From a virus (Duplodnaviria > Caudoviricetes): 59,784 nucleotides of DNA. The stretch's first letter is position 1, and each line of letters opens with the position of its first letter. Below, piece after piece: positions 1 to 59,784 of the stretch. Made by a program: the position numbers and the translations under genes. Location of the stretch: positions 1-59,784 of IMG/VR virus record IMGVR_UViG_3300027741_000069; one strand, written 5' to 3'. Below the pieces are notes generated by a model that did no database searches, was not told where the DNA came from, and saw only the letters and a program-made list of their open reading frames with translations.

Positions 1-3000
1 GAACTAATGCCCGTTGAGAATGGTGCGCCATTAGTATAGAATAAATTATCTGAATATATCGCACCAGCAAAAACGTTTCCACTAACACCAACCCCACCAG
101 CCACAGTCACAGCGCCAGTGGTTCTACTAGTAGATGCTTGTGTATTCGCAACAGCTAATATATTACCAGAAGGAACATTCCAAGAACTAATACCCGTTGA
201 GAATGGTGCGCCATTAGTATAGAAAAGATTATTTGTATAAACATTTCCAGTATGCGTTCCTGTGGAGTTCCCTACCAAATTCCCTAAGAAATATTTTGCA
301 GCAACATTTGATGTTGTGGTCCATGCACCATTAGTATATTCAAACGCCGCATCTCCTAAATAAGGACCTTTATCTCCGTAAATCATTGGAAGATCAGCAG
401 TCGTTTTATTGGCTGTAACTGTTCCAGAAGTACTAGGAATTGCACCGTCAACAAATGTTGCTGCGTGACATGCTAATATAGTTACGCTTCCTGGAGATAC
501 CGAAGATGGAAGTGCAGTTGTTGGTGGAGTAAATGCTGCTGTATAGACTGCTTGTCCCTCAACAATTCTAACATTGGAGATATATCCAATGAAATTGGAA
601 CTAGGTGCTGCATTGACCCAAGATGTACCTATCTTAGTACCTGCTTGTGTAAAGAAGCTAAGTTGTTGATCCAAACTAGCTGAATAGGAAAATTCACCTC
701 CGAGCTGACCATTGACAAATATCCGTATATTATTGTCTGACCCTCGAGCAACTGCTACATGACTCCAGGTATTAGCCGTAACAATTATTGTACTAGTTAT
801 TATGTTAATACTGTCATTAGATATCGCTCTAGAAGCATTAAAAGTCAAAAATCCATCAACAATAAATAAATTCCATCCTCGATTTCCACCAGAGGTGGTA
901 TTTGACTGCCAAGTCGAAACTATAGTTTGTTTGCCTGATATTGATGTTGGATTTATCCAAGCTTCTATTGTGAACTGCTCAGATGCTATAATAAAAACAT
1001 TAGTACTACAATTTAAATAATTTGTCCCGTCAAATTGAACGCTATATGCAGATATTGTCGTGGCTATTCTAGTAGCAGAAGATGCTGATGCCAAAATCGA
1101 GGATATCCAAGACTTACCATTAGCAAGGAATAGATTATCTGAATACACTCTACTAACAAATAAATTCCCATTAATACCAACGCCGCCCGCGACTGTCATT
1201 GCCCCATTAGTAGTTGATGTCGACGTTGTGCTGCTGGATATATTAAGATTGCCACCAATATTAACAGATCTAGCAATCCCAACACCACCAGTAACTATCA
1301 AAGCGCCTGTTGACGAACTGACAGAGTTTGTTGAACTTTGAACTATCAACTGGCCACCCAAATACATAGATCCGCCAATTCCGGCCCCACCAGTAACTTG
1401 CAACGCTCCAGTCGTTGTGCTAGTTGCTGCTGCAATATTTGTGGTGATTATTGATTGATTTGTTGGAAAACTTGTCCCTCCCGAACCAATACCGCCGCCA
1501 GAATAAGGAGATCCATTGGGATAGAAAAATCCACCTGAAAGTATTAGATCACCGCCAAGATATAAACTTCCACCAATTCCAGCACCGCCAACTACTTGGA
1601 ATGCCCCAGTAGTTGTTGAGAGCGAATTAGTTGACGATGAGACCACTGTTGGTCCAGAACATGTGAGATATAGGCTATCGTTCTCATCATTACTTACAGA
1701 TATTTCAAATCTAGAAATATCGTCATTGCTGCCAGAAACAGAATAGTATTTAATGGTTGCATTATCACCTGCACCACCGGCAGGATTTGCTGCAAATGCT
1801 ATACCATTTTTTGCGCCATTTCCAGAAGTTGCCCCAAGTAATCCGCCAACATATAAGCTACCAACTATCCCGGCACCGCCAAGAACCCTTAAAGCACCGG
1901 TACCTGCGGATATAGATTCTGTTGCGGAATTAATAACTGTAGCACCAGGAGAAGTTAAATAAATTTCATCAGGTGCATCATTACCAACCGACAATTCAAG
2001 CCGTGTGTTTTCACCGCTAACAGAATAATATTTAATAGTCGCAAAATCGCCTGCACCGCCTCCAGGATTTGGTGCGAATATAATTCCACTAGAGGAATTT
2101 GTTCCAGATGAAACATTAACGCTTCCATTAACAAACAGGTTTCCAGAAATACCTGCTCCACCAGAAACTTGCAATGCGCCAGTAATTGGGCTGGTCGACG
2201 TCGTCGTATTGGTTGTGATTATTCTTTGTGCGGTTGGGAATGTAACACCACCACCAGTGAACGGCTCACCATTGGCATAAAAATAACCATCTGCCAAGAC
2301 AGATAGTGCAGCTACTCTTGAATTTGTTTTCCAAATATCTCCTGATGCATTTAATTGATTTGAGCCAATTTGATTTGAAAAGGTACTAACAGATACTCCA
2401 CCAATTACAGTTATAGTATATGCATTTTTACTCTTATCATTAATATTGTTACCAACACAAGTTAAAAGTTCTGTTCCAGAAATTGCAAAAATTTCGGAGT
2501 TGTTTGGCGTAAAGTCTTGACCATATGGAACATAATTTTTATTCAAACGTAAATTTCGAATATACCCAGTCAAACTTGATCCAATAGTTACGGTAGATGC
2601 TTGAGTTGTGGTCCAAGAGGTCGGCCCGCCTGTGTCGGTTATAACACCATTCACAAACATTTTACAGATAGTTCCAGTAAAGCAAGCTGCAATGTGATTC
2701 CAAGAATTCAATGTTATTGGGGTTGTGGATGTTAGTTTTTGCCAAATACCATTATTCCAATTTCCATAGCCAAACATTGGATATAGACCAGTCAATGACA
2801 ATTCCATGGTATATACATTTCCAATAGAACATTGTATTATGGCTCCGCCAGAACCAGTCAAATATACCCATGCTTCAACAAAAATTTGAGTTGTTGAGGA
2901 AACAAATGATGCTAGTGTCTGACTATCAATTCTTAAACTACCCGAATTGAATTGAACGCTGTATGTTGGAACTACTGCCAAGATCCCAATACTTGATACT

Positions 3001-6000
3001 GTTAATCCAACGTTAGCATTTAATTGTCCAATTGAAATATTACCACCAACATTTAAAGCTTTTGTAATTCCAACACCACCAGCAACAGTCACCGCACCAG
3101 TACTAATAGATGTGGAATCTGCCGTGCTATAAATGCCTATTTTTTCTGAGATAACAGCACTACCACTTATATATGTGTTGCCTTGTATTCCAACCCCACC
3201 TGAAACTATTAATGCACCGGTATTTGGTGAGGTCGAATCATAAGTTGACGTGATGGTCTGACGCCCACCAACCAAAACATCTTTTGAAAATGCAGCATTT
3301 TTACGTACAAGAAACTGGCCTTCTACTAGTAAATTACCGGTCATTTCTGAATTTCCCGATAAGATCAAATTCCCACTAGAAGTGATATCACCAGTAGTAA
3401 CTGTCAATGATGTTAAGTTTCCGTCAGAATAAATATCCCCAGTAACAGTCAGATTGCCACCAATATTGACTGATTTCCCAATACCAGCACCACCAGCAAC
3501 TACTAGAGCACCGGTTGTAGTGGAAAAGGAATCCTCATCACTAGAAATTGTTATTTGACCTGTTGATTCAAAACTTCCGGAGCTACCAGTGTATCCAACT
3601 GGACCAGCAAACAACTCTCCACCAATACCCACACCCTGTATTATCCATTCTCTATCTGCAACTTTAAATGCCGTTGCAAAACCCCCACCAACCAATGTTA
3701 CCGATTGGCGACTTGACCCACCAAAATAAACAGAATCAACAAAAGCTATTTCGACGTTTCCGGCGCCTGATTGATTTATGAAAGTCAGAGTTGCACCAAT
3801 TGGAAATCCTACTTGGTCTGTAGAGGGTATTGACCAATTTCTAATAGCATTGTCATTTCTAGGATGAAGAATTTGCCTACCATTATCATCCAATGTTACA
3901 ACATAATTTGTTGATTTTACTTTTTGTGGTAATACCTTTGTACCGATTTCGTAACCATTTATAGTACCATATCCAGTAAATGCTGGATTCACTGTAGAAA
4001 CATTACCAGAACCCCCGCCGCCTACACCTGCACTACCAGTATAGCCGCGCAAACCAAGTTCGCCTGCACTACCAGTATAGCCCACAGCAGCATATTCTCC
4101 AGGAACGCCCTTTTCACCTTGACTACCAGTATAACCTATACTACCAGTATAACCTATACTACCACTATAACCAATACTACCAGTATAACCATCTGGTGGT
4201 CCTTGTGGGCCAATTTCTCCTTGAGAACCAGTATAACCCAAAGCAGCATATTCTCCTGGATCTCCCTTTTCACCTTGACTACCAGTATACCCAATTTCAC
4301 CCTGACTACCAGTATAACCTGTGCTGCCCGTATAGCCAAAACTCCCTACATATCCCTCACTGCCTGTATAGCCAAAACTCCCTACATATCCCTCACTGCC
4401 TGTATAACCCAAAGCAGCATATTCTCCTGGATCGCCCCTCTCGCCTTGACTGCCAGTATAGCCAAAACTTCCTACATATCCCTCACTGCCTATATAACCA
4501 ACTTCACCCCGACTACCAGTGTAACCAATACTACCAGTGTAACCAATACTACCAGTATAACCCGAAGGCCCTATTGCTCCTGGCGCACCAGTAATACCTT
4601 GACTACCTGTAAAACCAGCCCCTTGGCTTCCTGTGAACCCTTTACTACCAACATAGCCAGTAAATCCTCTAAGCCCACTAGGACCCTCGCTTCCAGTATA
4701 ACCAGCGCCTTCGCTTCCAGAATATCCTATTGGTCCTTCAACACCAGTTGCACCGGCACTTCCAGTAAAGCCAATTTCACCAATTGGCCCTTCTACACCT
4801 TGAGGACCACGAAGATTTACTTCATAAACCCATAATTCACCAGTCCACAATAAAAGATCACCGGTTTGATTGTTGAATACTAAATCGCCAACAAAAATTG
4901 GTTTTCCTGGATCTCCTTGCCATAAAATTTGATCATCAATAAGTTGTGGTAATTCTTCATCCCCGCCAACTGCCCCTAGAAGTCGTAAACTTATACCTCG
5001 GCTTCCGGTATATCCAACTTCACCTTGACTACCAGTAAAACCAATACTACCAGCATAACCCACGCTACCAACAAATCCTTTACCAGCATATTCTCCTGAG
5101 TCACCTTTGCTACCAGTAAAACCAATACTTCCTGTAAACCCAATACTTCCAGTATATCCTCTGCTGCCAACAAATCCTTTACTGCCAACAAATCCTTTAC
5201 CAGCATATTCCCCCGATTCACCTTTACTACCAGTATAACCAATACTACCAGTATAACCAACTTCACCTTTACTGCCAGTATAACCAACTTCACCTTTACT
5301 ACCAGTATAACCAACTTCACCTTTACTACCAGTATAACCAGCACTACCAGTATAACCATCTGGTGGACCTGCTGGTCCTTCTGGACCAGCACTACCCGTA
5401 AACCCAACGCTACCCGTATAACCATCTGGTGGACCTGCTGGACCAGCACTGCCTGTATATCCAACGCTACCCGTATAACCATCTCCAACAGAACTATTTG
5501 TTAAATATGGATCTCCATTAGAATAAAATAACCCATCAGTATACACTGCTGTAGAGCGTAATGAATCAGTGTATATTTGGCCATCAACGGCATGTAACGA
5601 ACCGCCGATATATAAATCTTGACCAATACCTGCGCCGCCAGAAACAACTAGTGCTCCAGATTCTTTATCTGAGGATACTGTGGTTGCTTTTACAAATATA
5701 CCATTGTTACTAGTCCAATTACCAGTATCGTCATAGATCCAGGTAATCGATGCTGGCGGAGATGGCTTTGGAGACGTCAAATTAGTTGTGAAAAAATAGC
5801 CGTATTTTGTTACATCATTATTAATTCCTGAATTATCGATAATTTCTGGATTTTGACACGTTAACAATGCAGTTCCATCTATTGGCGACAGAGGATCTAA
5901 AGTTGGAATGAATTCCGATTTATATACCGCATATCCTTTGACAATTCTTAGATTGTTTAAATATCCTTTTAAAAATGATGTGGGGTTTTCTTCCTCAAAC

Positions 6001-6998
6001 AGATTGGCACCAATGGCCCAAAATCCATTAGCATACGTATAAGCTTCTTCATTATTATCGATAGTTTTTGCACTCGAAACCCCGTCTATCCAAATAGTAA
6101 CTACTTTATCTGTTCCATTATTTTCTCTAGTTATAGCGCAATGATGCCATAAATTGTCATCAATTCTTTTAGCAGAACACGTGTCATCGTACCCATAACA
6201 CAAAGTTCCTTGAGTTCCCTGAGGATCATCTCTACCACCTAAAGTAATGTAAATGGCACTGGTAGCAGCTCTTCCATCAATGATGAACGCCGGAAATTGA
6301 CGAGGTAGCTTACACCAAAATTCAATAGTGAAGTCTCCTGCACCAAAAGCAAAAAACTCATTATTTGTAACTTTTAAATAATTTTCTACTCCATCAAAAA
6401 ACGAACTATAATTGTTTGAAGCGCCAGTCACATCCTCAACATTGTTGGGATTTACGGTTATACCAATATTTGATAATGTAAGACCACCTAAATAAACATT
6501 GCCTTCTGAATTGAGTGTGCCAGCAAATAAATCACCGCCAATGCCAACACCACCAGCAACTTGAAAAGCACCAGTTGAGGTGGATATAGATGGCAATATA
6601 TTTGATAATATAATCTGATTTTTTAAATTTAGATCTAACGAAGACCCGGCGCTACCAGTATATCCAATTACAGTACTTGCACTACCGGTATATCCCATAT
6701 AAGCAACTTCACCAGGATCACCTTTACTACCAGTATATCCTACAGGGCCCTCTATCCCTGATGCTCCTTCTAATCCTCTACTACCAGTGTAGCCAAAACT
6801 TCCAACAAACCCTCTACTACCAGTATATCCCCTACTTCCTGTAAGTCCATTGATACCGCTTGGGCCTCTTTGACCACTTGGTCCAACTATGCCCATGGCA
6901 ACACCATCAACATAACCCTTTGTTGCCGCGTCAGCTGAATCAGTTGGGGGCAATATATTTTGGAGTTGCGTTGGTAATGGAAATTTAAGTTCTGCCAT
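1..6998 (-). CDS. Giant modular tail fibre (>2330 aa, C-terminus beyond the left edge) with collagen-like GYTGS repeats and three LamG/concanavalin-like domains
   Basis: Missing from the ORF track, presumably because it has no stop in the window. ATG at 6998 reads MAELKFPLPTQLQNILPPTDSADAATKGYVDG...; the same frame reads LFYTNGAPFSTGIS at positions 3-44. Contains Gly-X-Y tracts (~4030-5480, 6650-6890), LamG-like segments (FTIEFW...WHHCA..R...GYLNNLRIVKG) at ~5800-6420, 2450-2960 and 450-1050, and many STTTGALxVxGGxGI repeats. Confidence 0.85.
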   Translation of the reverse strand, partial: MAELKFPLPTQLQNILPPTDSADAATKGYVDGVAMGIVGPSGQRGPSGINGLTGSRGYTGSRGFVGSFGYTGSRGLEGASGIEGPVGYTGSKGDPGEVAYMGYTGSASTVIGYTGSAGSSLDLNLKNQIILSNILPSISTSTGAFQVAGGVGIGGDLFAGTLNSEGNVYLGGLTLSNIGITVNPNNVEDVTGASNNYSSFFDGVENYLKVTNNEFFAFGAGDFTIEFWCKLPRQFPAFIIDGRAATSAIYITLGGRDDPQGTQGTLCYGYDDTCSAKRIDDNLWHHCAITRENNGTDKVVTIWIDGVSSAKTIDNNEEAYTYANGFWAIGANLFEEENPTSFLKGYLNNLRIVKGYAVYKSEFIPTLDPLSPIDGTALLTCQNPEIIDNSGINNDVTKYGYFFTTNLTSPKPSPPASITWIYDDTGNWTSNNGIFVKATTVSSDKESGALVVSGGAGIGQDLYIGGSLHAVDGQIYTDSLRSTAVYTDGLFYSNGDPYLTNSSVGDGYTGSVGYTGSAGPAGPPDGYTGSVGFTGSAGPEGPAGPPDGYTGSAGYTGSKGEVGYTGSKGEVGYTGSKGEVGYTGSIGYTGSKGESGEYAGKGFVGSKGFVGSRGYTGSIGFTGSIGFTGSKGDSGEYAGKGFVGSVGYAGSIGFTGSQGEVGYTGSRGISLRLLGAVGGDEELPQLIDDQILWQGDPGKPIFVGDLVFNNQTGDLLLWTGELWVYEVNLRGPQGVEGPIGEIGFTGSAGATGVEGPIGYSGSEGAGYTGSEGPSGLRGFTGYVGSKGFTGSQGAGFTGSQGITGAPGAIGPSGYTGSIGYTGSIGYTGSRGEVGYIGSEGYVGSFGYTGSQGERGDPGEYAALGYTGSEGYVGSFGYTGSEGYVGSFGYTGSTGYTGSQGEIGYTGSQGEKGDPGEYAALGYTGSQGEIGPQGPPDGYTGSIGYSGSIGYTGSIGYTGSQGEKGVPGEYAAVGYTGSAGELGLRGYTGSAGVGGGGSGNVSTVNPAFTGYGTINGYEIGTKVLPQKVKSTNYVVTLDDNGRQILHPRNDNAIRNWSIPSTDQVGFPIGATLTFINQSGAGNVEIAFVDSVYFGGSSRQSVTLVGGGFATAFKVADREWIIQGVGIGGELFAGPVGYTGSSGSFESTGQITISSDEDSFSTTTGALVVAGGAGIGKSVNIGGNLTVTGDIYSDGNLTSLTVTTGDITSSGNLILSGNSEMTGNLLVEGQFLVRKNAAFSKDVLVGGRQTITSTYDSTSPNTGALIVSGGVGIQGNTYISGSAVISEKIGIYSTADSTSISTGAVTVAGGVGITKALNVGGNISIGQLNANVGLTVSSIGILAVVPTYSVQFNSGSLRIDSQTLASFVSSTTQIFVEAWVYLTGSGGAIIQCSIGNVYTMELSLTGLYPMFGYGNWNNGIWQKLTSTTPITLNSWNHIAACFTGTICKMFVNGVITDTGGPTSWTTTQASTVTIGSSLTGYIRNLRLNKNYVPYGQDFTPNNSEIFAISGTELLTCVGNNINDKSKNAYTITVIGGVSVSTFSNQIGSNQLNASGDIWKTNSRVAALSVLADGYFYANGEPFTGGGVTFPTAQRIITTNTTTSTSPITGALQVSGGAGISGNLFVNGSVNVSSGTNSSSGIIFAPNPGGGAGDFATIKYYSVSGENTRLELSVGNDAPDEIYLTSPGATVINSATESISAGTGALRVLGGAGIVGSLYVGGLLGATSGNGAKNGIAFAANPAGGAGDNATIKYYSVSGSNDDISRFEISVSNDENDSLYLTCSGPTVVSSSTNSLSTTTGAFQVVGGAGIGGSLYLGGDLILSGGFFYPNGSPYSGGGIGSGGTSFPTNQSIITTNIAAATSTTTGALQVTGGAGIGGSMYLGGQLIVQSSTNSVSSSTGALIVTGGVGIARSVNIGGNLNISSSTTSTSTTNGAMTVAGGVGINGNLFVSRVYSDNLFLANGKSWISSILASASSATRIATTISAYSVQFDGTNYLNCSTNVFIIASEQFTIEAWINPTSISGKQTIVSTWQSNTTSGGNRGWNLFIVDGFLTFNASRAISNDSINIITSTIIVTANTWSHVAVARGSDNNIRIFVNGQLGGEFSYSASLDQQLSFFTQAGTKIGTSWVNAAPSSNFIGYISNVRIVEGQAVYTAAFTPPTTALPSSVSPGSVTILACHAATFVDGAIPSTSGTVTANKTTADLPMIYGDKGPYLGDAAFEYTNGAWTTTSNVAAKYFLGNLVGNSTGTHTGNVYTNNLFYTNGAPFSTGISSWNVPSGNILAVANTQASTSRTTGAVTVAGGVGVSGNVFAGAIYSDNLFYTNGAPFSTGIS

Positions 6999-7013
6999 GA
7001 TCTACTTATTAAT

Positions 7014-9650
7014 TTAAGATGTTGTATAAATTTTGGTCACTAACGACGCCCTGGTGAACCCATAAACATTATACGATTGTCCAGCAATGGATTGATTTAA
7101 GTAACTCATATCCGGAGTCACAGTCGCCTCTGTTTGAAAAATAGTATAAGCAAATTTATGCGTTGTGGTCCCGGGAATCGCTATCCACAAGTATTTAGTT
7201 GTATTTGCTGTAGTGTTGGCTCCTTGACCTAATGCATATTGACTTCTTATAAATTGATCTGTTGTAGTAAAGTTTGGATTGTTGCTATTGTCTGTAGTTT
7301 TATAAAACAAAGGATAATATCTAGTTACTGGCGACAGCGAAGTTGACACAGTGTCACTGATCGATGATACTCCGGCTCCGTTACGTCCCTCACCAGTATA
7401 ATCTGTGGTTTGAACTACATAAGACTGTGTACTGTCTAACCCGGGACTAGATCCTGAAATTTCTCCATTGTCCGTCAGAATGCCCGCAAAACCGCCACCA
7501 CCACTGTATGTAACAGTGCCAGCCAACGCAGTCCCGATCGTTTGGACAGACCAATTAAATATTTGATTTGTGTCCCAAAATGGCACACTTCTGAATGCCC
7601 AATTAGCTGAGATTGAAGCAACTGCAAATGGTGTTGGCTGTATATTATTTAAATATACATTTCCTATATATATTGATCCACGATCAGTTGTTAAATTAGC
7701 CGTTACAGACACATTACTATCTGTTTCATCAGTAAATCCAAGTAAACTGCTTGATATAATATATTCGCCATTTGCAACAATATTCAACCCTGTTAAATCA
7801 TCTCCAGAAACTATTGTGGATCCTATTGTAATATCGTCGGTTGAATTAATATTGAATGTGGCATTGGTCAAATTAATTGAAAAACCCACATCTTTTGAAT
7901 TAATTGTATTCGATGTAAAGTCTAGATAAGCATCTTTGATATTGGAGTCTAAAGTTGCCCAAATAGCAGCAACATTAACTGTTATTGGTAGTTGTTGAAA
8001 TACCGTAAACAATCCGCCAGGATATTCTGTATTTGTATAATCGACGCCTATGCTAATTGTTGAACCTGGAACTATTGTTTCGATGTTTGATGTCACTGTC
8101 ACATTGCCAGCACCACCTTTCCCCTTAGTTGCTAACCCACGCTCAATCATTAGACCCAAGGCATATCGACCAGTTTGACCACTCAAAATCCCAGTATTAA
8201 AAAAGAATTGCCCCGAAATGTCCTTAATCGTTATTGGACCCCCATCATCCCTGGTTAGCATCAAACAGTAATCTGTAGTATTGGCCGGGGTGTTTAATGG
8301 CAAACTTGATATACTGTTTGGTCCAGCAAAATCTTTCCCAAGCAAATCTTGACCGATATTGACGATGTTAATTTCACCACCAATGGTGTTTGTTAAAACG
8401 AGTTCAGCAAGATCACTTAGTGATGCGACAATATTTGGAATCTTTGCAGCATTTATGTCTGATATTATGTCATTGATATCAGAAATAGTTGAGTCACCCC
8501 AGTTTATTGCTCCAGAATTTGTTGTAACAAAATCAACTTTTATTCCATTGATTGATGCGCTAAATGGTATATATCCGATTATAGCCCCATAAGCAGAGCC
8601 AACCGTTGCTATATCGGATTTAGTCAATACTGCTGGACCTACCTTACTAGCAATTACTTTATGACTGGGAGTTTCATAATTTATGAGGGCAATGGCTTGA
8701 TCCAGATCAAAAATGCCTGTAGACCCATCTCCGGCTAGGTTGATTTGAACTTTATTAATTTCCACAGTGTCACCATCATTGCCTGTTGGATTTACTATGG
8801 GGCCGATAGTCTCACTGGGTATACTATTGGCTATCTTTAAGAAAATGGGTAGATCACTTTCTGAATTGGTAGTTAAGTTTCCTGTGGAATCGATACTTGG
8901 ATATATAAAATCACCCACATCTCCTGATAAATTGGGCACAAAATCAATTACGCCATTAAATGGTCTCAAAATAAACTGATCTGGGCCTGGTCCGGAGTGT
9001 AATACGGTTCCAATAAATTTTGCTACATTATTGGGATCACTTAAAACAAACTCGCCATTTTCAATACATATTGCATCCCCAGGCTTAAATCCATTATTAG
9101 TTTTTTCCAACAAATAATTAGTAAGTGGGTTTAGGTACTGAAACCTACTGGTCACTGTTTGAGCAAAATCAGCAGATGCTGATCCTGGTACTGGATCTAA
9201 TATTGGAATCCCTAACTCATTTATTTGAAAAAATACCACTGGACCAGGACTAGCAAATAATCCATTTCCGTCTGGATCCTTAAATGTATTATATCTAAGT
9301 CGATCCTCAACTATCGCAGTTAGAGAAGATTCAGTTTTAGAAAGGATTTTAACAATCTGGCACGCTTTGGAATCGGCTGCTCCGGCAACAAAGTCCCCCA
9401 CATCTATATCGTTGGCATCATAACTATTGCTATTCCTAGTTAAATTGCTACCGTGATATCTAGGCTCCACAGTAAATTTGCACTGCCATCGGTAAGATTT
9501 TGGATTTGTACCGAGGCTCCAATATGGATCATCAACAGCATTTGGATACTCCCATTTTTCCAATGGTGTAACTTCGTCAACTGTTCCGGCCAATACTTTT
9601 GGTGGAATATTTAAATCAATTGAGCTGGTTTTCCAAGAAAGAATGGTCAT
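7014..9650 (-). CDS. Hypothetical virion structural protein (878 aa)
   Basis: Long ORF tightly packed in the fibre operon, with Ser/Thr/Gly/Asn-rich beta-type composition. No catalytic motif recognised. Confidence 0.7.
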   Translation of the reverse strand: MTILSWKTSSIDLNIPPKVLAGTVDEVTPLEKWEYPNAVDDPYWSLGTNPKSYRWQCKFTVEPRYHGSNLTRNSNSYDANDIDVGDFVAGAADSKACQIVKILSKTESSLTAIVEDRLRYNTFKDPDGNGLFASPGPVVFFQINELGIPILDPVPGSASADFAQTVTSRFQYLNPLTNYLLEKTNNGFKPGDAICIENGEFVLSDPNNVAKFIGTVLHSGPGPDQFILRPFNGVIDFVPNLSGDVGDFIYPSIDSTGNLTTNSESDLPIFLKIANSIPSETIGPIVNPTGNDGDTVEINKVQINLAGDGSTGIFDLDQAIALINYETPSHKVIASKVGPAVLTKSDIATVGSAYGAIIGYIPFSASINGIKVDFVTTNSGAINWGDSTISDINDIISDINAAKIPNIVASLSDLAELVLTNTIGGEINIVNIGQDLLGKDFAGPNSISSLPLNTPANTTDYCLMLTRDDGGPITIKDISGQFFFNTGILSGQTGRYALGLMIERGLATKGKGGAGNVTVTSNIETIVPGSTISIGVDYTNTEYPGGLFTVFQQLPITVNVAAIWATLDSNIKDAYLDFTSNTINSKDVGFSINLTNATFNINSTDDITIGSTIVSGDDLTGLNIVANGEYIISSSLLGFTDETDSNVSVTANLTTDRGSIYIGNVYLNNIQPTPFAVASISANWAFRSVPFWDTNQIFNWSVQTIGTALAGTVTYSGGGGFAGILTDNGEISGSSPGLDSTQSYVVQTTDYTGEGRNGAGVSSISDTVSTSLSPVTRYYPLFYKTTDNSNNPNFTTTDQFIRSQYALGQGANTTANTTKYLWIAIPGTTTHKFAYTIFQTEATVTPDMSYLNQSIAGQSYNVYGFTRASLVTKIYTTS

Positions 9651-9676
9651 TTTTTGATTTTAAAATGCTAAAAAGT

Positions 9677-11848
9677 TCAGATATATATAAACTGAATATA
9701 ACAATGCGCCCCGGTCAGAGCTCCGCTTACTAAGCCTTTTGAATAACCAGTATAACTCGCGGCTAATGATAATTGTACAGTATTTGTTAATGCAATAAAA
9801 TTGCTAAACGCAGTAGGAGATCCAGCACTACCACCACCAGGGATTGTCCTAGTTCCAGTAAATGCAGAAGTCACCGATACTATTTGATATTTATTTGCCA
9901 CAACTTGATATGCATATACCAAAATACTTATGGGCGGAGCTGTCGCATCTGTAATTGTAAATACTGCATCGGCCGCCGCAGTATTTGTAAAAGTAGCAGT
10001 TATTTTGCTGCCGGTGCCAATATATGTTATGCCTGTTATAATATCACTAGTATTGAAATCTACCCTAACAAGCCCAGTCTTTAATGCACTACCCCCACCC
10101 GAAACTGCTGCCCAACTCGGAACTGTTCCATCAGTAGTAAGAAACTTTCCGCCGTTATTAGTTTGTGTTGGCAAACTTGCTCCGCCGCCTGAACCTGCAG
10201 ATCCAGTATACCCTGTGAGGCCTAAACTACCAGTAAACCCCGTAACACCGTCGCGGCCTTGATTTCCTTGGTTACCGTCTCGACCCACACTACCTGTATA
10301 ACCCAAACTACCAGCATAACCAGGTGCGGTACTGGCACTACCTGTATAACCAATACTACCAGCATAGCCAGGTGCTGTACTGGCACTACCAACAAAACCA
10401 ACACTACCAGCATAACCAGGTGCGGTACTGGTACTACCTGTATAACCAACACTACCAGCATAACCAGGTGCGGTACTGGCACTACCAACACTACCTGTAT
10501 AACCAACACTACCAGCATAACCAGGAGTAGTACTAGCACTTCCTGTATATCCAACACTGCCAGTATATCCTGAACCAACACTACCAGCATAACCAGGAGT
10601 AGTACTAGCACTTCCTGTATACCCAACACTACCAGTATATCCTGAACCAACACTACCAGCATAACCAGGAGTAGTACTGGCACTTCCTGTATACCCAACA
10701 CTACCAGTAAAACCACGACTTCCTACAAATCCGATTCCATCTTTGCCATCTGGCCCTTGAACACCTTGTGGTCCACGGCTGCCTGCGCTGCCAGCATAAC
10801 CTATGCTACCAGCATAACCTGGCGCAGTACTGGCACTACCAGTAAAACCAATACTACCAGTAAAACCAATGCTACCAGCATAACCTGGCGCAGTACTAGC
10901 ACTTCCAACATAACCAACGCTGCCAGCATATCCCGAACCTGAACTACCAACAAATCCAATACTACCAGTATAACCTATGCTACCAATATAACCAACGCTG
11001 CCAGCATATCCCGAACCTGAACTACCAACAAATCCAATACTACCAGTATAACCTATACTACCAATATAACCAACGCTGCCAGCATATCCCGAACCTGAAC
11101 TACCAACAAATCCAATACTACCAGTATAACCTATACTACCAATATAACCTATGCTACCAGTATAACCAATACTGCCAGCATACCCTCTAGATCCAATGGG
11201 GCCTGCCTCTGTACTTGCACTACCAGTATAGCCGAAACTGCCCCTAAATCCGACAGAACCAGTATATCCAATACTGCCCGAATATCCTAAAGAACCAATA
11301 TAACCTATGCTACCAGCATATCCCGTACTTCCAGCATACCCCAGGCTACCAGAATATCCTAAGGCACCACTCGGGCCCACAATTTGGCCCACGTTAAACC
11401 ATTTAAAACCATCCCAAACATATAAATCACCTTCTTGTGCTACAATATAAGCATCATTTGTTGAATTTCTTAAAGGTGGGAGATCGGATGGAAGATTGAC
11501 CGTCCCCTTAATATTGATATTAATACCTTGTTGGCCTGTTGGACCTTGTGGTCCCCGATCGCCCACACTTCCAGTATAACCAGCACCCCTACTACCCACA
11601 AATCCCCTACTACCCACATACCCCGGACCGCCACCGCCACCGCCACCGCCACCGCCTCCGGTATATGCGTAATTGTCAGTTATAATTCTAGTCGAACCAG
11701 TAACTGGTGCACCTTCAGTTAAGTCGCCATTCCCAATAAATAATTGCTGAGTATCAATGGCCCAATATAATTCACCAGAAGATAGAACTCCCCTGTCAGC
11801 TGCAAGTCCTCGACGTATTTGAATTATTGATACTGATGTTGTTGCCAT
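9677..11848 (-). CDS. Collagen-like tail fibre with Mtd-N/hyaluronidase-type N-terminal anchor
   Basis: N-terminus IQIRRG...GELYWAIDTQQLFIGNG, an 11-Gly hinge, ~400 aa of G-[YF]-x-G-S-x repeats, and a globular C-terminal tip. Confidence 0.8.
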   Translation of the reverse strand: MATTSVSIIQIRRGLAADRGVLSSGELYWAIDTQQLFIGNGDLTEGAPVTGSTRIITDNYAYTGGGGGGGGGGGPGYVGSRGFVGSRGAGYTGSVGDRGPQGPTGQQGININIKGTVNLPSDLPPLRNSTNDAYIVAQEGDLYVWDGFKWFNVGQIVGPSGALGYSGSLGYAGSTGYAGSIGYIGSLGYSGSIGYTGSVGFRGSFGYTGSASTEAGPIGSRGYAGSIGYTGSIGYIGSIGYTGSIGFVGSSGSGYAGSVGYIGSIGYTGSIGFVGSSGSGYAGSVGYIGSIGYTGSIGFVGSSGSGYAGSVGYVGSASTAPGYAGSIGFTGSIGFTGSASTAPGYAGSIGYAGSAGSRGPQGVQGPDGKDGIGFVGSRGFTGSVGYTGSASTTPGYAGSVGSGYTGSVGYTGSASTTPGYAGSVGSGYTGSVGYTGSASTTPGYAGSVGYTGSVGSASTAPGYAGSVGYTGSTSTAPGYAGSVGFVGSASTAPGYAGSIGYTGSASTAPGYAGSLGYTGSVGRDGNQGNQGRDGVTGFTGSLGLTGYTGSAGSGGGASLPTQTNNGGKFLTTDGTVPSWAAVSGGGSALKTGLVRVDFNTSDIITGITYIGTGSKITATFTNTAAADAVFTITDATAPPISILVYAYQVVANKYQIVSVTSAFTGTRTIPGGGSAGSPTAFSNFIALTNTVQLSLAASYTGYSKGLVSGALTGAHCYIQFIYI
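10290..11170. repeat. Nested coding tandem repeats (72-bp x3, 78-bp x3 and shorter units) in the collagen fibre
   Basis: Near-identical units start at ~10506/10578/10650 (GYTGSVGYTGSASTTPGYAGSVGS) and ~10910/10988/11066 (GSSGSGYAGSVGYIGSIGYTGSIGFV). Confidence 0.85.
11627..11659. repeat. (ACCGCC)5 microsatellite encoding a poly-Gly hinge
   Basis: Directly visible; encodes Gly11 on the minus strand. Confidence 0.9.
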
Positions 11849-11986
11849 AATTTGACCGATATATGTTTTATATATTTATGTTGAAAAACATATAATATTT
11901 AGCAGACTATAAATATCTGGTTATTGATTAGATTTGAATAATCCTAGAGATTTATATTAATTTCGGTATAGTTCAACTAAAAACTT

Positions 11987-12823
11987 CTAAGTAATATTTG
12001 ATCGCAATGTTAAGATTTCTGAAGTTGCAATATCTAACTCACTGTTCTGTTCTGTTAAATAAAACTCAACAGTTTTGTCATTTTCGATTTTTTGATCCTG
12101 TTTTACTAGACGTGTTCCCTCTGCTGAGTTATTTACAACCGTCAACTCCAGCGCCGACATCGGGTAAAACTCTCCCGATGCATAGAAATACCCAGCGTCT
12201 GCAGGAATTAATTCAGGAGTCTGTCTAGCAAAAACATAGAATTTTTTGTTGTCTTCAACGTTAGTTGTTATAAGGGTAATTTTGACAGTATCCCCTTCAT
12301 TTGCAACGTTTTTATCTAAGATAAGACGGTATGTCGAGACTCCGTCAACTCCATTTCGATCAACTACTATTATTTTTTCTGAAGTACAAAGCAAAGGTCC
12401 AGATATGCTATTAGCTCTAAGTTCAAGTTGTATAGATTTTTCACCGTTTAAAAAATCCATATTTGATGACAACTCTCTCATAAACTGAAACTCGTGGAAC
12501 CCATTTCCTAACGAAACAGGTCCCGAATTAATATTATCTAAAAAGTCAGAACTAGCTGTGGTTCCTATATTTACCCAATAAAGATCTAAAGGATTAATGC
12601 GTTGACGAACACCAGATACTGAACACGAAGCCGAGAACAAAATATAGTCCCCCTCTTTAACAGTATTGTTAGGTAAACTAGTATCACCAAGCCGAGAATA
12701 ATGAGGAGTCAGCTTAAAATTCAAAGTACCGCTACTGATTGTGGCGTTATCTAAAATTTGATAGGGCATATCAGAATCTCGAATTATTCCAACAAGTGAA
12801 GCCACTCTATTGAATCTAGGCAT
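11987..12823 (-). CDS. Virion accessory protein with Calx-beta/Ig-like domains
   Basis: Motifs ANEGDTVKITLITTNV and IQLELRANSISGPLL resemble phage Ig/Calx-beta modules. ATG 12823 (MPRFNR) is preferred over 12865 because it sits just after the upstream stop at 12829. Confidence 0.55.
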   Translation of the reverse strand: MPRFNRVASLVGIIRDSDMPYQILDNATISSGTLNFKLTPHYSRLGDTSLPNNTVKEGDYILFSASCSVSGVRQRINPLDLYWVNIGTTASSDFLDNINSGPVSLGNGFHEFQFMRELSSNMDFLNGEKSIQLELRANSISGPLLCTSEKIIVVDRNGVDGVSTYRLILDKNVANEGDTVKITLITTNVEDNKKFYVFARQTPELIPADAGYFYASGEFYPMSALELTVVNNSAEGTRLVKQDQKIENDKTVEFYLTEQNSELDIATSEILTLRSNIT

Positions 12824-12828
12824 ATTAA

Positions 12829-13512
12829 TTATCCATAAAATCCAGATTGACCCAAAACATTCCAACTACTACCAATCCTTAATAAGGAAAAAGAAATAAT
12901 ATCAATATTTGATGGACTTAGTATTGGAGAAATCCCCCCCAACCATTTAACTGTTTGAGGTACGCCGCCTATTAGAACTTGATCTATTGAATAGGCTGTG
13001 GCTCCTTGGGCAATAAACAATACTATTACAGTTGAAGAAGCGTTTTGCGTCAATGGTACGTTAGTTATATTAACATCAAATGCACTTATAACATTAGTAT
13101 GATAAAAAACGGATCCCAAATTCACATTGTGCTCCACTTGACCTGTAGACCCACTTAGTACAATAACGTCTTCAGTTATTGAAACTGATCCATCAGATCC
13201 AGCTGAACCAGTATAGCCAACTGATCCAGTATAGCCAACTGATCCAGTATAGCCAACTGATCCAGTATAGCCAACTGATCCAGTATAACCAACTGATCCA
13301 GTATAACCAACTGATCCAGTATAACCAACTGATCCGGTATAGCCACCCCCACCAAAGACTGGACTAATAGATGCCAGAATATCAATACCGCCCTGCTGTG
13401 CGCCATCTCCTATATATAACTTATTTGTATCAGTTACATACAGCAGCTCGCCCGCCTTTGGAACTATTGACGTTCTATCTGCTTCTTCTCCTCTTCTTAT
13501 TTGTAAAGTCAT
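12829..13512 (-). CDS. Short fibre protein: Mtd-N-like anchor, (GYTGSV)n stalk, C-terminal beta domain
   Basis: MTLQIRRG...GELLYVTDTNKLYIGDG...GG N-terminus followed by eight GYTGS units. Confidence 0.75.
   Translation of the reverse strand: MTLQIRRGEEADRTSIVPKAGELLYVTDTNKLYIGDGAQQGGIDILASISPVFGGGGYTGSVGYTGSVGYTGSVGYTGSVGYTGSVGYTGSVGYTGSVGYTGSAGSDGSVSITEDVIVLSGSTGQVEHNVNLGSVFYHTNVISAFDVNITNVPLTQNASSTVIVLFIAQGATAYSIDQVLIGGVPQTVKWLGGISPILSPSNIDIISFSLLRIGSSWNVLGQSGFYG
13203..13344. repeat. 18-bp tandem repeat, ~8 copies (GYTGSV)
   Basis: Unit gatccagtat(a)[g/a]ccaact is repeated almost perfectly. Confidence 0.95.
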
Positions 13513-13529
13513 TAAATTCTCCTAAATCT

Positions 13530-14114
13530 TTAAAATGTTCCCAAATCCATTGATAGCTCTGCTGGATTCATAAAAGTGCCAAAATCTATTCCTACTGCAT
13601 CTATTAGATATGAAATAGGAGTTGTCAATGTTTTCCTAAAATCACCAAAATCAAAGCCACCAGTTCCATTACTTATTGATGTTGACGAAATCGTTACGTT
13701 TCCAAGTCCATTTGTTGGACTGATTGAAATGTTGTCTCCAGCAACGATTTTACCTACACCGCCTAAAATAGTCCCAGGCTTCCAAGCATTTCCGTCCCAT
13801 ACTAGAGTTTGCCCAATAGTGGGCTCAACATCTAAAACGTCAATCAGTCTTGTCCAGGACCCCACGGCAGCTTCTATTTTCCAAACTTTTAAAAGTTTTG
13901 AAGAGGAGTCGTACCAAATCTGACCCTCTAATGGGTTTGCTGGAGGATTTGAATTGGAAAAATTTTCCATTAACCTAATAAAGTTATCAAATATATATTC
14001 ACCATACCCAACATAACTTCGACCAATTAAATATATTCCTGTAGATAGATCAATACCGCCGTCTTCGACAATAGTTACCACTTCACCAGATGTTTTGCGA
14101 ATTATATAAGACAT
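13530..14114 (-). CDS. Baseplate/fibre adaptor protein
   Basis: MSY...LIGRSYVGYGE...NFIRLMENFS..PP.NP.EGQIWYD N-terminal motif, familiar from fibre-attachment proteins of large myoviruses. Position between baseplate and fibre genes agrees. Confidence 0.6.
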   Translation of the reverse strand: MSYIIRKTSGEVVTIVEDGGIDLSTGIYLIGRSYVGYGEYIFDNFIRLMENFSNSNPPANPLEGQIWYDSSSKLLKVWKIEAAVGSWTRLIDVLDVEPTIGQTLVWDGNAWKPGTILGGVGKIVAGDNISISPTNGLGNVTISSTSISNGTGGFDFGDFRKTLTTPISYLIDAVGIDFGTFMNPAELSMDLGTF

Positions 14115-14127
14115 GATTTATCACTCA

Positions 14128-14769
14128 TTAGGAGGTTAATGTTTGAATTCTAACAGTATATTCCACTTGTATTTGTCTATTCAAACTTTTTTGTACGGGA
14201 TGAAATATAACATGAGTTAGTAATTTTCCAAGTGCCTCTCCAGCAGGAGTATATCCTTTTAACCCAAGTTCATCAAAAACATAAGAATCTGACAAGTTCT
14301 GACTATTATCAAATAGTGCCTGGCCCGAAGGCTCTCCATAATCAAGCAAACAGGAAATTAATATATCAGAATAAACTGTACCAGGAACATGCCTTACCTC
14401 AACTTTGTTCTTGGACTTGTCAAGATTTTTAATACTACTATTATCAACAACTTTATAATATGTTGGATTATATAGATCACTATTTTGAGTCTTAACATTA
14501 GGTGGTAGATAATTAATAACACCCGTCGGATCCACAGTAGTGCCACCATTGCCAAAATGCATTTCGTATATAAATCCAGAGTCTAGTCTAGAAATGCTTC
14601 TAGCCAAAGCCTCACTTAAATTTTCATAATGAATCGCATTGGATTTATTTACAAATATTTCTTTTGTTTCGGGATCAAAAATTTTAATATGGCCCCGAAT
14701 CGAAATCCCGGTAAAATCATCCACCGTTCGATCTGATTCTAACATATTTTTCGTTTGGTCATTGTTCAT
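14128..14769 (-). CDS. Putative baseplate peripheral / tail-collar-like protein
   Basis: HFGNGG...DELGL...LLTHVIFHPVQKS...VEYTVRI pattern resembles tail-collar/fibre-anchor folds; directly follows the giant baseplate gene. Confidence 0.55.
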   Translation of the reverse strand: MNNDQTKNMLESDRTVDDFTGISIRGHIKIFDPETKEIFVNKSNAIHYENLSEALARSISRLDSGFIYEMHFGNGGTTVDPTGVINYLPPNVKTQNSDLYNPTYYKVVDNSSIKNLDKSKNKVEVRHVPGTVYSDILISCLLDYGEPSGQALFDNSQNLSDSYVFDELGLKGYTPAGEALGKLLTHVIFHPVQKSLNRQIQVEYTVRIQTLTS

Positions 14770-14784
14770 GCTATTATTTACCTT

Positions 14785-17700
14785 TTAATATAGCTTAGTT
14801 TTCAAAAAATTGGCTTGAATTGTGCTTGCAGCCATTAAACCCAAACCATCAGTAACTCTTGTTGACCCTGGGGGGCTTGGGTTCAGCCAAATACGTTCTT
14901 GACTGAAAGTTACATTAATTATTAGACCATCCAAAATCCTATTACTTGCCGTTTTAGTAAAAGTCACCAAAACAACAGGGGTTCCGGTGGAATTATCGAT
15001 AGATAACAAATAATATTCACCATATGGTAAAATATTACTACCTATTTTTAATGTCAACGCTTCTCTTATTTGTAACAAATTGTTTGGCACATTAAAAGTT
15101 AACCCAACAACTCGAATATTTTTGGAAAAAGCAATTGATTGAGTCTGCTCCGATATGGATGACGGTACTTCCAATCGACTACTAGCATCTTCAATAATTG
15201 AATAAATTTGATGAACTTCAGGTATGCTAGTTTTATCAGCGCCTCTAATCAATTGACCAATCGTATTAGTAACCTTGTCAATAGCAAAATATCGTATTTT
15301 TTCTCCTGAAATATAAATCACTCCCGGAATATTATTGGCAGGGTTGGGTAATGTTAGCACACTGACATCATCAACATAAATCACTGTATCATTCCAATTT
15401 AACTCCCGTAACAACACAGCCGATGCAGATCTAGACATTGCAAAATATCCAACATTTCCAACAGTATCTTTAACTATTCTATATGCTAACATCCTATCTG
15501 ATTGGAAATCTAGATTGTCGTCTAAATTTACTTCTTTAGTGATTACTTTTATAGATATACTTTCAAAAATAATTCCCGGAACTAACTCTTCTGGAGAATT
15601 GGCAACCTTTTCTCCCTTATCAAATGCCCCACCAGAAATAATATATTGATTTTGGTCAACATTTTTTAGAGCCAAAGGTTGACTTAGATCATCACCAAAA
15701 TCAAGAGGCGTTCCTTCGTTAGTGTTTGCAGATCGGATAATTCCAGGTATTAGTCTAGAAAGATTAATACTTCCGTTTTCTCCAATTTCTTTTGATGATT
15801 GATAATAATCTGGTCGATATATAGAAGCTATCCTATCATTAGCACTGATATAATCTGAATCAGAAATTCGAGAAAATAAAGAATAATTAAAAAGTTCAAA
15901 TGCGGGCACATTTGTATTTGCTCTGTATCCTTGACCTTGATAACTGACCAAACTGCCAAATTTATAAAATTTATTTGGCAACCATTCTGTAACTTGAGTT
16001 GTATAACTGATCCTATCAAATTTCAAAACGATCTTGAAAGATCTAATTTTTTTATTAGTCATAACAGGCACCAATTCTGCCATAAAACCGTCGCCGTTTA
16101 CCATAATCAAAGGAGTAGAAACATACCCACTTCCTGGATTTGTGACCCTAATAGATGCCAATGATCCATTATTTGGGTTTATTGTTGCAATCGCCGTAGC
16201 TCCCGACCCAAATCCATCAAGAGACACTATTTTAATTGATGGGGGCAAAAGAAAACCAAGACCCGGATTCACTATCTTGATAGATTCAATGCTATAATGC
16301 AAATTGTTGCGCCAATCTTGATATTGTGGTTGTAACAATGATTGCCCATCCTTAACTGGGTATTCGCCAGACGGTGATCTATACATTTTAAGATCACCAT
16401 CCCATGACGATGGCAAATCGAAATCTGTTGATTTAATTTTACCCACATCTAAATTAGAATAAGATAAAACATAATCTCTTATTTTTGTTCTATACGGCTT
16501 TACTTCATTTATATAGTCAACATAATAATTTTGGTTATCCTTTATAAAATTTGGAGTCTGCTCCAAAGCTCTTATATTATGAATAACCCTAATAAAACTG
16601 GTCTTAAACGCCCATCCTACATTGTTTTGTTCTGACAGAATATAGTTAATCAATACAAATATCATTTGATTAAATATATTTTCCAAACTACCAGTTAATA
16701 TTTCATACCTCAATGCATATAAAATTTGTCTGATCTCGATAGAATTATTACCATCAAAGCCTTCTTGATCTGTTGCTGTGCTATCAAAACCAATTTGTGT
16801 TTGATCCCAAATGTTTTCTAAAAATTCAATAGTTCCATATTCTAACCCAATCAATCGACTATCATTAGGAGTGTCAAAATAATAAATCTCAAATCCGTGT
16901 TTAGTCAATACTTTAATAACATCACCAGATTTTATCCCTAATTGTGCAATCGCATTATATTGATCAACTATAAAATTAATTGTTAGGTTGGAAGAAAACC
17001 CACTAGCATACCATTCCTTAGTTGTCCAGAATTTTTTAGTATTACTAGTTTGATTTTTTATGAGGTTGAAGAAACCATCATTGAATTTATATAGTGTCCA
17101 AATCCCACCAAAATCTGAATCACTGACTACCAAGGCAACTTCATTATTTTTTGCACCTATATATGCAAGTTCTTCTTTACTATCAACCTTAAAATCAAAA
17201 TCGGTTGGAAATTGGTCAATTTGATTTAATCTAGATTTTTTAAATTCAGGACTGCTCTGAATTTTTAAAACTATGCTATCCGTTGACAGTACTGAGTTTA
17301 AAAAACTAATGACATTTCGCAATGCTTCTGATTTGTTCAAAATCATTGTCTGTCTAGGTCTTAACAGTATGCCAGTATTATACTGGGGGGACAAGTTAAA
17401 ATCCGGAACAATCTCGCCCATAATATCAATCCCAGATAGACTATCAATCATTTTGTCAACGATCGTATCGGGAATTTTGAGCTTGCTGTCACCATCACCA
17501 ACCAGCGCATATTCATTATGGTTCAAATTTGAGTTTAACACTTTATCATAATTCACTCGTAAAACAATATCTGAACCAGAAATATAATTTCGACTATTAA
17601 AAATGGCCATGCTATTTTTAGATAGAAATCCAACATATGGGATACTCTGACTATTTGGATTAAGAATAGATTGTTCCATTTCAGCAATGCTAATAGATCT

Positions 17701-20700
17701 ATTAGAATTATTTGGAATTTTAGTCAACAGCCTGACCCAATAATAATATTTTACAACAATATTTCCAGATTGGGTATTTGTATAACTGACTGATGAATAT
17801 CTACTATCATCACCATTTAATGGAATCCCAGGTTTATTAGAGGAAATATGTTTGCTCGGCGGTGTATCACTTTCTGACCACTCATAAACATGAATTTCGC
17901 TGCCAGGGAAAATTTGCCCCCAAGTTTTTAGTCTATAAGTTAATTCAGATTGTTCATAATCAATATATCTAACCTTAGACAAATCCCACCAAGTCTTCCC
18001 AAGTTGCGATGATGCCCAACTATGATCTAAAATTATACCATTTGAGTATAGACTGCCAGAATTGTATACTGCTGGGTCTGTGCTAGATCTATAGTCTAAA
18101 TCCTGATCAACTATCCCCAAAACTTTGCCTTTTATTGGATCAACGATATCTAATAGAGATAAAATATTGCCGTTGGTTTTGTTAAACAAACTGATATTAT
18201 TTATTGATGTGATGTCAATAGAGGTTTCTTGACTACGCAATTTGCCCCATGTGTTTGAGTTATTGGCATTAAAATATTCATAAATTTCTCCAATTTGATT
18301 AGACTTTCCTACCCCAAAATTTGATCCTATCAGGATTCTATTTTCAGTTATCTCTATTGAGTTTCCAAACCCATCACCACGTTTTGAATTCCCATCTAGA
18401 AATTCTTTTGTGTGTATAAAGGACTGTGGTCCTGTACCTAACATCTCATACAAATATACGCACCCGGTGCCCGGATTTCCTTGATAAAATTTAGTATTAT
18501 TGCTATCAAAAATTGTACTATTTTGATCATAAGTCTCAAATAGTTTGGCAGACCCAAGCAAACTTGAAATCAACAATGATTTATCATTCGGGGATATCTT
18601 TACTCTATGTCCAAACTCTTGATTGTTTTGATTCACAGGACTTACTAAGGTTTGTTCAATTTCATAAACTTTACCTTTCTTAGCATAACAAAAAACAGCG
18701 CCACCAGAGCTTTCAGACTGAATAATATTAGGTGCACTGATATATAACTTATCTGCTTCTTTTGAACATTCAACACTAAATCCAAAATCTGATCTTGTGT
18801 TTAATTTTCTTATTGGGAAAATCTTTTGCAATAATTTGTCTGATTCAAAAACATAAGCCGAGCCAATAGGAGCCGATGACGGAAGGCCATCAAATGGTGC
18901 TCCAACTAGTAACACATCAGATTCTGAACTAATTTTAATACTATGCCCAAATTTACTACCAGACAATCCGCCAACTAACTTAATTCCAGAGTACTTATAG
19001 TGTGGCAATAATCTGACTCTAATTGTCACAGTGTTAACCCCAGATAATTTATTTTTATATTCTAAGAATTTTTGATCACTCAATAATATATTATCAAAAT
19101 TATTCAAATAGTCCAATCCGGGTATTAAAAATTCCCCATTAATATCCACAGCCAAGTATCCTGAAACTTGTGGATCTTTAAATGCCGAAGATATTAATTT
19201 ATATGTTCTTATTAACGGATTAAACTCAATATATTGAACCCGTTTTTTGGGAGACATCAAAGAATACTTATAAACTGCCCCATTGCCAGGAGATCCAATA
19301 TAAAGCGTTTTGGAGTCGGCAGTTAAGCTGACACTATACCCGAATAAACTTGTATTTTCATTTTTCGGCGGACAAATTATTTGAACAATTGCGTAAGTAT
19401 TTAGATTTGTATCCCAAGAACATACAGTCACTAAACCTGTTTCGTTTTTAAATTTTGGAGCTCCTGATATTAGATATTCATTACTCATATCCAAACAAAA
19501 CCCTAAACTTTTCATTCCTGGATTCTGACTATCAATAGTATCAACGGTATAGTTTCCGTCATTGAAATAAATGACATGAATCCTTCCGCGCCCATTATTT
19601 TTTTCTGGAGACCCAGCTGCTATAAATTTTTGATCTGGACTTGATGATATAGAGGACCCATAACCAACAAATTCCATATCATCAGACGTTTCTAAACTAA
19701 TTTTCCTCGATAGCTTCCAATTTTCGGTCTTTTTGTAAAATGCCCACCGATTATTTTCATCTGAATCTACCCAAAATTTATTTCTAGTCAACCAACTATT
19801 TTGTTGAGCATCTGCTATTACTGATGGAATATTTTGATATCGAGCCGACTTTAATAAAAACAACTGTCCGATATTTTTTAATGATCCCTGTTTCAAAAGA
19901 GAAACTTGATTTTGATCTATTCTAATAGAAAACTTATTTAAGTTAATAGATTCTTCAACTATATACAACCCATCAAATTGTGGGTGTAACTGTTTAATAA
20001 TGATCGGATCATTAGCTATTAAGGAGTTTGTTTTTGTTGTTGTTACAATAGCCAACATATCTAATCCATATTCCACAGATTTAATATTATTGTTAGATTC
20101 ATCAATTCTATAAACTTGCCAATTAAATGATAAATCATTTGCGACCCAGATGTGTTTTCCAATAGTCATTGACTGAATATTTGTTGCATCCACCGCACTA
20201 TTTGCTATATCGAATAAAGTGAAATCGACATCATCCAAATTGACATATCCAGCTGTTGGTATATCAGATTCGCGAATCGTTTCATTATTTCTTGTTAAAA
20301 ATCCTGGAAACGCCTTTGACCCCATCAAATATTCTTTATTAGATTGCACAGGTATAAACCCAAGGTGATCGCTATTCTCATCAATGATTATACCAAAACT
20401 ATTTGTTATACTATCTGAATCACCTAGGTCAATATCTAATGTTAGATTGCTGTTTTGTGCCCCATACTCTCCGACCTTTATTGCCCACTCCTCGTCAAAA
20501 GTAATACTGGCTGTTCTATTATGAGCACCACTAGAGGATGCAGACAACAGAGAAGAGATAGATTTTTTTGTCCCTTTATCTTTTATATAGCCTTGATAAA
20601 ATTTGGTTTGAGTCGTCAAATCAATATTTAAATCTGACAGGTAATTCCTATATCTATAACCAATTAATCCTGAACTTAATTTTCGAAACTGTGGATCGAT

Positions 20701-23700
20701 GAATTCTGAATCAACATCATAAAAATCAATAAATTTAGATGCATTTTGTGAGAAGTTGGGCAATAGGCCAGTTCTAATAGAAGATTTTGGAATTTCTGTC
20801 CAATAATTTATATCAAATGTATCCGACGCCGAAATCTTCCGTGTCGATACGTAATATTTGTTTTTAAAGCTAACCATGTCTCCTTTTAGATAGTCCTTAC
20901 CCACTTTCCATAAATCAGGCAAACTATTATTAAAAATAAACCCTGGAGAAGAGATTGTCCCATCCCATCCGCCACTTTTACGACCAACCAACTTTAATCT
21001 AAATTGTCTACTTCCCAATTCTGGTTTATAAATTACATCGTTGAAAATGGTAGTATTGTCAAAAACTAACACATGCTCGAATTGGATCAGATTTAAGTCA
21101 ACCAAAGCAAAAGTTTCACCGACTACAGATTCGATTGAAAAGACCCCGACATCTCTATTCACAGATAAGGTTTCTATTTTAATGACGTTAAAGTTTGAAT
21201 CCAATATGGTCATTTGATTATTCTTATCAGACAAGTCATCAACAACACTATTGGTCAATAAAAGAGTTAGTTTTTTGCCCACTGGGCTTAATACCAATAT
21301 ACTCTTTAATTGCCAAGACTGTAAGGTCCATGTCAAGAATTCTTTTGCACTTAATACCCAATTTTGCTGCTCTTTAAGATCAGGATTGAATGTATCAAAA
21401 ACAAAACCCATTGACATTAAATATCTTTGATAGCTGATTAAAAAATCCACTACTTGTTGTTTATTGGTGAATTCCTGTCCATAAGAAATTAATATCTTTT
21501 CTTTTTTATAGGCATTAAAAATAACAGCTGATGTGTTTTCTACCGTAATAGTATAACTATCATTGGCAGAAACATCACTAGGTATTATAATAAAATATGG
21601 CACATTTGTGTTATACCCATTAACGCTATATCCATTTTGTGTTTTTTCAATTATCACCGCACTATATGTTGCTCTACTAATTGGAGATCCCTTATTAAGA
21701 TAAACTTTATAATTTTCTGATGGTATGATAATAGATTCATTTGTGCTAGTTGGACTATATTGTTCTGCCAAAACTGTCAAATATGTTTTGTCGGAAAAAC
21801 CCGACATTTTATATGATAATTGAACTGAACTATTATCTAATAGATTTCTTAAATTTTTAAAAGGATCAGCTGCTGAGTTAACAATATATGCTAATATAAA
21901 ATTTAAATACCCCGAAGCTCTACTAATAGTAGAACCGATGGGTTCTCCGTTTAACCGAATACTATCTGTAGTTACCCTTAAATTATTTTGTCTATTTACA
22001 TATTCTTCAGTTTTTTGATTTTTAAAATATCCATTAATATCAAATAACGTTCCAAAATAAAATGCTGGCTTCATTAATGCCAATGCTCTCTGAATAGCAA
22101 ATGGATATTCGCTGGACTTTCGCCAGGCAGTTTCGACAGGGCCATGATCCCCAAACGAAAAACTATCGGAAATTCTATTAGAGTTGAATTTAGAAATTAT
22201 GATTGATATTGGCGGCAACAAGACGCCTTGATCATCGACTGGTATAATTGCTGATAGCCCTTGTCTAATATAATTCTTATCAATACCTTTTCTTTCCCCC
22301 TGCCTAATAATTCCATTTTCTAAATCTAACCAAAGATTTTTATTATCAGACGTGTATGGTGCTGGACCATAAATTTGATGCCACCAATCTGGTTTTTTGC
22401 TAAAACCTAACATCTCCCAAGGGTGCGTATTTGGCCTATCTGTATCATATAAAAATTTATATATCCCTCTCCACCAACCAGGCAACGATTCTATGGATAA
22501 TTTGTTTTTGCTATTTTTATAATTATAGGAAAATAGGTCACTATTAATGATATAACTATTGGTTGAAAAATCTAACCTATTATCCCCAACCCAAGTTAAA
22601 AAACTGCTTGATAATATTTCATTAAATTCTTTTAAAGAATAATCTGTGTTTCTAAATTGTCCAGGAATATATTCATTAATATCAACAAATTTTACATCAT
22701 CATTTCTTTTTATATTATTAAAAATCCTAGTCTCCAATTCCAACAATAATTTGTCTCTAATATCTCCAAATGCAGGGGTTAAGCTACCATCATGCCCCTG
22801 TATGACCGCCGTTGGTTTTTGATATGTACTATCGATAAAGATTTCTGGTAAAAATTTGGGATAAAGACCTAACTTTGTTGGGGTTTCTGGTATAAAATTT
22901 CCATCAGTATCATATTCTTTAATCTCTAATATTCCGTTGACACTCAAATCAACATTTTCATCAATTATTATTGTTGGAAGCACTTTACTAAAGACATAAT
23001 CTTTTCCATACGACAATAAATTCTGGTTATAGTAAACTAAGATTGCTCTAGATTGCAATTTCGATGGATCAAATTTTGATCCTATTCTATATTGTTTTTC
23101 AATTTTATTCGTTATTTTATAGCTAAAAAGTTTATGTCTGCCATATGGGACCATATCACTATAAAACCAAGGAAAAGAATTATTTTTATTTTGATTAATA
23201 ATCTCTAATAGAGAATCAATAGTTATATTGTTTTGATTTTGCTGTATTAAGGTCAAAATTAAATCTAAAAATTTATTTTTAAATTTTACGTATTCTTGTC
23301 TTGCAAATTCCAAGGCATTTATAAAGTTTGCCTGTTTTGAAATCAAGAATAACGAAGAATAAATTATTGGAGAAGCATGTTGCAGTATGTTACCACCTAA
23401 TTTAGATACATCCAGATCTCTAATATTTTCAAATTTTGAATTTTGTTGAATAATCGAAAAATGATTTCTTAACTGGCCAAAATTCAAATCCAAGATCGAT
23501 GCATTCTCACTATTATATTCTAAATTAGATGGTATTTGATAATATCCCAGATTGCTCACAGACTTGCTGTAAATTAAAATATCAATCTTATCTCCTAATG
23601 TTAAAATTGTGTTGTCGATTTCAATGGTATTAATTTCATTGATCTTGACTATTTTAAAATTAGCTTCTGACAATAGAGAATTATTTAAAAATACTTTGAT

Positions 23701-26700
23701 ATTTGGCAACAACATTGATGGTTCTGGGAGAATATCAATGATAAAATTGTTAGATGTTCCAGAATAAGATGCACTAATAATTTGATACTGTCGAGTTTTT
23801 TCCGACACTAAATTCCAAACACTAACATTGGTGTGAGTTGTTGCGGTGATATTCTTTCGTAAATATCCCAAAGATATAAGTTCTTTTTTTGGCTTATTAT
23901 TGTCAAGATATTCAAAACTATCGTTGTCAAAATTATTTTCAAAAGTGATTTCAGAAGACGTGTAACTACTTGTGGTGTAATGGAGTGGGAACCCTAAAAC
24001 TGCATCAATCCCGCCTGACCCGATCTTATAAGAAAATACCTTTGTTCCAGAAAAGCTACTAGCCGGATATACAGCAGTTGAGGATAAGCTAATGCCGTCA
24101 GAATTAAATACATCAAATTTTGGTTGTTGATTTTTTTTAGTTTTTATTTGTGCTTCAATCCACAAAGTTCCGTTAAAATAAAAAGTAACACCTTTATTAA
24201 TTCCAGCTTTAGCGACAACAGCACTACCAGCAACTGCAATATCAGCTGGATCTGGAGACACAATAAGTCTAACCCTCGGGTTTTTAATCTTATATTCAAC
24301 ATTGACTAATAGATAATCAGTTGATCTTTCTAAATACATCGAGGTGTCAGAATGGATTGTGGCCACTGTACCAATACACACATCGTTTGTGTCATAAATT
24401 TTAGATCCTATAGAAATTTCACTTTGAAATTTTGTTTCATATCCAATAATTTCCGACAATCCAGATGCGATTCTAATTTTTACATTATCAATTAGGAATT
24501 TAGAAATTGGCATTGTGGCTTTAAATCTGATGGTATAATTTTTATTACCGTCATATTTCACAGAGGTAATTACACCATCGGGCGACCCAGATCCCAGGTC
24601 AAGACCCTCAATTAATGTTGCCCCTAATAAGTCATCACGACCTATAACCCGCCAATCGTACTCATAATCTATATTTAAATTGGGTTTAAATATATTATAG
24701 TTTCGTCCAACAGGGATCGGCTTTGATTTGGCTCGGAAATTAATATATACGGGTTCATTTCTCAACAAACCTGTTCCTATATAATCATAATATTCACGTT
24801 CCACAGACTCATCTTGCACCCCATATTCAACAGTATAAACTTGAGATCTAACTAATGGATCGAGATCATTAGCGAACAATACTCGTTGTCCATTTTTCAA
24901 TGAAAGGTCTGGTAGACTTAACGTCTTACTATGTTGTATTTGGTTAAATGCGTCTTGATATTTTAAATCAATTTGATCAACAGGGCGCATGCCAATCGAT
25001 CCAGAATTAAACATTTGAATATTTGGACGAAATTCAATGATAGGTCTTCTAGCTCTTGACGACTGGTTAATCGATATTCTAGTCCCATTATATTCAGCAG
25101 ACGCTTCAATTATTGATATATGATACCAACAATTCTGTCTAGACCAAGCATTTAAATCCATACTGGATCTATTAGAAACTACATATTCAGGATCAATTGG
25201 ACCATAATATGGTTCATCTATATTATCCACATCAAAATTCACAGCATCCAAGCCCATTAACGATTCGTCGATATTGAGTTCAGGACAAACCATCAAAGAA
25301 TGATCAACCAACACTATACCTTCATCGGACCCAACACCTTCCACAATGTAAGTGTTGTTTATATATTTGGTTGGGGTAATATGTTTACCAAATTGAATTT
25401 TCATACCATTGGATAGAATAATACCACTGCTATTGGACCATTGTTTTTTCCCGAGTATATCAGTTTCAACATCAACAGCTTCTATTACTCTATCCACCAA
25501 TCTAATTTTACCAAAAGCGTCTGGGTTACTGGAATCTTGATAATATAATTCATCAAGCTGAGCTGTGAGTGATGGTACAGGTTTTAAATATCCTTCTTTA
25601 GTTTTAAAAAACTCTTTATGTGCATTTTTTATTCCAGTTCTGACATGAATTCTCGAATCAACAGCAATATTCGAAACATACTGCAATGTGTTAATTGGGT
25701 TTTGACTGTCAGATCTATCAACAACTACTCTCCAAACGCCACGCCTAAATTCAGGATCTATGGCGCCACCTGTATTTTTAGAAAACCAATCCTGATCAGA
25801 ATCTGAATCAGAAATAAAAACAAAAGTTTTTCCATCTGTATCCAATGTTATTCCATCAAAACTTATAGTGTTGGGAATATATGCATTGATATCTGAAAGT
25901 TTTGATCCATCTACATATGCAAATGTTGTATCCAAAGCAAAATCAACAACCGATGACATTGGCATTTTAAGATAGAAATCTTGTGATGTAGACAAGGGAA
26001 CGAAGAACTCAACTTCGCCCACATCCTCACCATTATTTGTAACCCCAAAAACGTCCCTTGTACTAATTAATGGAGAAATATTTTTTGTTCCTGATATTCC
26101 TGGTTGCGTTTGTATCCAAAAACCACTTCCCGGCTGCGATACTTTGAACTTATATACTCCACCACGCATCAAAGTAATTTCAGGATTTTTTGTTTCCGTG
26201 TTATCAAATTGATAAGAATCATTGATAGCATCTTTTGAAATGATAAATGTCTGATGTGATTTTACAACTGTTGTCCCAATTAGAATTGGGTCCGGTCCAT
26301 TTGGTAGCCAATAATATTGACTAAAGTTAACAAACTTATCTAAATCTATTAATCCACTAAAGGAATAATACTCTGATGAGAACAATCTGTCGTGATTATT
26401 AACTTTAGCACCATAATATTCTAACTTGTTTAATAGATCAACATAGCTACTATAAAATTTGATATTATTTGATTCGGAAACAACAACACTGGGTTCAAGC
26501 TGATAATTCCTACGATCTTTATTAGTTTCTAATAAATATCCATCATTAGGTTTATATGTGGGAGCGAATTTTCTACCAATATATCCATCTAATCTAACAA
26601 AATTGGCATCGGAAATCAATTGATCCAATGTAGCATTTAGGAATTTCTCATTAGTTTCGGTCCTAAATATACTTGGTAAAAAATCTGAAGTTTTTTTATT

Positions 26701-26706
26701 GGCCAT
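14785..26706 (-). CDS. Giant baseplate wedge/structural protein (3973 aa, at the gp7-like position) with FG-GAP-type propeller and CBM-like modules
   Basis: Uninterrupted ORF immediately downstream of the gp6-like gene. FGxS/VxxS...GAP repeats at ~18270-19690; WxxGxxYxxGDxVxF-type modules at ~20800-20915 and ~15880-15990; VxNPGSGY repeats at ~16080-16290. Confidence 0.7.
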   Translation of the reverse strand: MANKKTSDFLPSIFRTETNEKFLNATLDQLISDANFVRLDGYIGRKFAPTYKPNDGYLLETNKDRRNYQLEPSVVVSESNNIKFYSSYVDLLNKLEYYGAKVNNHDRLFSSEYYSFSGLIDLDKFVNFSQYYWLPNGPDPILIGTTVVKSHQTFIISKDAINDSYQFDNTETKNPEITLMRGGVYKFKVSQPGSGFWIQTQPGISGTKNISPLISTRDVFGVTNNGEDVGEVEFFVPLSTSQDFYLKMPMSSVVDFALDTTFAYVDGSKLSDINAYIPNTISFDGITLDTDGKTFVFISDSDSDQDWFSKNTGGAIDPEFRRGVWRVVVDRSDSQNPINTLQYVSNIAVDSRIHVRTGIKNAHKEFFKTKEGYLKPVPSLTAQLDELYYQDSSNPDAFGKIRLVDRVIEAVDVETDILGKKQWSNSSGIILSNGMKIQFGKHITPTKYINNTYIVEGVGSDEGIVLVDHSLMVCPELNIDESLMGLDAVNFDVDNIDEPYYGPIDPEYVVSNRSSMDLNAWSRQNCWYHISIIEASAEYNGTRISINQSSRARRPIIEFRPNIQMFNSGSIGMRPVDQIDLKYQDAFNQIQHSKTLSLPDLSLKNGQRVLFANDLDPLVRSQVYTVEYGVQDESVEREYYDYIGTGLLRNEPVYINFRAKSKPIPVGRNYNIFKPNLNIDYEYDWRVIGRDDLLGATLIEGLDLGSGSPDGVITSVKYDGNKNYTIRFKATMPISKFLIDNVKIRIASGLSEIIGYETKFQSEISIGSKIYDTNDVCIGTVATIHSDTSMYLERSTDYLLVNVEYKIKNPRVRLIVSPDPADIAVAGSAVVAKAGINKGVTFYFNGTLWIEAQIKTKKNQQPKFDVFNSDGISLSSTAVYPASSFSGTKVFSYKIGSGGIDAVLGFPLHYTTSSYTSSEITFENNFDNDSFEYLDNNKPKKELISLGYLRKNITATTHTNVSVWNLVSEKTRQYQIISASYSGTSNNFIIDILPEPSMLLPNIKVFLNNSLLSEANFKIVKINEINTIEIDNTILTLGDKIDILIYSKSVSNLGYYQIPSNLEYNSENASILDLNFGQLRNHFSIIQQNSKFENIRDLDVSKLGGNILQHASPIIYSSLFLISKQANFINALEFARQEYVKFKNKFLDLILTLIQQNQNNITIDSLLEIINQNKNNSFPWFYSDMVPYGRHKLFSYKITNKIEKQYRIGSKFDPSKLQSRAILVYYNQNLLSYGKDYVFSKVLPTIIIDENVDLSVNGILEIKEYDTDGNFIPETPTKLGLYPKFLPEIFIDSTYQKPTAVIQGHDGSLTPAFGDIRDKLLLELETRIFNNIKRNDDVKFVDINEYIPGQFRNTDYSLKEFNEILSSSFLTWVGDNRLDFSTNSYIINSDLFSYNYKNSKNKLSIESLPGWWRGIYKFLYDTDRPNTHPWEMLGFSKKPDWWHQIYGPAPYTSDNKNLWLDLENGIIRQGERKGIDKNYIRQGLSAIIPVDDQGVLLPPISIIISKFNSNRISDSFSFGDHGPVETAWRKSSEYPFAIQRALALMKPAFYFGTLFDINGYFKNQKTEEYVNRQNNLRVTTDSIRLNGEPIGSTISRASGYLNFILAYIVNSAADPFKNLRNLLDNSSVQLSYKMSGFSDKTYLTVLAEQYSPTSTNESIIIPSENYKVYLNKGSPISRATYSAVIIEKTQNGYSVNGYNTNVPYFIIIPSDVSANDSYTITVENTSAVIFNAYKKEKILISYGQEFTNKQQVVDFLISYQRYLMSMGFVFDTFNPDLKEQQNWVLSAKEFLTWTLQSWQLKSILVLSPVGKKLTLLLTNSVVDDLSDKNNQMTILDSNFNVIKIETLSVNRDVGVFSIESVVGETFALVDLNLIQFEHVLVFDNTTIFNDVIYKPELGSRQFRLKLVGRKSGGWDGTISSPGFIFNNSLPDLWKVGKDYLKGDMVSFKNKYYVSTRKISASDTFDINYWTEIPKSSIRTGLLPNFSQNASKFIDFYDVDSEFIDPQFRKLSSGLIGYRYRNYLSDLNIDLTTQTKFYQGYIKDKGTKKSISSLLSASSSGAHNRTASITFDEEWAIKVGEYGAQNSNLTLDIDLGDSDSITNSFGIIIDENSDHLGFIPVQSNKEYLMGSKAFPGFLTRNNETIRESDIPTAGYVNLDDVDFTLFDIANSAVDATNIQSMTIGKHIWVANDLSFNWQVYRIDESNNNIKSVEYGLDMLAIVTTTKTNSLIANDPIIIKQLHPQFDGLYIVEESINLNKFSIRIDQNQVSLLKQGSLKNIGQLFLLKSARYQNIPSVIADAQQNSWLTRNKFWVDSDENNRWAFYKKTENWKLSRKISLETSDDMEFVGYGSSISSSPDQKFIAAGSPEKNNGRGRIHVIYFNDGNYTVDTIDSQNPGMKSLGFCLDMSNEYLISGAPKFKNETGLVTVCSWDTNLNTYAIVQIICPPKNENTSLFGYSVSLTADSKTLYIGSPGNGAVYKYSLMSPKKRVQYIEFNPLIRTYKLISSAFKDPQVSGYLAVDINGEFLIPGLDYLNNFDNILLSDQKFLEYKNKLSGVNTVTIRVRLLPHYKYSGIKLVGGLSGSKFGHSIKISSESDVLLVGAPFDGLPSSAPIGSAYVFESDKLLQKIFPIRKLNTRSDFGFSVECSKEADKLYISAPNIIQSESSGGAVFCYAKKGKVYEIEQTLVSPVNQNNQEFGHRVKISPNDKSLLISSLLGSAKLFETYDQNSTIFDSNNTKFYQGNPGTGCVYLYEMLGTGPQSFIHTKEFLDGNSKRGDGFGNSIEITENRILIGSNFGVGKSNQIGEIYEYFNANNSNTWGKLRSQETSIDITSINNISLFNKTNGNILSLLDIVDPIKGKVLGIVDQDLDYRSSTDPAVYNSGSLYSNGIILDHSWASSQLGKTWWDLSKVRYIDYEQSELTYRLKTWGQIFPGSEIHVYEWSESDTPPSKHISSNKPGIPLNGDDSRYSSVSYTNTQSGNIVVKYYYWVRLLTKIPNNSNRSISIAEMEQSILNPNSQSIPYVGFLSKNSMAIFNSRNYISGSDIVLRVNYDKVLNSNLNHNEYALVGDGDSKLKIPDTIVDKMIDSLSGIDIMGEIVPDFNLSPQYNTGILLRPRQTMILNKSEALRNVISFLNSVLSTDSIVLKIQSSPEFKKSRLNQIDQFPTDFDFKVDSKEELAYIGAKNNEVALVVSDSDFGGIWTLYKFNDGFFNLIKNQTSNTKKFWTTKEWYASGFSSNLTINFIVDQYNAIAQLGIKSGDVIKVLTKHGFEIYYFDTPNDSRLIGLEYGTIEFLENIWDQTQIGFDSTATDQEGFDGNNSIEIRQILYALRYEILTGSLENIFNQMIFVLINYILSEQNNVGWAFKTSFIRVIHNIRALEQTPNFIKDNQNYYVDYINEVKPYRTKIRDYVLSYSNLDVGKIKSTDFDLPSSWDGDLKMYRSPSGEYPVKDGQSLLQPQYQDWRNNLHYSIESIKIVNPGLGFLLPPSIKIVSLDGFGSGATAIATINPNNGSLASIRVTNPGSGYVSTPLIMVNGDGFMAELVPVMTNKKIRSFKIVLKFDRISYTTQVTEWLPNKFYKFGSLVSYQGQGYRANTNVPAFELFNYSLFSRISDSDYISANDRIASIYRPDYYQSSKEIGENGSINLSRLIPGIIRSANTNEGTPLDFGDDLSQPLALKNVDQNQYIISGGAFDKGEKVANSPEELVPGIIFESISIKVITKEVNLDDNLDFQSDRMLAYRIVKDTVGNVGYFAMSRSASAVLLRELNWNDTVIYVDDVSVLTLPNPANNIPGVIYISGEKIRYFAIDKVTNTIGQLIRGADKTSIPEVHQIYSIIEDASSRLEVPSSISEQTQSIAFSKNIRVVGLTFNVPNNLLQIREALTLKIGSNILPYGEYYLLSIDNSTGTPVVLVTFTKTASNRILDGLIINVTFSQERIWLNPSPPGSTRVTDGLGLMAASTIQANFLKTKLY

Positions 26707-26725
26707 CTTATATTATCCAATTTCT

Positions 26726-29700
26726 TTAATATGACAAATGCAGTTGTGTTGCTGTCAATGAGGTCACGATTTCCACATTTTCAACAGTGGCTGCATTTAT
26801 GATAATTTCATTCGGCTCACAGTTAATTTGATATAAATGACCAAAAACCAACTTAGCATTTTGTGAAACTATAGTTATAGAAGCGATATTTGGAACCAAC
26901 ACTTGATGTAAATACGCACTCAATTCACTAAAATAAAATGTCTCACCAAAATCCCAATTGCTTATATCAAAATAATTATTAATTGCATCAATAACCGATG
27001 TTTTAATATCATTATCACTAGTATCAATTGAGGTGTTTTTGACTACTTTAAATATCGCTTGCAGGTTTTCGGTAGCTTTCGATCCAAATATTGGTTTGAA
27101 AACTGCGCTATGAAATACTATAGTATCAGACAAACTCCTGATATCATTCAATGACGAGTAATCAGAAGATAATTCAACTGACGACGGGGGAATCGGCTTG
27201 TCTATCGTGCCACTAGAGTCAGAAATCCATTTCCTATATGCAGAATCATATGATGCCGTTAATACATATATATCAATAATATTAGTAGTACCCGGATCTA
27301 TTCTTCTACTTTCAGAACTATTATGTTTATATTGAAAATACAAACCTTGCCTTCCAAAAGTGGTCTTGTAGCCAAAGATTTCTACTAACATTAAATCATT
27401 ATTGATTTGATAGAATTTTTTATCAGAATCTGCATAGAAAATTTGACCTATCTGATATAATTTTAAAAATTCAAGTATTTGATTACGTGATTGATAGGAA
27501 GAATCTATCAAACCATCTTTAACTAGTTCATAATCAACAAATCTATTATCGTTTTGAATTTTTTTAAAATGAATTCGTTTTAGATTCGAGTTTACTCTAG
27601 GATTTACTAATTTATTAAAAATTTCAGGATTATCAGGAATCCCGTCATTATTTAGATCAGAATAAGTAACCAATACTCTATTGTTACTAATATATCCATC
27701 TGAATCAACTGGTGTTTTGTATATATACCAGATATAATCTACCCCAAGTGCAGAAAACGAATCAGGACTAGTATTAGTTTTAAATATAGTTACTTGATCA
27801 TTAATTACCTGGCCAGACTTGGGATCATAAATCCTTAATTTTTCGTCTTTATAAAATCTAACCTGACTCTCGCTCTCAAATACGTATTCGACATTTCTAT
27901 AATAAACATTATAATTACCGTTAAACTCAAATCTAATCAACCAACTAGAATCTTTACCAGAATTACTTGAATCCAATTCATTCACTAAGCTAAAATTGTC
28001 AGACGTATTCAAATTTTGATCATTTATGACTCTCCAGGTTTGATATTTGCTATTATAGGAAATTCCGAAGTTTTTAAATCCTTTAATTAAATTTGCAACA
28101 GTTGCTACAAATATATTGGAAAAACTATTTTTAAATGTAGGATATATTTTTTCAACAATTGCACCATTTGGCACAAATGTATTTAAAGTAACGGACCCTA
28201 GACCATTTGTCTGTGGTGAGAAAACTCTGCCAGACACATTTTCTACACCAGCAAATATCTCCATCTTATCAGTTAATAGTGAGGGCGGGCCTGGAATCAT
28301 ATTGTTATTTGCATCAAAATGATATCCGGGATATGGTCTAAATTTAATTATTGCACCCTTTTTGATATAATTAATTCCATTATTGAAACTAGTGTCTAAT
28401 GTCTCAGATTCAGGCAATATATCCCAGGAGTCTGGCATTGTTTTATCATTGAATAGATAATCATCCAACCCTGATTTTACTACTAACAAAAACGGAACAA
28501 CTGCAACTGCCGACATTGAATCAATGACTGTAATAGTATATGAAGTTATTAATGACTCCAAAATCGGTGTCCCATAAATCCTGCCTGTTGATGCATTAAA
28601 ATTTAGTCCTTTTGGTAATTCTGGTGATATAGAATAACTGTAAGGCGCTGTCCCGCCAGAAGCAGTTGCTGGAGAAAAGGATTCAATCTTTTGATTTACA
28701 CCAAGCTGCTTGGTTAAATTTTTCACAGTTAACTTTAAATTCGTATTTACTGTAGTAATTTCTGTAGCAATGTGCGATCCTGGCAATCCTTGAAACAAAT
28801 ATGGCGGATTAGCTACCAGATTTTCAATGTTTGCTGGGGAGAAATATCCAGTCACTGCCGGAATCTTAGATGTTTGTAATGTCCAGGAATGCTTATTTAA
28901 ACTATATGTAGTATAATTTTCATAATAAAAATGCCTAAATTCTATAGAATTAATGATATTATCAATAATCTTCTCGTGAATTAAATTGTTGATATTTGTG
29001 AATTCTGAATACTCAATAATAGTCGAATTAATATTATTATTTTTGTATAAAACACCGTCGTCAGCAAAACTATTAGTGCTAGAATATTTCCCAGTAGGAT
29101 CTGTAATATCCAAATATTTACTAATACCGGCACTAGACCTATTAATACTTTTTACTTTTAAAATATTTCCAAAAGATGTAAATGGTAGGATGTTATAGTC
29201 CTCACCAGTTATCATTCTATTTTGCGTATAATATTGCTGTGGCGCCTTTTGTTTTATGTCATCTAAGGTTTCTCTAGTTGATGCATTAATAACGGTGTAT
29301 TTTAAACTAGCTTTAATTGTTAATGTTTCCAATCTTCCAGCCCTATTGATATAGTTCATTGGAATGATAACATTTTGAAGTTCATTTGGTGTTATTTTAT
29401 AATTTAAGCCATCACTAGTTCTAAAATAAACTCTAAAATTCCCTTTTGGTATATTTGTAAAACTACCATCCCCAAATATTAAATCAATTTGATCATTATT
29501 TCGTGTATTAATTTGATATAAATTTTTATCGGTGCTTTTAGTATAAACTACATTCACACCAGACACAGCAGGTACCGATTTCCAATAAGTTTGAATATTT
29601 CCAGAACTTGAGAGACTATATAACCAAATATCTGTTTGATTTATGTTTGTAAAATCTAATGGAACAACCCTATTGGGTAAAGAATCATTTAATGAAAATT

Positions 29701-30499
29701 CCTGGCTTTGTAATATGCCTTGCTTAAAATAAACAAAAAAACCAGTATTGTTAGAGCCATTACCATAGCCATCATTTCTATACAATAAATTAAATAACGC
29801 ATTTGGTTTTGGTGGCTCTTCGTAAAGATAAGTTTTTCCTAGACTAGTTGCACTTATAACTTCAAAATTAACATTACTGTTTTCCACTAATGCTTGAAAT
29901 TGATATATGCTGGATGTGTTTGGCGCCAGGTTCAAAGAATATTCATCTGTTTTAATAAAATTTATTGTCTGAGTATTCCCTGGTTTGCCCACAATCTGTG
30001 AACCAACTAACGAAGAATTAATTATTGTTCCGAACTGCTCTAACCAATTGCTATTATTTTTATCATCCCAATATACAACAAGATTGCTTAAATTAAATCC
30101 ATTACTATCAAAAATTGTTTCTGTTGTACTTACTGAATCAATTTTTAAAAATCCAGTTGCAGGCATATTTCTTTTTGGATTATAACTAACCAACTTGGCC
30201 AATTTTAGAATACTATCCCTACGCTCTGCTGTGTCGATGAAATTTTCTCTAGCGTTTAGGTCTGTCCTAAATGCCAGACTTTGTCCCATGAACGCAATTA
30301 GATCAATTAATGCAATATACTCGCTACTGTCTGTGAAGTCGTTGAAATCCTCAGGATAATTGATCCTAATATAATCAATCATACTCTTTCTTAAAGTTTC
30401 AAAATCGTAACTGGTGAAATCGGCGTCTTGAAACGTCTGATATATTTTTTTCCAGTTTTCTGCTACAAGCAGAGAATTTTGTCTTTTATTAATGGCCAT
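26726..30499 (-). CDS. gp6: Baseplate wedge subunit, T4 gp6-like, with an inserted Ig-like domain
   Basis: DFETLRKSMIDY..FNDF..SS...LID..A, ENFIDTA.RR.S..KLA..V.Y.PK, FGDG...IP, ETLDDIKQKAP..Y.TQNRMIT.EDY; follows the gp25-like gene. Confidence 0.85.
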   Translation of the reverse strand: MAINKRQNSLLVAENWKKIYQTFQDADFTSYDFETLRKSMIDYIRINYPEDFNDFTDSSEYIALIDLIAFMGQSLAFRTDLNARENFIDTAERRDSILKLAKLVSYNPKRNMPATGFLKIDSVSTTETIFDSNGFNLSNLVVYWDDKNNSNWLEQFGTIINSSLVGSQIVGKPGNTQTINFIKTDEYSLNLAPNTSSIYQFQALVENSNVNFEVISATSLGKTYLYEEPPKPNALFNLLYRNDGYGNGSNNTGFFVYFKQGILQSQEFSLNDSLPNRVVPLDFTNINQTDIWLYSLSSSGNIQTYWKSVPAVSGVNVVYTKSTDKNLYQINTRNNDQIDLIFGDGSFTNIPKGNFRVYFRTSDGLNYKITPNELQNVIIPMNYINRAGRLETLTIKASLKYTVINASTRETLDDIKQKAPQQYYTQNRMITGEDYNILPFTSFGNILKVKSINRSSAGISKYLDITDPTGKYSSTNSFADDGVLYKNNNINSTIIEYSEFTNINNLIHEKIIDNIINSIEFRHFYYENYTTYSLNKHSWTLQTSKIPAVTGYFSPANIENLVANPPYLFQGLPGSHIATEITTVNTNLKLTVKNLTKQLGVNQKIESFSPATASGGTAPYSYSISPELPKGLNFNASTGRIYGTPILESLITSYTITVIDSMSAVAVVPFLLVVKSGLDDYLFNDKTMPDSWDILPESETLDTSFNNGINYIKKGAIIKFRPYPGYHFDANNNMIPGPPSLLTDKMEIFAGVENVSGRVFSPQTNGLGSVTLNTFVPNGAIVEKIYPTFKNSFSNIFVATVANLIKGFKNFGISYNSKYQTWRVINDQNLNTSDNFSLVNELDSSNSGKDSSWLIRFEFNGNYNVYYRNVEYVFESESQVRFYKDEKLRIYDPKSGQVINDQVTIFKTNTSPDSFSALGVDYIWYIYKTPVDSDGYISNNRVLVTYSDLNNDGIPDNPEIFNKLVNPRVNSNLKRIHFKKIQNDNRFVDYELVKDGLIDSSYQSRNQILEFLKLYQIGQIFYADSDKKFYQINNDLMLVEIFGYKTTFGRQGLYFQYKHNSSESRRIDPGTTNIIDIYVLTASYDSAYRKWISDSSGTIDKPIPPSSVELSSDYSSLNDIRSLSDTIVFHSAVFKPIFGSKATENLQAIFKVVKNTSIDTSDNDIKTSVIDAINNYFDISNWDFGETFYFSELSAYLHQVLVPNIASITIVSQNAKLVFGHLYQINCEPNEIIINAATVENVEIVTSLTATQLHLSY

Positions 30500-30571
30500 T
30501 ATAGAAACCCAACGTAATATTATTTATTGATTTCAAAATATATAGTTTTAATACTAAATTTGATAAAAAAT

Positions 30572-30928
30572 TTATAGCTTCTGATCAAATTGTAGATATA
30601 ATGTTTCAACTTGATTTGTTGGTATATACGTCAATGTTAGTTCGACCTGTATGCCATACTCAAATTTGGTAACCAATACCGAATCTACAGAAAGTCTTGG
30701 ATCATATCTAGCAATGCTGTCAATGTCATTTACTATCCTTTGTTTAATTTCCTCAGTAAACGGTTCAAACAGCAAATCCCAAATAATACTACCAAAATTT
30801 GGGTTCATTAATTTTTCACCTTTTCTTATGTGAAAGTGATTAAATAGGTCCTGTTTGGCTAGCTCATAATCATCGAGTTTATATTTTTTAACCCTATTAA
30901 AAGTACTAAATCCTTTATATGTTGTCAT
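30572..30928 (-). CDS. gp25: Baseplate wedge subunit gp25 (GPW/gp25 family)
   Basis: KQDLFNHFHIRKGEKLMNPNFGSIIWDLLFEP...YDPRL motif; 118 aa. Confidence 0.9.
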   Translation of the reverse strand: MTTYKGFSTFNRVKKYKLDDYELAKQDLFNHFHIRKGEKLMNPNFGSIIWDLLFEPFTEEIKQRIVNDIDSIARYDPRLSVDSVLVTKFEYGIQVELTLTYIPTNQVETLYLQFDQKL

Positions 30929-30934
30929 GATTCA

Positions 30935-33109
30935 TTATTTATCCAATGTTTTTTTGGAAGATGCTAACACATCAACGGAATATCTACCCAAGTTAAAATA
31001 TGTTGATCCAGTGGATCCGTTGTTGCCCACCCCAGACCCAGTAGCATTCCAATCTTTTGCGCCTTCGGCCCCCAACAAATGGCTTACTGACAAAATACCA
31101 GCAACAGTTGTTGGATCATCATTTTGTTTTATAGAACCAGAATTCACTAAGTATTTGTAATTAGAATTCAATGAGTGTTGCATAATTTTTTCCTGTGTCT
31201 GAGTTGATGATAGATAAGATTCCTTTGATGTCAATCCGTCTTTCCCAGTCCAAGATGTGGGGTAATTTACTGCGTTATCTCCATACTTCTGAATAGCTCC
31301 AGGCTTGATATATCCTTGATCCGCTAATATGTTTGCACCTATTTGATATTTTCCCAAATAATTGGATTTATTTACTAAATCATAAGAATTTTTACTTTCT
31401 GTATGACCTAATTGAGTCAGCAATGCTTTTGTTTGTGTTACGCTTAATGCTCCAATCCCGGCACCAGGAGCTTTCATTGATTGATTTTTCATCAGACTTG
31501 CTGGTGCAGGATCAACCACACCTGCCCCTTTTGATACTTCTGGACCTTGACTCATATTAGTCATTGAAGTCTCATCAACTCCCTCATTACTATTAGTTTC
31601 ACCTGGAGCCGGGCCACTAGTGACCCCATTGTCCGGCGTTGAATTAGATTCATTATTTTGTGAGCTTGATCCTGAAGATATGGGAGATGGCGGTTTCGTT
31701 CCTAAATGTAAATTCCAAGGCTCATGGGTCGGTGCTATTGGAACTATAGTTTGTAATTGAGCATCCCCACTGATCCATTTTCCTGTTCCGTTCTTCTTAG
31801 TATCATCTAAAGTATTTAATTTTAATTCGCTTGGTCTTTCAACTGATTCAGTCCCGCCTTGATTTAGTGTGATGGTTGCCCCAGTCATCTTTAATCCACC
31901 CGTTCCATTTATACTAGCAGATCCAGAAGCATTGATAGTTAATGCTCCGGCGCTACCGATACCAATTGATTCACCAAATATCGTCAATTTTTGTGCGCTA
32001 TTTAAATTAATTTTTTGGCCTTGAATAGTTGTGGTGGACCCTGAACTAAAATTTATCTGCTGACCTGCATTGAAGTTAATATTTTTATCAGCATGAAAAT
32101 TTAGATCACCTTGTGCCCTAACATTTACACTAGCACCGGTATAAATGTTAAGGTGTCCTGGGCCAGTTAGCTCAATCCAAACACTGCCGTCACTGTTTCC
32201 AATATATAATATTCTAGAAGAATCATTCATCAGAATTTGATGTCCTGAAGATGTTCGAAGCCTAACAAGTTGATCTCTACCAGCCCAATCACCATCATCC
32301 ATAACAAAAGTATGCCCACCTTTTCTTGCAGAAACAGAGTAGTCGTCTGACGTTATTGTGCCTGCTGATAAATTGTCAATTTTCTCTTTTGTATTTTTTT
32401 CATTATTAACACTTCGTCCAGGGGTTGATATTCCAAACACATGACTAGGACTTTCTCTTTGACTACTACTCGATATAACTCCCCTGATATAGTCAGACTC
32501 TAATCCCTGTCTTAATAAATTTTTAAATTGTTCTTCATGAATAGGTTTTTTAAAGCCTACAAAGTTTTCCCAATCTAAATTTTCTTGATTTTCATTAAAT
32601 TCAACTGAAACAGTAGCTTGGCCCGTTTCATAATTTGATTTTACTTTATCGTTCTCAATATTAGAGTCATCAATTTCTACACTGCCAGCAATGCCCGGAA
32701 CCATATGATGACCTATTTGATTGGGAATGCATGCAAACCAGAACCCTCTATTTGGATCACCACCAGCAAAGGTACATAAAACAAAATTATCAACATCAGG
32801 AACTACTGCCCACATGCCGTATGTATGTTGAACTTTACTAAATGAATTTTGTTTATTTGTATCTGGTTGGTGTGTGGTTCCGAAAAAAGGACTAGCATAA
32901 GAAACTGTTCTCCAATTTGAAGAATTGTCCTCGTCGCCAGCAGCTAGGTTAGGAATATAAACTTGCAGCCTGCCAGATCTTGTGGGATCTAAATTACTTT
33001 TTATTTTTCCGACATATGGGCCCGGATCCAACCTAACAGGGGACTTATCTTTGTCAAATAAATTTGGAAGCTTATTAAGCCTAATAGAATCTATAGTCAT
33101 CTCTATCAA
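30935..33109 (-). CDS. gp5: Baseplate central spike (gp5/VgrG-like OB-fold plus beta-helix) with C-terminal lysozyme-like domain
   Basis: DPTRSGRLQVYIP...GMWAVVPD...F.GGD.NRGFW OB-fold, GHTFVMDD/RTSSGHQI repeats, a PTHEPW tip motif, and C-terminal TES.NSY...N..NYLGKYQ.G. Confidence 0.8.
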   Translation of the reverse strand: MIEMTIDSIRLNKLPNLFDKDKSPVRLDPGPYVGKIKSNLDPTRSGRLQVYIPNLAAGDEDNSSNWRTVSYASPFFGTTHQPDTNKQNSFSKVQHTYGMWAVVPDVDNFVLCTFAGGDPNRGFWFACIPNQIGHHMVPGIAGSVEIDDSNIENDKVKSNYETGQATVSVEFNENQENLDWENFVGFKKPIHEEQFKNLLRQGLESDYIRGVISSSSQRESPSHVFGISTPGRSVNNEKNTKEKIDNLSAGTITSDDYSVSARKGGHTFVMDDGDWAGRDQLVRLRTSSGHQILMNDSSRILYIGNSDGSVWIELTGPGHLNIYTGASVNVRAQGDLNFHADKNINFNAGQQINFSSGSTTTIQGQKINLNSAQKLTIFGESIGIGSAGALTINASGSASINGTGGLKMTGATITLNQGGTESVERPSELKLNTLDDTKKNGTGKWISGDAQLQTIVPIAPTHEPWNLHLGTKPPSPISSGSSSQNNESNSTPDNGVTSGPAPGETNSNEGVDETSMTNMSQGPEVSKGAGVVDPAPASLMKNQSMKAPGAGIGALSVTQTKALLTQLGHTESKNSYDLVNKSNYLGKYQIGANILADQGYIKPGAIQKYGDNAVNYPTSWTGKDGLTSKESYLSSTQTQEKIMQHSLNSNYKYLVNSGSIKQNDDPTTVAGILSVSHLLGAEGAKDWNATGSGVGNNGSTGSTYFNLGRYSVDVLASSKKTLDK

Positions 33110-35460
33110 TTATTCTTAGAATTGGTCATGTTTGTTGGTGCCACATTTTTTAAACTATCATTCAAATCCATCATTTCCTTAACTCTTGTTCGTGATGGGA
33201 TTCTATATGAATTGCCAATTGGTTGGCCATTTTCATCTTTTGGTTGATTTATTTTTTCTAATAGATTCGTTGACGGCTTAGTGCGTGTTGGAATTTTATA
33301 TGAATTTTTTAGAGAACTTTCTTGATCTTTATTCTTCCCCTCAGCAATAGTTGTGGCCTCTGGCTGTCTATTGGCTTGACTTGGCGTATTGGGGTTTTTG
33401 AGATTATCGTATTTTGTTTGACCAAACATTCTAATCAGATCTAAGGTCTGAGTAAATTGTCCAGACTTAAATTCATTTTCTACTTTGATGAGTCTGTACA
33501 TCCCACTAAACACACTGGGCATTGTCGCCGATTCTAATTTTGCTAGACCAGTTTCTTGATCAAAATCAGTCGGAGTATTAAATGTCAATAAAACAGGTAT
33601 CTCATAATGATCAAACAACAAACTTCCGTTTTTGTCAATTATTTCACTTGATTTCGAAGGATAATTAATTGGATTGAAAAATACATCATCTTGTTTTATT
33701 AGTTCTGGATCACCAATAATTTTCAACTTTATATTGATCATATCACCTGGCGATTCAGACAGGGATGCTCGATAAAGATCGTTGACTGCTTGCCCCTTGG
33801 CATCATAACTTCCGCCTTGAGCCGCAGCTAAGTCCATTTGAAGACTAGTGTTTTTAATCATAGTGTCCTGAACACTAATATCCAACTTTTGCCTGGGCGC
33901 TTTTCCGGATAAATTTTCCTCTGATATTGTCGATGTAACAGTTTTCTCTAATTTAGTTTTATCGGCAGTAGCTACGATAAGAAACGTAGTATCAAAATCC
34001 AAATCAAAATTTAAAATGCTATCATTTTTCCCAGTAAAAATATAATGATATTCTTTTAAAGCTGATTCAGGAACAGATTTGGGCGCTGTTGAACTTTTAG
34101 TATTATGAAATTCATAAGTTTTTACTACGTAAATTATTTCCTTACTGTATGTGTCCCTAATACAGTCAAAGTCTTTGATGTTAATTATTGGTATGATTTT
34201 GAACCATTTAATTTTTTTATTTGCTTTATTAGCATAATTTTGAATATCACTGTCACTGGCTTTTTGAACATCTATAGTGGGGTCTGTAATTTGATCTCTG
34301 ATATAACGGCTGTTTCTCATCACTTGGTTGATGACTTCCACTATACTAGTACCGGCATTAATTCCAAAGGATTCTCGGTTTCTTACAAATCCAATTGTTT
34401 GAATTCCAGCATTGGATCTAATTTCAGCCAACGCTTTCTGTGAAGAGGTTGGGTCGGGCATAGGTATCATATTGATTGCTGTTTTTTTTGGAAATACTAT
34501 GGAGGATTTTGCAATTTCCTCATCAAATTTAAATGAATAAACTTCTGGATATTCCTGCATCGTTTTATTATTCTTAACTAATTGTTTTTGGAAACTATTA
34601 ATAGCAGCCGTATAACTACCAACAAGATATGTGCTAGATTGAACAGCTTGTCCCAATTCTTGATTAGATTTAGCAATTTCGTTCAATCTAGCTTCACTGG
34701 GATTTTTCTTTTTCTGTTCTTTGACTGCTTCATTAGATAGCGCCTCCAACCTTGCCGCCACAGCTTTATTTACATTTAATATGCCATTTGCTTCGCCGGC
34801 TTTATTTGGATCACTACTGAAAAATTCTTCAACAGTTTTTGCAGTAACAGCGAACGCCGCCGGAGTTCTAACATTGCTATCAGAAAATGCTTGGTGGTTA
34901 AATATAACTGCTGAAATTTGATATTCCCCGCCATCTTTAGTTACTTTTATTTTGCAATTAGTTATTCTAATTGGAATATATTTTGTTTGAGATACGATCT
35001 TATCATGAATTTCCCCAGTTTCAGTGTTGCCAAAAAAATTAAGCTCTAATAGAAAAGGTATTTGCATCCAACTTTTGGCCTTGATATTTTGAGCCATTTC
35101 CAAAAATCTGTTAATAAAAGTTAAACCATAAGGTTCAGTAATGGTAAAAGACATACTGATAGCATTAGTATTTTTAGATATAGTAGTCATACCAACTATT
35201 GTTGTAAATTTCAACTCTTTGAAATAAAAGTCCTCATTGAATGCAGGATGTCTTTTAAAATTACTATCGTTTCTCCTTCCACCACTGGCTATTAAAATAG
35301 TTCCAACACCATCTACCATTGGGGTATATTGATAATTGGGGTTGTTCATTAACATATTATAATTTTCAGGTGGAACTACATGTAAACTTAGCCCATAGGT
35401 ATAGTTAGCATAGTCAAATAATGGATTCGGTCTAGCTTTTGTATTTTTATTATCTGCCAT
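33106..35460 (-). CDS. Baseplate hub protein (gp27/GpD-like)
   Basis: C-terminal IKLKIIGDP...SGMYRLIKVENEFKSGQFTQTLDL pattern, located between the gp53-like and gp5-like genes. Confidence 0.65.
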   Translation of the reverse strand: MADNKNTKARPNPLFDYANYTYGLSLHVVPPENYNMLMNNPNYQYTPMVDGVGTILIASGGRRNDSNFKRHPAFNEDFYFKELKFTTIVGMTTISKNTNAISMSFTITEPYGLTFINRFLEMAQNIKAKSWMQIPFLLELNFFGNTETGEIHDKIVSQTKYIPIRITNCKIKVTKDGGEYQISAVIFNHQAFSDSNVRTPAAFAVTAKTVEEFFSSDPNKAGEANGILNVNKAVAARLEALSNEAVKEQKKKNPSEARLNEIAKSNQELGQAVQSSTYLVGSYTAAINSFQKQLVKNNKTMQEYPEVYSFKFDEEIAKSSIVFPKKTAINMIPMPDPTSSQKALAEIRSNAGIQTIGFVRNRESFGINAGTSIVEVINQVMRNSRYIRDQITDPTIDVQKASDSDIQNYANKANKKIKWFKIIPIINIKDFDCIRDTYSKEIIYVVKTYEFHNTKSSTAPKSVPESALKEYHYIFTGKNDSILNFDLDFDTTFLIVATADKTKLEKTVTSTISEENLSGKAPRQKLDISVQDTMIKNTSLQMDLAAAQGGSYDAKGQAVNDLYRASLSESPGDMINIKLKIIGDPELIKQDDVFFNPINYPSKSSEIIDKNGSLLFDHYEIPVLLTFNTPTDFDQETGLAKLESATMPSVFSGMYRLIKVENEFKSGQFTQTLDLIRMFGQTKYDNLKNPNTPSQANRQPEATTIAEGKNKDQESSLKNSYKIPTRTKPSTNLLEKINQPKDENGQPIGNSYRIPSRTRVKEMMDLNDSLKNVAPTNMTNSKNN

Positions 35461-35463
35461 ATA

Positions 35464-35763
35464 TTATGCTCCCAGAATCTGCATTAATACATCTTTTTTT
35501 GGAATATAAATGCTTTGATCCACATAAAAATCAAATATAGGATCAATCAGTATATCTGGATTTCTGCTAGCAAACACCCACCATAAACCGGCATTATCAT
35601 AAAGGTCAAAAGCCAATAAATCGGGCCTATACATATAAGTCACTGATATTTTGAAAATCGAATCGCTGTCTGTTTTTGGAATGTACCTGTGCTCCATAAT
35701 ATCCAAAAATGGACCAAAACTACCCGTAGCATAATATGGACTGTATTTTGTGTATGTTGCCAT
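35464..35763 (-). CDS. gp53: Baseplate wedge protein, gp53/LysM-like
   Basis: YRPDLLAFDLY....LWWVFA..NPD...DP....IYIP motif; 99 aa. Confidence 0.8.
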   Translation of the reverse strand: MATYTKYSPYYATGSFGPFLDIMEHRYIPKTDSDSIFKISVTYMYRPDLLAFDLYDNAGLWWVFASRNPDILIDPIFDFYVDQSIYIPKKDVLMQILGA

Positions 35764-36860
35764 TAAATAAATCCTCCAGCTTTAAGCAAATTGCCTTTGG
35801 CAAAGTTTTCTAAATCAAATTTAGCAATAGAAGCCCTACTATATACTGGCTGTAAATTTATTACTATTTGGCTACTAGTTGGAAGTCTGGTATTCGACCC
35901 GTTTGTATCAATGCTCATATAATCCATATCTGATGGCATAGTTTGACTAAAACTAGTCAGAACGCAAGGCACGTTGGGGAAATAATTTTCCCCATAACCA
36001 TTTAAAAATAATATTGGCGGTGGAGATCCTGCATGATTGCTTGCGCCGTAAAACATTTTACTAGCCGATCTAAAAAAGTAAATTGCTGCTAACAAATATT
36101 CACCGTCAGACTGATTTTGGACTGTGAAATCACCACTTATTTGTATTGCTTGCACTTCGCTACTATCATAACTATAAGCAGGATAGTTACTATGTGTATT
36201 TTTTTGTGAACTATACCCAGCACTATAAGAAACTGTAATTGACGGAGTATATGGGAAAATGACCCCAGCTGTTTCCACCAATGGCTTCATTATGCCAGGG
36301 TCATTACTTAAATAAAATAAACTAGATTTTTGTCCCACACTTATTCTGATTCGCCAATCTTCCTCCACTGGAGTTACATTTGACGATTTTTCAGATCCTA
36401 ACGCATATCTAATAGATGGGGATTTGGCAGGTGGCGCAGTGCCTACCATATCTTTGCTTGCATTTGACCCAAAAAGTCTGGAAGTCGATTGATTGTTCCC
36501 AGGACCAACCAGTGCACCAGATTCAGGGGCTCCACTAAGGATAGAATTTAAAACATTTGATTGATTTTTGGGCATGATGTTTTTTTCTAAAATTGCTTCT
36601 GGTGATTGTGGCTTTGGATTATATGCTTTATCTTTATCTATTTTATTTTGTACTAAATTTTCTGTTTCATTGATTTCAGCAATCAAAATCACCGCCATAG
36701 GATCTGACGAAGACGCTAAATCAAATTTGGCATTAGCTAATGCATTGAGGGCGTTATCGGATGCAGGACCCGCTGTACCTTTATCACCAGATTTAAGGTA
36801 ATCATTAGATAAACTTTTGGCACTAGTATATTTTTCCAAAATGCTGTCGGGTATGGGCAT
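35763..36860 (-). CDS. Baseplate tail-tube initiator-like protein (gp48/gp54-like)
   Basis: GVIFPYTPSI...IQISGDFT...GSPPPILFLNGYG...NVPCVLTSF tube-type motifs; first gene of the baseplate operon. Confidence 0.6.
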   Translation of the reverse strand: MPIPDSILEKYTSAKSLSNDYLKSGDKGTAGPASDNALNALANAKFDLASSSDPMAVILIAEINETENLVQNKIDKDKAYNPKPQSPEAILEKNIMPKNQSNVLNSILSGAPESGALVGPGNNQSTSRLFGSNASKDMVGTAPPAKSPSIRYALGSEKSSNVTPVEEDWRIRISVGQKSSLFYLSNDPGIMKPLVETAGVIFPYTPSITVSYSAGYSSQKNTHSNYPAYSYDSSEVQAIQISGDFTVQNQSDGEYLLAAIYFFRSASKMFYGASNHAGSPPPILFLNGYGENYFPNVPCVLTSFSQTMPSDMDYMSIDTNGSNTRLPTSSQIVINLQPVYSRASIAKFDLENFAKGNLLKAGGFI

Positions 36861-36903
36861 GTAATTTTGATCTCTGAAAATGATTTAATTAAAATCTATT
36901 AAA

Positions 36904-36909
36904 TATTTA
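36904..36909 (-). promoter_or_regulatory. Late promoter (TAAATA) for the baseplate/fibre operon
   Basis: GATAAATA on the minus strand ~45 nt upstream of ATG 36860; resembles the T4 late consensus TATAAATA. Confidence 0.6.
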
Positions 36910-36940
36910 TCGTAGTTAAAATAATAGTAGTTTATATCTA

Positions 36941-36970
36941 TTGACTTTTTTCTAATATAAATGTTATTAT
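36941..36970 (+). promoter_or_regulatory. Sigma70-type promoter for the late-sigma gene
   Basis: TTGACT-N18-TATTAT with an extended -10 TG; AAGGA SD before ATG 36995. Confidence 0.6.
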
Positions 36971-36994
36971 GCTTTTAATCAAAAGGATCATAAT

Positions 36995-37870
36995 ATGAAA
37001 TTTAATTATCTCAACAATAGAGATTTACTCAAAGAAATACATAAAAGCAAAAATACCTATTGCACTTACTTGAATGCCAGCGATGGTGATTATGACATCA
37101 TCATCAACTCTTTGTCCGAAATCATTGACATCAAAATTAGCGAAGCTATTGAATTGAGATCAGAAAGATTGTGTCGAGCCGCCTACGATGCTGCTATGTT
37201 GGAATCTGTGGAAAAAAGAAAATTAGAAGAATTTGCTGTTGACCCCGCCACCATTAGCAAAACTGATTTGGTATTTAGAGTTATGACTTGGGAACATATT
37301 CCAGAAGAAGCTAAAAAAGTACCAAAAGGTAAAGTAAAAATCTTAGAAGACGACGATGAAGTTGTCAAAACGGAATATGACATTGAAGAAGATGTTCAAC
37401 CAACAAAATATACCAAATGCAACTTCCCACCATTCCAACATTTTAAATTAAACAGTAATGATGAAGCTTATTGTGTTGGAAAGAGTCATTGGAAGGGTGA
37501 TTTGATTACTGGTGAATTTTGCAAAGATCACGGCGCAATGACTAAAAAACTAGCACATATGTTTATCAAACTGTGTGAGCGATATGCCACACGAAGTAAT
37601 TGGAGAGGTTATACGTATAATGATGAAATGCGTAGCCAGGCTCTTTTACAATTAAGTCAAATTGGTTTAAAATTTGATGAATCAAAATCCTCAAATCCCT
37701 TCAGCTATTTCACTGCCGTTGTGACCAATAGTTTTACAAGAGTTTTGAATATTGAAAAACAAAATCAAAATCTTCGTGATGATATTTTGGAATTGAATGG
37801 TATGTCACCATCATATACCCGACAAGGAATGAGCTCAAGTAGCAGTTTTGGTGATGGCGATTACGATTGA
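36995..37870 (+). CDS. gp55: Late-transcription sigma factor, T4 gp55-like
   Basis: NYLNNRDLLKEI N-terminus and RSNWRGYTYNDEM..AL......KFDE.KS.NPFSYFT....NSF.R.L..EK; directly upstream of gp47/gp46 as in T4-like phages. Confidence 0.85.
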   Translation: MKFNYLNNRDLLKEIHKSKNTYCTYLNASDGDYDIIINSLSEIIDIKISEAIELRSERLCRAAYDAAMLESVEKRKLEEFAVDPATISKTDLVFRVMTWEHIPEEAKKVPKGKVKILEDDDEVVKTEYDIEEDVQPTKYTKCNFPPFQHFKLNSNDEAYCVGKSHWKGDLITGEFCKDHGAMTKKLAHMFIKLCERYATRSNWRGYTYNDEMRSQALLQLSQIGLKFDESKSSNPFSYFTAVVTNSFTRVLNIEKQNQNLRDDILELNGMSPSYTRQGMSSSSSFGDGDYD

Positions 37871-37897
37871 CCAAAACTTTTAATATAGAAACGAATC

Positions 37898-37906
37898 TGC
37901 TATAAT
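37898..37906 (+). promoter_or_regulatory. Extended -10 promoter (TGcTATAAT) for gp47
   Basis: Perfect extended -10 located 7 nt before ATG 37914. Confidence 0.55.
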
Positions 37907-37913
37907 TGACAGT

Positions 37914-38936
37914 ATGACTACGACTAATTTATTTAAAAAAGCCGCTTTCATGACCGACATTCATTTCGGCTTGAAGTCAAATAGTGTGCAACATAACGAA
38001 GATTGTTTGAACTTCGTTAAATGGGCAACCAAAAAAGCTCGAGAAGAGGGTTGTGAGACTGCTATGTTTTTGGGCGATTGGAACAATAATCGAGCCAGCA
38101 TTAATATATTAACTTTGAACTATAGCCTTAGGGCTTTGGAGCATTTGAATGACAATTTTGATAATGTTTACTTTATTCCCGGCAATCATGATCTATATTA
38201 TCGTGACAAGAGAGATGTTCAAAGTGTTGAATGGGCGCGACATCTCCCCAATGTCACTGTGTGTAATGATTGGTTTGAACATGGCGATGTTGTTATTGCA
38301 CCTTGGCTTGTGGGTGATGACTATAAACGTATTCCCAAATTAAAATCACGTTATATGTTCGGACATTTTGAATTGCCTGGATATTTAATGAACGCTCAAG
38401 TAGCTATGCCAGATCATGGTGAAATAAAACGAGAACACTTTACCCAATTTGATCATGTATTTACTGGACATTTCCATAAAAGACAAACACAGAAAAATAT
38501 TACCTATATTGGTAATTGCTTTCCACATAATTATTCCGACGCTGGAGACGATGATCGTGGATTGATGATTTTGCCCTGGGGCGAATCTCCACAATTTCAT
38601 GCTTGGCCAGATCAACCCAAATATAGAGTATATAAACTCAGTGACGTTTTAAATCATACCGAAAAAATGCTACAACCAAATATGCATTGCAAAATTAATA
38701 TTGATATTGATATTAGTTACGAAGAGGCTAGCTTTATTAAGGAAACCTTCATTGATACTTATAAGCTGAGAGAAATAATGCTGATTCCACAAAAATCCCA
38801 AGAAATAGGCGATGATATCATTCAAGGCAATATTGCCTTCGAAAGCGTGGATCAAATTGTATCAAGCCAAATTGCATCTGTTAGTAGTGAGCATTTTAAT
38901 CAAAATCTTCTATTAGACATTTATAGAAACCTTTAA
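37914..38936 (+). CDS. gp47: Recombination nuclease subunit, Mre11/SbcD-like
   Basis: Metallophosphoesterase motifs DIHFG, LGD, GNHD, GHF and GHFH. Confidence 0.92.
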   Translation: MTTTNLFKKAAFMTDIHFGLKSNSVQHNEDCLNFVKWATKKAREEGCETAMFLGDWNNNRASINILTLNYSLRALEHLNDNFDNVYFIPGNHDLYYRDKRDVQSVEWARHLPNVTVCNDWFEHGDVVIAPWLVGDDYKRIPKLKSRYMFGHFELPGYLMNAQVAMPDHGEIKREHFTQFDHVFTGHFHKRQTQKNITYIGNCFPHNYSDAGDDDRGLMILPWGESPQFHAWPDQPKYRVYKLSDVLNHTEKMLQPNMHCKINIDIDISYEEASFIKETFIDTYKLREIMLIPQKSQEIGDDIIQGNIAFESVDQIVSSQIASVSSEHFNQNLLLDIYRNL

Positions 38937-38943
38937 GTATAAT
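38914..38943 (+). promoter_or_regulatory. Sigma70-type promoter for gp46
   Basis: TAGACA-N18-TATAAT, ending 8 nt before ATG 38952. Confidence 0.5.
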
Positions 38944-38951
38944 AGTCTTAC

Positions 38952-40712
38952 ATGCTAAAAATTAAATCCATTACTGCGAAAAATTTCCTGTCTATTGGCG
39001 CAGTTACCCAAAGTGTAAATTTAGATAGAGATAACCTAACATTGGTTATTGGTGAAAATTTAGATTTGGGCGGCGTTGATTCTGGTTCTAAGAACGGCGT
39101 TGGTAAATCAGCAATGCTTAATGCCATCAGCTATGCATTATACGGACAAGCACTGACTAACATAAGAAAAGACAATTTGATTAACAAATCAAATGGTAAA
39201 AATATGTTGGTTACTGTGGAATTTGAAAAAAATGGCATAGACTATAGGATAGAGCGTGGTCGCCGCCCTAACACTATGGCATTTTATGTCAGCAACGTGG
39301 AACAGGAAATTACTGACGATAGTCAAGGCGATAGTAGAGAAACACAAGCAGATATTGATAGAATCCTAGGCATGAGTCACGACATGTTTAAACAAACAGT
39401 GGCTTTGAATACCTACAATGAACCATTTCTTAGCCTACGCTCAAGCGATCAAAGAGCTATTATTGAACAATTACTTGGTATAACTGTTCTTAGTGAAAAA
39501 GCCGATCGACTTAAAGAACTAATCAAAGTAACCAAAGATGGCATTACCCAAGAAGAATTTAGAATCAAAGCGGTTGGGGATGCCAACATGCGTATTCAGG
39601 ATCAAATTGAAAACTTAAAACGTAGACAGCAGATTTGGTTAAAAAAGAAAACTGACGATTTAAACCAATTTCAAATTGCGTATGACGAACTAAGCCATTT
39701 AGATATCGAAAAAGAATTATTAGCACACAGAGATCTTTCTGAATTTAATCAAAAAAACAAAGATCTAGTAGAACTCAACAAAGCAGTTAAACGTTCAGAA
39801 TTGGATTATGGTAGAGAAATCAAACATCAACAAAGTTTACAAAAAGAATTATCTGCATTAAAAGAACATCGTTGCCACTCTTGTGGTCAGGAATATCACG
39901 ACGCCAATCATGATCAATTAGTAAAAGGCAAAGAAGAGGAACTTGCTTTAAGTATAGCCAATAGCAATGAGCACACCGAAACTATCGCCGAATTAAATGC
40001 TGCTATTACTGAGTTAGGGGCGTTAGGCACACCACCAAAAGTTTATTATGACAGAGAGTCTGATGCTTTCGAACATCGAAGCAGTATGGCAGGTTTGTTA
40101 AATCAGATATCCAGTAAACAAGCCGAAACAGATCCTTATGAAGATCAAATTGAAGAAATGATTGATAAAGGATTGGAAACAGTCAGTTACGATCAAATCA
40201 ACGAATTAATTTCTCTAAGAGACCATCAGGAGTTTCTACTTAAATTGCTAACCAACAAGGATAGTTTTGTTCGTAAAAAGATCATTGATCAAAATCTCAG
40301 CTATTTAAATGCTAGACTTGGGCAATATTTGGATAGAATCGGGTTACCACATACTGTTCAATTTAATAATGACCTAAGTGTTAGTATTACTGAATTGGGC
40401 AGAGAATTGGATTTTCACAATCTAAGCCGAGGTGAAATGACTAGACTTACATTAAGTTTGAGTTTTGCATTTAGGGATGTTTGGGAGAATTTATTTCATC
40501 CAATTAATTTATTATTCATTGACGAATTATTGGATAATGGTTTGGACCCTGTTGGCATGGAAAATGCTTTATCGATATTAAAAGGCATGGGTCGTGAGAG
40601 AAATAAATCAGTTTGGTTTATCAGCCATAGAGACGAATTAATAGGCAGGGTAGGTAATGTACTCAAAGTAGTTAAAGAAAATGGATATACTGAGTTCAGA
40701 GCTTATGAATAA
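38952..40712 (+). CDS. gp46: Recombination ATPase subunit, Rad50/SbcC-like
   Basis: Walker A NGVGKS, coiled coils with a CHSC zinc hook, signature LSRGE, Walker B LLFIDE, and H-loop ISH. Confidence 0.93.
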   Translation: MLKIKSITAKNFLSIGAVTQSVNLDRDNLTLVIGENLDLGGVDSGSKNGVGKSAMLNAISYALYGQALTNIRKDNLINKSNGKNMLVTVEFEKNGIDYRIERGRRPNTMAFYVSNVEQEITDDSQGDSRETQADIDRILGMSHDMFKQTVALNTYNEPFLSLRSSDQRAIIEQLLGITVLSEKADRLKELIKVTKDGITQEEFRIKAVGDANMRIQDQIENLKRRQQIWLKKKTDDLNQFQIAYDELSHLDIEKELLAHRDLSEFNQKNKDLVELNKAVKRSELDYGREIKHQQSLQKELSALKEHRCHSCGQEYHDANHDQLVKGKEEELALSIANSNEHTETIAELNAAITELGALGTPPKVYYDRESDAFEHRSSMAGLLNQISSKQAETDPYEDQIEEMIDKGLETVSYDQINELISLRDHQEFLLKLLTNKDSFVRKKIIDQNLSYLNARLGQYLDRIGLPHTVQFNNDLSVSITELGRELDFHNLSRGEMTRLTLSLSFAFRDVWENLFHPINLLFIDELLDNGLDPVGMENALSILKGMGRERNKSVWFISHRDELIGRVGNVLKVVKENGYTEFRAYE

Positions 40713-40757
40713 AGTGTTTATTTTTTATTACAACTAAACTGGACTAACTAATAACAT

Positions 40758-41279
40758 ATGACAAGTCCACAAAAGGCCAAAGGCGGCGGTTTCGAAAGAC
40801 AAATTGCAACTTTTCTCACTGATCTATATGGTGAGAAATTTATCAGAACACCTGGTTCTGGTGCCTATGTGGGCGGGTCAAATAGTAAACGCAAGGAATT
40901 CTTGCATGAGGGACAAATTCGCAGTTTTAAGGGAGACATTATTCCCGGACAGAGTTTTCCCAAACTCAATGCTGAATGTAAATTCTATAAAGATTTTCCA
41001 TTTCATCAATTTTTTACAGGTTCAATTAAAATCTTAGACTTATGGATTGCTCAATGTATGGAAGCCGCAGATTCTGGGGATTTCAATATCTTGTTCATGA
41101 AATTTAATCGAAAAGGCACATATGTTGCCGTACATCATTCTGACACCACGTCTTTCAATTTAAAAAATCATTTTATATATACACATCAAACTCATGGCTC
41201 ATGGATCATCATGGATCATCAAACATTTTTCGAGACCAACTCCAAGCAAGTAAAACAACTTTGCAGTAGTCAAAGTTAA
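40758..41279 (+). CDS. Holliday-junction resolvase-like PD-(D/E)XK nuclease (Hjc-type)
   Basis: KAKGGGFERQIA...R.PGSGA...GDII...AECK motif order. Confidence 0.75.
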   Translation: MTSPQKAKGGGFERQIATFLTDLYGEKFIRTPGSGAYVGGSNSKRKEFLHEGQIRSFKGDIIPGQSFPKLNAECKFYKDFPFHQFFTGSIKILDLWIAQCMEAADSGDFNILFMKFNRKGTYVAVHHSDTTSFNLKNHFIYTHQTHGSWIIMDHQTFFETNSKQVKQLCSSQS

Positions 41280-41284
41280 TCACA

Positions 41285-41756
41285 CAGACACCGGCTAGTA
41301 CTGGCTTATTTCGAGTACCTATGATAACTGGACCTAGGGTCGCAGGGACGGAAGACTTTCGGCTGTGGAAAGCACTCAACGAGTATCCTTAACAGGACCA
41401 TGATGGGATATGCCTATAAACCCGTTTCGTTGTTAAAGAAATCAAAAGGCTAAAAGAAGGGATAGTATTCCCTACGTTTGTAAGTATGTTAGCGTATATT
41501 TTACAAACTGCCGTCGTATAAAGACGCAACTCGAGGTACCGGACGACCGCCTCTGTAATTGTTGTAACGCTAAGTGATGGTGTGAACTCGGATGAAATCA
41601 CATTGACTTTGCCCTGCCTGGGCAAAGTGTGACAGTTAAATCTGGATGAAGTAATTTCGCTTTAGCGTATTAGTAATTTACTTCAATTTAAAAAAAAGAA
41701 AAAGAAATGATGAGCGGTGTTAACTGCGAGTCATTGGACTTGTGTAGCAAGTCCTT
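41285..41756 (+). ncRNA. Candidate large structured non-coding element (family not recognised)
   Basis: ~480-nt gap between convergent genes in an otherwise densely coding region. Visibly GC-richer than its flanks, with more than 12 stems and two loop-to-downstream pairings. Strand is inferred from G-U-compatible pairs. Confidence 0.65.
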
Positions 41757-41775
41757 AATAAGTTTAAAAAACTTT

Positions 41776-41994
41776 TTAGAAAAATGGAATACCGGATTTT
41801 TTTGTGACATCTAAATTTTCTTTGATTAGCTTTTCAATGATCTTGCGTTCCTCAGTACTCAACATCATAGCGTCATCATAGCTAATTCCGCCACGCATAT
41901 ACCAACTAATCCTAATAGTTTCATCTTTTAAGGCTTTTGACTCTTTTTCCTGGTCCTTAATAAGACCAACAATCTGCTCATCAGTCAGGGTCAA
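41776..41994 (-). CDS. gp51-like tail/baseplate assembly chaperone segment, probably expressed as a -1 frameshift extension of the upstream gene
   Basis: WYMRGGISYDDAMMLS.EER motif. Only a TTG start with no SD, and the frame is open back through the TTTTTTC site of the upstream ORF. Confidence 0.65.
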   Translation of the reverse strand: MTLTDEQIVGLIKDQEKESKALKDETIRISWYMRGGISYDDAMMLSTEERKIIEKLIKENLDVTKKSGIPFF

Positions 41995-41999
41995 AAGCC

Positions 42000-42848
42000 T
42001 TAAACGAAAAAATTTGCATAATCAAATTCGATATTGACTTCATATGATTTAAGACATTCACCATTGCCACAATTGACACCTATTGGTTTAATACGTGCAG
42101 TTTCTACATATTCTAAAAGTCGATCTTGAATACTTTTTATCATGGATGATTCTGAATTATTAAAAAATTCTCTAATATAGTCTCTATCTGATATTCTTTC
42201 TCCGTCGTCAAGTTCAATATATTCGACACTCTCTACCAAAGAAGTGATGCCTAACTCAACAAGTCTATTCATCCCATCAGTTACCATTTTTAATTTAACA
42301 TCAGGGTCAATGTCATCACCCATTGACAGGGCGTTATTAATTTTTTGTTCTTCAAAGTTTAATCGATTTGACTGATTTACTGCATAATATTTTTGTGGGT
42401 GCAACTTAATTTTTAATGTTTTATATATAACAGGTTTAGTATAATCTGGACATGTGATAGCTGTTAGTATTGGTTTAAGATCTATATCATAATTATTATC
42501 AAAATTACAATGTGGGCAAACAGTCTCAAAGTGCATATATTCCCCATAACTAGCAATGCGTATTGCTATTAATATAGCGTCAACATCAACACTGGGCATC
42601 TTCCAAGCATCTTTTATATTTGGGACACAGCTTTGTATCACATCAACAACTCCTTGACCGTTTAGCAACGCATCAGGAGTTTTAAGCGTGATTTCGTCTC
42701 GAGTTGTCATTGCATAAATCCCAACTTCTCCAGTTACTGGTAGTTCTAAGCAGTTATCGCCCCACCATTTCCCTTCACTTGGGAGTTTAATATATACTAC
42801 TGGTTGTCGAAAAAACTTGCTTAAGGGGTTTTTTTGTTCGAGAGTCAT
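42000..42848 (-). CDS. gp26: Baseplate hub / tail assembly chaperone, T4 gp26-like
   Basis: YIKLPS.G...AMT.RDEI.L......Q.C.P...D.DAILIAIRIASYGE..CPHC plus a C-terminal CxxxxC; adjacent to the tape-measure gene. Confidence 0.75.
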   Translation of the reverse strand: MTLEQKNPLSKFFRQPVVYIKLPSEGKWWGDNCLELPVTGEVGIYAMTTRDEITLKTPDALLNGQGVVDVIQSCVPNIKDAWKMPSVDVDAILIAIRIASYGEYMHFETVCPHCNFDNNYDIDLKPILTAITCPDYTKPVIYKTLKIKLHPQKYYAVNQSNRLNFEEQKINNALSMGDDIDPDVKLKMVTDGMNRLVELGITSLVESVEYIELDDGERISDRDYIREFFNNSESSMIKSIQDRLLEYVETARIKPIGVNCGNGECLKSYEVNIEFDYANFFV

Positions 42849-42859
42849 GATTTGATTCC

Positions 42860-42889
42860 TATAAATATATGATTGATACAGTATTTATG
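42860..42889. promoter_or_regulatory. Face-to-face pair of late promoters for the divergent tape-measure and gp26 genes
   Basis: TATAAATA on + at 42860-42867 and CATAAATA on - at 42889-42882. Confidence 0.65.
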
Positions 42890-42912
42890 TGGTATCTTCA
42901 TTGGAAAATTTT

Positions 42913-45438
42913 ATGAATGGAAAAAGCACCGAGCAATTATTAGAAGAACTTATTTTACTAATGAGTCAGCAAAAGACTGGCACTTCTGATAAAAATAATA
43001 CAGCATCGAGTGATGCTTATAAAAAATACCTATCGGATTTTAAAAATTTAATTAAAGAAACCAAAAGTCAAACTGATTATCTCAAAAAAGTCAACGAAAC
43101 ATCGCTTAGTTTTTCTAGATCCCTATCGCCTATTCCCAAAACATTAGACAAAGTTGATGAGAATCTTAACGCCTTAGATAGAGCTATAAAAAATGAAACT
43201 GATGAAAGAAAAAAACAAGTATTAGAAGGTAATAGGGCTAGATTATTAAGACAAGCAACAGAAGCGGATAGTATAGATGCTGCTAAGAAATTTGGCGATG
43301 GACTCAAAAAAGTAGGTTCGATTGGGGTGACGGCTGTTGGTACCTTTATTAAAGGTTTGCAAAGTGGCCAAAGTGGTATACAATTAGCAAGTGGGTTGCT
43401 CGAAGCGCAATATAGCGCTCAAGGCGAAGCTAGTAGTGCTGCTGGTCAAGCCGCTGGATCATTTGGACAAATACTAGCAATGACTGGCAAAGGACCAGTC
43501 AAATCATTTGGTCTAGCCCTGTCGATCATTGGACCGGCATTGGGATTCTTAGGCGAAGCTGCCAATAAACTAGCTAAGTTTGGTGTGCAAGTATTATCGG
43601 CAGAAGTAGAAAAAACTGTAAATTCTTTTAAAGAAGCAACGTCATCGGGGGCTTTATTTTCTCGAGGTATGGATGACTTGCGCATGTATGCGACTCAGGC
43701 CGGGCTAACAGTAGATCAATATAGTAAGGTAATAAAAAATAATTCCCAACTGTTGGCTGAATCTGGATACACAGTCAGCGGTGCTGCAAAAATTGTTGCT
43801 GGTGTTACAAGCAATTTAGCTACACAAACTGGGAAAAGTGGAAACACTCTACAAAGAGAGTTATTGAATTTGGGGTTTGGGTTCGAAGAACAGGCTGAAC
43901 TGGTGGCTAGAGTAACAGCCAATCTGAAACGTTCTGGCGGAACTGCTACTAATGCACAAGTAGCTCAATCAACTGTTGAAATGGCCAGGAATCTCAGAAT
44001 AGTTGCTGATTTAATGGGTGATGATGCAAAAGCAAGAACAGAAAATGCCAAAAAGGCCTCTGAGGCATATGCTTTTGAAAGAGAGATTCGAGAACGAGCT
44101 AAAAAAACTGGTGATGTTGGGTTAATAGATCGAGTTCGAAAAGCTATGAGCATGATGGACGAGACCCAGCAAAGAGCAGTAATACAAGCCGTATCACTCA
44201 ACGGAGCCGTTACAGACGTAAGTGCTAACTTATTTGGGATGGCTGCTCCAGCTAGAGAATTTGTTGACCAATTAAACAAAGGCAATACTAGTGTTGAGGA
44301 TTTAATGATGGGGTTTGCTAGAGCAAACCAAAACTTTGATAGAAATTCTGGAGATTTGGCTAGAGCAATTAGTATAGGTTCTATTGCAGGCGTCACTGGT
44401 CTCGAAGGCTTGGCAAAATCTGCTGACAGTTTGAACCAAATGCAATTTAAAGTTACTGAAGAAAATTTAAACAGGGCATCAAAAGATTCTAAAACAGCAA
44501 GTGAAGCTAATGGCAAATTTCAAAAATCAACCATTGGTGCAGAAATTGCTGCGCAAAGGTTAAAAATAGCATTACAATTTACATTAACCCGAGCGATTGA
44601 ACAGTTTGCGAAAGTTTCAAAGGCAATGTTGGGCGAAGTTGAAACTATGATTAAACAGTTAGGGCTCAATGGTGACAAGCCTTCGAGAGAAGAAGCCAAT
44701 GGTGGTATAGGATCTGCAGAATCAATTGGAGATCATGTTGTTGGTGCTGGCTTAGGGTTAGCGGCCCTAGGCACCTTGCTGGCGGTAGGTGGCGCTGGGT
44801 TATCTGCTACTGGTATCGGTGCCCCAATTGGCGCTCCGATGATGGCCGCTGGCAGCACAATGGCTTATGGTGGTCTTACTACAATGGGAGTTGGTGCTAG
44901 TATATCTGGGTTTAGCTCGATGATTGACGATAAACTTAGTAGTTATTTTGGGAAGACTCCAGGGTATGAAACTGGTGGGGTGAGTTATGGTGATATTTCT
45001 AGACCACAAGGTATTTTGTCAAGAGTTAGCGAAAAGGGAATAAATGAGGCGCATGTTCCTTTACCAGATGGGAGATCTATACCAGTAAATTTGGGTAAAA
45101 TTAGTTCTGAATCAGGGTCGGAAAATAAAAAAATGGCCTTATCGGGCTTAGATATGCCTGTAAATAGACTGGATTTACTACCACCAGATTTTTCTAAATC
45201 TATCTCAAATTTAATGTCAAGTCTTGAATCAAAACAGGTTAAAGAACAAACGGTTGGAGATCAGTCGAAAATTGAAATGTCAAAATCAGAAGCTTTAAAG
45301 TCTGATCAAACAATTGAACTGTTGAAGGAGCAGCTCGGTTTAATGAAACAATTTATATCAAACTCTGGTGAACATTTGGAAGCATTACGTGATAGTAAAT
45401 ATCTACAACAACAATTGGTTAATAATTCTTACAGTTGA
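42913..45438 (+). CDS. Tail tape-measure protein
   Basis: ~840-aa Ala/Gly/Ser-rich helical protein with hydrophobic Gly-rich stretches and C-terminal SEKG..EAHVPLPDGRSIPV. ATG 42913 is preferred over GTG 42889, which overlaps a promoter motif. Confidence 0.7.
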   Translation: MNGKSTEQLLEELILLMSQQKTGTSDKNNTASSDAYKKYLSDFKNLIKETKSQTDYLKKVNETSLSFSRSLSPIPKTLDKVDENLNALDRAIKNETDERKKQVLEGNRARLLRQATEADSIDAAKKFGDGLKKVGSIGVTAVGTFIKGLQSGQSGIQLASGLLEAQYSAQGEASSAAGQAAGSFGQILAMTGKGPVKSFGLALSIIGPALGFLGEAANKLAKFGVQVLSAEVEKTVNSFKEATSSGALFSRGMDDLRMYATQAGLTVDQYSKVIKNNSQLLAESGYTVSGAAKIVAGVTSNLATQTGKSGNTLQRELLNLGFGFEEQAELVARVTANLKRSGGTATNAQVAQSTVEMARNLRIVADLMGDDAKARTENAKKASEAYAFEREIRERAKKTGDVGLIDRVRKAMSMMDETQQRAVIQAVSLNGAVTDVSANLFGMAAPAREFVDQLNKGNTSVEDLMMGFARANQNFDRNSGDLARAISIGSIAGVTGLEGLAKSADSLNQMQFKVTEENLNRASKDSKTASEANGKFQKSTIGAEIAAQRLKIALQFTLTRAIEQFAKVSKAMLGEVETMIKQLGLNGDKPSREEANGGIGSAESIGDHVVGAGLGLAALGTLLAVGGAGLSATGIGAPIGAPMMAAGSTMAYGGLTTMGVGASISGFSSMIDDKLSSYFGKTPGYETGGVSYGDISRPQGILSRVSEKGINEAHVPLPDGRSIPVNLGKISSESGSENKKMALSGLDMPVNRLDLLPPDFSKSISNLMSSLESKQVKEQTVGDQSKIEMSKSEALKSDQTIELLKEQLGLMKQFISNSGEHLEALRDSKYLQQQLVNNSYS

Positions 45439-45487
45439 AATTTAATTCAAATGGATGTATACTCTAAAATGCGGACTAAATACATAC

Positions 45488-47236
45488 ATGGATTACAAAG
45501 AGACTCTAATAAATTGGCTAAGTTCCAATAAACATTCAGCACTTTCAAGCTGGATAAGAAACAAACATGATATAATTGCTTGGTTAGATGAACAAACAAA
45601 TCAGTTTAAGACTAGGAATCTAATAGAAAAAGTCTATATCACATTGAATGGGCCACAACCAGTCTGCGAGTTTGGAAATCCTAGACAATTTTGGACTTTT
45701 GATAAGGGTTATAAACCAGGATGTATATTAGGCAATAAGTGCAAATGCTTAAAAAAACTCAGACTTGAAAACCAGCGCATAACTCTAATGGAAAAATATG
45801 GGGTGGATGCAGTGAATAAAATTCCAGGAATAGAGGAAAGACGAAAAAAAACTAATATTGAAAAATATGGTGTTGAATATTATTCAAAATCAAATAGTGC
45901 TAAGACCATTGCATCAGAAAAAAGAAAAAATACTACAGATGAAAAGAAGAAATTAACACTTCAAAAAACAAAAGAAACTTTTTTAAAAAAGTATGGCGTT
46001 GAACATCATATGAAATTGGTAGATCAGCAAAACAAAGTAAAAAACACTAATCAAATACGCTATGGTAGTAATACCCCGTTACAAAATAGTCAAATTAAAG
46101 AAAAATTTAAAAAAACTTTGGCAAATAGGACTTCTGAACAATTAGCAATTTCTGAAGTTAAAAAAAGAAATTCAATCCAGGATAATTATGGTGTTTCGTC
46201 CCCAAGCAGAATTGGTCTACCAAATTCAACTTTAAGTATCTTAGACAATACGGATCAATTTATATCTTTTATATCTGGAAAAACTAGAGAGCAAGTATTA
46301 GATGAATTGTCAATTGCAAGTCATACTCTGTATCTATACAGCAAAAAATATCAAGCTACAGAACTGTTTTCTAAACCATTGAGAAGCCAATTTGAAGTTG
46401 AATTATCAGAATTTTTAAAAAGTCATAATGTTGATTTTGATCAAAATAATAGATCGTTGATCACTCCACTCGAATTAGATTTTTATATTCCTGAATTAAG
46501 TTTGGCGATAGAATGTTCGGGATTATATTGGCATAGCGAACTGAGTTCAGGTAGGGATTCTAAATATCATTATAATAAATTTCAAAAATGTAAACAAATA
46601 GGTATTACTCTAATCACTATTTTTGAAGACGACTGGAATTTTAATCGATCTGTTGTGAAATCTAGATTGGAGCATATTTTAGGCGTTAAATCAAAACAAA
46701 AAATTTATGCTAGAAACTGTGCAGTGATGACTGTCGATTACGGGGACATTAAAGATTTTGTTGAAACTCACCATTTGCAAGGAACAATTAAGTCCACTAT
46801 TAATTTAGTTTTAAAGTTTAACGATGAACTTGTTGCAGTTATGACTTTTGGAAAGTCTAGATATAACAAACAATATGAATATGAAATATTGAGATTTTGC
46901 ACAAAAGGATCGGTGGTTGGTGCTGGTGGTAAATTGTTTTCCTATTTTTTAAATACATTTAACCCCGAATCAGTAATTAGTTACAGTGATAACTGTTGGG
47001 GATTGGGTAATATGTATAAGGAATTGAGATTTGAATTAAAGTCTGAAACAATAGGCTATCATTATACTGATTACAAAAAAAGATATAACCGTATTGGTTT
47101 TCAAAAACATAAATTGGTTATGGAAGGTGAAGATGCAAATTTGACAGAATGGCAAATTATGCAAAATAAAGGCTTTGATCGCATTTGGGATTGCGGGCAG
47201 AGTCTTTGGGTACACACAAAAGAAATAGCTAAATAA
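45488..47236 (+). CDS. Free-standing Hef-like homing endonuclease (KYGV repeats, Vsr/DUF559-like nuclease, GNAT-like C-terminal domain)
   Basis: Repeated xKYGVx units, ELDFYIPE..LAIE.SG.YWH...K...C...GI.L..IFED.W, then IYAR.C...H.QG...VMTFG..R...E..RF...SYSD...IWDCG. Start placed at ATG 45488, 5 nt after TAAATA. Confidence 0.75.
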   Translation: MDYKETLINWLSSNKHSALSSWIRNKHDIIAWLDEQTNQFKTRNLIEKVYITLNGPQPVCEFGNPRQFWTFDKGYKPGCILGNKCKCLKKLRLENQRITLMEKYGVDAVNKIPGIEERRKKTNIEKYGVEYYSKSNSAKTIASEKRKNTTDEKKKLTLQKTKETFLKKYGVEHHMKLVDQQNKVKNTNQIRYGSNTPLQNSQIKEKFKKTLANRTSEQLAISEVKKRNSIQDNYGVSSPSRIGLPNSTLSILDNTDQFISFISGKTREQVLDELSIASHTLYLYSKKYQATELFSKPLRSQFEVELSEFLKSHNVDFDQNNRSLITPLELDFYIPELSLAIECSGLYWHSELSSGRDSKYHYNKFQKCKQIGITLITIFEDDWNFNRSVVKSRLEHILGVKSKQKIYARNCAVMTVDYGDIKDFVETHHLQGTIKSTINLVLKFNDELVAVMTFGKSRYNKQYEYEILRFCTKGSVVGAGGKLFSYFLNTFNPESVISYSDNCWGLGNMYKELRFELKSETIGYHYTDYKKRYNRIGFQKHKLVMEGEDANLTEWQIMQNKGFDRIWDCGQSLWVHTKEIAK

Positions 47237-47256
47237 AATTAATCGGGGAACATATC

Positions 47257-48990
47257 TTGTCTTGGAAAAAATACTTTAAAGCAGCAGATACATCAGGAAT
47301 GAGCAGCCCTGTGGGTGGCACTCGTGGCTATACAAGCGATTCTGCTTATAGAAACTATAGAAGTAATTTGCCTGAAATTTATTTAGGACACCCAAATCGC
47401 TTGGAACGATATAATCAATACGAACAGATGGATATGGATCCTGAATTAACATCGGCTTTAGATATCATAGCTGAATTCAGTACACAAACTGATTTGGAAA
47501 GTAATTTGCCATTTAATATCCATTATAAGGAAAAGCCATCAGATAATGAAGTAAAGATTATCAAGGAACAATTACAACAGTGGATTAGTTTGAATGAATT
47601 TAATACTAAAATATTCAAAATTTTTAGAAATACTGTAAAATATGGTGATCAAGTTTTTATTAGAGATCCAGAAACGTTTAAATTATTTTGGGTTGATTCA
47701 AGCAAACTTATAAAAGTTATCGTCAATGAATCAAAAGGGAAAGAACCTGAACAATATGTTATTAAAGAGATACAACCTAATTTTCAAAACTTAACAGTTA
47801 CAGCAATTACTACCACGGACACTTATACCAACAGTCCTCAAATTGGTGGCCCACAAGGTAGTTATGTACAGCCTAGAGCACCTTACAGTGGTGGTAGTAG
47901 ATTCAGTCATGCTCAGAACGAAGCTGTTATTAATGCTGAACATGTCGTACATCTTAGTTTAACTGAGGGGTTGGATCCATTTTGGCCATTTGGACAAAGC
48001 ATATTGGAAAATGTTTTCAAAGTATTCAAACAAAAAGAATTACTTGAGGATGCTGTAATTATATACAGAATTCAACGTGCTCCAGAGCGTAGAGTCTTTA
48101 AGATTGATGTAGGTAATATGCCTCCACATTTAGCAATGGCTTTTGTTGAGCGTATTAAAAATGAAGTAAGCCAACGCAGGATTCCTACACAAACTGGTGG
48201 CGGGGCCAATATGATGGATGCTACCTATAATCCTATGAGCCAACATGAGGACTTTTTCTTTCCAGTAACTGCTGATGGACGTGGCAGTAGTGTTGATGTA
48301 CTTCAAGGTGGTGCAAACGTTGGTGAAATCACTGATCTTCGATATTTTACCAACAAATTGTTTAGAGGATTGCGTATTCCTAGTAGCTATTTGCCTACTA
48401 GTGTTGATGATGGTACACAAAGCTATAATGATGGCAAAGTGGGTACTGCATTGATACAAGAATGGCGTTTCAATCAATATTGTAAGAGATTACAGCGTAT
48501 GATTGTAGAAAAGTTAGATGTTGAGTTCAAAATGTTTATGCGTTGGAGAGGCATTACTATTGATGGACAATTATTTGATTTGACATTCAATGAGCCACAA
48601 AATTTTGCTCAATATAGTCAAGCAGATGTTGATTCTGCAAGGATTGGCACATTTACACAATTAGAGCAGTTTCCATATTTTAGTAAGCGTTTCCTAATGA
48701 AACGTTATTTAGGTATGAGTGAACAAGAAATGAGTGAAAACGAAGTGATGTGGTCAGAAGAGACTGGTGAATCTGCGATCAATGATGCAGATTCTATTAA
48801 CAGTTCTGCAGGGTTGCGTAGTGTTGGTATTACCCCAGGCGGTATAGATAATGATCTGTCGTCACTAAGTATGCCTGAGCCAAGTGCAGAAGATTTAGGT
48901 GATACGGGAATGGCTCCTGGCCCGGGTGGCGTGGCCCCATCTGCCCCAGAATCTATCCCGTCAACTGCTCCAGCGCCGCCAGGCTTATGA
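47257..48990 (+). CDS. gp20: Portal vertex protein, T4 gp20-like
   Basis: LLEDAVIIYRIQRAPERRVFKIDVGNMP, EDFFFP...GRGSSVDVL.GG.N.GEI.D..YF..KL...LRIP; TTG start; TAAATA at 47230. Confidence 0.95.
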   Translation: MSWKKYFKAADTSGMSSPVGGTRGYTSDSAYRNYRSNLPEIYLGHPNRLERYNQYEQMDMDPELTSALDIIAEFSTQTDLESNLPFNIHYKEKPSDNEVKIIKEQLQQWISLNEFNTKIFKIFRNTVKYGDQVFIRDPETFKLFWVDSSKLIKVIVNESKGKEPEQYVIKEIQPNFQNLTVTAITTTDTYTNSPQIGGPQGSYVQPRAPYSGGSRFSHAQNEAVINAEHVVHLSLTEGLDPFWPFGQSILENVFKVFKQKELLEDAVIIYRIQRAPERRVFKIDVGNMPPHLAMAFVERIKNEVSQRRIPTQTGGGANMMDATYNPMSQHEDFFFPVTADGRGSSVDVLQGGANVGEITDLRYFTNKLFRGLRIPSSYLPTSVDDGTQSYNDGKVGTALIQEWRFNQYCKRLQRMIVEKLDVEFKMFMRWRGITIDGQLFDLTFNEPQNFAQYSQADVDSARIGTFTQLEQFPYFSKRFLMKRYLGMSEQEMSENEVMWSEETGESAINDADSINSSAGLRSVGITPGGIDNDLSSLSMPEPSAEDLGDTGMAPGPGGVAPSAPESIPSTAPAPPGL

Positions 48991-49016
48991 TTTTAATTTT
49001 TTGATTAAATAACTGT

Positions 49017-49244
49017 ATGCTATTATTAGAGATTTTTGAACCAATTCCTGATGGGTACAGCACAGATAAAGAAGACAACACTGTGTCAAAACTCAGCGAC
49101 TTGAGAACAACTAGATTAGATCTAGCTCAGTTAAACAAGTTGCGAAAGATGAATGACGTTAGAAATATCGAGCAACAAGAAAAGATAAAAACCATCTCAA
49201 AACAGTATAAACCTCCTGCAGCCGAAGCAGCACCGGGCTTTTAA
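49017..49244 (+). CDS. Small head-module protein (75 aa)
   Basis: Lies between portal and core genes; TAAATA-N5-ATG; M.L.E N-terminus typical of head-protease substrates. Confidence 0.7.
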   Translation: MLLLEIFEPIPDGYSTDKEDNTVSKLSDLRTTRLDLAQLNKLRKMNDVRNIEQQEKIKTISKQYKPPAAEAAPGF

Positions 49245-49335
49245 GCCCAAAAATGCCAAAAAAACACATATAAATGGGTGATTATTTACATTTTGTGTAA
49301 ATAACTTTATATGCCATTATATAGGAGCACTACCA

Positions 49336-50175
49336 ATGAATAAAACTTATGAGCAGCTTATTGAATTTATCATCAATGAGCAAGAAGATAAAGCACGTGA
49401 ACTTTTTCATCAATTAGTTGTTGAAAAAAGTCGTAGCATTTACGAAAGTATCGTAGATGAAGAAGATTTTGAAGATGAAACCGAAATGGGCGGCAACGAA
49501 GTTGACGGCTTAATGGGCGACATCGATAGCGAAATCACTTCTGATGAAGAAGGTTTAGATTCCGACGACATGAGCGGCATGGATGACTTTGGTGACGAAG
49601 AAGACATGGGCGATGAAGAATCAGAAGAAGGTTTGGAAGATCGCGTTATGGATTTAGAAACAGCTTTGGATGATCTAAAAGCTGAATTTGAACAGTTAAT
49701 GGCTGGCGAGCAAGAAGAGCCAGAACACGATGACATGGGCGATATGGATGACATGGACAGTGAAGAGGATCCAGAAGAAACTGACGAAACAATGGTTCGT
49801 GAGTATACTGAAAAAGTCTCAGCCCCAAGCAACAAGACCGAAGGCGGTACAGTTGGTACAGGCGGCGACGCTCCAACAGTAAACAAACAAAGTATTGTTG
49901 CTAAAAAGAACGACATGGGTGGCACAGCTAGCAATATTGCTAAAGGTGGTGCAGAACAAAACCCAGATGGCAAGCCAACTCCAAAGGCTAGCAATATGTA
50001 TACCAAAGGCCAAGGCGAAGTTGAAGTTGCTAGCCGTAACGTAAACAAACCAGGTGGCAATGGTGCTAACAAGTTTTTTAGCAAAAAAGAATCTGCAAGC
50101 AGCAAAGAAGGTCAAACTACTAGCGGTAAATTGCCAGTAGCTGACAAGAGTGTAGTTGGCGGTAAAGTTCGTTAA
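49336..50175 (+). CDS. Acidic prohead core/internal protein
   Basis: AGGAG SD, very Asp/Glu-rich N-terminal half, and position between portal and protease like T4 gp67/gp68. Confidence 0.65.
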   Translation: MNKTYEQLIEFIINEQEDKARELFHQLVVEKSRSIYESIVDEEDFEDETEMGGNEVDGLMGDIDSEITSDEEGLDSDDMSGMDDFGDEEDMGDEESEEGLEDRVMDLETALDDLKAEFEQLMAGEQEEPEHDDMGDMDDMDSEEDPEETDETMVREYTEKVSAPSNKTEGGTVGTGGDAPTVNKQSIVAKKNDMGGTASNIAKGGAEQNPDGKPTPKASNMYTKGQGEVEVASRNVNKPGGNGANKFFSKKESASSKEGQTTSGKLPVADKSVVGGKVR

Positions 50176-50196
50176 TTTAACAAACTAATAAAAATA

Positions 50197-50829
50197 ATGG
50201 CTTATTTAAAAGAACATCTTACTTTTAACCATGCACGTATGGAAGTCCTTACAGAGGATTCCAACGATGGTAAAAGTAAGAATCTTTATATGAAGGGTAT
50301 TTTCATTGAAGGTGGTGTCAAGAACGCCAATCAAAGGATTTACCCAGTTAGTGAAATTGAACGTGCTGTAGCTGCAATTAATACTCAACTCAAAGACGGC
50401 AGCGTCTTAGGTGAATTAGATCATCCTGATGATTTAAAAATTAATTTAGACCGTGTAAGTCACATGATCACAGACATGTGGATGGATGGTCCTGCTGGTC
50501 ATGGCAAGTTGAAAGTTTTACCAACACCCATGGGGCAATTGGTTACGACCATGTTGCAAAGTGGAGTAAAATTGGGTGTGTCCAGTCGTGGAAGTGGCAA
50601 TGTCAACGATATGAATGGACACGTCAGTGATTTTGAAATAGTCACTGTTGATGTTGTGGCCCAACCCAGTGCTCCACATGCATATCCCACAGCAATCTAT
50701 GAAGGTTTGTTGAATATGCAAGGTGGACATAGGATTCTAGAAATGGCACAGGATGCCAGCACAAATCAAAAAATACAAAAGTATCTTAAAGATCAGGTTA
50801 CTCGCTTGATCAAAGAACTAAAACTATAG
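50197..50829 (+). CDS. gp21: Prohead protease, T4 gp21-like
   Basis: GIF....KNAN.RIYP, LGELDHP, INLDRVSH, TPMG, LGVSSRG.G, DVVA.PSAP.A. Confidence 0.95.
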   Translation: MAYLKEHLTFNHARMEVLTEDSNDGKSKNLYMKGIFIEGGVKNANQRIYPVSEIERAVAAINTQLKDGSVLGELDHPDDLKINLDRVSHMITDMWMDGPAGHGKLKVLPTPMGQLVTTMLQSGVKLGVSSRGSGNVNDMNGHVSDFEIVTVDVVAQPSAPHAYPTAIYEGLLNMQGGHRILEMAQDASTNQKIQKYLKDQVTRLIKELKL

Positions 50830-50841
50830 GAGATAACCAGA

Positions 50842-51942
50842 ATGTTTAATACAGCTATCAAACCGTTATTAGACAGCGGGATCATTAACGAGGAAACTCG
50901 TGCAGCTATCAACGAAGCTTGGGAAGTTAAGTTAGTTGAAGCTCGTGAACAAATTCGCGCTGAATTGCGTGAAGAAATGGCTACCCGCTATGAGCATGAT
51001 AAAAAAGTAATGGTTGAAGCATTAGACAAAATGGTAACTGAAAGCCTCACATCAGAAATTGAAGAATTTGCTGGTGAGAAAAGAGCTATGTTTGAAGATC
51101 GTGTGAAATTCAAAAACCACATGATGGAAAGTGCAGGTCGTTTCAACGAATTCTTAGTTAAGAAATTAGCTGAGGAAATGCAAGACCTACGCAATGATCG
51201 CCGCATCCAAAGTGAAAACTTTGAACGTTTAGAGCGTTTTATTGTTAAAGCACTGGCTGAAGAAATCAAAGAATTTGCTCACGACAAACAACAAGTTGTT
51301 GAAACTAAGGTTCGCCTGGTAGCAACAGCTAAGGAAAAATTGAGCGAACTAAAAACTCGCTTTATTGCCCGTAGTACTGAGCTTGTCAAAGAAACAGTTG
51401 CCAAGAATCTAAATGCAGAACTTACCCAGTTAAAAGAAGATATCCAAATTGCTCGCGAGAACATGTTTGGACGTCGCTTATTCGAAGCATTTGCTAGCGA
51501 ATTTAGCATTACACACCTCAACGAAAATGCTGAAATTCGTAAATTGCATGAAACTATCGAAAATCAAAAACGTGAAATTGACTCTGCAACTACTGCCGTT
51601 GAAGAAAAACAACGTGTGGTTGAGTCGAAAGAACGTGAAATCAAAATTATCAAAGAATCAGCAGAGCGCCGTAACACTATGGCAAATCTACTGAAACCCT
51701 TGAATCGAGAAAAAGCAGTTGTAATGACAGAACTACTCGAGAATGTGCAGACAGCTAAATTGGCCGAAGCATTTGATAAGTATCTTCCCGCGGTACTCAA
51801 TAACTCAACAAGTAAGAAGACTGAAAAGACTACACTTGTTGAAACAAAAGTTGAAGTCACAGGAGATAAAACCGCCATCGCACAGGACCAAAACAATGTC
51901 GCTAATGTCATTGAATTGAAGCGTTTGGCAGGGTTAAAATAA
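50842..51942 (+). CDS. gp22: Prohead scaffold protein, T4 gp22-like
   Basis: Glu/Lys-rich coiled coil between protease and capsid genes; AGGAG SD. Confidence 0.8.
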   Translation: MFNTAIKPLLDSGIINEETRAAINEAWEVKLVEAREQIRAELREEMATRYEHDKKVMVEALDKMVTESLTSEIEEFAGEKRAMFEDRVKFKNHMMESAGRFNEFLVKKLAEEMQDLRNDRRIQSENFERLERFIVKALAEEIKEFAHDKQQVVETKVRLVATAKEKLSELKTRFIARSTELVKETVAKNLNAELTQLKEDIQIARENMFGRRLFEAFASEFSITHLNENAEIRKLHETIENQKREIDSATTAVEEKQRVVESKEREIKIIKESAERRNTMANLLKPLNREKAVVMTELLENVQTAKLAEAFDKYLPAVLNNSTSKKTEKTTLVETKVEVTGDKTAIAQDQNNVANVIELKRLAGLK

Positions 51943-51975
51943 AAATATATAGTTACACCTTAAAGGAAAATAAAA

Positions 51976-53154
51976 ATGACTAAAGAACTATTAGAAAGCC
52001 GTTGGGGCGAAACTAAAGACGCCCTGCTAGAAGGATTGCAAGGCTCACGCCGCACATCCATGAGCGTTGTATTGGAAAATACACGTAAATACTTGCAAGA
52101 AAGCGCCACAGCTGGTGCAACACAGGCTAGTAACGTAGCTACACTTAACCGTGTTATCCTACCCGTTATCCGTCGTGTTATGCCTACAGTTATCGCTAAC
52201 GAAATCATTGGCGTTCAACCAATGACTGGCCCTGTTGCCCAAATCCATACACTACGTGTCCGCTATGCTGAAAGCATGACTGACAACAGTGGCTATGCAA
52301 CTAGCACTACTGCTGGTGACGAAGCACTAAGCCCATTTAAAATCGCCGTTGCTTACTCTGGTGACACTTCTACTGGCCGCGCTGCTGGTACTAGCGCATT
52401 AGAAGGCGTTCCTGGTCGTAAAATTAACGTCCAGATCATGAAGCAGGTTGTTGAAGCTAAGACACGCAAAATGTCCGCACGTTGGACTTTTGAAGCTGCC
52501 CAAGACGCACAGGCTATGCACGGCTTGGACGTTGAAGCAGAAATTATGGCTGCTTTGGCACAGGAAATTACTGTTGAAATCGACCAAGAAATCCTAGGCT
52601 CTTTACGTGCTTTGGCTGCTCAAGAATTCACTTACAACCAGGCTGCTGTATCTGGTACAGCTACTTTCGTTGGTGACGAGCACGCTGCTCTTGCTGTTTT
52701 GATTAACCGTAGTGCTAACTTGATTGCACAACGTACACGTCGTGGCGCTGGTAACTGGGCTATCGTTAGTCCAGCTGCATTGACAGTCCTACAAAGTGCT
52801 ACTACTAGTGCTTTTGCTCGTACTACAGAAGGCACTTTCGAAGCTCCTACAAATACAAAATTCGTTGGTACTTTGAACGGCGCTATGCGTGTTTATGTTG
52901 ATAGCTATGCTAACGATACAACACCAGTATTGGTTGGATACAAAGGTACTAGCGAAGCTGATGCCGCTGCATTCTACTGCCCATACATTCCATTGATGAG
53001 CAGTGGCGTTGTATTAGATCCTAATACATTCGAACCAGTAGTTGGCTTTATGACCCGTTACGGATACATAGAATTGACGAATACGGCAAGTTCGCTTGGA
53101 AATGCCGGCGATTACGTTTCTGAGATCGCAATCCAAAACTTATCATTCCAATAA
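51976..53154 (+). CDS. gp23: Major capsid protein, T4 gp23-like
   Basis: IRRVMP..IA.EI.GVQPMTGP..QI..LR..Y, VEAKTRK..A.WT.E.AQD..A.HGLD.EAE, TRRGAGN, FYCPYIPL, F.P..GF.TRYG. Confidence 0.97.
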   Translation: MTKELLESRWGETKDALLEGLQGSRRTSMSVVLENTRKYLQESATAGATQASNVATLNRVILPVIRRVMPTVIANEIIGVQPMTGPVAQIHTLRVRYAESMTDNSGYATSTTAGDEALSPFKIAVAYSGDTSTGRAAGTSALEGVPGRKINVQIMKQVVEAKTRKMSARWTFEAAQDAQAMHGLDVEAEIMAALAQEITVEIDQEILGSLRALAAQEFTYNQAAVSGTATFVGDEHAALAVLINRSANLIAQRTRRGAGNWAIVSPAALTVLQSATTSAFARTTEGTFEAPTNTKFVGTLNGAMRVYVDSYANDTTPVLVGYKGTSEADAAAFYCPYIPLMSSGVVLDPNTFEPVVGFMTRYGYIELTNTASSLGNAGDYVSEIAIQNLSFQ

Positions 53155-53177
53155 TTTTAAAATTATTGTTAGGATAT

Positions 53178-53204
53178 CAAAAAACCCACTTCGGTGGGTT
53201 TTTT
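53178..53204 (+). terminator. Intrinsic terminator after the capsid gene
   Basis: AAAAAACCCAC-TTCG-GTGGGTTTTTT, with a cUUCGg tetraloop. Confidence 0.92.
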
Positions 53205-53205
53205 G

Positions 53206-53256
53206 TTGACTTTTGTTTAAGCATAGCTATAATGAATTTATTAATATAATTAAATA
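53206..53256 (+). promoter_or_regulatory. Tandem sigma70-type and late promoters for the HNH gene
   Basis: TTGACT-N16-TATAAT (53206-53233) and TAAATA (53251-53256), the latter 5 nt before the ATG. Confidence 0.55.
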
Positions 53257-53261
53257 CTAGT

Positions 53262-54026
53262 ATGATCAAATATGAAAAGTGGTATGCATCCATTACACAA
53301 AATGCTAAAAATCGAATTTTAGATTCTAATATCTATACCGAAACACATCACGTTATTCCACGTAGTTTGGGTGGTGCTGATAATGCTAACAATTTAGTAA
53401 AGCTAACTGCACGTGAGCACTTTATTTGTCATTGGTTGTTAACTAAGTTTACGACAGGTGAGGATAGGCATAAAATGCTAAATGCATTACGTATGATGCG
53501 GGCTGAGAAACATGGTCAGGAACGATATACAACAAAAATAACTGCTCGAGTATATGAATCTATCAAAGAAGAGTATTCAAAATTACAAAGTATCAAGTTA
53601 AAAGGCAAAGGTAATGGCTTTTATGGTAAAAAACACACCGATGACGCCAAGGAAAGAATACGTCAGAAAAATTTAGGAAGTACTCTAACTCAAGAACAAC
53701 GTGAAAAAATATCAAAAAAACAAACAGGTAAAAAACGAGCACCATTTAGTAAAGAGTGGAAGGATAAGATGTCACAGGCAAGCAAGGGTGAAAATAATTC
53801 TCGTTATGGGGCAGTGGTTACGGATGAGACTCGTAAAAAAATAGGAGATAAAATTCGTGGACGTAAGCAAACAGACGAAGAGAAAAAGCGCCGAGGAGAT
53901 GCTATACGTGGATCTGTCAGAGATAAAAAACAGTGTCCTCATTGTAATCAAGAAGTGGCAGTAAACGGTTATGCAAGGTGGCACGGGGACAAGTGTAAGC
54001 AGAATCCTATCAAAATGGATAAATAA
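53262..54026 (+). CDS. Free-standing HNH homing endonuclease with NUMOD3 repeats (Mob-like)
   Basis: ETHHVIPRSLGG.D..NNLV.LTAREHFICH.LL, NUMOD3 GKKHTDDAKERI / TQEQREKIS / TDETRKKIG, and C-terminal CPHC...RWH..KC. Confidence 0.9.
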   Translation: MIKYEKWYASITQNAKNRILDSNIYTETHHVIPRSLGGADNANNLVKLTAREHFICHWLLTKFTTGEDRHKMLNALRMMRAEKHGQERYTTKITARVYESIKEEYSKLQSIKLKGKGNGFYGKKHTDDAKERIRQKNLGSTLTQEQREKISKKQTGKKRAPFSKEWKDKMSQASKGENNSRYGAVVTDETRKKIGDKIRGRKQTDEEKKRRGDAIRGSVRDKKQCPHCNQEVAVNGYARWHGDKCKQNPIKMDK

Positions 54027-54065
54027 TTATACTAACCATTCGGGATGGGAAGTAGACTACGGGGA

Positions 54066-54116
54066 AGGGCAGTATCAAGTTTTAATAGATTTGATATTGC
54101 TCTTTTTTGTTTTTTT
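54066..54116 (+). terminator. Intrinsic terminator
   Basis: AGGGCAGTATCAAG / TTTGATATTGCTCT stem followed by T-tracts. Confidence 0.75.
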
Positions 54117-54118
54117 GG

Positions 54119-54231
54119 TATAAATAAATTTGTTCACGCTTTTGTAGGATAATTAATTATATTACTATGGAAGTTTATGCAGTACCCCACTGCGTAGAGC
54201 ATAGAACGCTTAACACATAAGGAGCAAACAA
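54119..54231 (+). promoter_or_regulatory. Late promoter TATAAATA plus a structured ~100-nt 5' leader
   Basis: TATAAATA at 54119-54126, hairpin TATGCAGT-ACCCC-ACTGCGTA at 54176-54196, SD TAAGGAG at 54218-54224. Confidence 0.6.
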
Positions 54232-54564
54232 ATGGGACGTCCAATTAACAAACGTATTCTATCAGACGTAGTCGCTGATATCTTAGTAGGTACTACACCA
54301 ACTACAGCAAAAATTACCAAACAAGTTGGTAGCAAAAGATTTCAATTAGCTGGTCAAGGAACTGCAATTTTCACATTAGTATCCAAGGATGTTGCGAGTT
54401 TAGCCGCTGGTGAGATGAGTATTCGTGCAGTTGCAGCTGACGCATCAGTATTACAAGTTGCCAAAATCACACAACGCAAGTTAACTGCCGGTGATGGTAC
54501 AGTTCATGCTTGGAGTTTTGCTGCACCAGTTGGTACAGTAGTTCAAGTCAATACCACACTGTAA
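54232..54564 (+). CDS. Small, probably abundant virion protein (possible head decoration)
   Basis: Strong SD, consensus late promoter, capsid-like codon usage, and first structural-looking gene after the capsid gene. Confidence 0.6.
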   Translation: MGRPINKRILSDVVADILVGTTPTTAKITKQVGSKRFQLAGQGTAIFTLVSKDVASLAAGEMSIRAVAADASVLQVAKITQRKLTAGDGTVHAWSFAAPVGTVVQVNTTL

Positions 54565-54715
54565 TTTTAATTAGCATCCCAAATGGTTTTGATCTTAAAT
54601 CAATTTAAGGTCAATGCTGCATTTAGCTAGTAAAAACTACTAGTAAAAGGTATTTGGGATTCTGTATAAATTAGCGTATTTTCTAAATAAATAATATAAC
54701 GATCAAGGTGCAGAG

Positions 54716-55075
54716 ATGGCTTCCCCAAATTTAGTAAATGTTAGTTCCAAATATGGTAAGACTCTAGTAGAAACTATTGGGTCTTCCAATAAAGTAATTG
54801 CCGCAAATCCAGCAATCAGTGGAAAGTTAGTCAGGGTATTTTCTTTATATCTCGCCAATTCCAATGAAACTGAAAATGGTTATATTACCGTTTATCTATA
54901 TAGAGCCAATGCTAGTATCAAATTAGCAAATAAGTTACACGTATCTCCCAGGGACACGGTGGTTTTTATTACAGAAACTGCTCCACTTTATCTTGAAGAG
55001 GGTGATAGTTTAGTTTGTCAATCAACTCAAACAGTGGTCTTCAATGCTATTTGTAGTTATGAAATAATTGGGTAA
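54716..55075 (+). CDS. Small beta-rich virion protein (119 aa)
   Basis: PNLVNV...GKT...SGK...AN...YLEEGDSL pattern; TAAATA at 54684. Confidence 0.6.
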   Translation: MASPNLVNVSSKYGKTLVETIGSSNKVIAANPAISGKLVRVFSLYLANSNETENGYITVYLYRANASIKLANKLHVSPRDTVVFITETAPLYLEEGDSLVCQSTQTVVFNAICSYEIIG

Positions 55076-55089
55076 TAGAGCAGCAACAT

Positions 55090-57339
55090 ATGGCACTAAG
55101 ATACTTAACTGATAATGGTAGAACCACACAAGCCGCAGTTGACGATGGGACGCCAAAGTCAACTTCAAGCAGCCTAACAATCACAAACAGTTCTCCTAGT
55201 TATGACACAGTCACTGGTGCATTAGTTGTTGCTGGTGGTGTTGGTATTGGGGGCAGTTTAAATACAAAATCAGCTAACGTTACTGGTATCATTTCAGCAA
55301 GTTCGGCATTTGTCGCCAATAAGTTAACAGCCGGGACAATTTCTACTAGAGATGTTGATGTTGATAATGTAGTTACTACCCTTGTGGCTAACATTGGCCA
55401 ATTGTTTTCTAATTCGATTAATGTTGGGCAAGCAAATTTTTCCAATGTATCTGTTGCTAAAACTGCTATTTTAAATCAAGCATGGATTGTTCAAGCCAAT
55501 ATTGAAACAATTGGTGCTAATATAGCCGATTTAACTGATGTAGATGCAGTAGTTGTCAAAAGTGATTTTGTTAAAGTAGATCATATTGTTCCTAGAACTA
55601 ACCAAAAAGTATCTTTAGGCAATGTCAATAAAGTTTCTATTTTTGGTGGTGAGAATCGTCAGATTTTAACCACAGATGGGTCTGGAAATTTAAGGTGGGA
55701 TTGGGCATTAGATCAAATTCAAGTTGGTGGTGGGTTAGAAAAAATAAATGGTCAACTTAGATTAACATCGACTGGTATTAATCCAGGTAGTTATGGTGTT
55801 GTAACTGTTGATGCATATGGTAGGGTAGTTGCTGGTAATAATGATCTAACAGTAAGCAATTTATTAGCAGTTACTCAACGCGGATCAACCACTGATCAAT
55901 CTATTGTAATCAATAATACCACTGAAAGCAACGATGTCAATCAAGGTGCATTGGTAGTTAGTGGTGGTGTTGGTGTTGGTCAACAGTTAACAGCCAATAC
56001 CATAGTGACCATTGATTCAGCGATAATTGGTGGCGATTTAACTGTTGCTGGATCAACAAAATTTAATAAACCAGTAGTATTATCATCTGCAGAAATTGGA
56101 TTACCCCCGTTAGTGCTAAAGCCGGGCAGATTAGTAGATAATCCAGCTGCTGGTAGTTTGGAATTTGATGGTGCTGGGTTATATATTTCCACAGATCTTG
56201 GAAGAAAACAATTACAAATAGCACCAGAGGCTGATACCACATCTACAGTATTTGCTGTTAGGGTAGTAGCTAGAACCAATATCAACTTATCAAATCCACA
56301 ACAAAATCAAGTCGTCAATGACATTTATTATGACTATTGGGATAGTACAAGTCTTGTGTCCGGTGACAGGGTATTATTAGTAAATCAAACCAATCCTGTT
56401 GAAAACGGAATTTATGTTTGGCGCGGTGTCGGGGTCGCGTTAGTTAGAAGTCAAGATTTTAATGCTGTAAGTAGAATACGTTCCGGCAGCATGGTCAAAG
56501 TTGTTGAGGGCTTACGAAATGTAGGATGTGTTTGGTCAGTAACCACCATTGGTTATATTTTTGCTGACGTGACTCCTATAACCTTTACTGAGGTTATTAG
56601 TAAAGATGTTATGGCATTGGCCAGTTTAGTTGATGATAATGCGGGTATTGTAACTAGAACTGGTCGTGGTGCAATAGAATTAAGAACCATTAGTTCAGAT
56701 TCAAATTTTGTACAAGTAGTCAATGACAATGGTGTGGACGGTAATATTGTTATCAAAACTGGGATTGTTCCAGTAAGTAGTGGTGGTACTGGAAGAAGCA
56801 AGTTTTTTGGTTATTTGCGTGGTGTTGGTAATGCTATTACCAGTGGAAACACTATTCCATCAACCAGTATTACTGGTTTAGGTACATTAGCCAAGCAAAA
56901 TGCCAATGCAGTTGTAATTACTGGTGGAGTAATTGCTGTTGAAGATTCGGCAGTCACTGGTAGATTATATGCCAATAAATTTATTGGTGGTAATGCCAAT
57001 ATAACCAATGCCACAATCACCAACTTAACTCTAATCAATAAGCCTTATCAAGTTTTTGGTTTTGATGCCAGTCTTGAGTGGACAATTAGACATAATAGGG
57101 GCACACATAGGATGCAAGTGTCTTTATATAATTCATCAGGTGAGCAATTTTATGCAAAAGTAAAAATAATAGATGATAACACAGTTAAAATTAGTTTAAC
57201 TGAGGCCAATTCTGGGGCTGCTGTGATCTATTTTATGGATGAAATAATTCAAAATATTGTTCCAGTTATCACACCATTTATTACGGAAGACGGGCATCCA
57301 ATCATAACAGAAACTGGTGCAAATATTGTTGTTGGTTAA
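55090..57339 (+). CDS. Fibre-like virion protein (749 aa)
   Basis: TGALVVAGGVGI repeats shared with the giant fibre, VTVDAYGRV, a GDRVLLVNQT..ENGIYV domain, V.SGGTG, and a W.IRHN.G C-terminal module. Confidence 0.7.
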   Translation: MALRYLTDNGRTTQAAVDDGTPKSTSSSLTITNSSPSYDTVTGALVVAGGVGIGGSLNTKSANVTGIISASSAFVANKLTAGTISTRDVDVDNVVTTLVANIGQLFSNSINVGQANFSNVSVAKTAILNQAWIVQANIETIGANIADLTDVDAVVVKSDFVKVDHIVPRTNQKVSLGNVNKVSIFGGENRQILTTDGSGNLRWDWALDQIQVGGGLEKINGQLRLTSTGINPGSYGVVTVDAYGRVVAGNNDLTVSNLLAVTQRGSTTDQSIVINNTTESNDVNQGALVVSGGVGVGQQLTANTIVTIDSAIIGGDLTVAGSTKFNKPVVLSSAEIGLPPLVLKPGRLVDNPAAGSLEFDGAGLYISTDLGRKQLQIAPEADTTSTVFAVRVVARTNINLSNPQQNQVVNDIYYDYWDSTSLVSGDRVLLVNQTNPVENGIYVWRGVGVALVRSQDFNAVSRIRSGSMVKVVEGLRNVGCVWSVTTIGYIFADVTPITFTEVISKDVMALASLVDDNAGIVTRTGRGAIELRTISSDSNFVQVVNDNGVDGNIVIKTGIVPVSSGGTGRSKFFGYLRGVGNAITSGNTIPSTSITGLGTLAKQNANAVVITGGVIAVEDSAVTGRLYANKFIGGNANITNATITNLTLINKPYQVFGFDASLEWTIRHNRGTHRMQVSLYNSSGEQFYAKVKIIDDNTVKISLTEANSGAAVIYFMDEIIQNIVPVITPFITEDGHPIITETGANIVVG

Positions 57340-57342
57340 TAC

Positions 57343-57549
57343 ATGATACATTCAATTGAAATATCAAAATCAGAATTGCATCTTGCTGCTTATATCAAAG
57401 CTGGCGGTGCTGAATTTTTGGATTTTCGTGATGGATTTTTTATATTTTCCAGCAACAAATCTGAGATAGAATGGCGTGTGTTACACAGTAATTCTGAGTC
57501 TTTAAAAGTGGATCGTGAATTGTTTACTTTGAAAAAATTTTTCAAATAA
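57343..57549 (+). CDS. Hypothetical protein (68 aa)
   Basis: Starts 4 nt after the fibre stop. LHLAAYIKA.G loosely recalls small phage DUF5659-like proteins. Confidence 0.55.
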   Translation: MIHSIEISKSELHLAAYIKAGGAEFLDFRDGFFIFSSNKSEIEWRVLHSNSESLKVDRELFTLKKFFK

Positions 57550-57800
57550 ATAAAACTAAAGTATTACAATAATATATTATATGCGTGTATTATGCACCAT
57601 ATAACAAGTTGTAAATAGTTAGAACGAGTTTCATTGAGAAAAATCGTGTTGAGGATAAGTGAAATTAAGAGAGATAAACAGAGAAGAGAAAAATCGAGAA
57701 ATATAAATTTAAAATTTATAGTGTGATCAAAATTTATGCATATTGTTAGGTTACAATATGCAATACAAAAAAATATTAATATTAATAAAAAGGAATTTAA

Positions 57801-59784
57801 ATGTCTGATTTCCCAAAATACCATGGTATTACGCTTGCTGCTAATTCTTGGATTGAAAACCTAGTCTTAGAAAGTTTTGCTAATGATCCATTTCCAGTTG
57901 ATGCTGGTCGTGTGTGGTTTAACACAACTGAGAAAAAAATAAAGTACTCTATTTTTGCTGCAAACGGCGACGTTCAAAAAATTGGTGTTCCAACACCAAC
58001 AGAACTTGCTCAAGTTTTGACTGATGCTGAATCATATACTGATACTAAAATTAGTGATTTGATTGCTGCTGCTCCAGCCGCATTGGATACATTGAAAGAA
58101 TTAGCTGATGCAATTAGAAATGATCCAAGTTTTGCTATCAATGTTGCCAGCAACATTGCCAATATCAATGCAGTTACTGGAACATTGTCTTATTTGACTA
58201 CAACTACCAAAGCAAATTTGGTTTCTGCTATCAATGAAGTTAATTCTTCAAGCGGTTCAGCTTTAGATGCAGAAAAAACAACTCGTTTCAATGCAGACAC
58301 AACATTGCAGAATAACATTGACTTAGAAGCTAGCACTCGCGCTGCTGCTGATTTAGCTGAAATCACAGCTCGTACTGCTGCTGTAAATGCAGAAGCTACA
58401 ACTCGTGCTAATGCAGACACAACATTGCAAAATAACATCAATGCAGAAGCAACAACTCGTGCTAATGCAGACACAACATTGCAAAATAACATTAATACAG
58501 AGAAGACAGCTCGTATTGCTGCTGATGATGCAGAAGCCACAACTCGTGCTAACGCAGACACAACATTGCAAGCCAATATTAATGCAGAAGCAACAACCCG
58601 TGCTGCTGCTGATTTGGCAGAGATTACAGCTCGTACTGCTGCTGATAATGCAGAAGCAACAACTCGTGCTAATGCAGTTACAACATTGCAAGCCAATATT
58701 GATGCAGAAGCAACAACCCGTGCTAATGCTGATAATACAGAGAAGACAGCCCGTATTGCTGCTGATGATGCAGAAGCCACAACTCGTGCTAATGCAGTTA
58801 CAACATTGCAAGCTAATATTGATGCAGAAGCTACAAGTCGTGCTAATGCAGATTTAGCTGAAATCACAGCTCGTACTGCTGCTGATAATACAGAAATTAC
58901 AGCTCGTACTGCTGCTGTTAATGCAGAAGCTACAGCTCGCGCTGCTGCTGATGCAACATTGCAAGCCAATATTGATGCAGAAGCAACAACCCGTGCTGCT
59001 GCTGATTTGGCAGAGATTACAGCTCGTACTGCTGCTGATAATACAGAGAAGACAGCTCGTATTGCTGCTGATGACGCAGAGGCCACAGTTCGTGCCAATG
59101 CAGACGCAACATTGCAAAGCAATATTAATGCAGAAATTACAGCTCGTCAAAATGCTATTCTTGCAGAAATCACAGCTCGTGATGCTGCTATTAATGTAGA
59201 AGTTTCGGCACGTAGACAAGCCATTTCTGACTTGGTTAATGGTGCTCCAGCATTGTTGGATACATTGAAAGAGTTGTCTGACGCTATTGCTGCTGATGAA
59301 AATTTTGCTGTTCACGTCGCTAGCAACATTGCTAATGTCAGAACAGACATGGGTAGCTTGTCAAGCTTAAGTACAACTGCTAAAACTAATTTAGTTTCTG
59401 CTATTAACGAGATTTACTCTGCAGGTGGCGCTAGTGTCAACAATGAAATTACAGCTCGTCAAAATGCAGATATAACCTTGCAAAATAACATTAATGCAGA
59501 AGCAACAACTCGTGCTAATGCAGATACAACATTGCAAAATAACATCAATGCAGAAGCCACAGCTCGTGCTAATGCAGATTTAGCTGAAGTTACAGCTCGT
59601 ACTGCTGCTGTTAATGCAGAAGCTACAGCTCGTGCTGCTGCTGATACAACATTGCAAGCTAATATTAATGCAGAAATCACAGCTCGTCAAAGTGCAGTTG
59701 ATGCAGAAGCCACAGCTCGTACTGCTGCTGATAATACAGAAATCACAGCTCGTACTGCTGCTGTTAATGCAGAAGCTACAGCTC
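57801..59784 (+). CDS. Long coiled-coil fibre protein (partial, runs off the right edge)
   Basis: Not in the ORF track (no stop in the window). AAGGA SD, then ATG 57801 MSDFPKYHGITLAANSWIENL...; APAALDTLKELADAI and NLVSAINE modules occur twice, with 11- and 18-residue E..AR..AD repeats. Confidence 0.85.
   Translation, partial: MSDFPKYHGITLAANSWIENLVLESFANDPFPVDAGRVWFNTTEKKIKYSIFAANGDVQKIGVPTPTELAQVLTDAESYTDTKISDLIAAAPAALDTLKELADAIRNDPSFAINVASNIANINAVTGTLSYLTTTTKANLVSAINEVNSSSGSALDAEKTTRFNADTTLQNNIDLEASTRAAADLAEITARTAAVNAEATTRANADTTLQNNINAEATTRANADTTLQNNINTEKTARIAADDAEATTRANADTTLQANINAEATTRAAADLAEITARTAADNAEATTRANAVTTLQANIDAEATTRANADNTEKTARIAADDAEATTRANAVTTLQANIDAEATSRANADLAEITARTAADNTEITARTAAVNAEATARAAADATLQANIDAEATTRAAADLAEITARTAADNTEKTARIAADDAEATVRANADATLQSNINAEITARQNAILAEITARDAAINVEVSARRQAISDLVNGAPALLDTLKELSDAIAADENFAVHVASNIANVRTDMGSLSSLSTTAKTNLVSAINEIYSAGGASVNNEITARQNADITLQNNINAEATTRANADTTLQNNINAEATARANADLAEVTARTAAVNAEATARAAADTTLQANINAEITARQSAVDAEATARTAADNTEITARTAAVNAEATA
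58265..59784. repeat. Mosaic of 33-bp and 54-bp coding repeats
   Basis: Recurrent gcagaagc(a/c)acaactcgtgctaatgcagacacaacattgcaa and gaaatcacagctcgtactgctgctg units. Confidence 0.9.

What the first reader, a model, noticed from the sequence alone, without database searches (positions are those of the whole stretch)
41285..41690. Large, ornate, pseudoknotted non-coding element downstream of the recombination genes
This is the only long non-coding gap in the central region, and it is paired almost throughout. Stems seen: GACC/GGTC (41331-41341); CTTTC/GAAAG (41356-41372); a three-way junction closed by CAACGA/TCGTTG (41377/41432) containing TCCT/AGGA and ATGGG/CCCGT; AGGGA/TCCCT; GTTTGTAA/TTACAAAC (41476-41508); CGTC/GACG; GCAAC/GTTGT enclosing GAGG/CCTC; a perfect 9-bp ACTTTGCCC/GGGCAAAGT (41606-41628); GAAGTAA/TTACTTC. 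Two loops match downstream single-stranded segments as pseudoknots: GCCT 41412-41415 with AGGC 41447-41450, and TTAGCGT 41489-41495 with ACGCTAA 41567-41573. TTCGAGT (41310) could close a large domain with ACTCGGA (41586). This is far more structure than a terminator needs. I do not recognise it as tRNA, tmRNA, RNase P, a group I/II intron or a known riboswitch. Inference: an undescribed phage large structured RNA (ribozyme, scaffold or replication primer).
Basis: partly seen in the sequence, partly recalled or inferred. Interest (0 to 1): 0.9.

Follow-up and report, generated by a model that had tools for sequence, protein, structure and literature searches.

The report
Large pseudoknotted RNA of freshwater phages
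The gap holds a real, conserved, roughly 370-470-base folded non-coding RNA of uncultured T4-like lake phages, whose first third is an already catalogued orphan RNA motif and whose larger, uncatalogued core carries two short strands that always mutate together.

Summary
Window 41293-41651 (+), probably up to 41754, is one conserved non-coding structured RNA. It sits at the 3' end of the gp47/gp46/resolvase gene block of an uncultured T4-like phage. The first 143 nt are a full-length match to Rfam Polynucleobacter-1 (RF01718, 103 bits, cut-off 37), so it is not wholly undescribed. The following ~210-nt core has no Rfam match. It recurs downstream of gp46 in over 250 fetched viral loci. All 79 of 79 further loci found through the Polynucleobacter-1 part carry the core. 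A second phage clade has another, also covarying, 5' domain. Covariation is strong: 84.8% paired against 38-51% for slid controls, score 0.44 against 0.06-0.12. G-U pairs point to the + strand. No reading frame is conserved. Two 7-nt strands (RGAUGAW, 54 nt apart) change in concert by identity, in 235 of 245 loci. That is unexplained. Function is unknown. My best guess is a trans-acting RNA scaffold released from the mRNA 3' end. Transcript evidence is weak.

The parts
40758..41279 (+). Upstream gene: PDDEXK-type (RusA-like) resolvase. The RNA starts 14 nt after its stop codon.
   Evidence: Pfam PF24608 E 2.5e-26 and PHROG 244. ORF list.
41293..41435 (+). Domain A: Polynucleobacter-1 RNA motif (RF01718). 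Two hairpins, a third hairpin, then a three-way junction.
   Evidence: cmscan 103.3 bits, cut-off 37, E 3.7e-23, model positions 1-141 of 141.
41412..41415 (+). 5' strand of pseudoknot PKc (GCCU, in the loop of the last hairpin of domain A).
   Evidence: Loop and linker classes go together: GCC/GGC 76, GCU/AGC 12, ACC/GGC 14, GCC/GGU 10. Permutation test not significant.
41447..41450 (+). 3' strand of PKc (AGGC, in the linker before the core). It ties domain A to the core.
   Evidence: AAGGC is conserved in both clades.
41458..41473 (+). P1 hairpin (AGGGA/UCCCU). Relatives have GNRA-type loops; the second clade has a nested extra hairpin.
   Evidence: Seen in the alignments. Poorly aligned, 43% paired.
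41476..41508 (+). P2 hairpin. Its apical loop forms pseudoknot PKa.
   Evidence: All 12 pairs have changes on both sides; 81-85% of cells paired.
41489..41495 (+). PKa 5' strand (UUAGCGU, loop of P2).
   Evidence: 7 of 7 pairs with changes on both sides, 84.8% paired. The helix was not in the model used for the alignment. MI.
41567..41573 (+). PKa 3' strand (ACGCUAA).
41513..41517 (+). PKb 5' strand (GUCGU; GUUGU in most relatives).
   Evidence: 99.4% paired, 4 of 5 pairs with changes on both sides. Found by mutual information.
41526..41565 (+). P4/P5 long hairpin (GCAAC..GAGG / CCUC..GUUGU). It holds the near-invariant loop UACCGGACRACCG. The second clade has an extra hairpin in the 3' internal loop.
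   Evidence: P4 82.6% paired and P5 100% paired, with compensatory changes. Invariant columns.
41543..41547 (+). PKb 3' strand (ACGAC, in the apical loop of P5).
41586..41596 (+). Twin unit 1: A-CUC-RGAUGAW (here ACUCGGAUGAA).
   Evidence: Positions 5-11 change in concert with unit 2.
41606..41628 (+). P7 hairpin, 9 bp, between the twin units.
   Evidence: 93.6% paired, 8 of 9 pairs with changes on both sides.
41640..41650 (+). Twin unit 2: A-UCU-RGAUGAW (here AUCUGGAUGAA).
41648..41685 (+). Variable hairpin (GAAGUAA/UUACUUC in this lineage). Absent or different in many relatives.
   Evidence: Alignment.
41686..41705 (+). A-rich linker. On the - strand it is a U-run.
   Evidence: Sequence. A-rich in relatives.
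41706..41735 (+). C1 hairpin. Consensus: helix, UGAGC, GNRA-like loop, GCGAAA, helix. The window copy has a longer loop.
   Evidence: 5 of 5 helix pairs with changes on both sides. Found in 101 of 137 sequences; helix pairs WC 532, GU 4, AC 4; loops GAUA 26, GCAA 15.
41736..41754 (+). C2 hairpin (GGACUUG/CAAGUCC). With C1 it is a probable two-way terminator, or the 3' end of the RNA.
   Evidence: 94.4% paired, 6 of 6 pairs with changes on both sides. It abuts the stop codon of the convergent ORF.
41776..41994 (-). Convergent 72-aa ORF, conserved next to the gp26-like gene.
   Evidence: tblastn hits downstream on the opposite strand in most pattern-found loci. No Pfam or PHROG family.
42000..42848 (-). 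gp26-like baseplate hub gene.
   Evidence: PF12322 T4_baseplate E 3.2e-15; PHROG 150.

Best explanation
Window 41293-41651, probably running on to 41754, encodes one long + strand non-coding RNA of an uncultured freshwater T4-like myovirus.

Shown: it has no promoter-sized space of its own. It begins within about 10-14 nt of the stop codon of whatever gene lies upstream.
Inferred: it is made as the 3' end of the early/middle gp47-gp46-resolvase transcript and is probably trimmed to a stable RNA.

Shown: it is modular.
- Domain A is the Rfam Polynucleobacter-1 motif. A sister clade carries a different 5' domain.
- In this lineage a loop-linker pseudoknot may dock domain A onto the core (partial support).
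- The core is about 210 nt. Two interlocked pseudoknots lock two hairpins together.
- The core presents two copies of the 7-nt strand RGAUGAW, 54 nt apart, on either side of a 9-bp hairpin.

Shown: the two copies are kept identical while their sequence drifts freely (A/A or G/G; U/U, A/A or G/G).
Inferred: the two strands are read together. Either they pair with each other base for base, or one two-fold partner (a dimeric protein, or two copies of one nucleic acid) reads both.

Inferred: I take it to be a trans-acting RNA scaffold or ribonucleoprotein core that works during infection, not a terminator or a switch for a neighbouring gene.

Odds: a real + strand structured RNA, about 0.95. The trans-acting twin-site scaffold mechanism, about 0.45.
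For: Known part: RF01718 at 103.3 bits over the full model.

Conservation:
- nhmmer finds the element in 58 of the first 84 loci.
- It gives 113 hits in 120 loci fetched with a core pattern.
- 79 of 79 further loci fetched with a domain-A pattern, and with enough downstream sequence, carry the core.
- There is one copy per source in 97 of 100 sources.

Structure: covariation statistics on two alignments, including two pseudoknots that were not part of the alignment model. The alternative 5' domain has 10 of 10 predicted pairs with compensatory changes in 43 sequences.

Strand: G-U exceeds A-C in every core helix but PKb, where both are rare (9 against 6): 234 against 92, 125 against 37, 165 against 60, 54 against 0 and 59 against 21.

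Non-coding: a stop-free frame spans the core in 1 of 137 sequences on the + strand and 21 of 137 on the - strand. There is no 3-base periodicity.

Position: always downstream of gp46 on the same strand and upstream of the convergent 72-aa ORF and gp26. No conserved promoter motif lies upstream in 150 distinct upstream sequences.

Twin strands:
- R is A/A in 74, G/G in 60 and mixed in 3. W is U/U in 78, A/A in 51, G/G in 5 and mixed in 3. Position 9 is A/A in 5.
- Mutual information between the two R columns is 0.86 bit, against at most 0.14 with any other column.
- 235 of 245 loci are concordant, and the four main states are about equally common at 53-58 each.

Transcript: a lake metatranscriptome holds a 152-nt contig identical to 41240-41391. 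It bridges the gene end and domain A.
Against: No transcript ends, strand or abundance are known. The RNA-library evidence is a few low-depth contigs (depth 2-4.7) that could be DNA carry-over.

No partner was found.
- No column of gp46, the resolvase, the 72-aa ORF, gp26 or the 849-aa protein tracks the R state. The best corrected MI is 0.20 of 1.0 bit.
- State-matched complementary sites are not enriched in 1.8 Mb of flanks: 126 own-state against 118 flipped-state.

An outside partner that tolerates both A and G would not by itself force the two copies to be equal.

Folding energy is barely better than shuffles.

The 3' hairpins and the A-run also fit a plain two-way terminator. That would make part of the element cis-acting.
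Confidence: 0.45

Rival explanations
1. Cis-acting 3'-end element. The fold protects the gp47-gp46-resolvase mRNA from 3' exonucleases and, together with the two 3' hairpins, insulates the convergent early and late operons.
For: It starts right after the upstream stop codon and has no promoter motif. It sits between convergent operons. An A-run, two hairpins and a short U-run lie at 41686-41760; read on the - strand, the hairpins are followed by a long U-run.
Against: About 350 nt with three pseudoknots, a swappable 5' domain and invariant single strands is far more than stabilisation needs. The terminator scan finds no + strand terminator in 40600-42100. The equality of the twin strands has no role in this model.
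Confidence: 0.2
2. A ribozyme, for instance self-processing that frees the RNA from the mRNA, or another catalytic RNA.
For: Invariant nucleotides cluster in junctions and loops of a compact double pseudoknot. The RNA must be separated from the mRNA if it acts alone (inference).
Against: No known ribozyme family matches, even at E up to 10 or up to 1 in the sister clade. No cleavage evidence exists. No contig joints coincide with the twin strands.
Confidence: 0.1
3. Origin-of-replication transcript. A structured RNA whose purine-rich 3' tract forms a persistent hybrid and primes DNA synthesis. ColE1 RNA II and the T4 origin R-loops are the models (recalled, no call).
For: The A/G-rich tract 41686-41705 follows the fold. 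The position next to the gp26 baseplate gene recalls T4 ori(uvsY) beside genes 25/26 (recalled). The twin direct repeats could be iteron-like protein sites.
Against: G-U pairs and pseudoknot covariation show selection on the RNA fold, not on DNA. No GC-skew turn occurs here; the skew minimum lies near 34-36 kb, where gene direction changes. There are no data on replication.
Confidence: 0.07
4. Ligand-sensing RNA with a pseudo-two-fold pocket. It would be riboswitch-like, binding a symmetric ligand or two ligands.
For: Two identical strands are held by a rigid pseudoknotted frame. In 2010 Polynucleobacter-1 was scored as a possible cis-regulator with 'switch ?'.
Against: No gene follows on the same strand before 42889, beyond two convergent genes. 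There is no expression platform. A pocket should fix the identity of its nucleotides, yet R and W drift freely.
Confidence: 0.05
5. The twin motifs work at the DNA level, as two sites for one DNA-binding or recombination protein that requires identical cores. The RNA fold would be a separate matter.
For: An equality-without-identity constraint is typical of paired recombination sites with matching spacers (recalled, no call). The spacing is a constant ~54 bp.
Against: No relatives lack the 54-bp segment: both twin units were found in 245 of 302 loci, and many of the rest are cut short. There are no inverted-repeat arms around the cores. The flanking triplets CUC and UCU never homogenise, in 137 of 137 sequences.
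Confidence: 0.05

Closest known systems
Polynucleobacter-1 RNA motif (Rfam RF01718; Weinberg et al. 2010, PMC2864571)
   Same: 41293-41435 matches the whole 141-position model at 103.3 bits, with all consensus helices. The habitat fits: the paper lists Burkholderiales and fresh water/estuary, and the runs holding this stretch are lake, freshwater and river samples.
   Different: The Rfam model stops at 41435, but conservation and covariation run on for at least 215 nt. All 79 of 79 independently fetched copies carry the core, so the motif is the 5' domain of a larger RNA. Here it is in T4-like phage contigs, at the 3' end of an operon, not in a 5' UTR. A sister clade keeps the core but replaces this domain.
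Large orphan structured RNAs such as GOLLD, ROOL, OLE and raiA (recalled; their Rfam models were part of the searches)
   Same: Several hundred nucleotides, multi-domain, pseudoknotted, function unknown. GOLLD and ROOL are often phage-borne (recalled).
   Different: No Rfam family other than RF01718 matches. There is no tRNA neighbourhood: a tRNA was found in 1 of 40 loci scanned. It lies at a fixed position in T4-like genomes. The twin identical strands are not a described feature of those RNAs, to my recall.
Protein-sponge RNAs of the CsrB/RsmZ type (recalled)
   Same: A repeated single-stranded motif is displayed by a structured frame. With R = G the motif reads GGAUGA, close to the recalled CsrA site core GGAUG.
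   Different: There are only two copies. About half of all loci have AGAUGA instead. Some lineages have GAUAA or GUCGGAA in both copies. No CsrA link was tested.
Structured primer or origin transcripts (ColE1 RNA II, T4 origin R-loops; recalled)
   Same: A folded transcript followed by a purine/A-rich tract, next to baseplate genes as at T4 ori(uvsY) (recalled).
   Different: No sequence or model similarity was tested or found, and there are no replication data. Selection acts on the RNA fold.

Membership tests
Rfam RF01718 Polynucleobacter-1 | Covariance-model score at or above the curated gathering score (37 bits) | tested here: met
   103.3 bits, E 3.7e-23. Relatives score 113-118 bits, and 62 bits in a bacterial-collection contig.
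Rfam RF01718 Polynucleobacter-1 | Full-length match with the consensus helices | tested here: met
   Model positions 1-141 of 141. The alignment shows all helices, with only two single-base gaps in the closing helix.
Rfam RF01718 Polynucleobacter-1 | The family as defined (141 nt) is the whole functional unit | tested here: not met
   79 of 79 further copies are followed by the conserved core. A loop-linker pairing may join the two parts.
Any other Rfam 15 family (GOLLD, ROOL, OLE, RNase P, tmRNA, introns, riboswitches, self-cleaving ribozymes) | Covariance-model match to 41436-41760 or to the sister-clade version | tested here: not met
   Only chance-level rows, E 0.79-9 and far under the cut-offs. 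0 matches at E up to 1 in L103:5150-5800. Nothing at gathering score in 8 sister-clade loci.
tRNA / tmRNA | ARAGORN detection | tested here: not met
   0 genes in the window.
Intrinsic terminator | G+C-rich hairpin followed by a U-run on the transcribed strand | tested here: not met
   No + strand terminator-like site in 40600-42100. The 3' hairpins C1/C2, with an A-run before them and a short U-run after, may serve as a weak two-way terminator. That is an inference.
Riboswitch / cis-regulatory leader | Lies upstream of a regulated gene on the same strand, with an expression platform | tested here: not met
   The next + strand gene starts at 42889, beyond two convergent genes. The same layout is seen in relatives.
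Protein-coding gene | Conserved open frame and 3-base periodicity of substitutions | tested here: not met
   1 of 137 (+) and 21 of 137 (-) sequences are stop-free over the core. Column entropy by phase is 0.86, 0.89 and 0.96.
Box C/D-like K-turn pairs | C box RUGAUGA paired with D box CUGA by tandem sheared G-A pairs; an L7Ae-type protein | not tested
   Only a resemblance was noted: GAUGA preceded by GUGAC in both units. The motif definitions are recalled.

The most novel reading that the evidence does not exclude
The two RGAUGAW strands pair with each other base for base (G-G, A-A, U-U homo-pairs), forming a parallel-stranded helix inside the RNA or between two copies of it.

This would explain three things. 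Every variable position changes by identity and not by complementarity. All states are equally fit. No outside partner covaries.

A natural RNA built around a parallel homo-paired helix would be a new structural principle. To my recall, only synthetic GA-rich oligonucleotides and poly(A) are known to do this.
Probability: 0.15. Interest if true: 0.9.

Novelty: new variant of a known kind. Interest (0 to 1): 0.68.

Why it matters
- It re-reads an orphan Rfam family. Polynucleobacter-1 is not a 141-nt bacterial leader. It is the 5' domain of a phage RNA of about 370-470 nt, carried by a large group of abundant, uncultured freshwater T4-like phages.
- Large, strongly covarying RNAs without a known function are few. 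Each one studied so far has led to new biochemistry or new architectures.
- This one offers clean handles: three pseudoknots (two firmly supported, one partly), a 5' domain that is swapped between clades, and a pair of strands under an equality constraint. That constraint is unusual and directly testable by mutating one strand, the other, or both.
- It also flags a gap in annotation. Gene callers can place short false ORFs in this region.

Tried and rejected
- Folding energy as a test. z = -1.80 (+) and -2.43 (-), so it was not informative.
- Pairing of unit 1 with unit 2 (the RNAalifold P8). It is 97.8% paired but invariant, with no change on both sides, and no better than shuffles. It is broken in L023, where both units read GUCGGAA.
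- The hairpin GUGAU/AUCAC as drawn for the window (P6). 57% paired; its register differs between clades.
77% paired with no change on both sides, and it competes with PKb.
It is not conserved.
- Cultured relatives. blastn of 41285-41760 against 50,697 phage records gave no match. The resolvase finds only distant phages, at most 47% identity.
- Bacterial genomes. All but one were chance: nhmmer kept L320 (E 1e-26) and a weak L260 (E 0.0027). L320 is a 4.4-kb contig with 38.7% G+C and without gp46 or gp26 homologues.
- tRNA neighbourhood. 1 of 40 loci.
- Repeats of the C1 motif in the window. 7 loose matches against 4.4 expected.
- Complementary targets of the twin strands. None in the window within 1 mismatch, apart from the units' own opposite strand. 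No state-matched enrichment in the flanks.
- A protein partner among the neighbours. None tracks the R state.
- A promoter upstream. None conserved.
- PKc permutation test. Not significant.
- RNA runs. X2 and X3 laid nothing. X1 covers only 41240-41416 and 41518-41577. Parts without cover say nothing. The joints in X5 (41416/41530, 41479/41607, 41633/41926) came from relatives at 88% likeness and do not coincide with the twin strands.
- Literature. 'Polynucleobacter-1' occurs in one paper of the library. Two further searches found no description of this RNA. PMC10690425 catalogues over 10,000 candidate viral RNAs from the same kind of data. I saw only passages of it, and its supplementary tables are closed, so this RNA may be listed there. 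PMC9964418 (passages) was not relevant.
Full report
**Setting**

The window is a 59,784-base fragment of an IMG/VR virus record, about 17% complete. Its genes mark a T4-like myovirus:
- a gp55-type late sigma factor
- gp47/SbcD and gp46/SbcC
- a PDDEXK-type resolvase (40758-41279)
- a gp26-type baseplate hub (42000-42848, minus strand)
- a T4-type portal

The finding sits in the 496-nt gap between the resolvase gene and a convergent 72-aa ORF. The window has no tRNA or tmRNA gene.

**The known part**

Rfam places a full-length Polynucleobacter-1 RNA (RF01718) at 41293-41435 on the + strand. The score is 103.3 bits against a cut-off of 37, and model positions 1-141 are all matched. The family was published in 2010 as a candidate RNA of Burkholderiales and fresh water or estuary. 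It was scored there as probably cis-regulatory, with 'switch ?' (Table 1 row of PMC2864571). No other paper in the library uses the name.

For 41436-41900 Rfam gives only chance-level rows (E 0.79-9).

**Conservation**

- Using the resolvase protein, 582 related stretches were found in viral contigs and the best 80 were fetched.
- Iterated nhmmer found the element in 58 of the first 84 loci. It was always on the + strand downstream of the resolvase.
These gave 113 nhmmer hits, with one locus hit twice.
Of the 98 new loci, 79 had at least 420 nt downstream, and all 79 carried the 3' part.

Polynucleobacter-1 is therefore the 5' domain of a larger unit.

About half of the copies belong to a second clade that lacks this domain by Rfam (8 loci tested; E up to 1). 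That clade has another 5' domain of about 105 nt. All 10 pairs predicted by RNAalifold show compensatory changes in 43 sequences.

There is one copy per record.

In the pattern-found loci the element always lies after gp46 on the same strand and before the convergent 72-aa ORF and gp26. Variable insertions occur on either side.

No cultured phage among 50,697 records has it. Of 119 stretches that matched the pattern in bacterial and archaeal genomes, only one short contig is a true copy.

**Structure of the core**

| Measure | MAFFT alone, 137 sequences | Covariance model, 97 sequences, 96 not in its seed |
|---|---|---|
| Cells paired | 78.9% | 84.8% |
| Cells paired, slid partners | 37-50% | 38-51% |
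| Covariation score | 0.323 | 0.44 |
| Covariation score, slid partners | 0.07-0.10 | 0.06-0.12 |
| Shuffles reaching the observed values | 0 of 500 | 0 of 500 |

The covariance model contained no pseudoknots, so the alignment was not fitted to them. Even so:
- PKa (41489-95 with 41567-73) is 84.8% paired, and all 7 pairs show changes on both sides.
- PKb (41513-17 with 41543-47) is 99.4% paired, and 4 of 5 pairs show such changes.

Loop and linker classes go together: GCC/GGC 76, GCU/AGC 12, ACC/GGC 14, GCC/GGU 10, CUCC or CACC/GGG 6, against 1 clear mismatch class. A partner-permutation test had no power and was not significant.

Not supported:
- CGTC/GACG, the window's GUGAU/AUCAC as drawn, and a unit1-unit2 helix
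- the long-range TTCGAGT/ACTCGGA

**Strand and coding**

G-U pairs outnumber A-C in every core helix but PKb, where both are rare (9 against 6). The largest margins are 234 against 92, 165 against 60 and 54 against 0. The + strand is therefore the folded one.

Stop-free frames across the core are rare (1 of 137 on the + strand, 21 of 137 on the - strand). Substitutions show no 3-base periodicity.

Minimum free energy is not informative.

**Twin strands**

The core holds two near-invariant units, 54 nt apart: A-CUC-RGAUGAW (41586-96) and A-UCU-RGAUGAW (41640-50). The triplets CUC and UCU never vary (137 of 137). Positions 5-11 vary only together:

| Position | Identical in both units | Mixed |
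|---|---|---|
| R | A/A 74, G/G 60 | 3 |
| W | U/U 78, A/A 51, G/G 5 | 3 |
| Position 9 | G/G 132, A/A 5 | 0 |

- One lineage has GUCGGAA in both units.
- Mutual information between the two R columns is 0.86 bit, against at most 0.14 with any other column. For W it is 1.04 against 0.31.
- Over 302 loci (not de-duplicated by contig), 245 matched both units and 235 were concordant. The four main R-by-W states are equally common at 53-58 each.

This is identity covariation, not complementarity, and it is not a clade effect.

I found no partner.
- No neighbouring protein column tracks R.
- No state-matched complementary sites are enriched in 1.8 Mb of flanks.
- There is no exact target in the window.

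**The 3' end**

Beyond a variable hairpin and an A-rich run lie two further conserved hairpins (41706-35 and 41736-54). Their helix pairs all show compensatory changes.

C1 has a fixed internal loop (UGA opposite GAAA) and mostly GNRA-like loops. It was found in 101 of 137 sequences, and its helix gives no strand signal (G-U 4, A-C 4).

C2 abuts the stop codon of the convergent ORF. Read on the minus strand, the hairpins are followed by a long U-run. On the plus strand only 1-4 U follow.

I read them as a two-way terminator that may also be the 3' end of the RNA. This is inference.

**Expression**

One lake metatranscriptome holds a 152-nt contig identical to 41240-41391, which bridges the resolvase gene end and domain A. 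It also holds two shorter pieces from relatives, at depth 2-4.7. This fits co-transcription with the upstream gene, but DNA carry-over is not excluded.

No conserved promoter motif precedes the RNA. It starts within about 10-14 nt of the upstream stop codon in 150 distinct upstream sequences.

**Reading**

Shown: a conserved, single-copy, + strand, non-coding, modular RNA with three pseudoknots (two firmly supported, one partly) and twin strands under an equality constraint. Its 5' third is a known Rfam family.

Inferred: it is made as the 3' end of the recombination-gene transcript. It acts as a folded RNA in its own right, presenting the twin strands to each other or to a two-fold partner.

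Rivals, none excluded: a cis-acting 3'-end element, a ribozyme, an origin primer, a ligand sensor, or DNA-level sites.

Comparisons with GOLLD, ROOL, OLE, ColE1 RNA II, T4 origins, CsrA sites, matched recombination spacers and parallel GA duplexes rest on recall, not on calls.

**Novelty**

The core, the alternative 5' domain and the twin-strand constraint are absent from Rfam 15 and from the papers I could search. A 2023 catalogue of candidate viral RNAs (PMC10690425; passages only) may list the locus in supplements that I could not open.

Noticed in passing
window 54155-54234 (+): A second Rfam hit: freshwater-2 RNA (RF02980), 53.7 bits against a cut-off of 49.9. It ends where the ORF 54232-54564 starts.
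   Followed up: no
window 14785-26706 (-) and 3-6998 (-): Giant ORFs of 3973 aa and more than 2332 aa (the latter runs off the window), within a run of large minus-strand genes. They were not annotated here.
   Followed up: no
window 45455-47236 (+): A 593-aa homing/HNH endonuclease-like ORF (PHROG 3339, E 6.4e-115) sits between an unannotated 849-aa ORF and the gp20 portal gene.
   Followed up: no
L103:5247-5386 and 42 other sister-clade loci: An alternative 5' domain of about 105 nt replaces Polynucleobacter-1. It has a closing helix GAC/GUC, a hairpin, and a helix CCCA/UGGG enclosing a second hairpin. It is followed by a hairpin with the loop UAACUUA(A)G.
   Followed up: partly
L320:38-771: This is the only true copy in the bacterial/archaeal genome collection. 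It lies on a 4.4-kb contig of a 2.3-Mb genome, 270 nt after a tRNA-Cys gene, with no gp46 or gp26 homologue nearby. It may be a mis-binned phage contig or a different carrier.
   Followed up: partly
L028, L021, L150, L125, L119, L134 and others; alignment A1 columns 215-330: Long lineage-specific insertions (up to about 100 nt) sit in the 3' internal loop of the P4/P5 hairpin. Sister-clade sequences have a regular extra hairpin at the same place.
   Followed up: no
many loci, 60 nt upstream of the RNA (e.g. L090, L362, L410): In most carriers the gene just upstream ends with a conserved ...YYNGQ..VRVHGSHIKNK* tail and is shorter than the window's resolvase. tblastn with the window's resolvase misses it at E 1e-5. 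It may be a divergent homologue.
   Followed up: no
window 41574-41578 and 41629-41633: The GUGAY words that precede each twin unit also tend to vary together by identity: A/A 96, G/G 18, mixed 14 and more. This is weaker than for the units themselves.
   Followed up: partly
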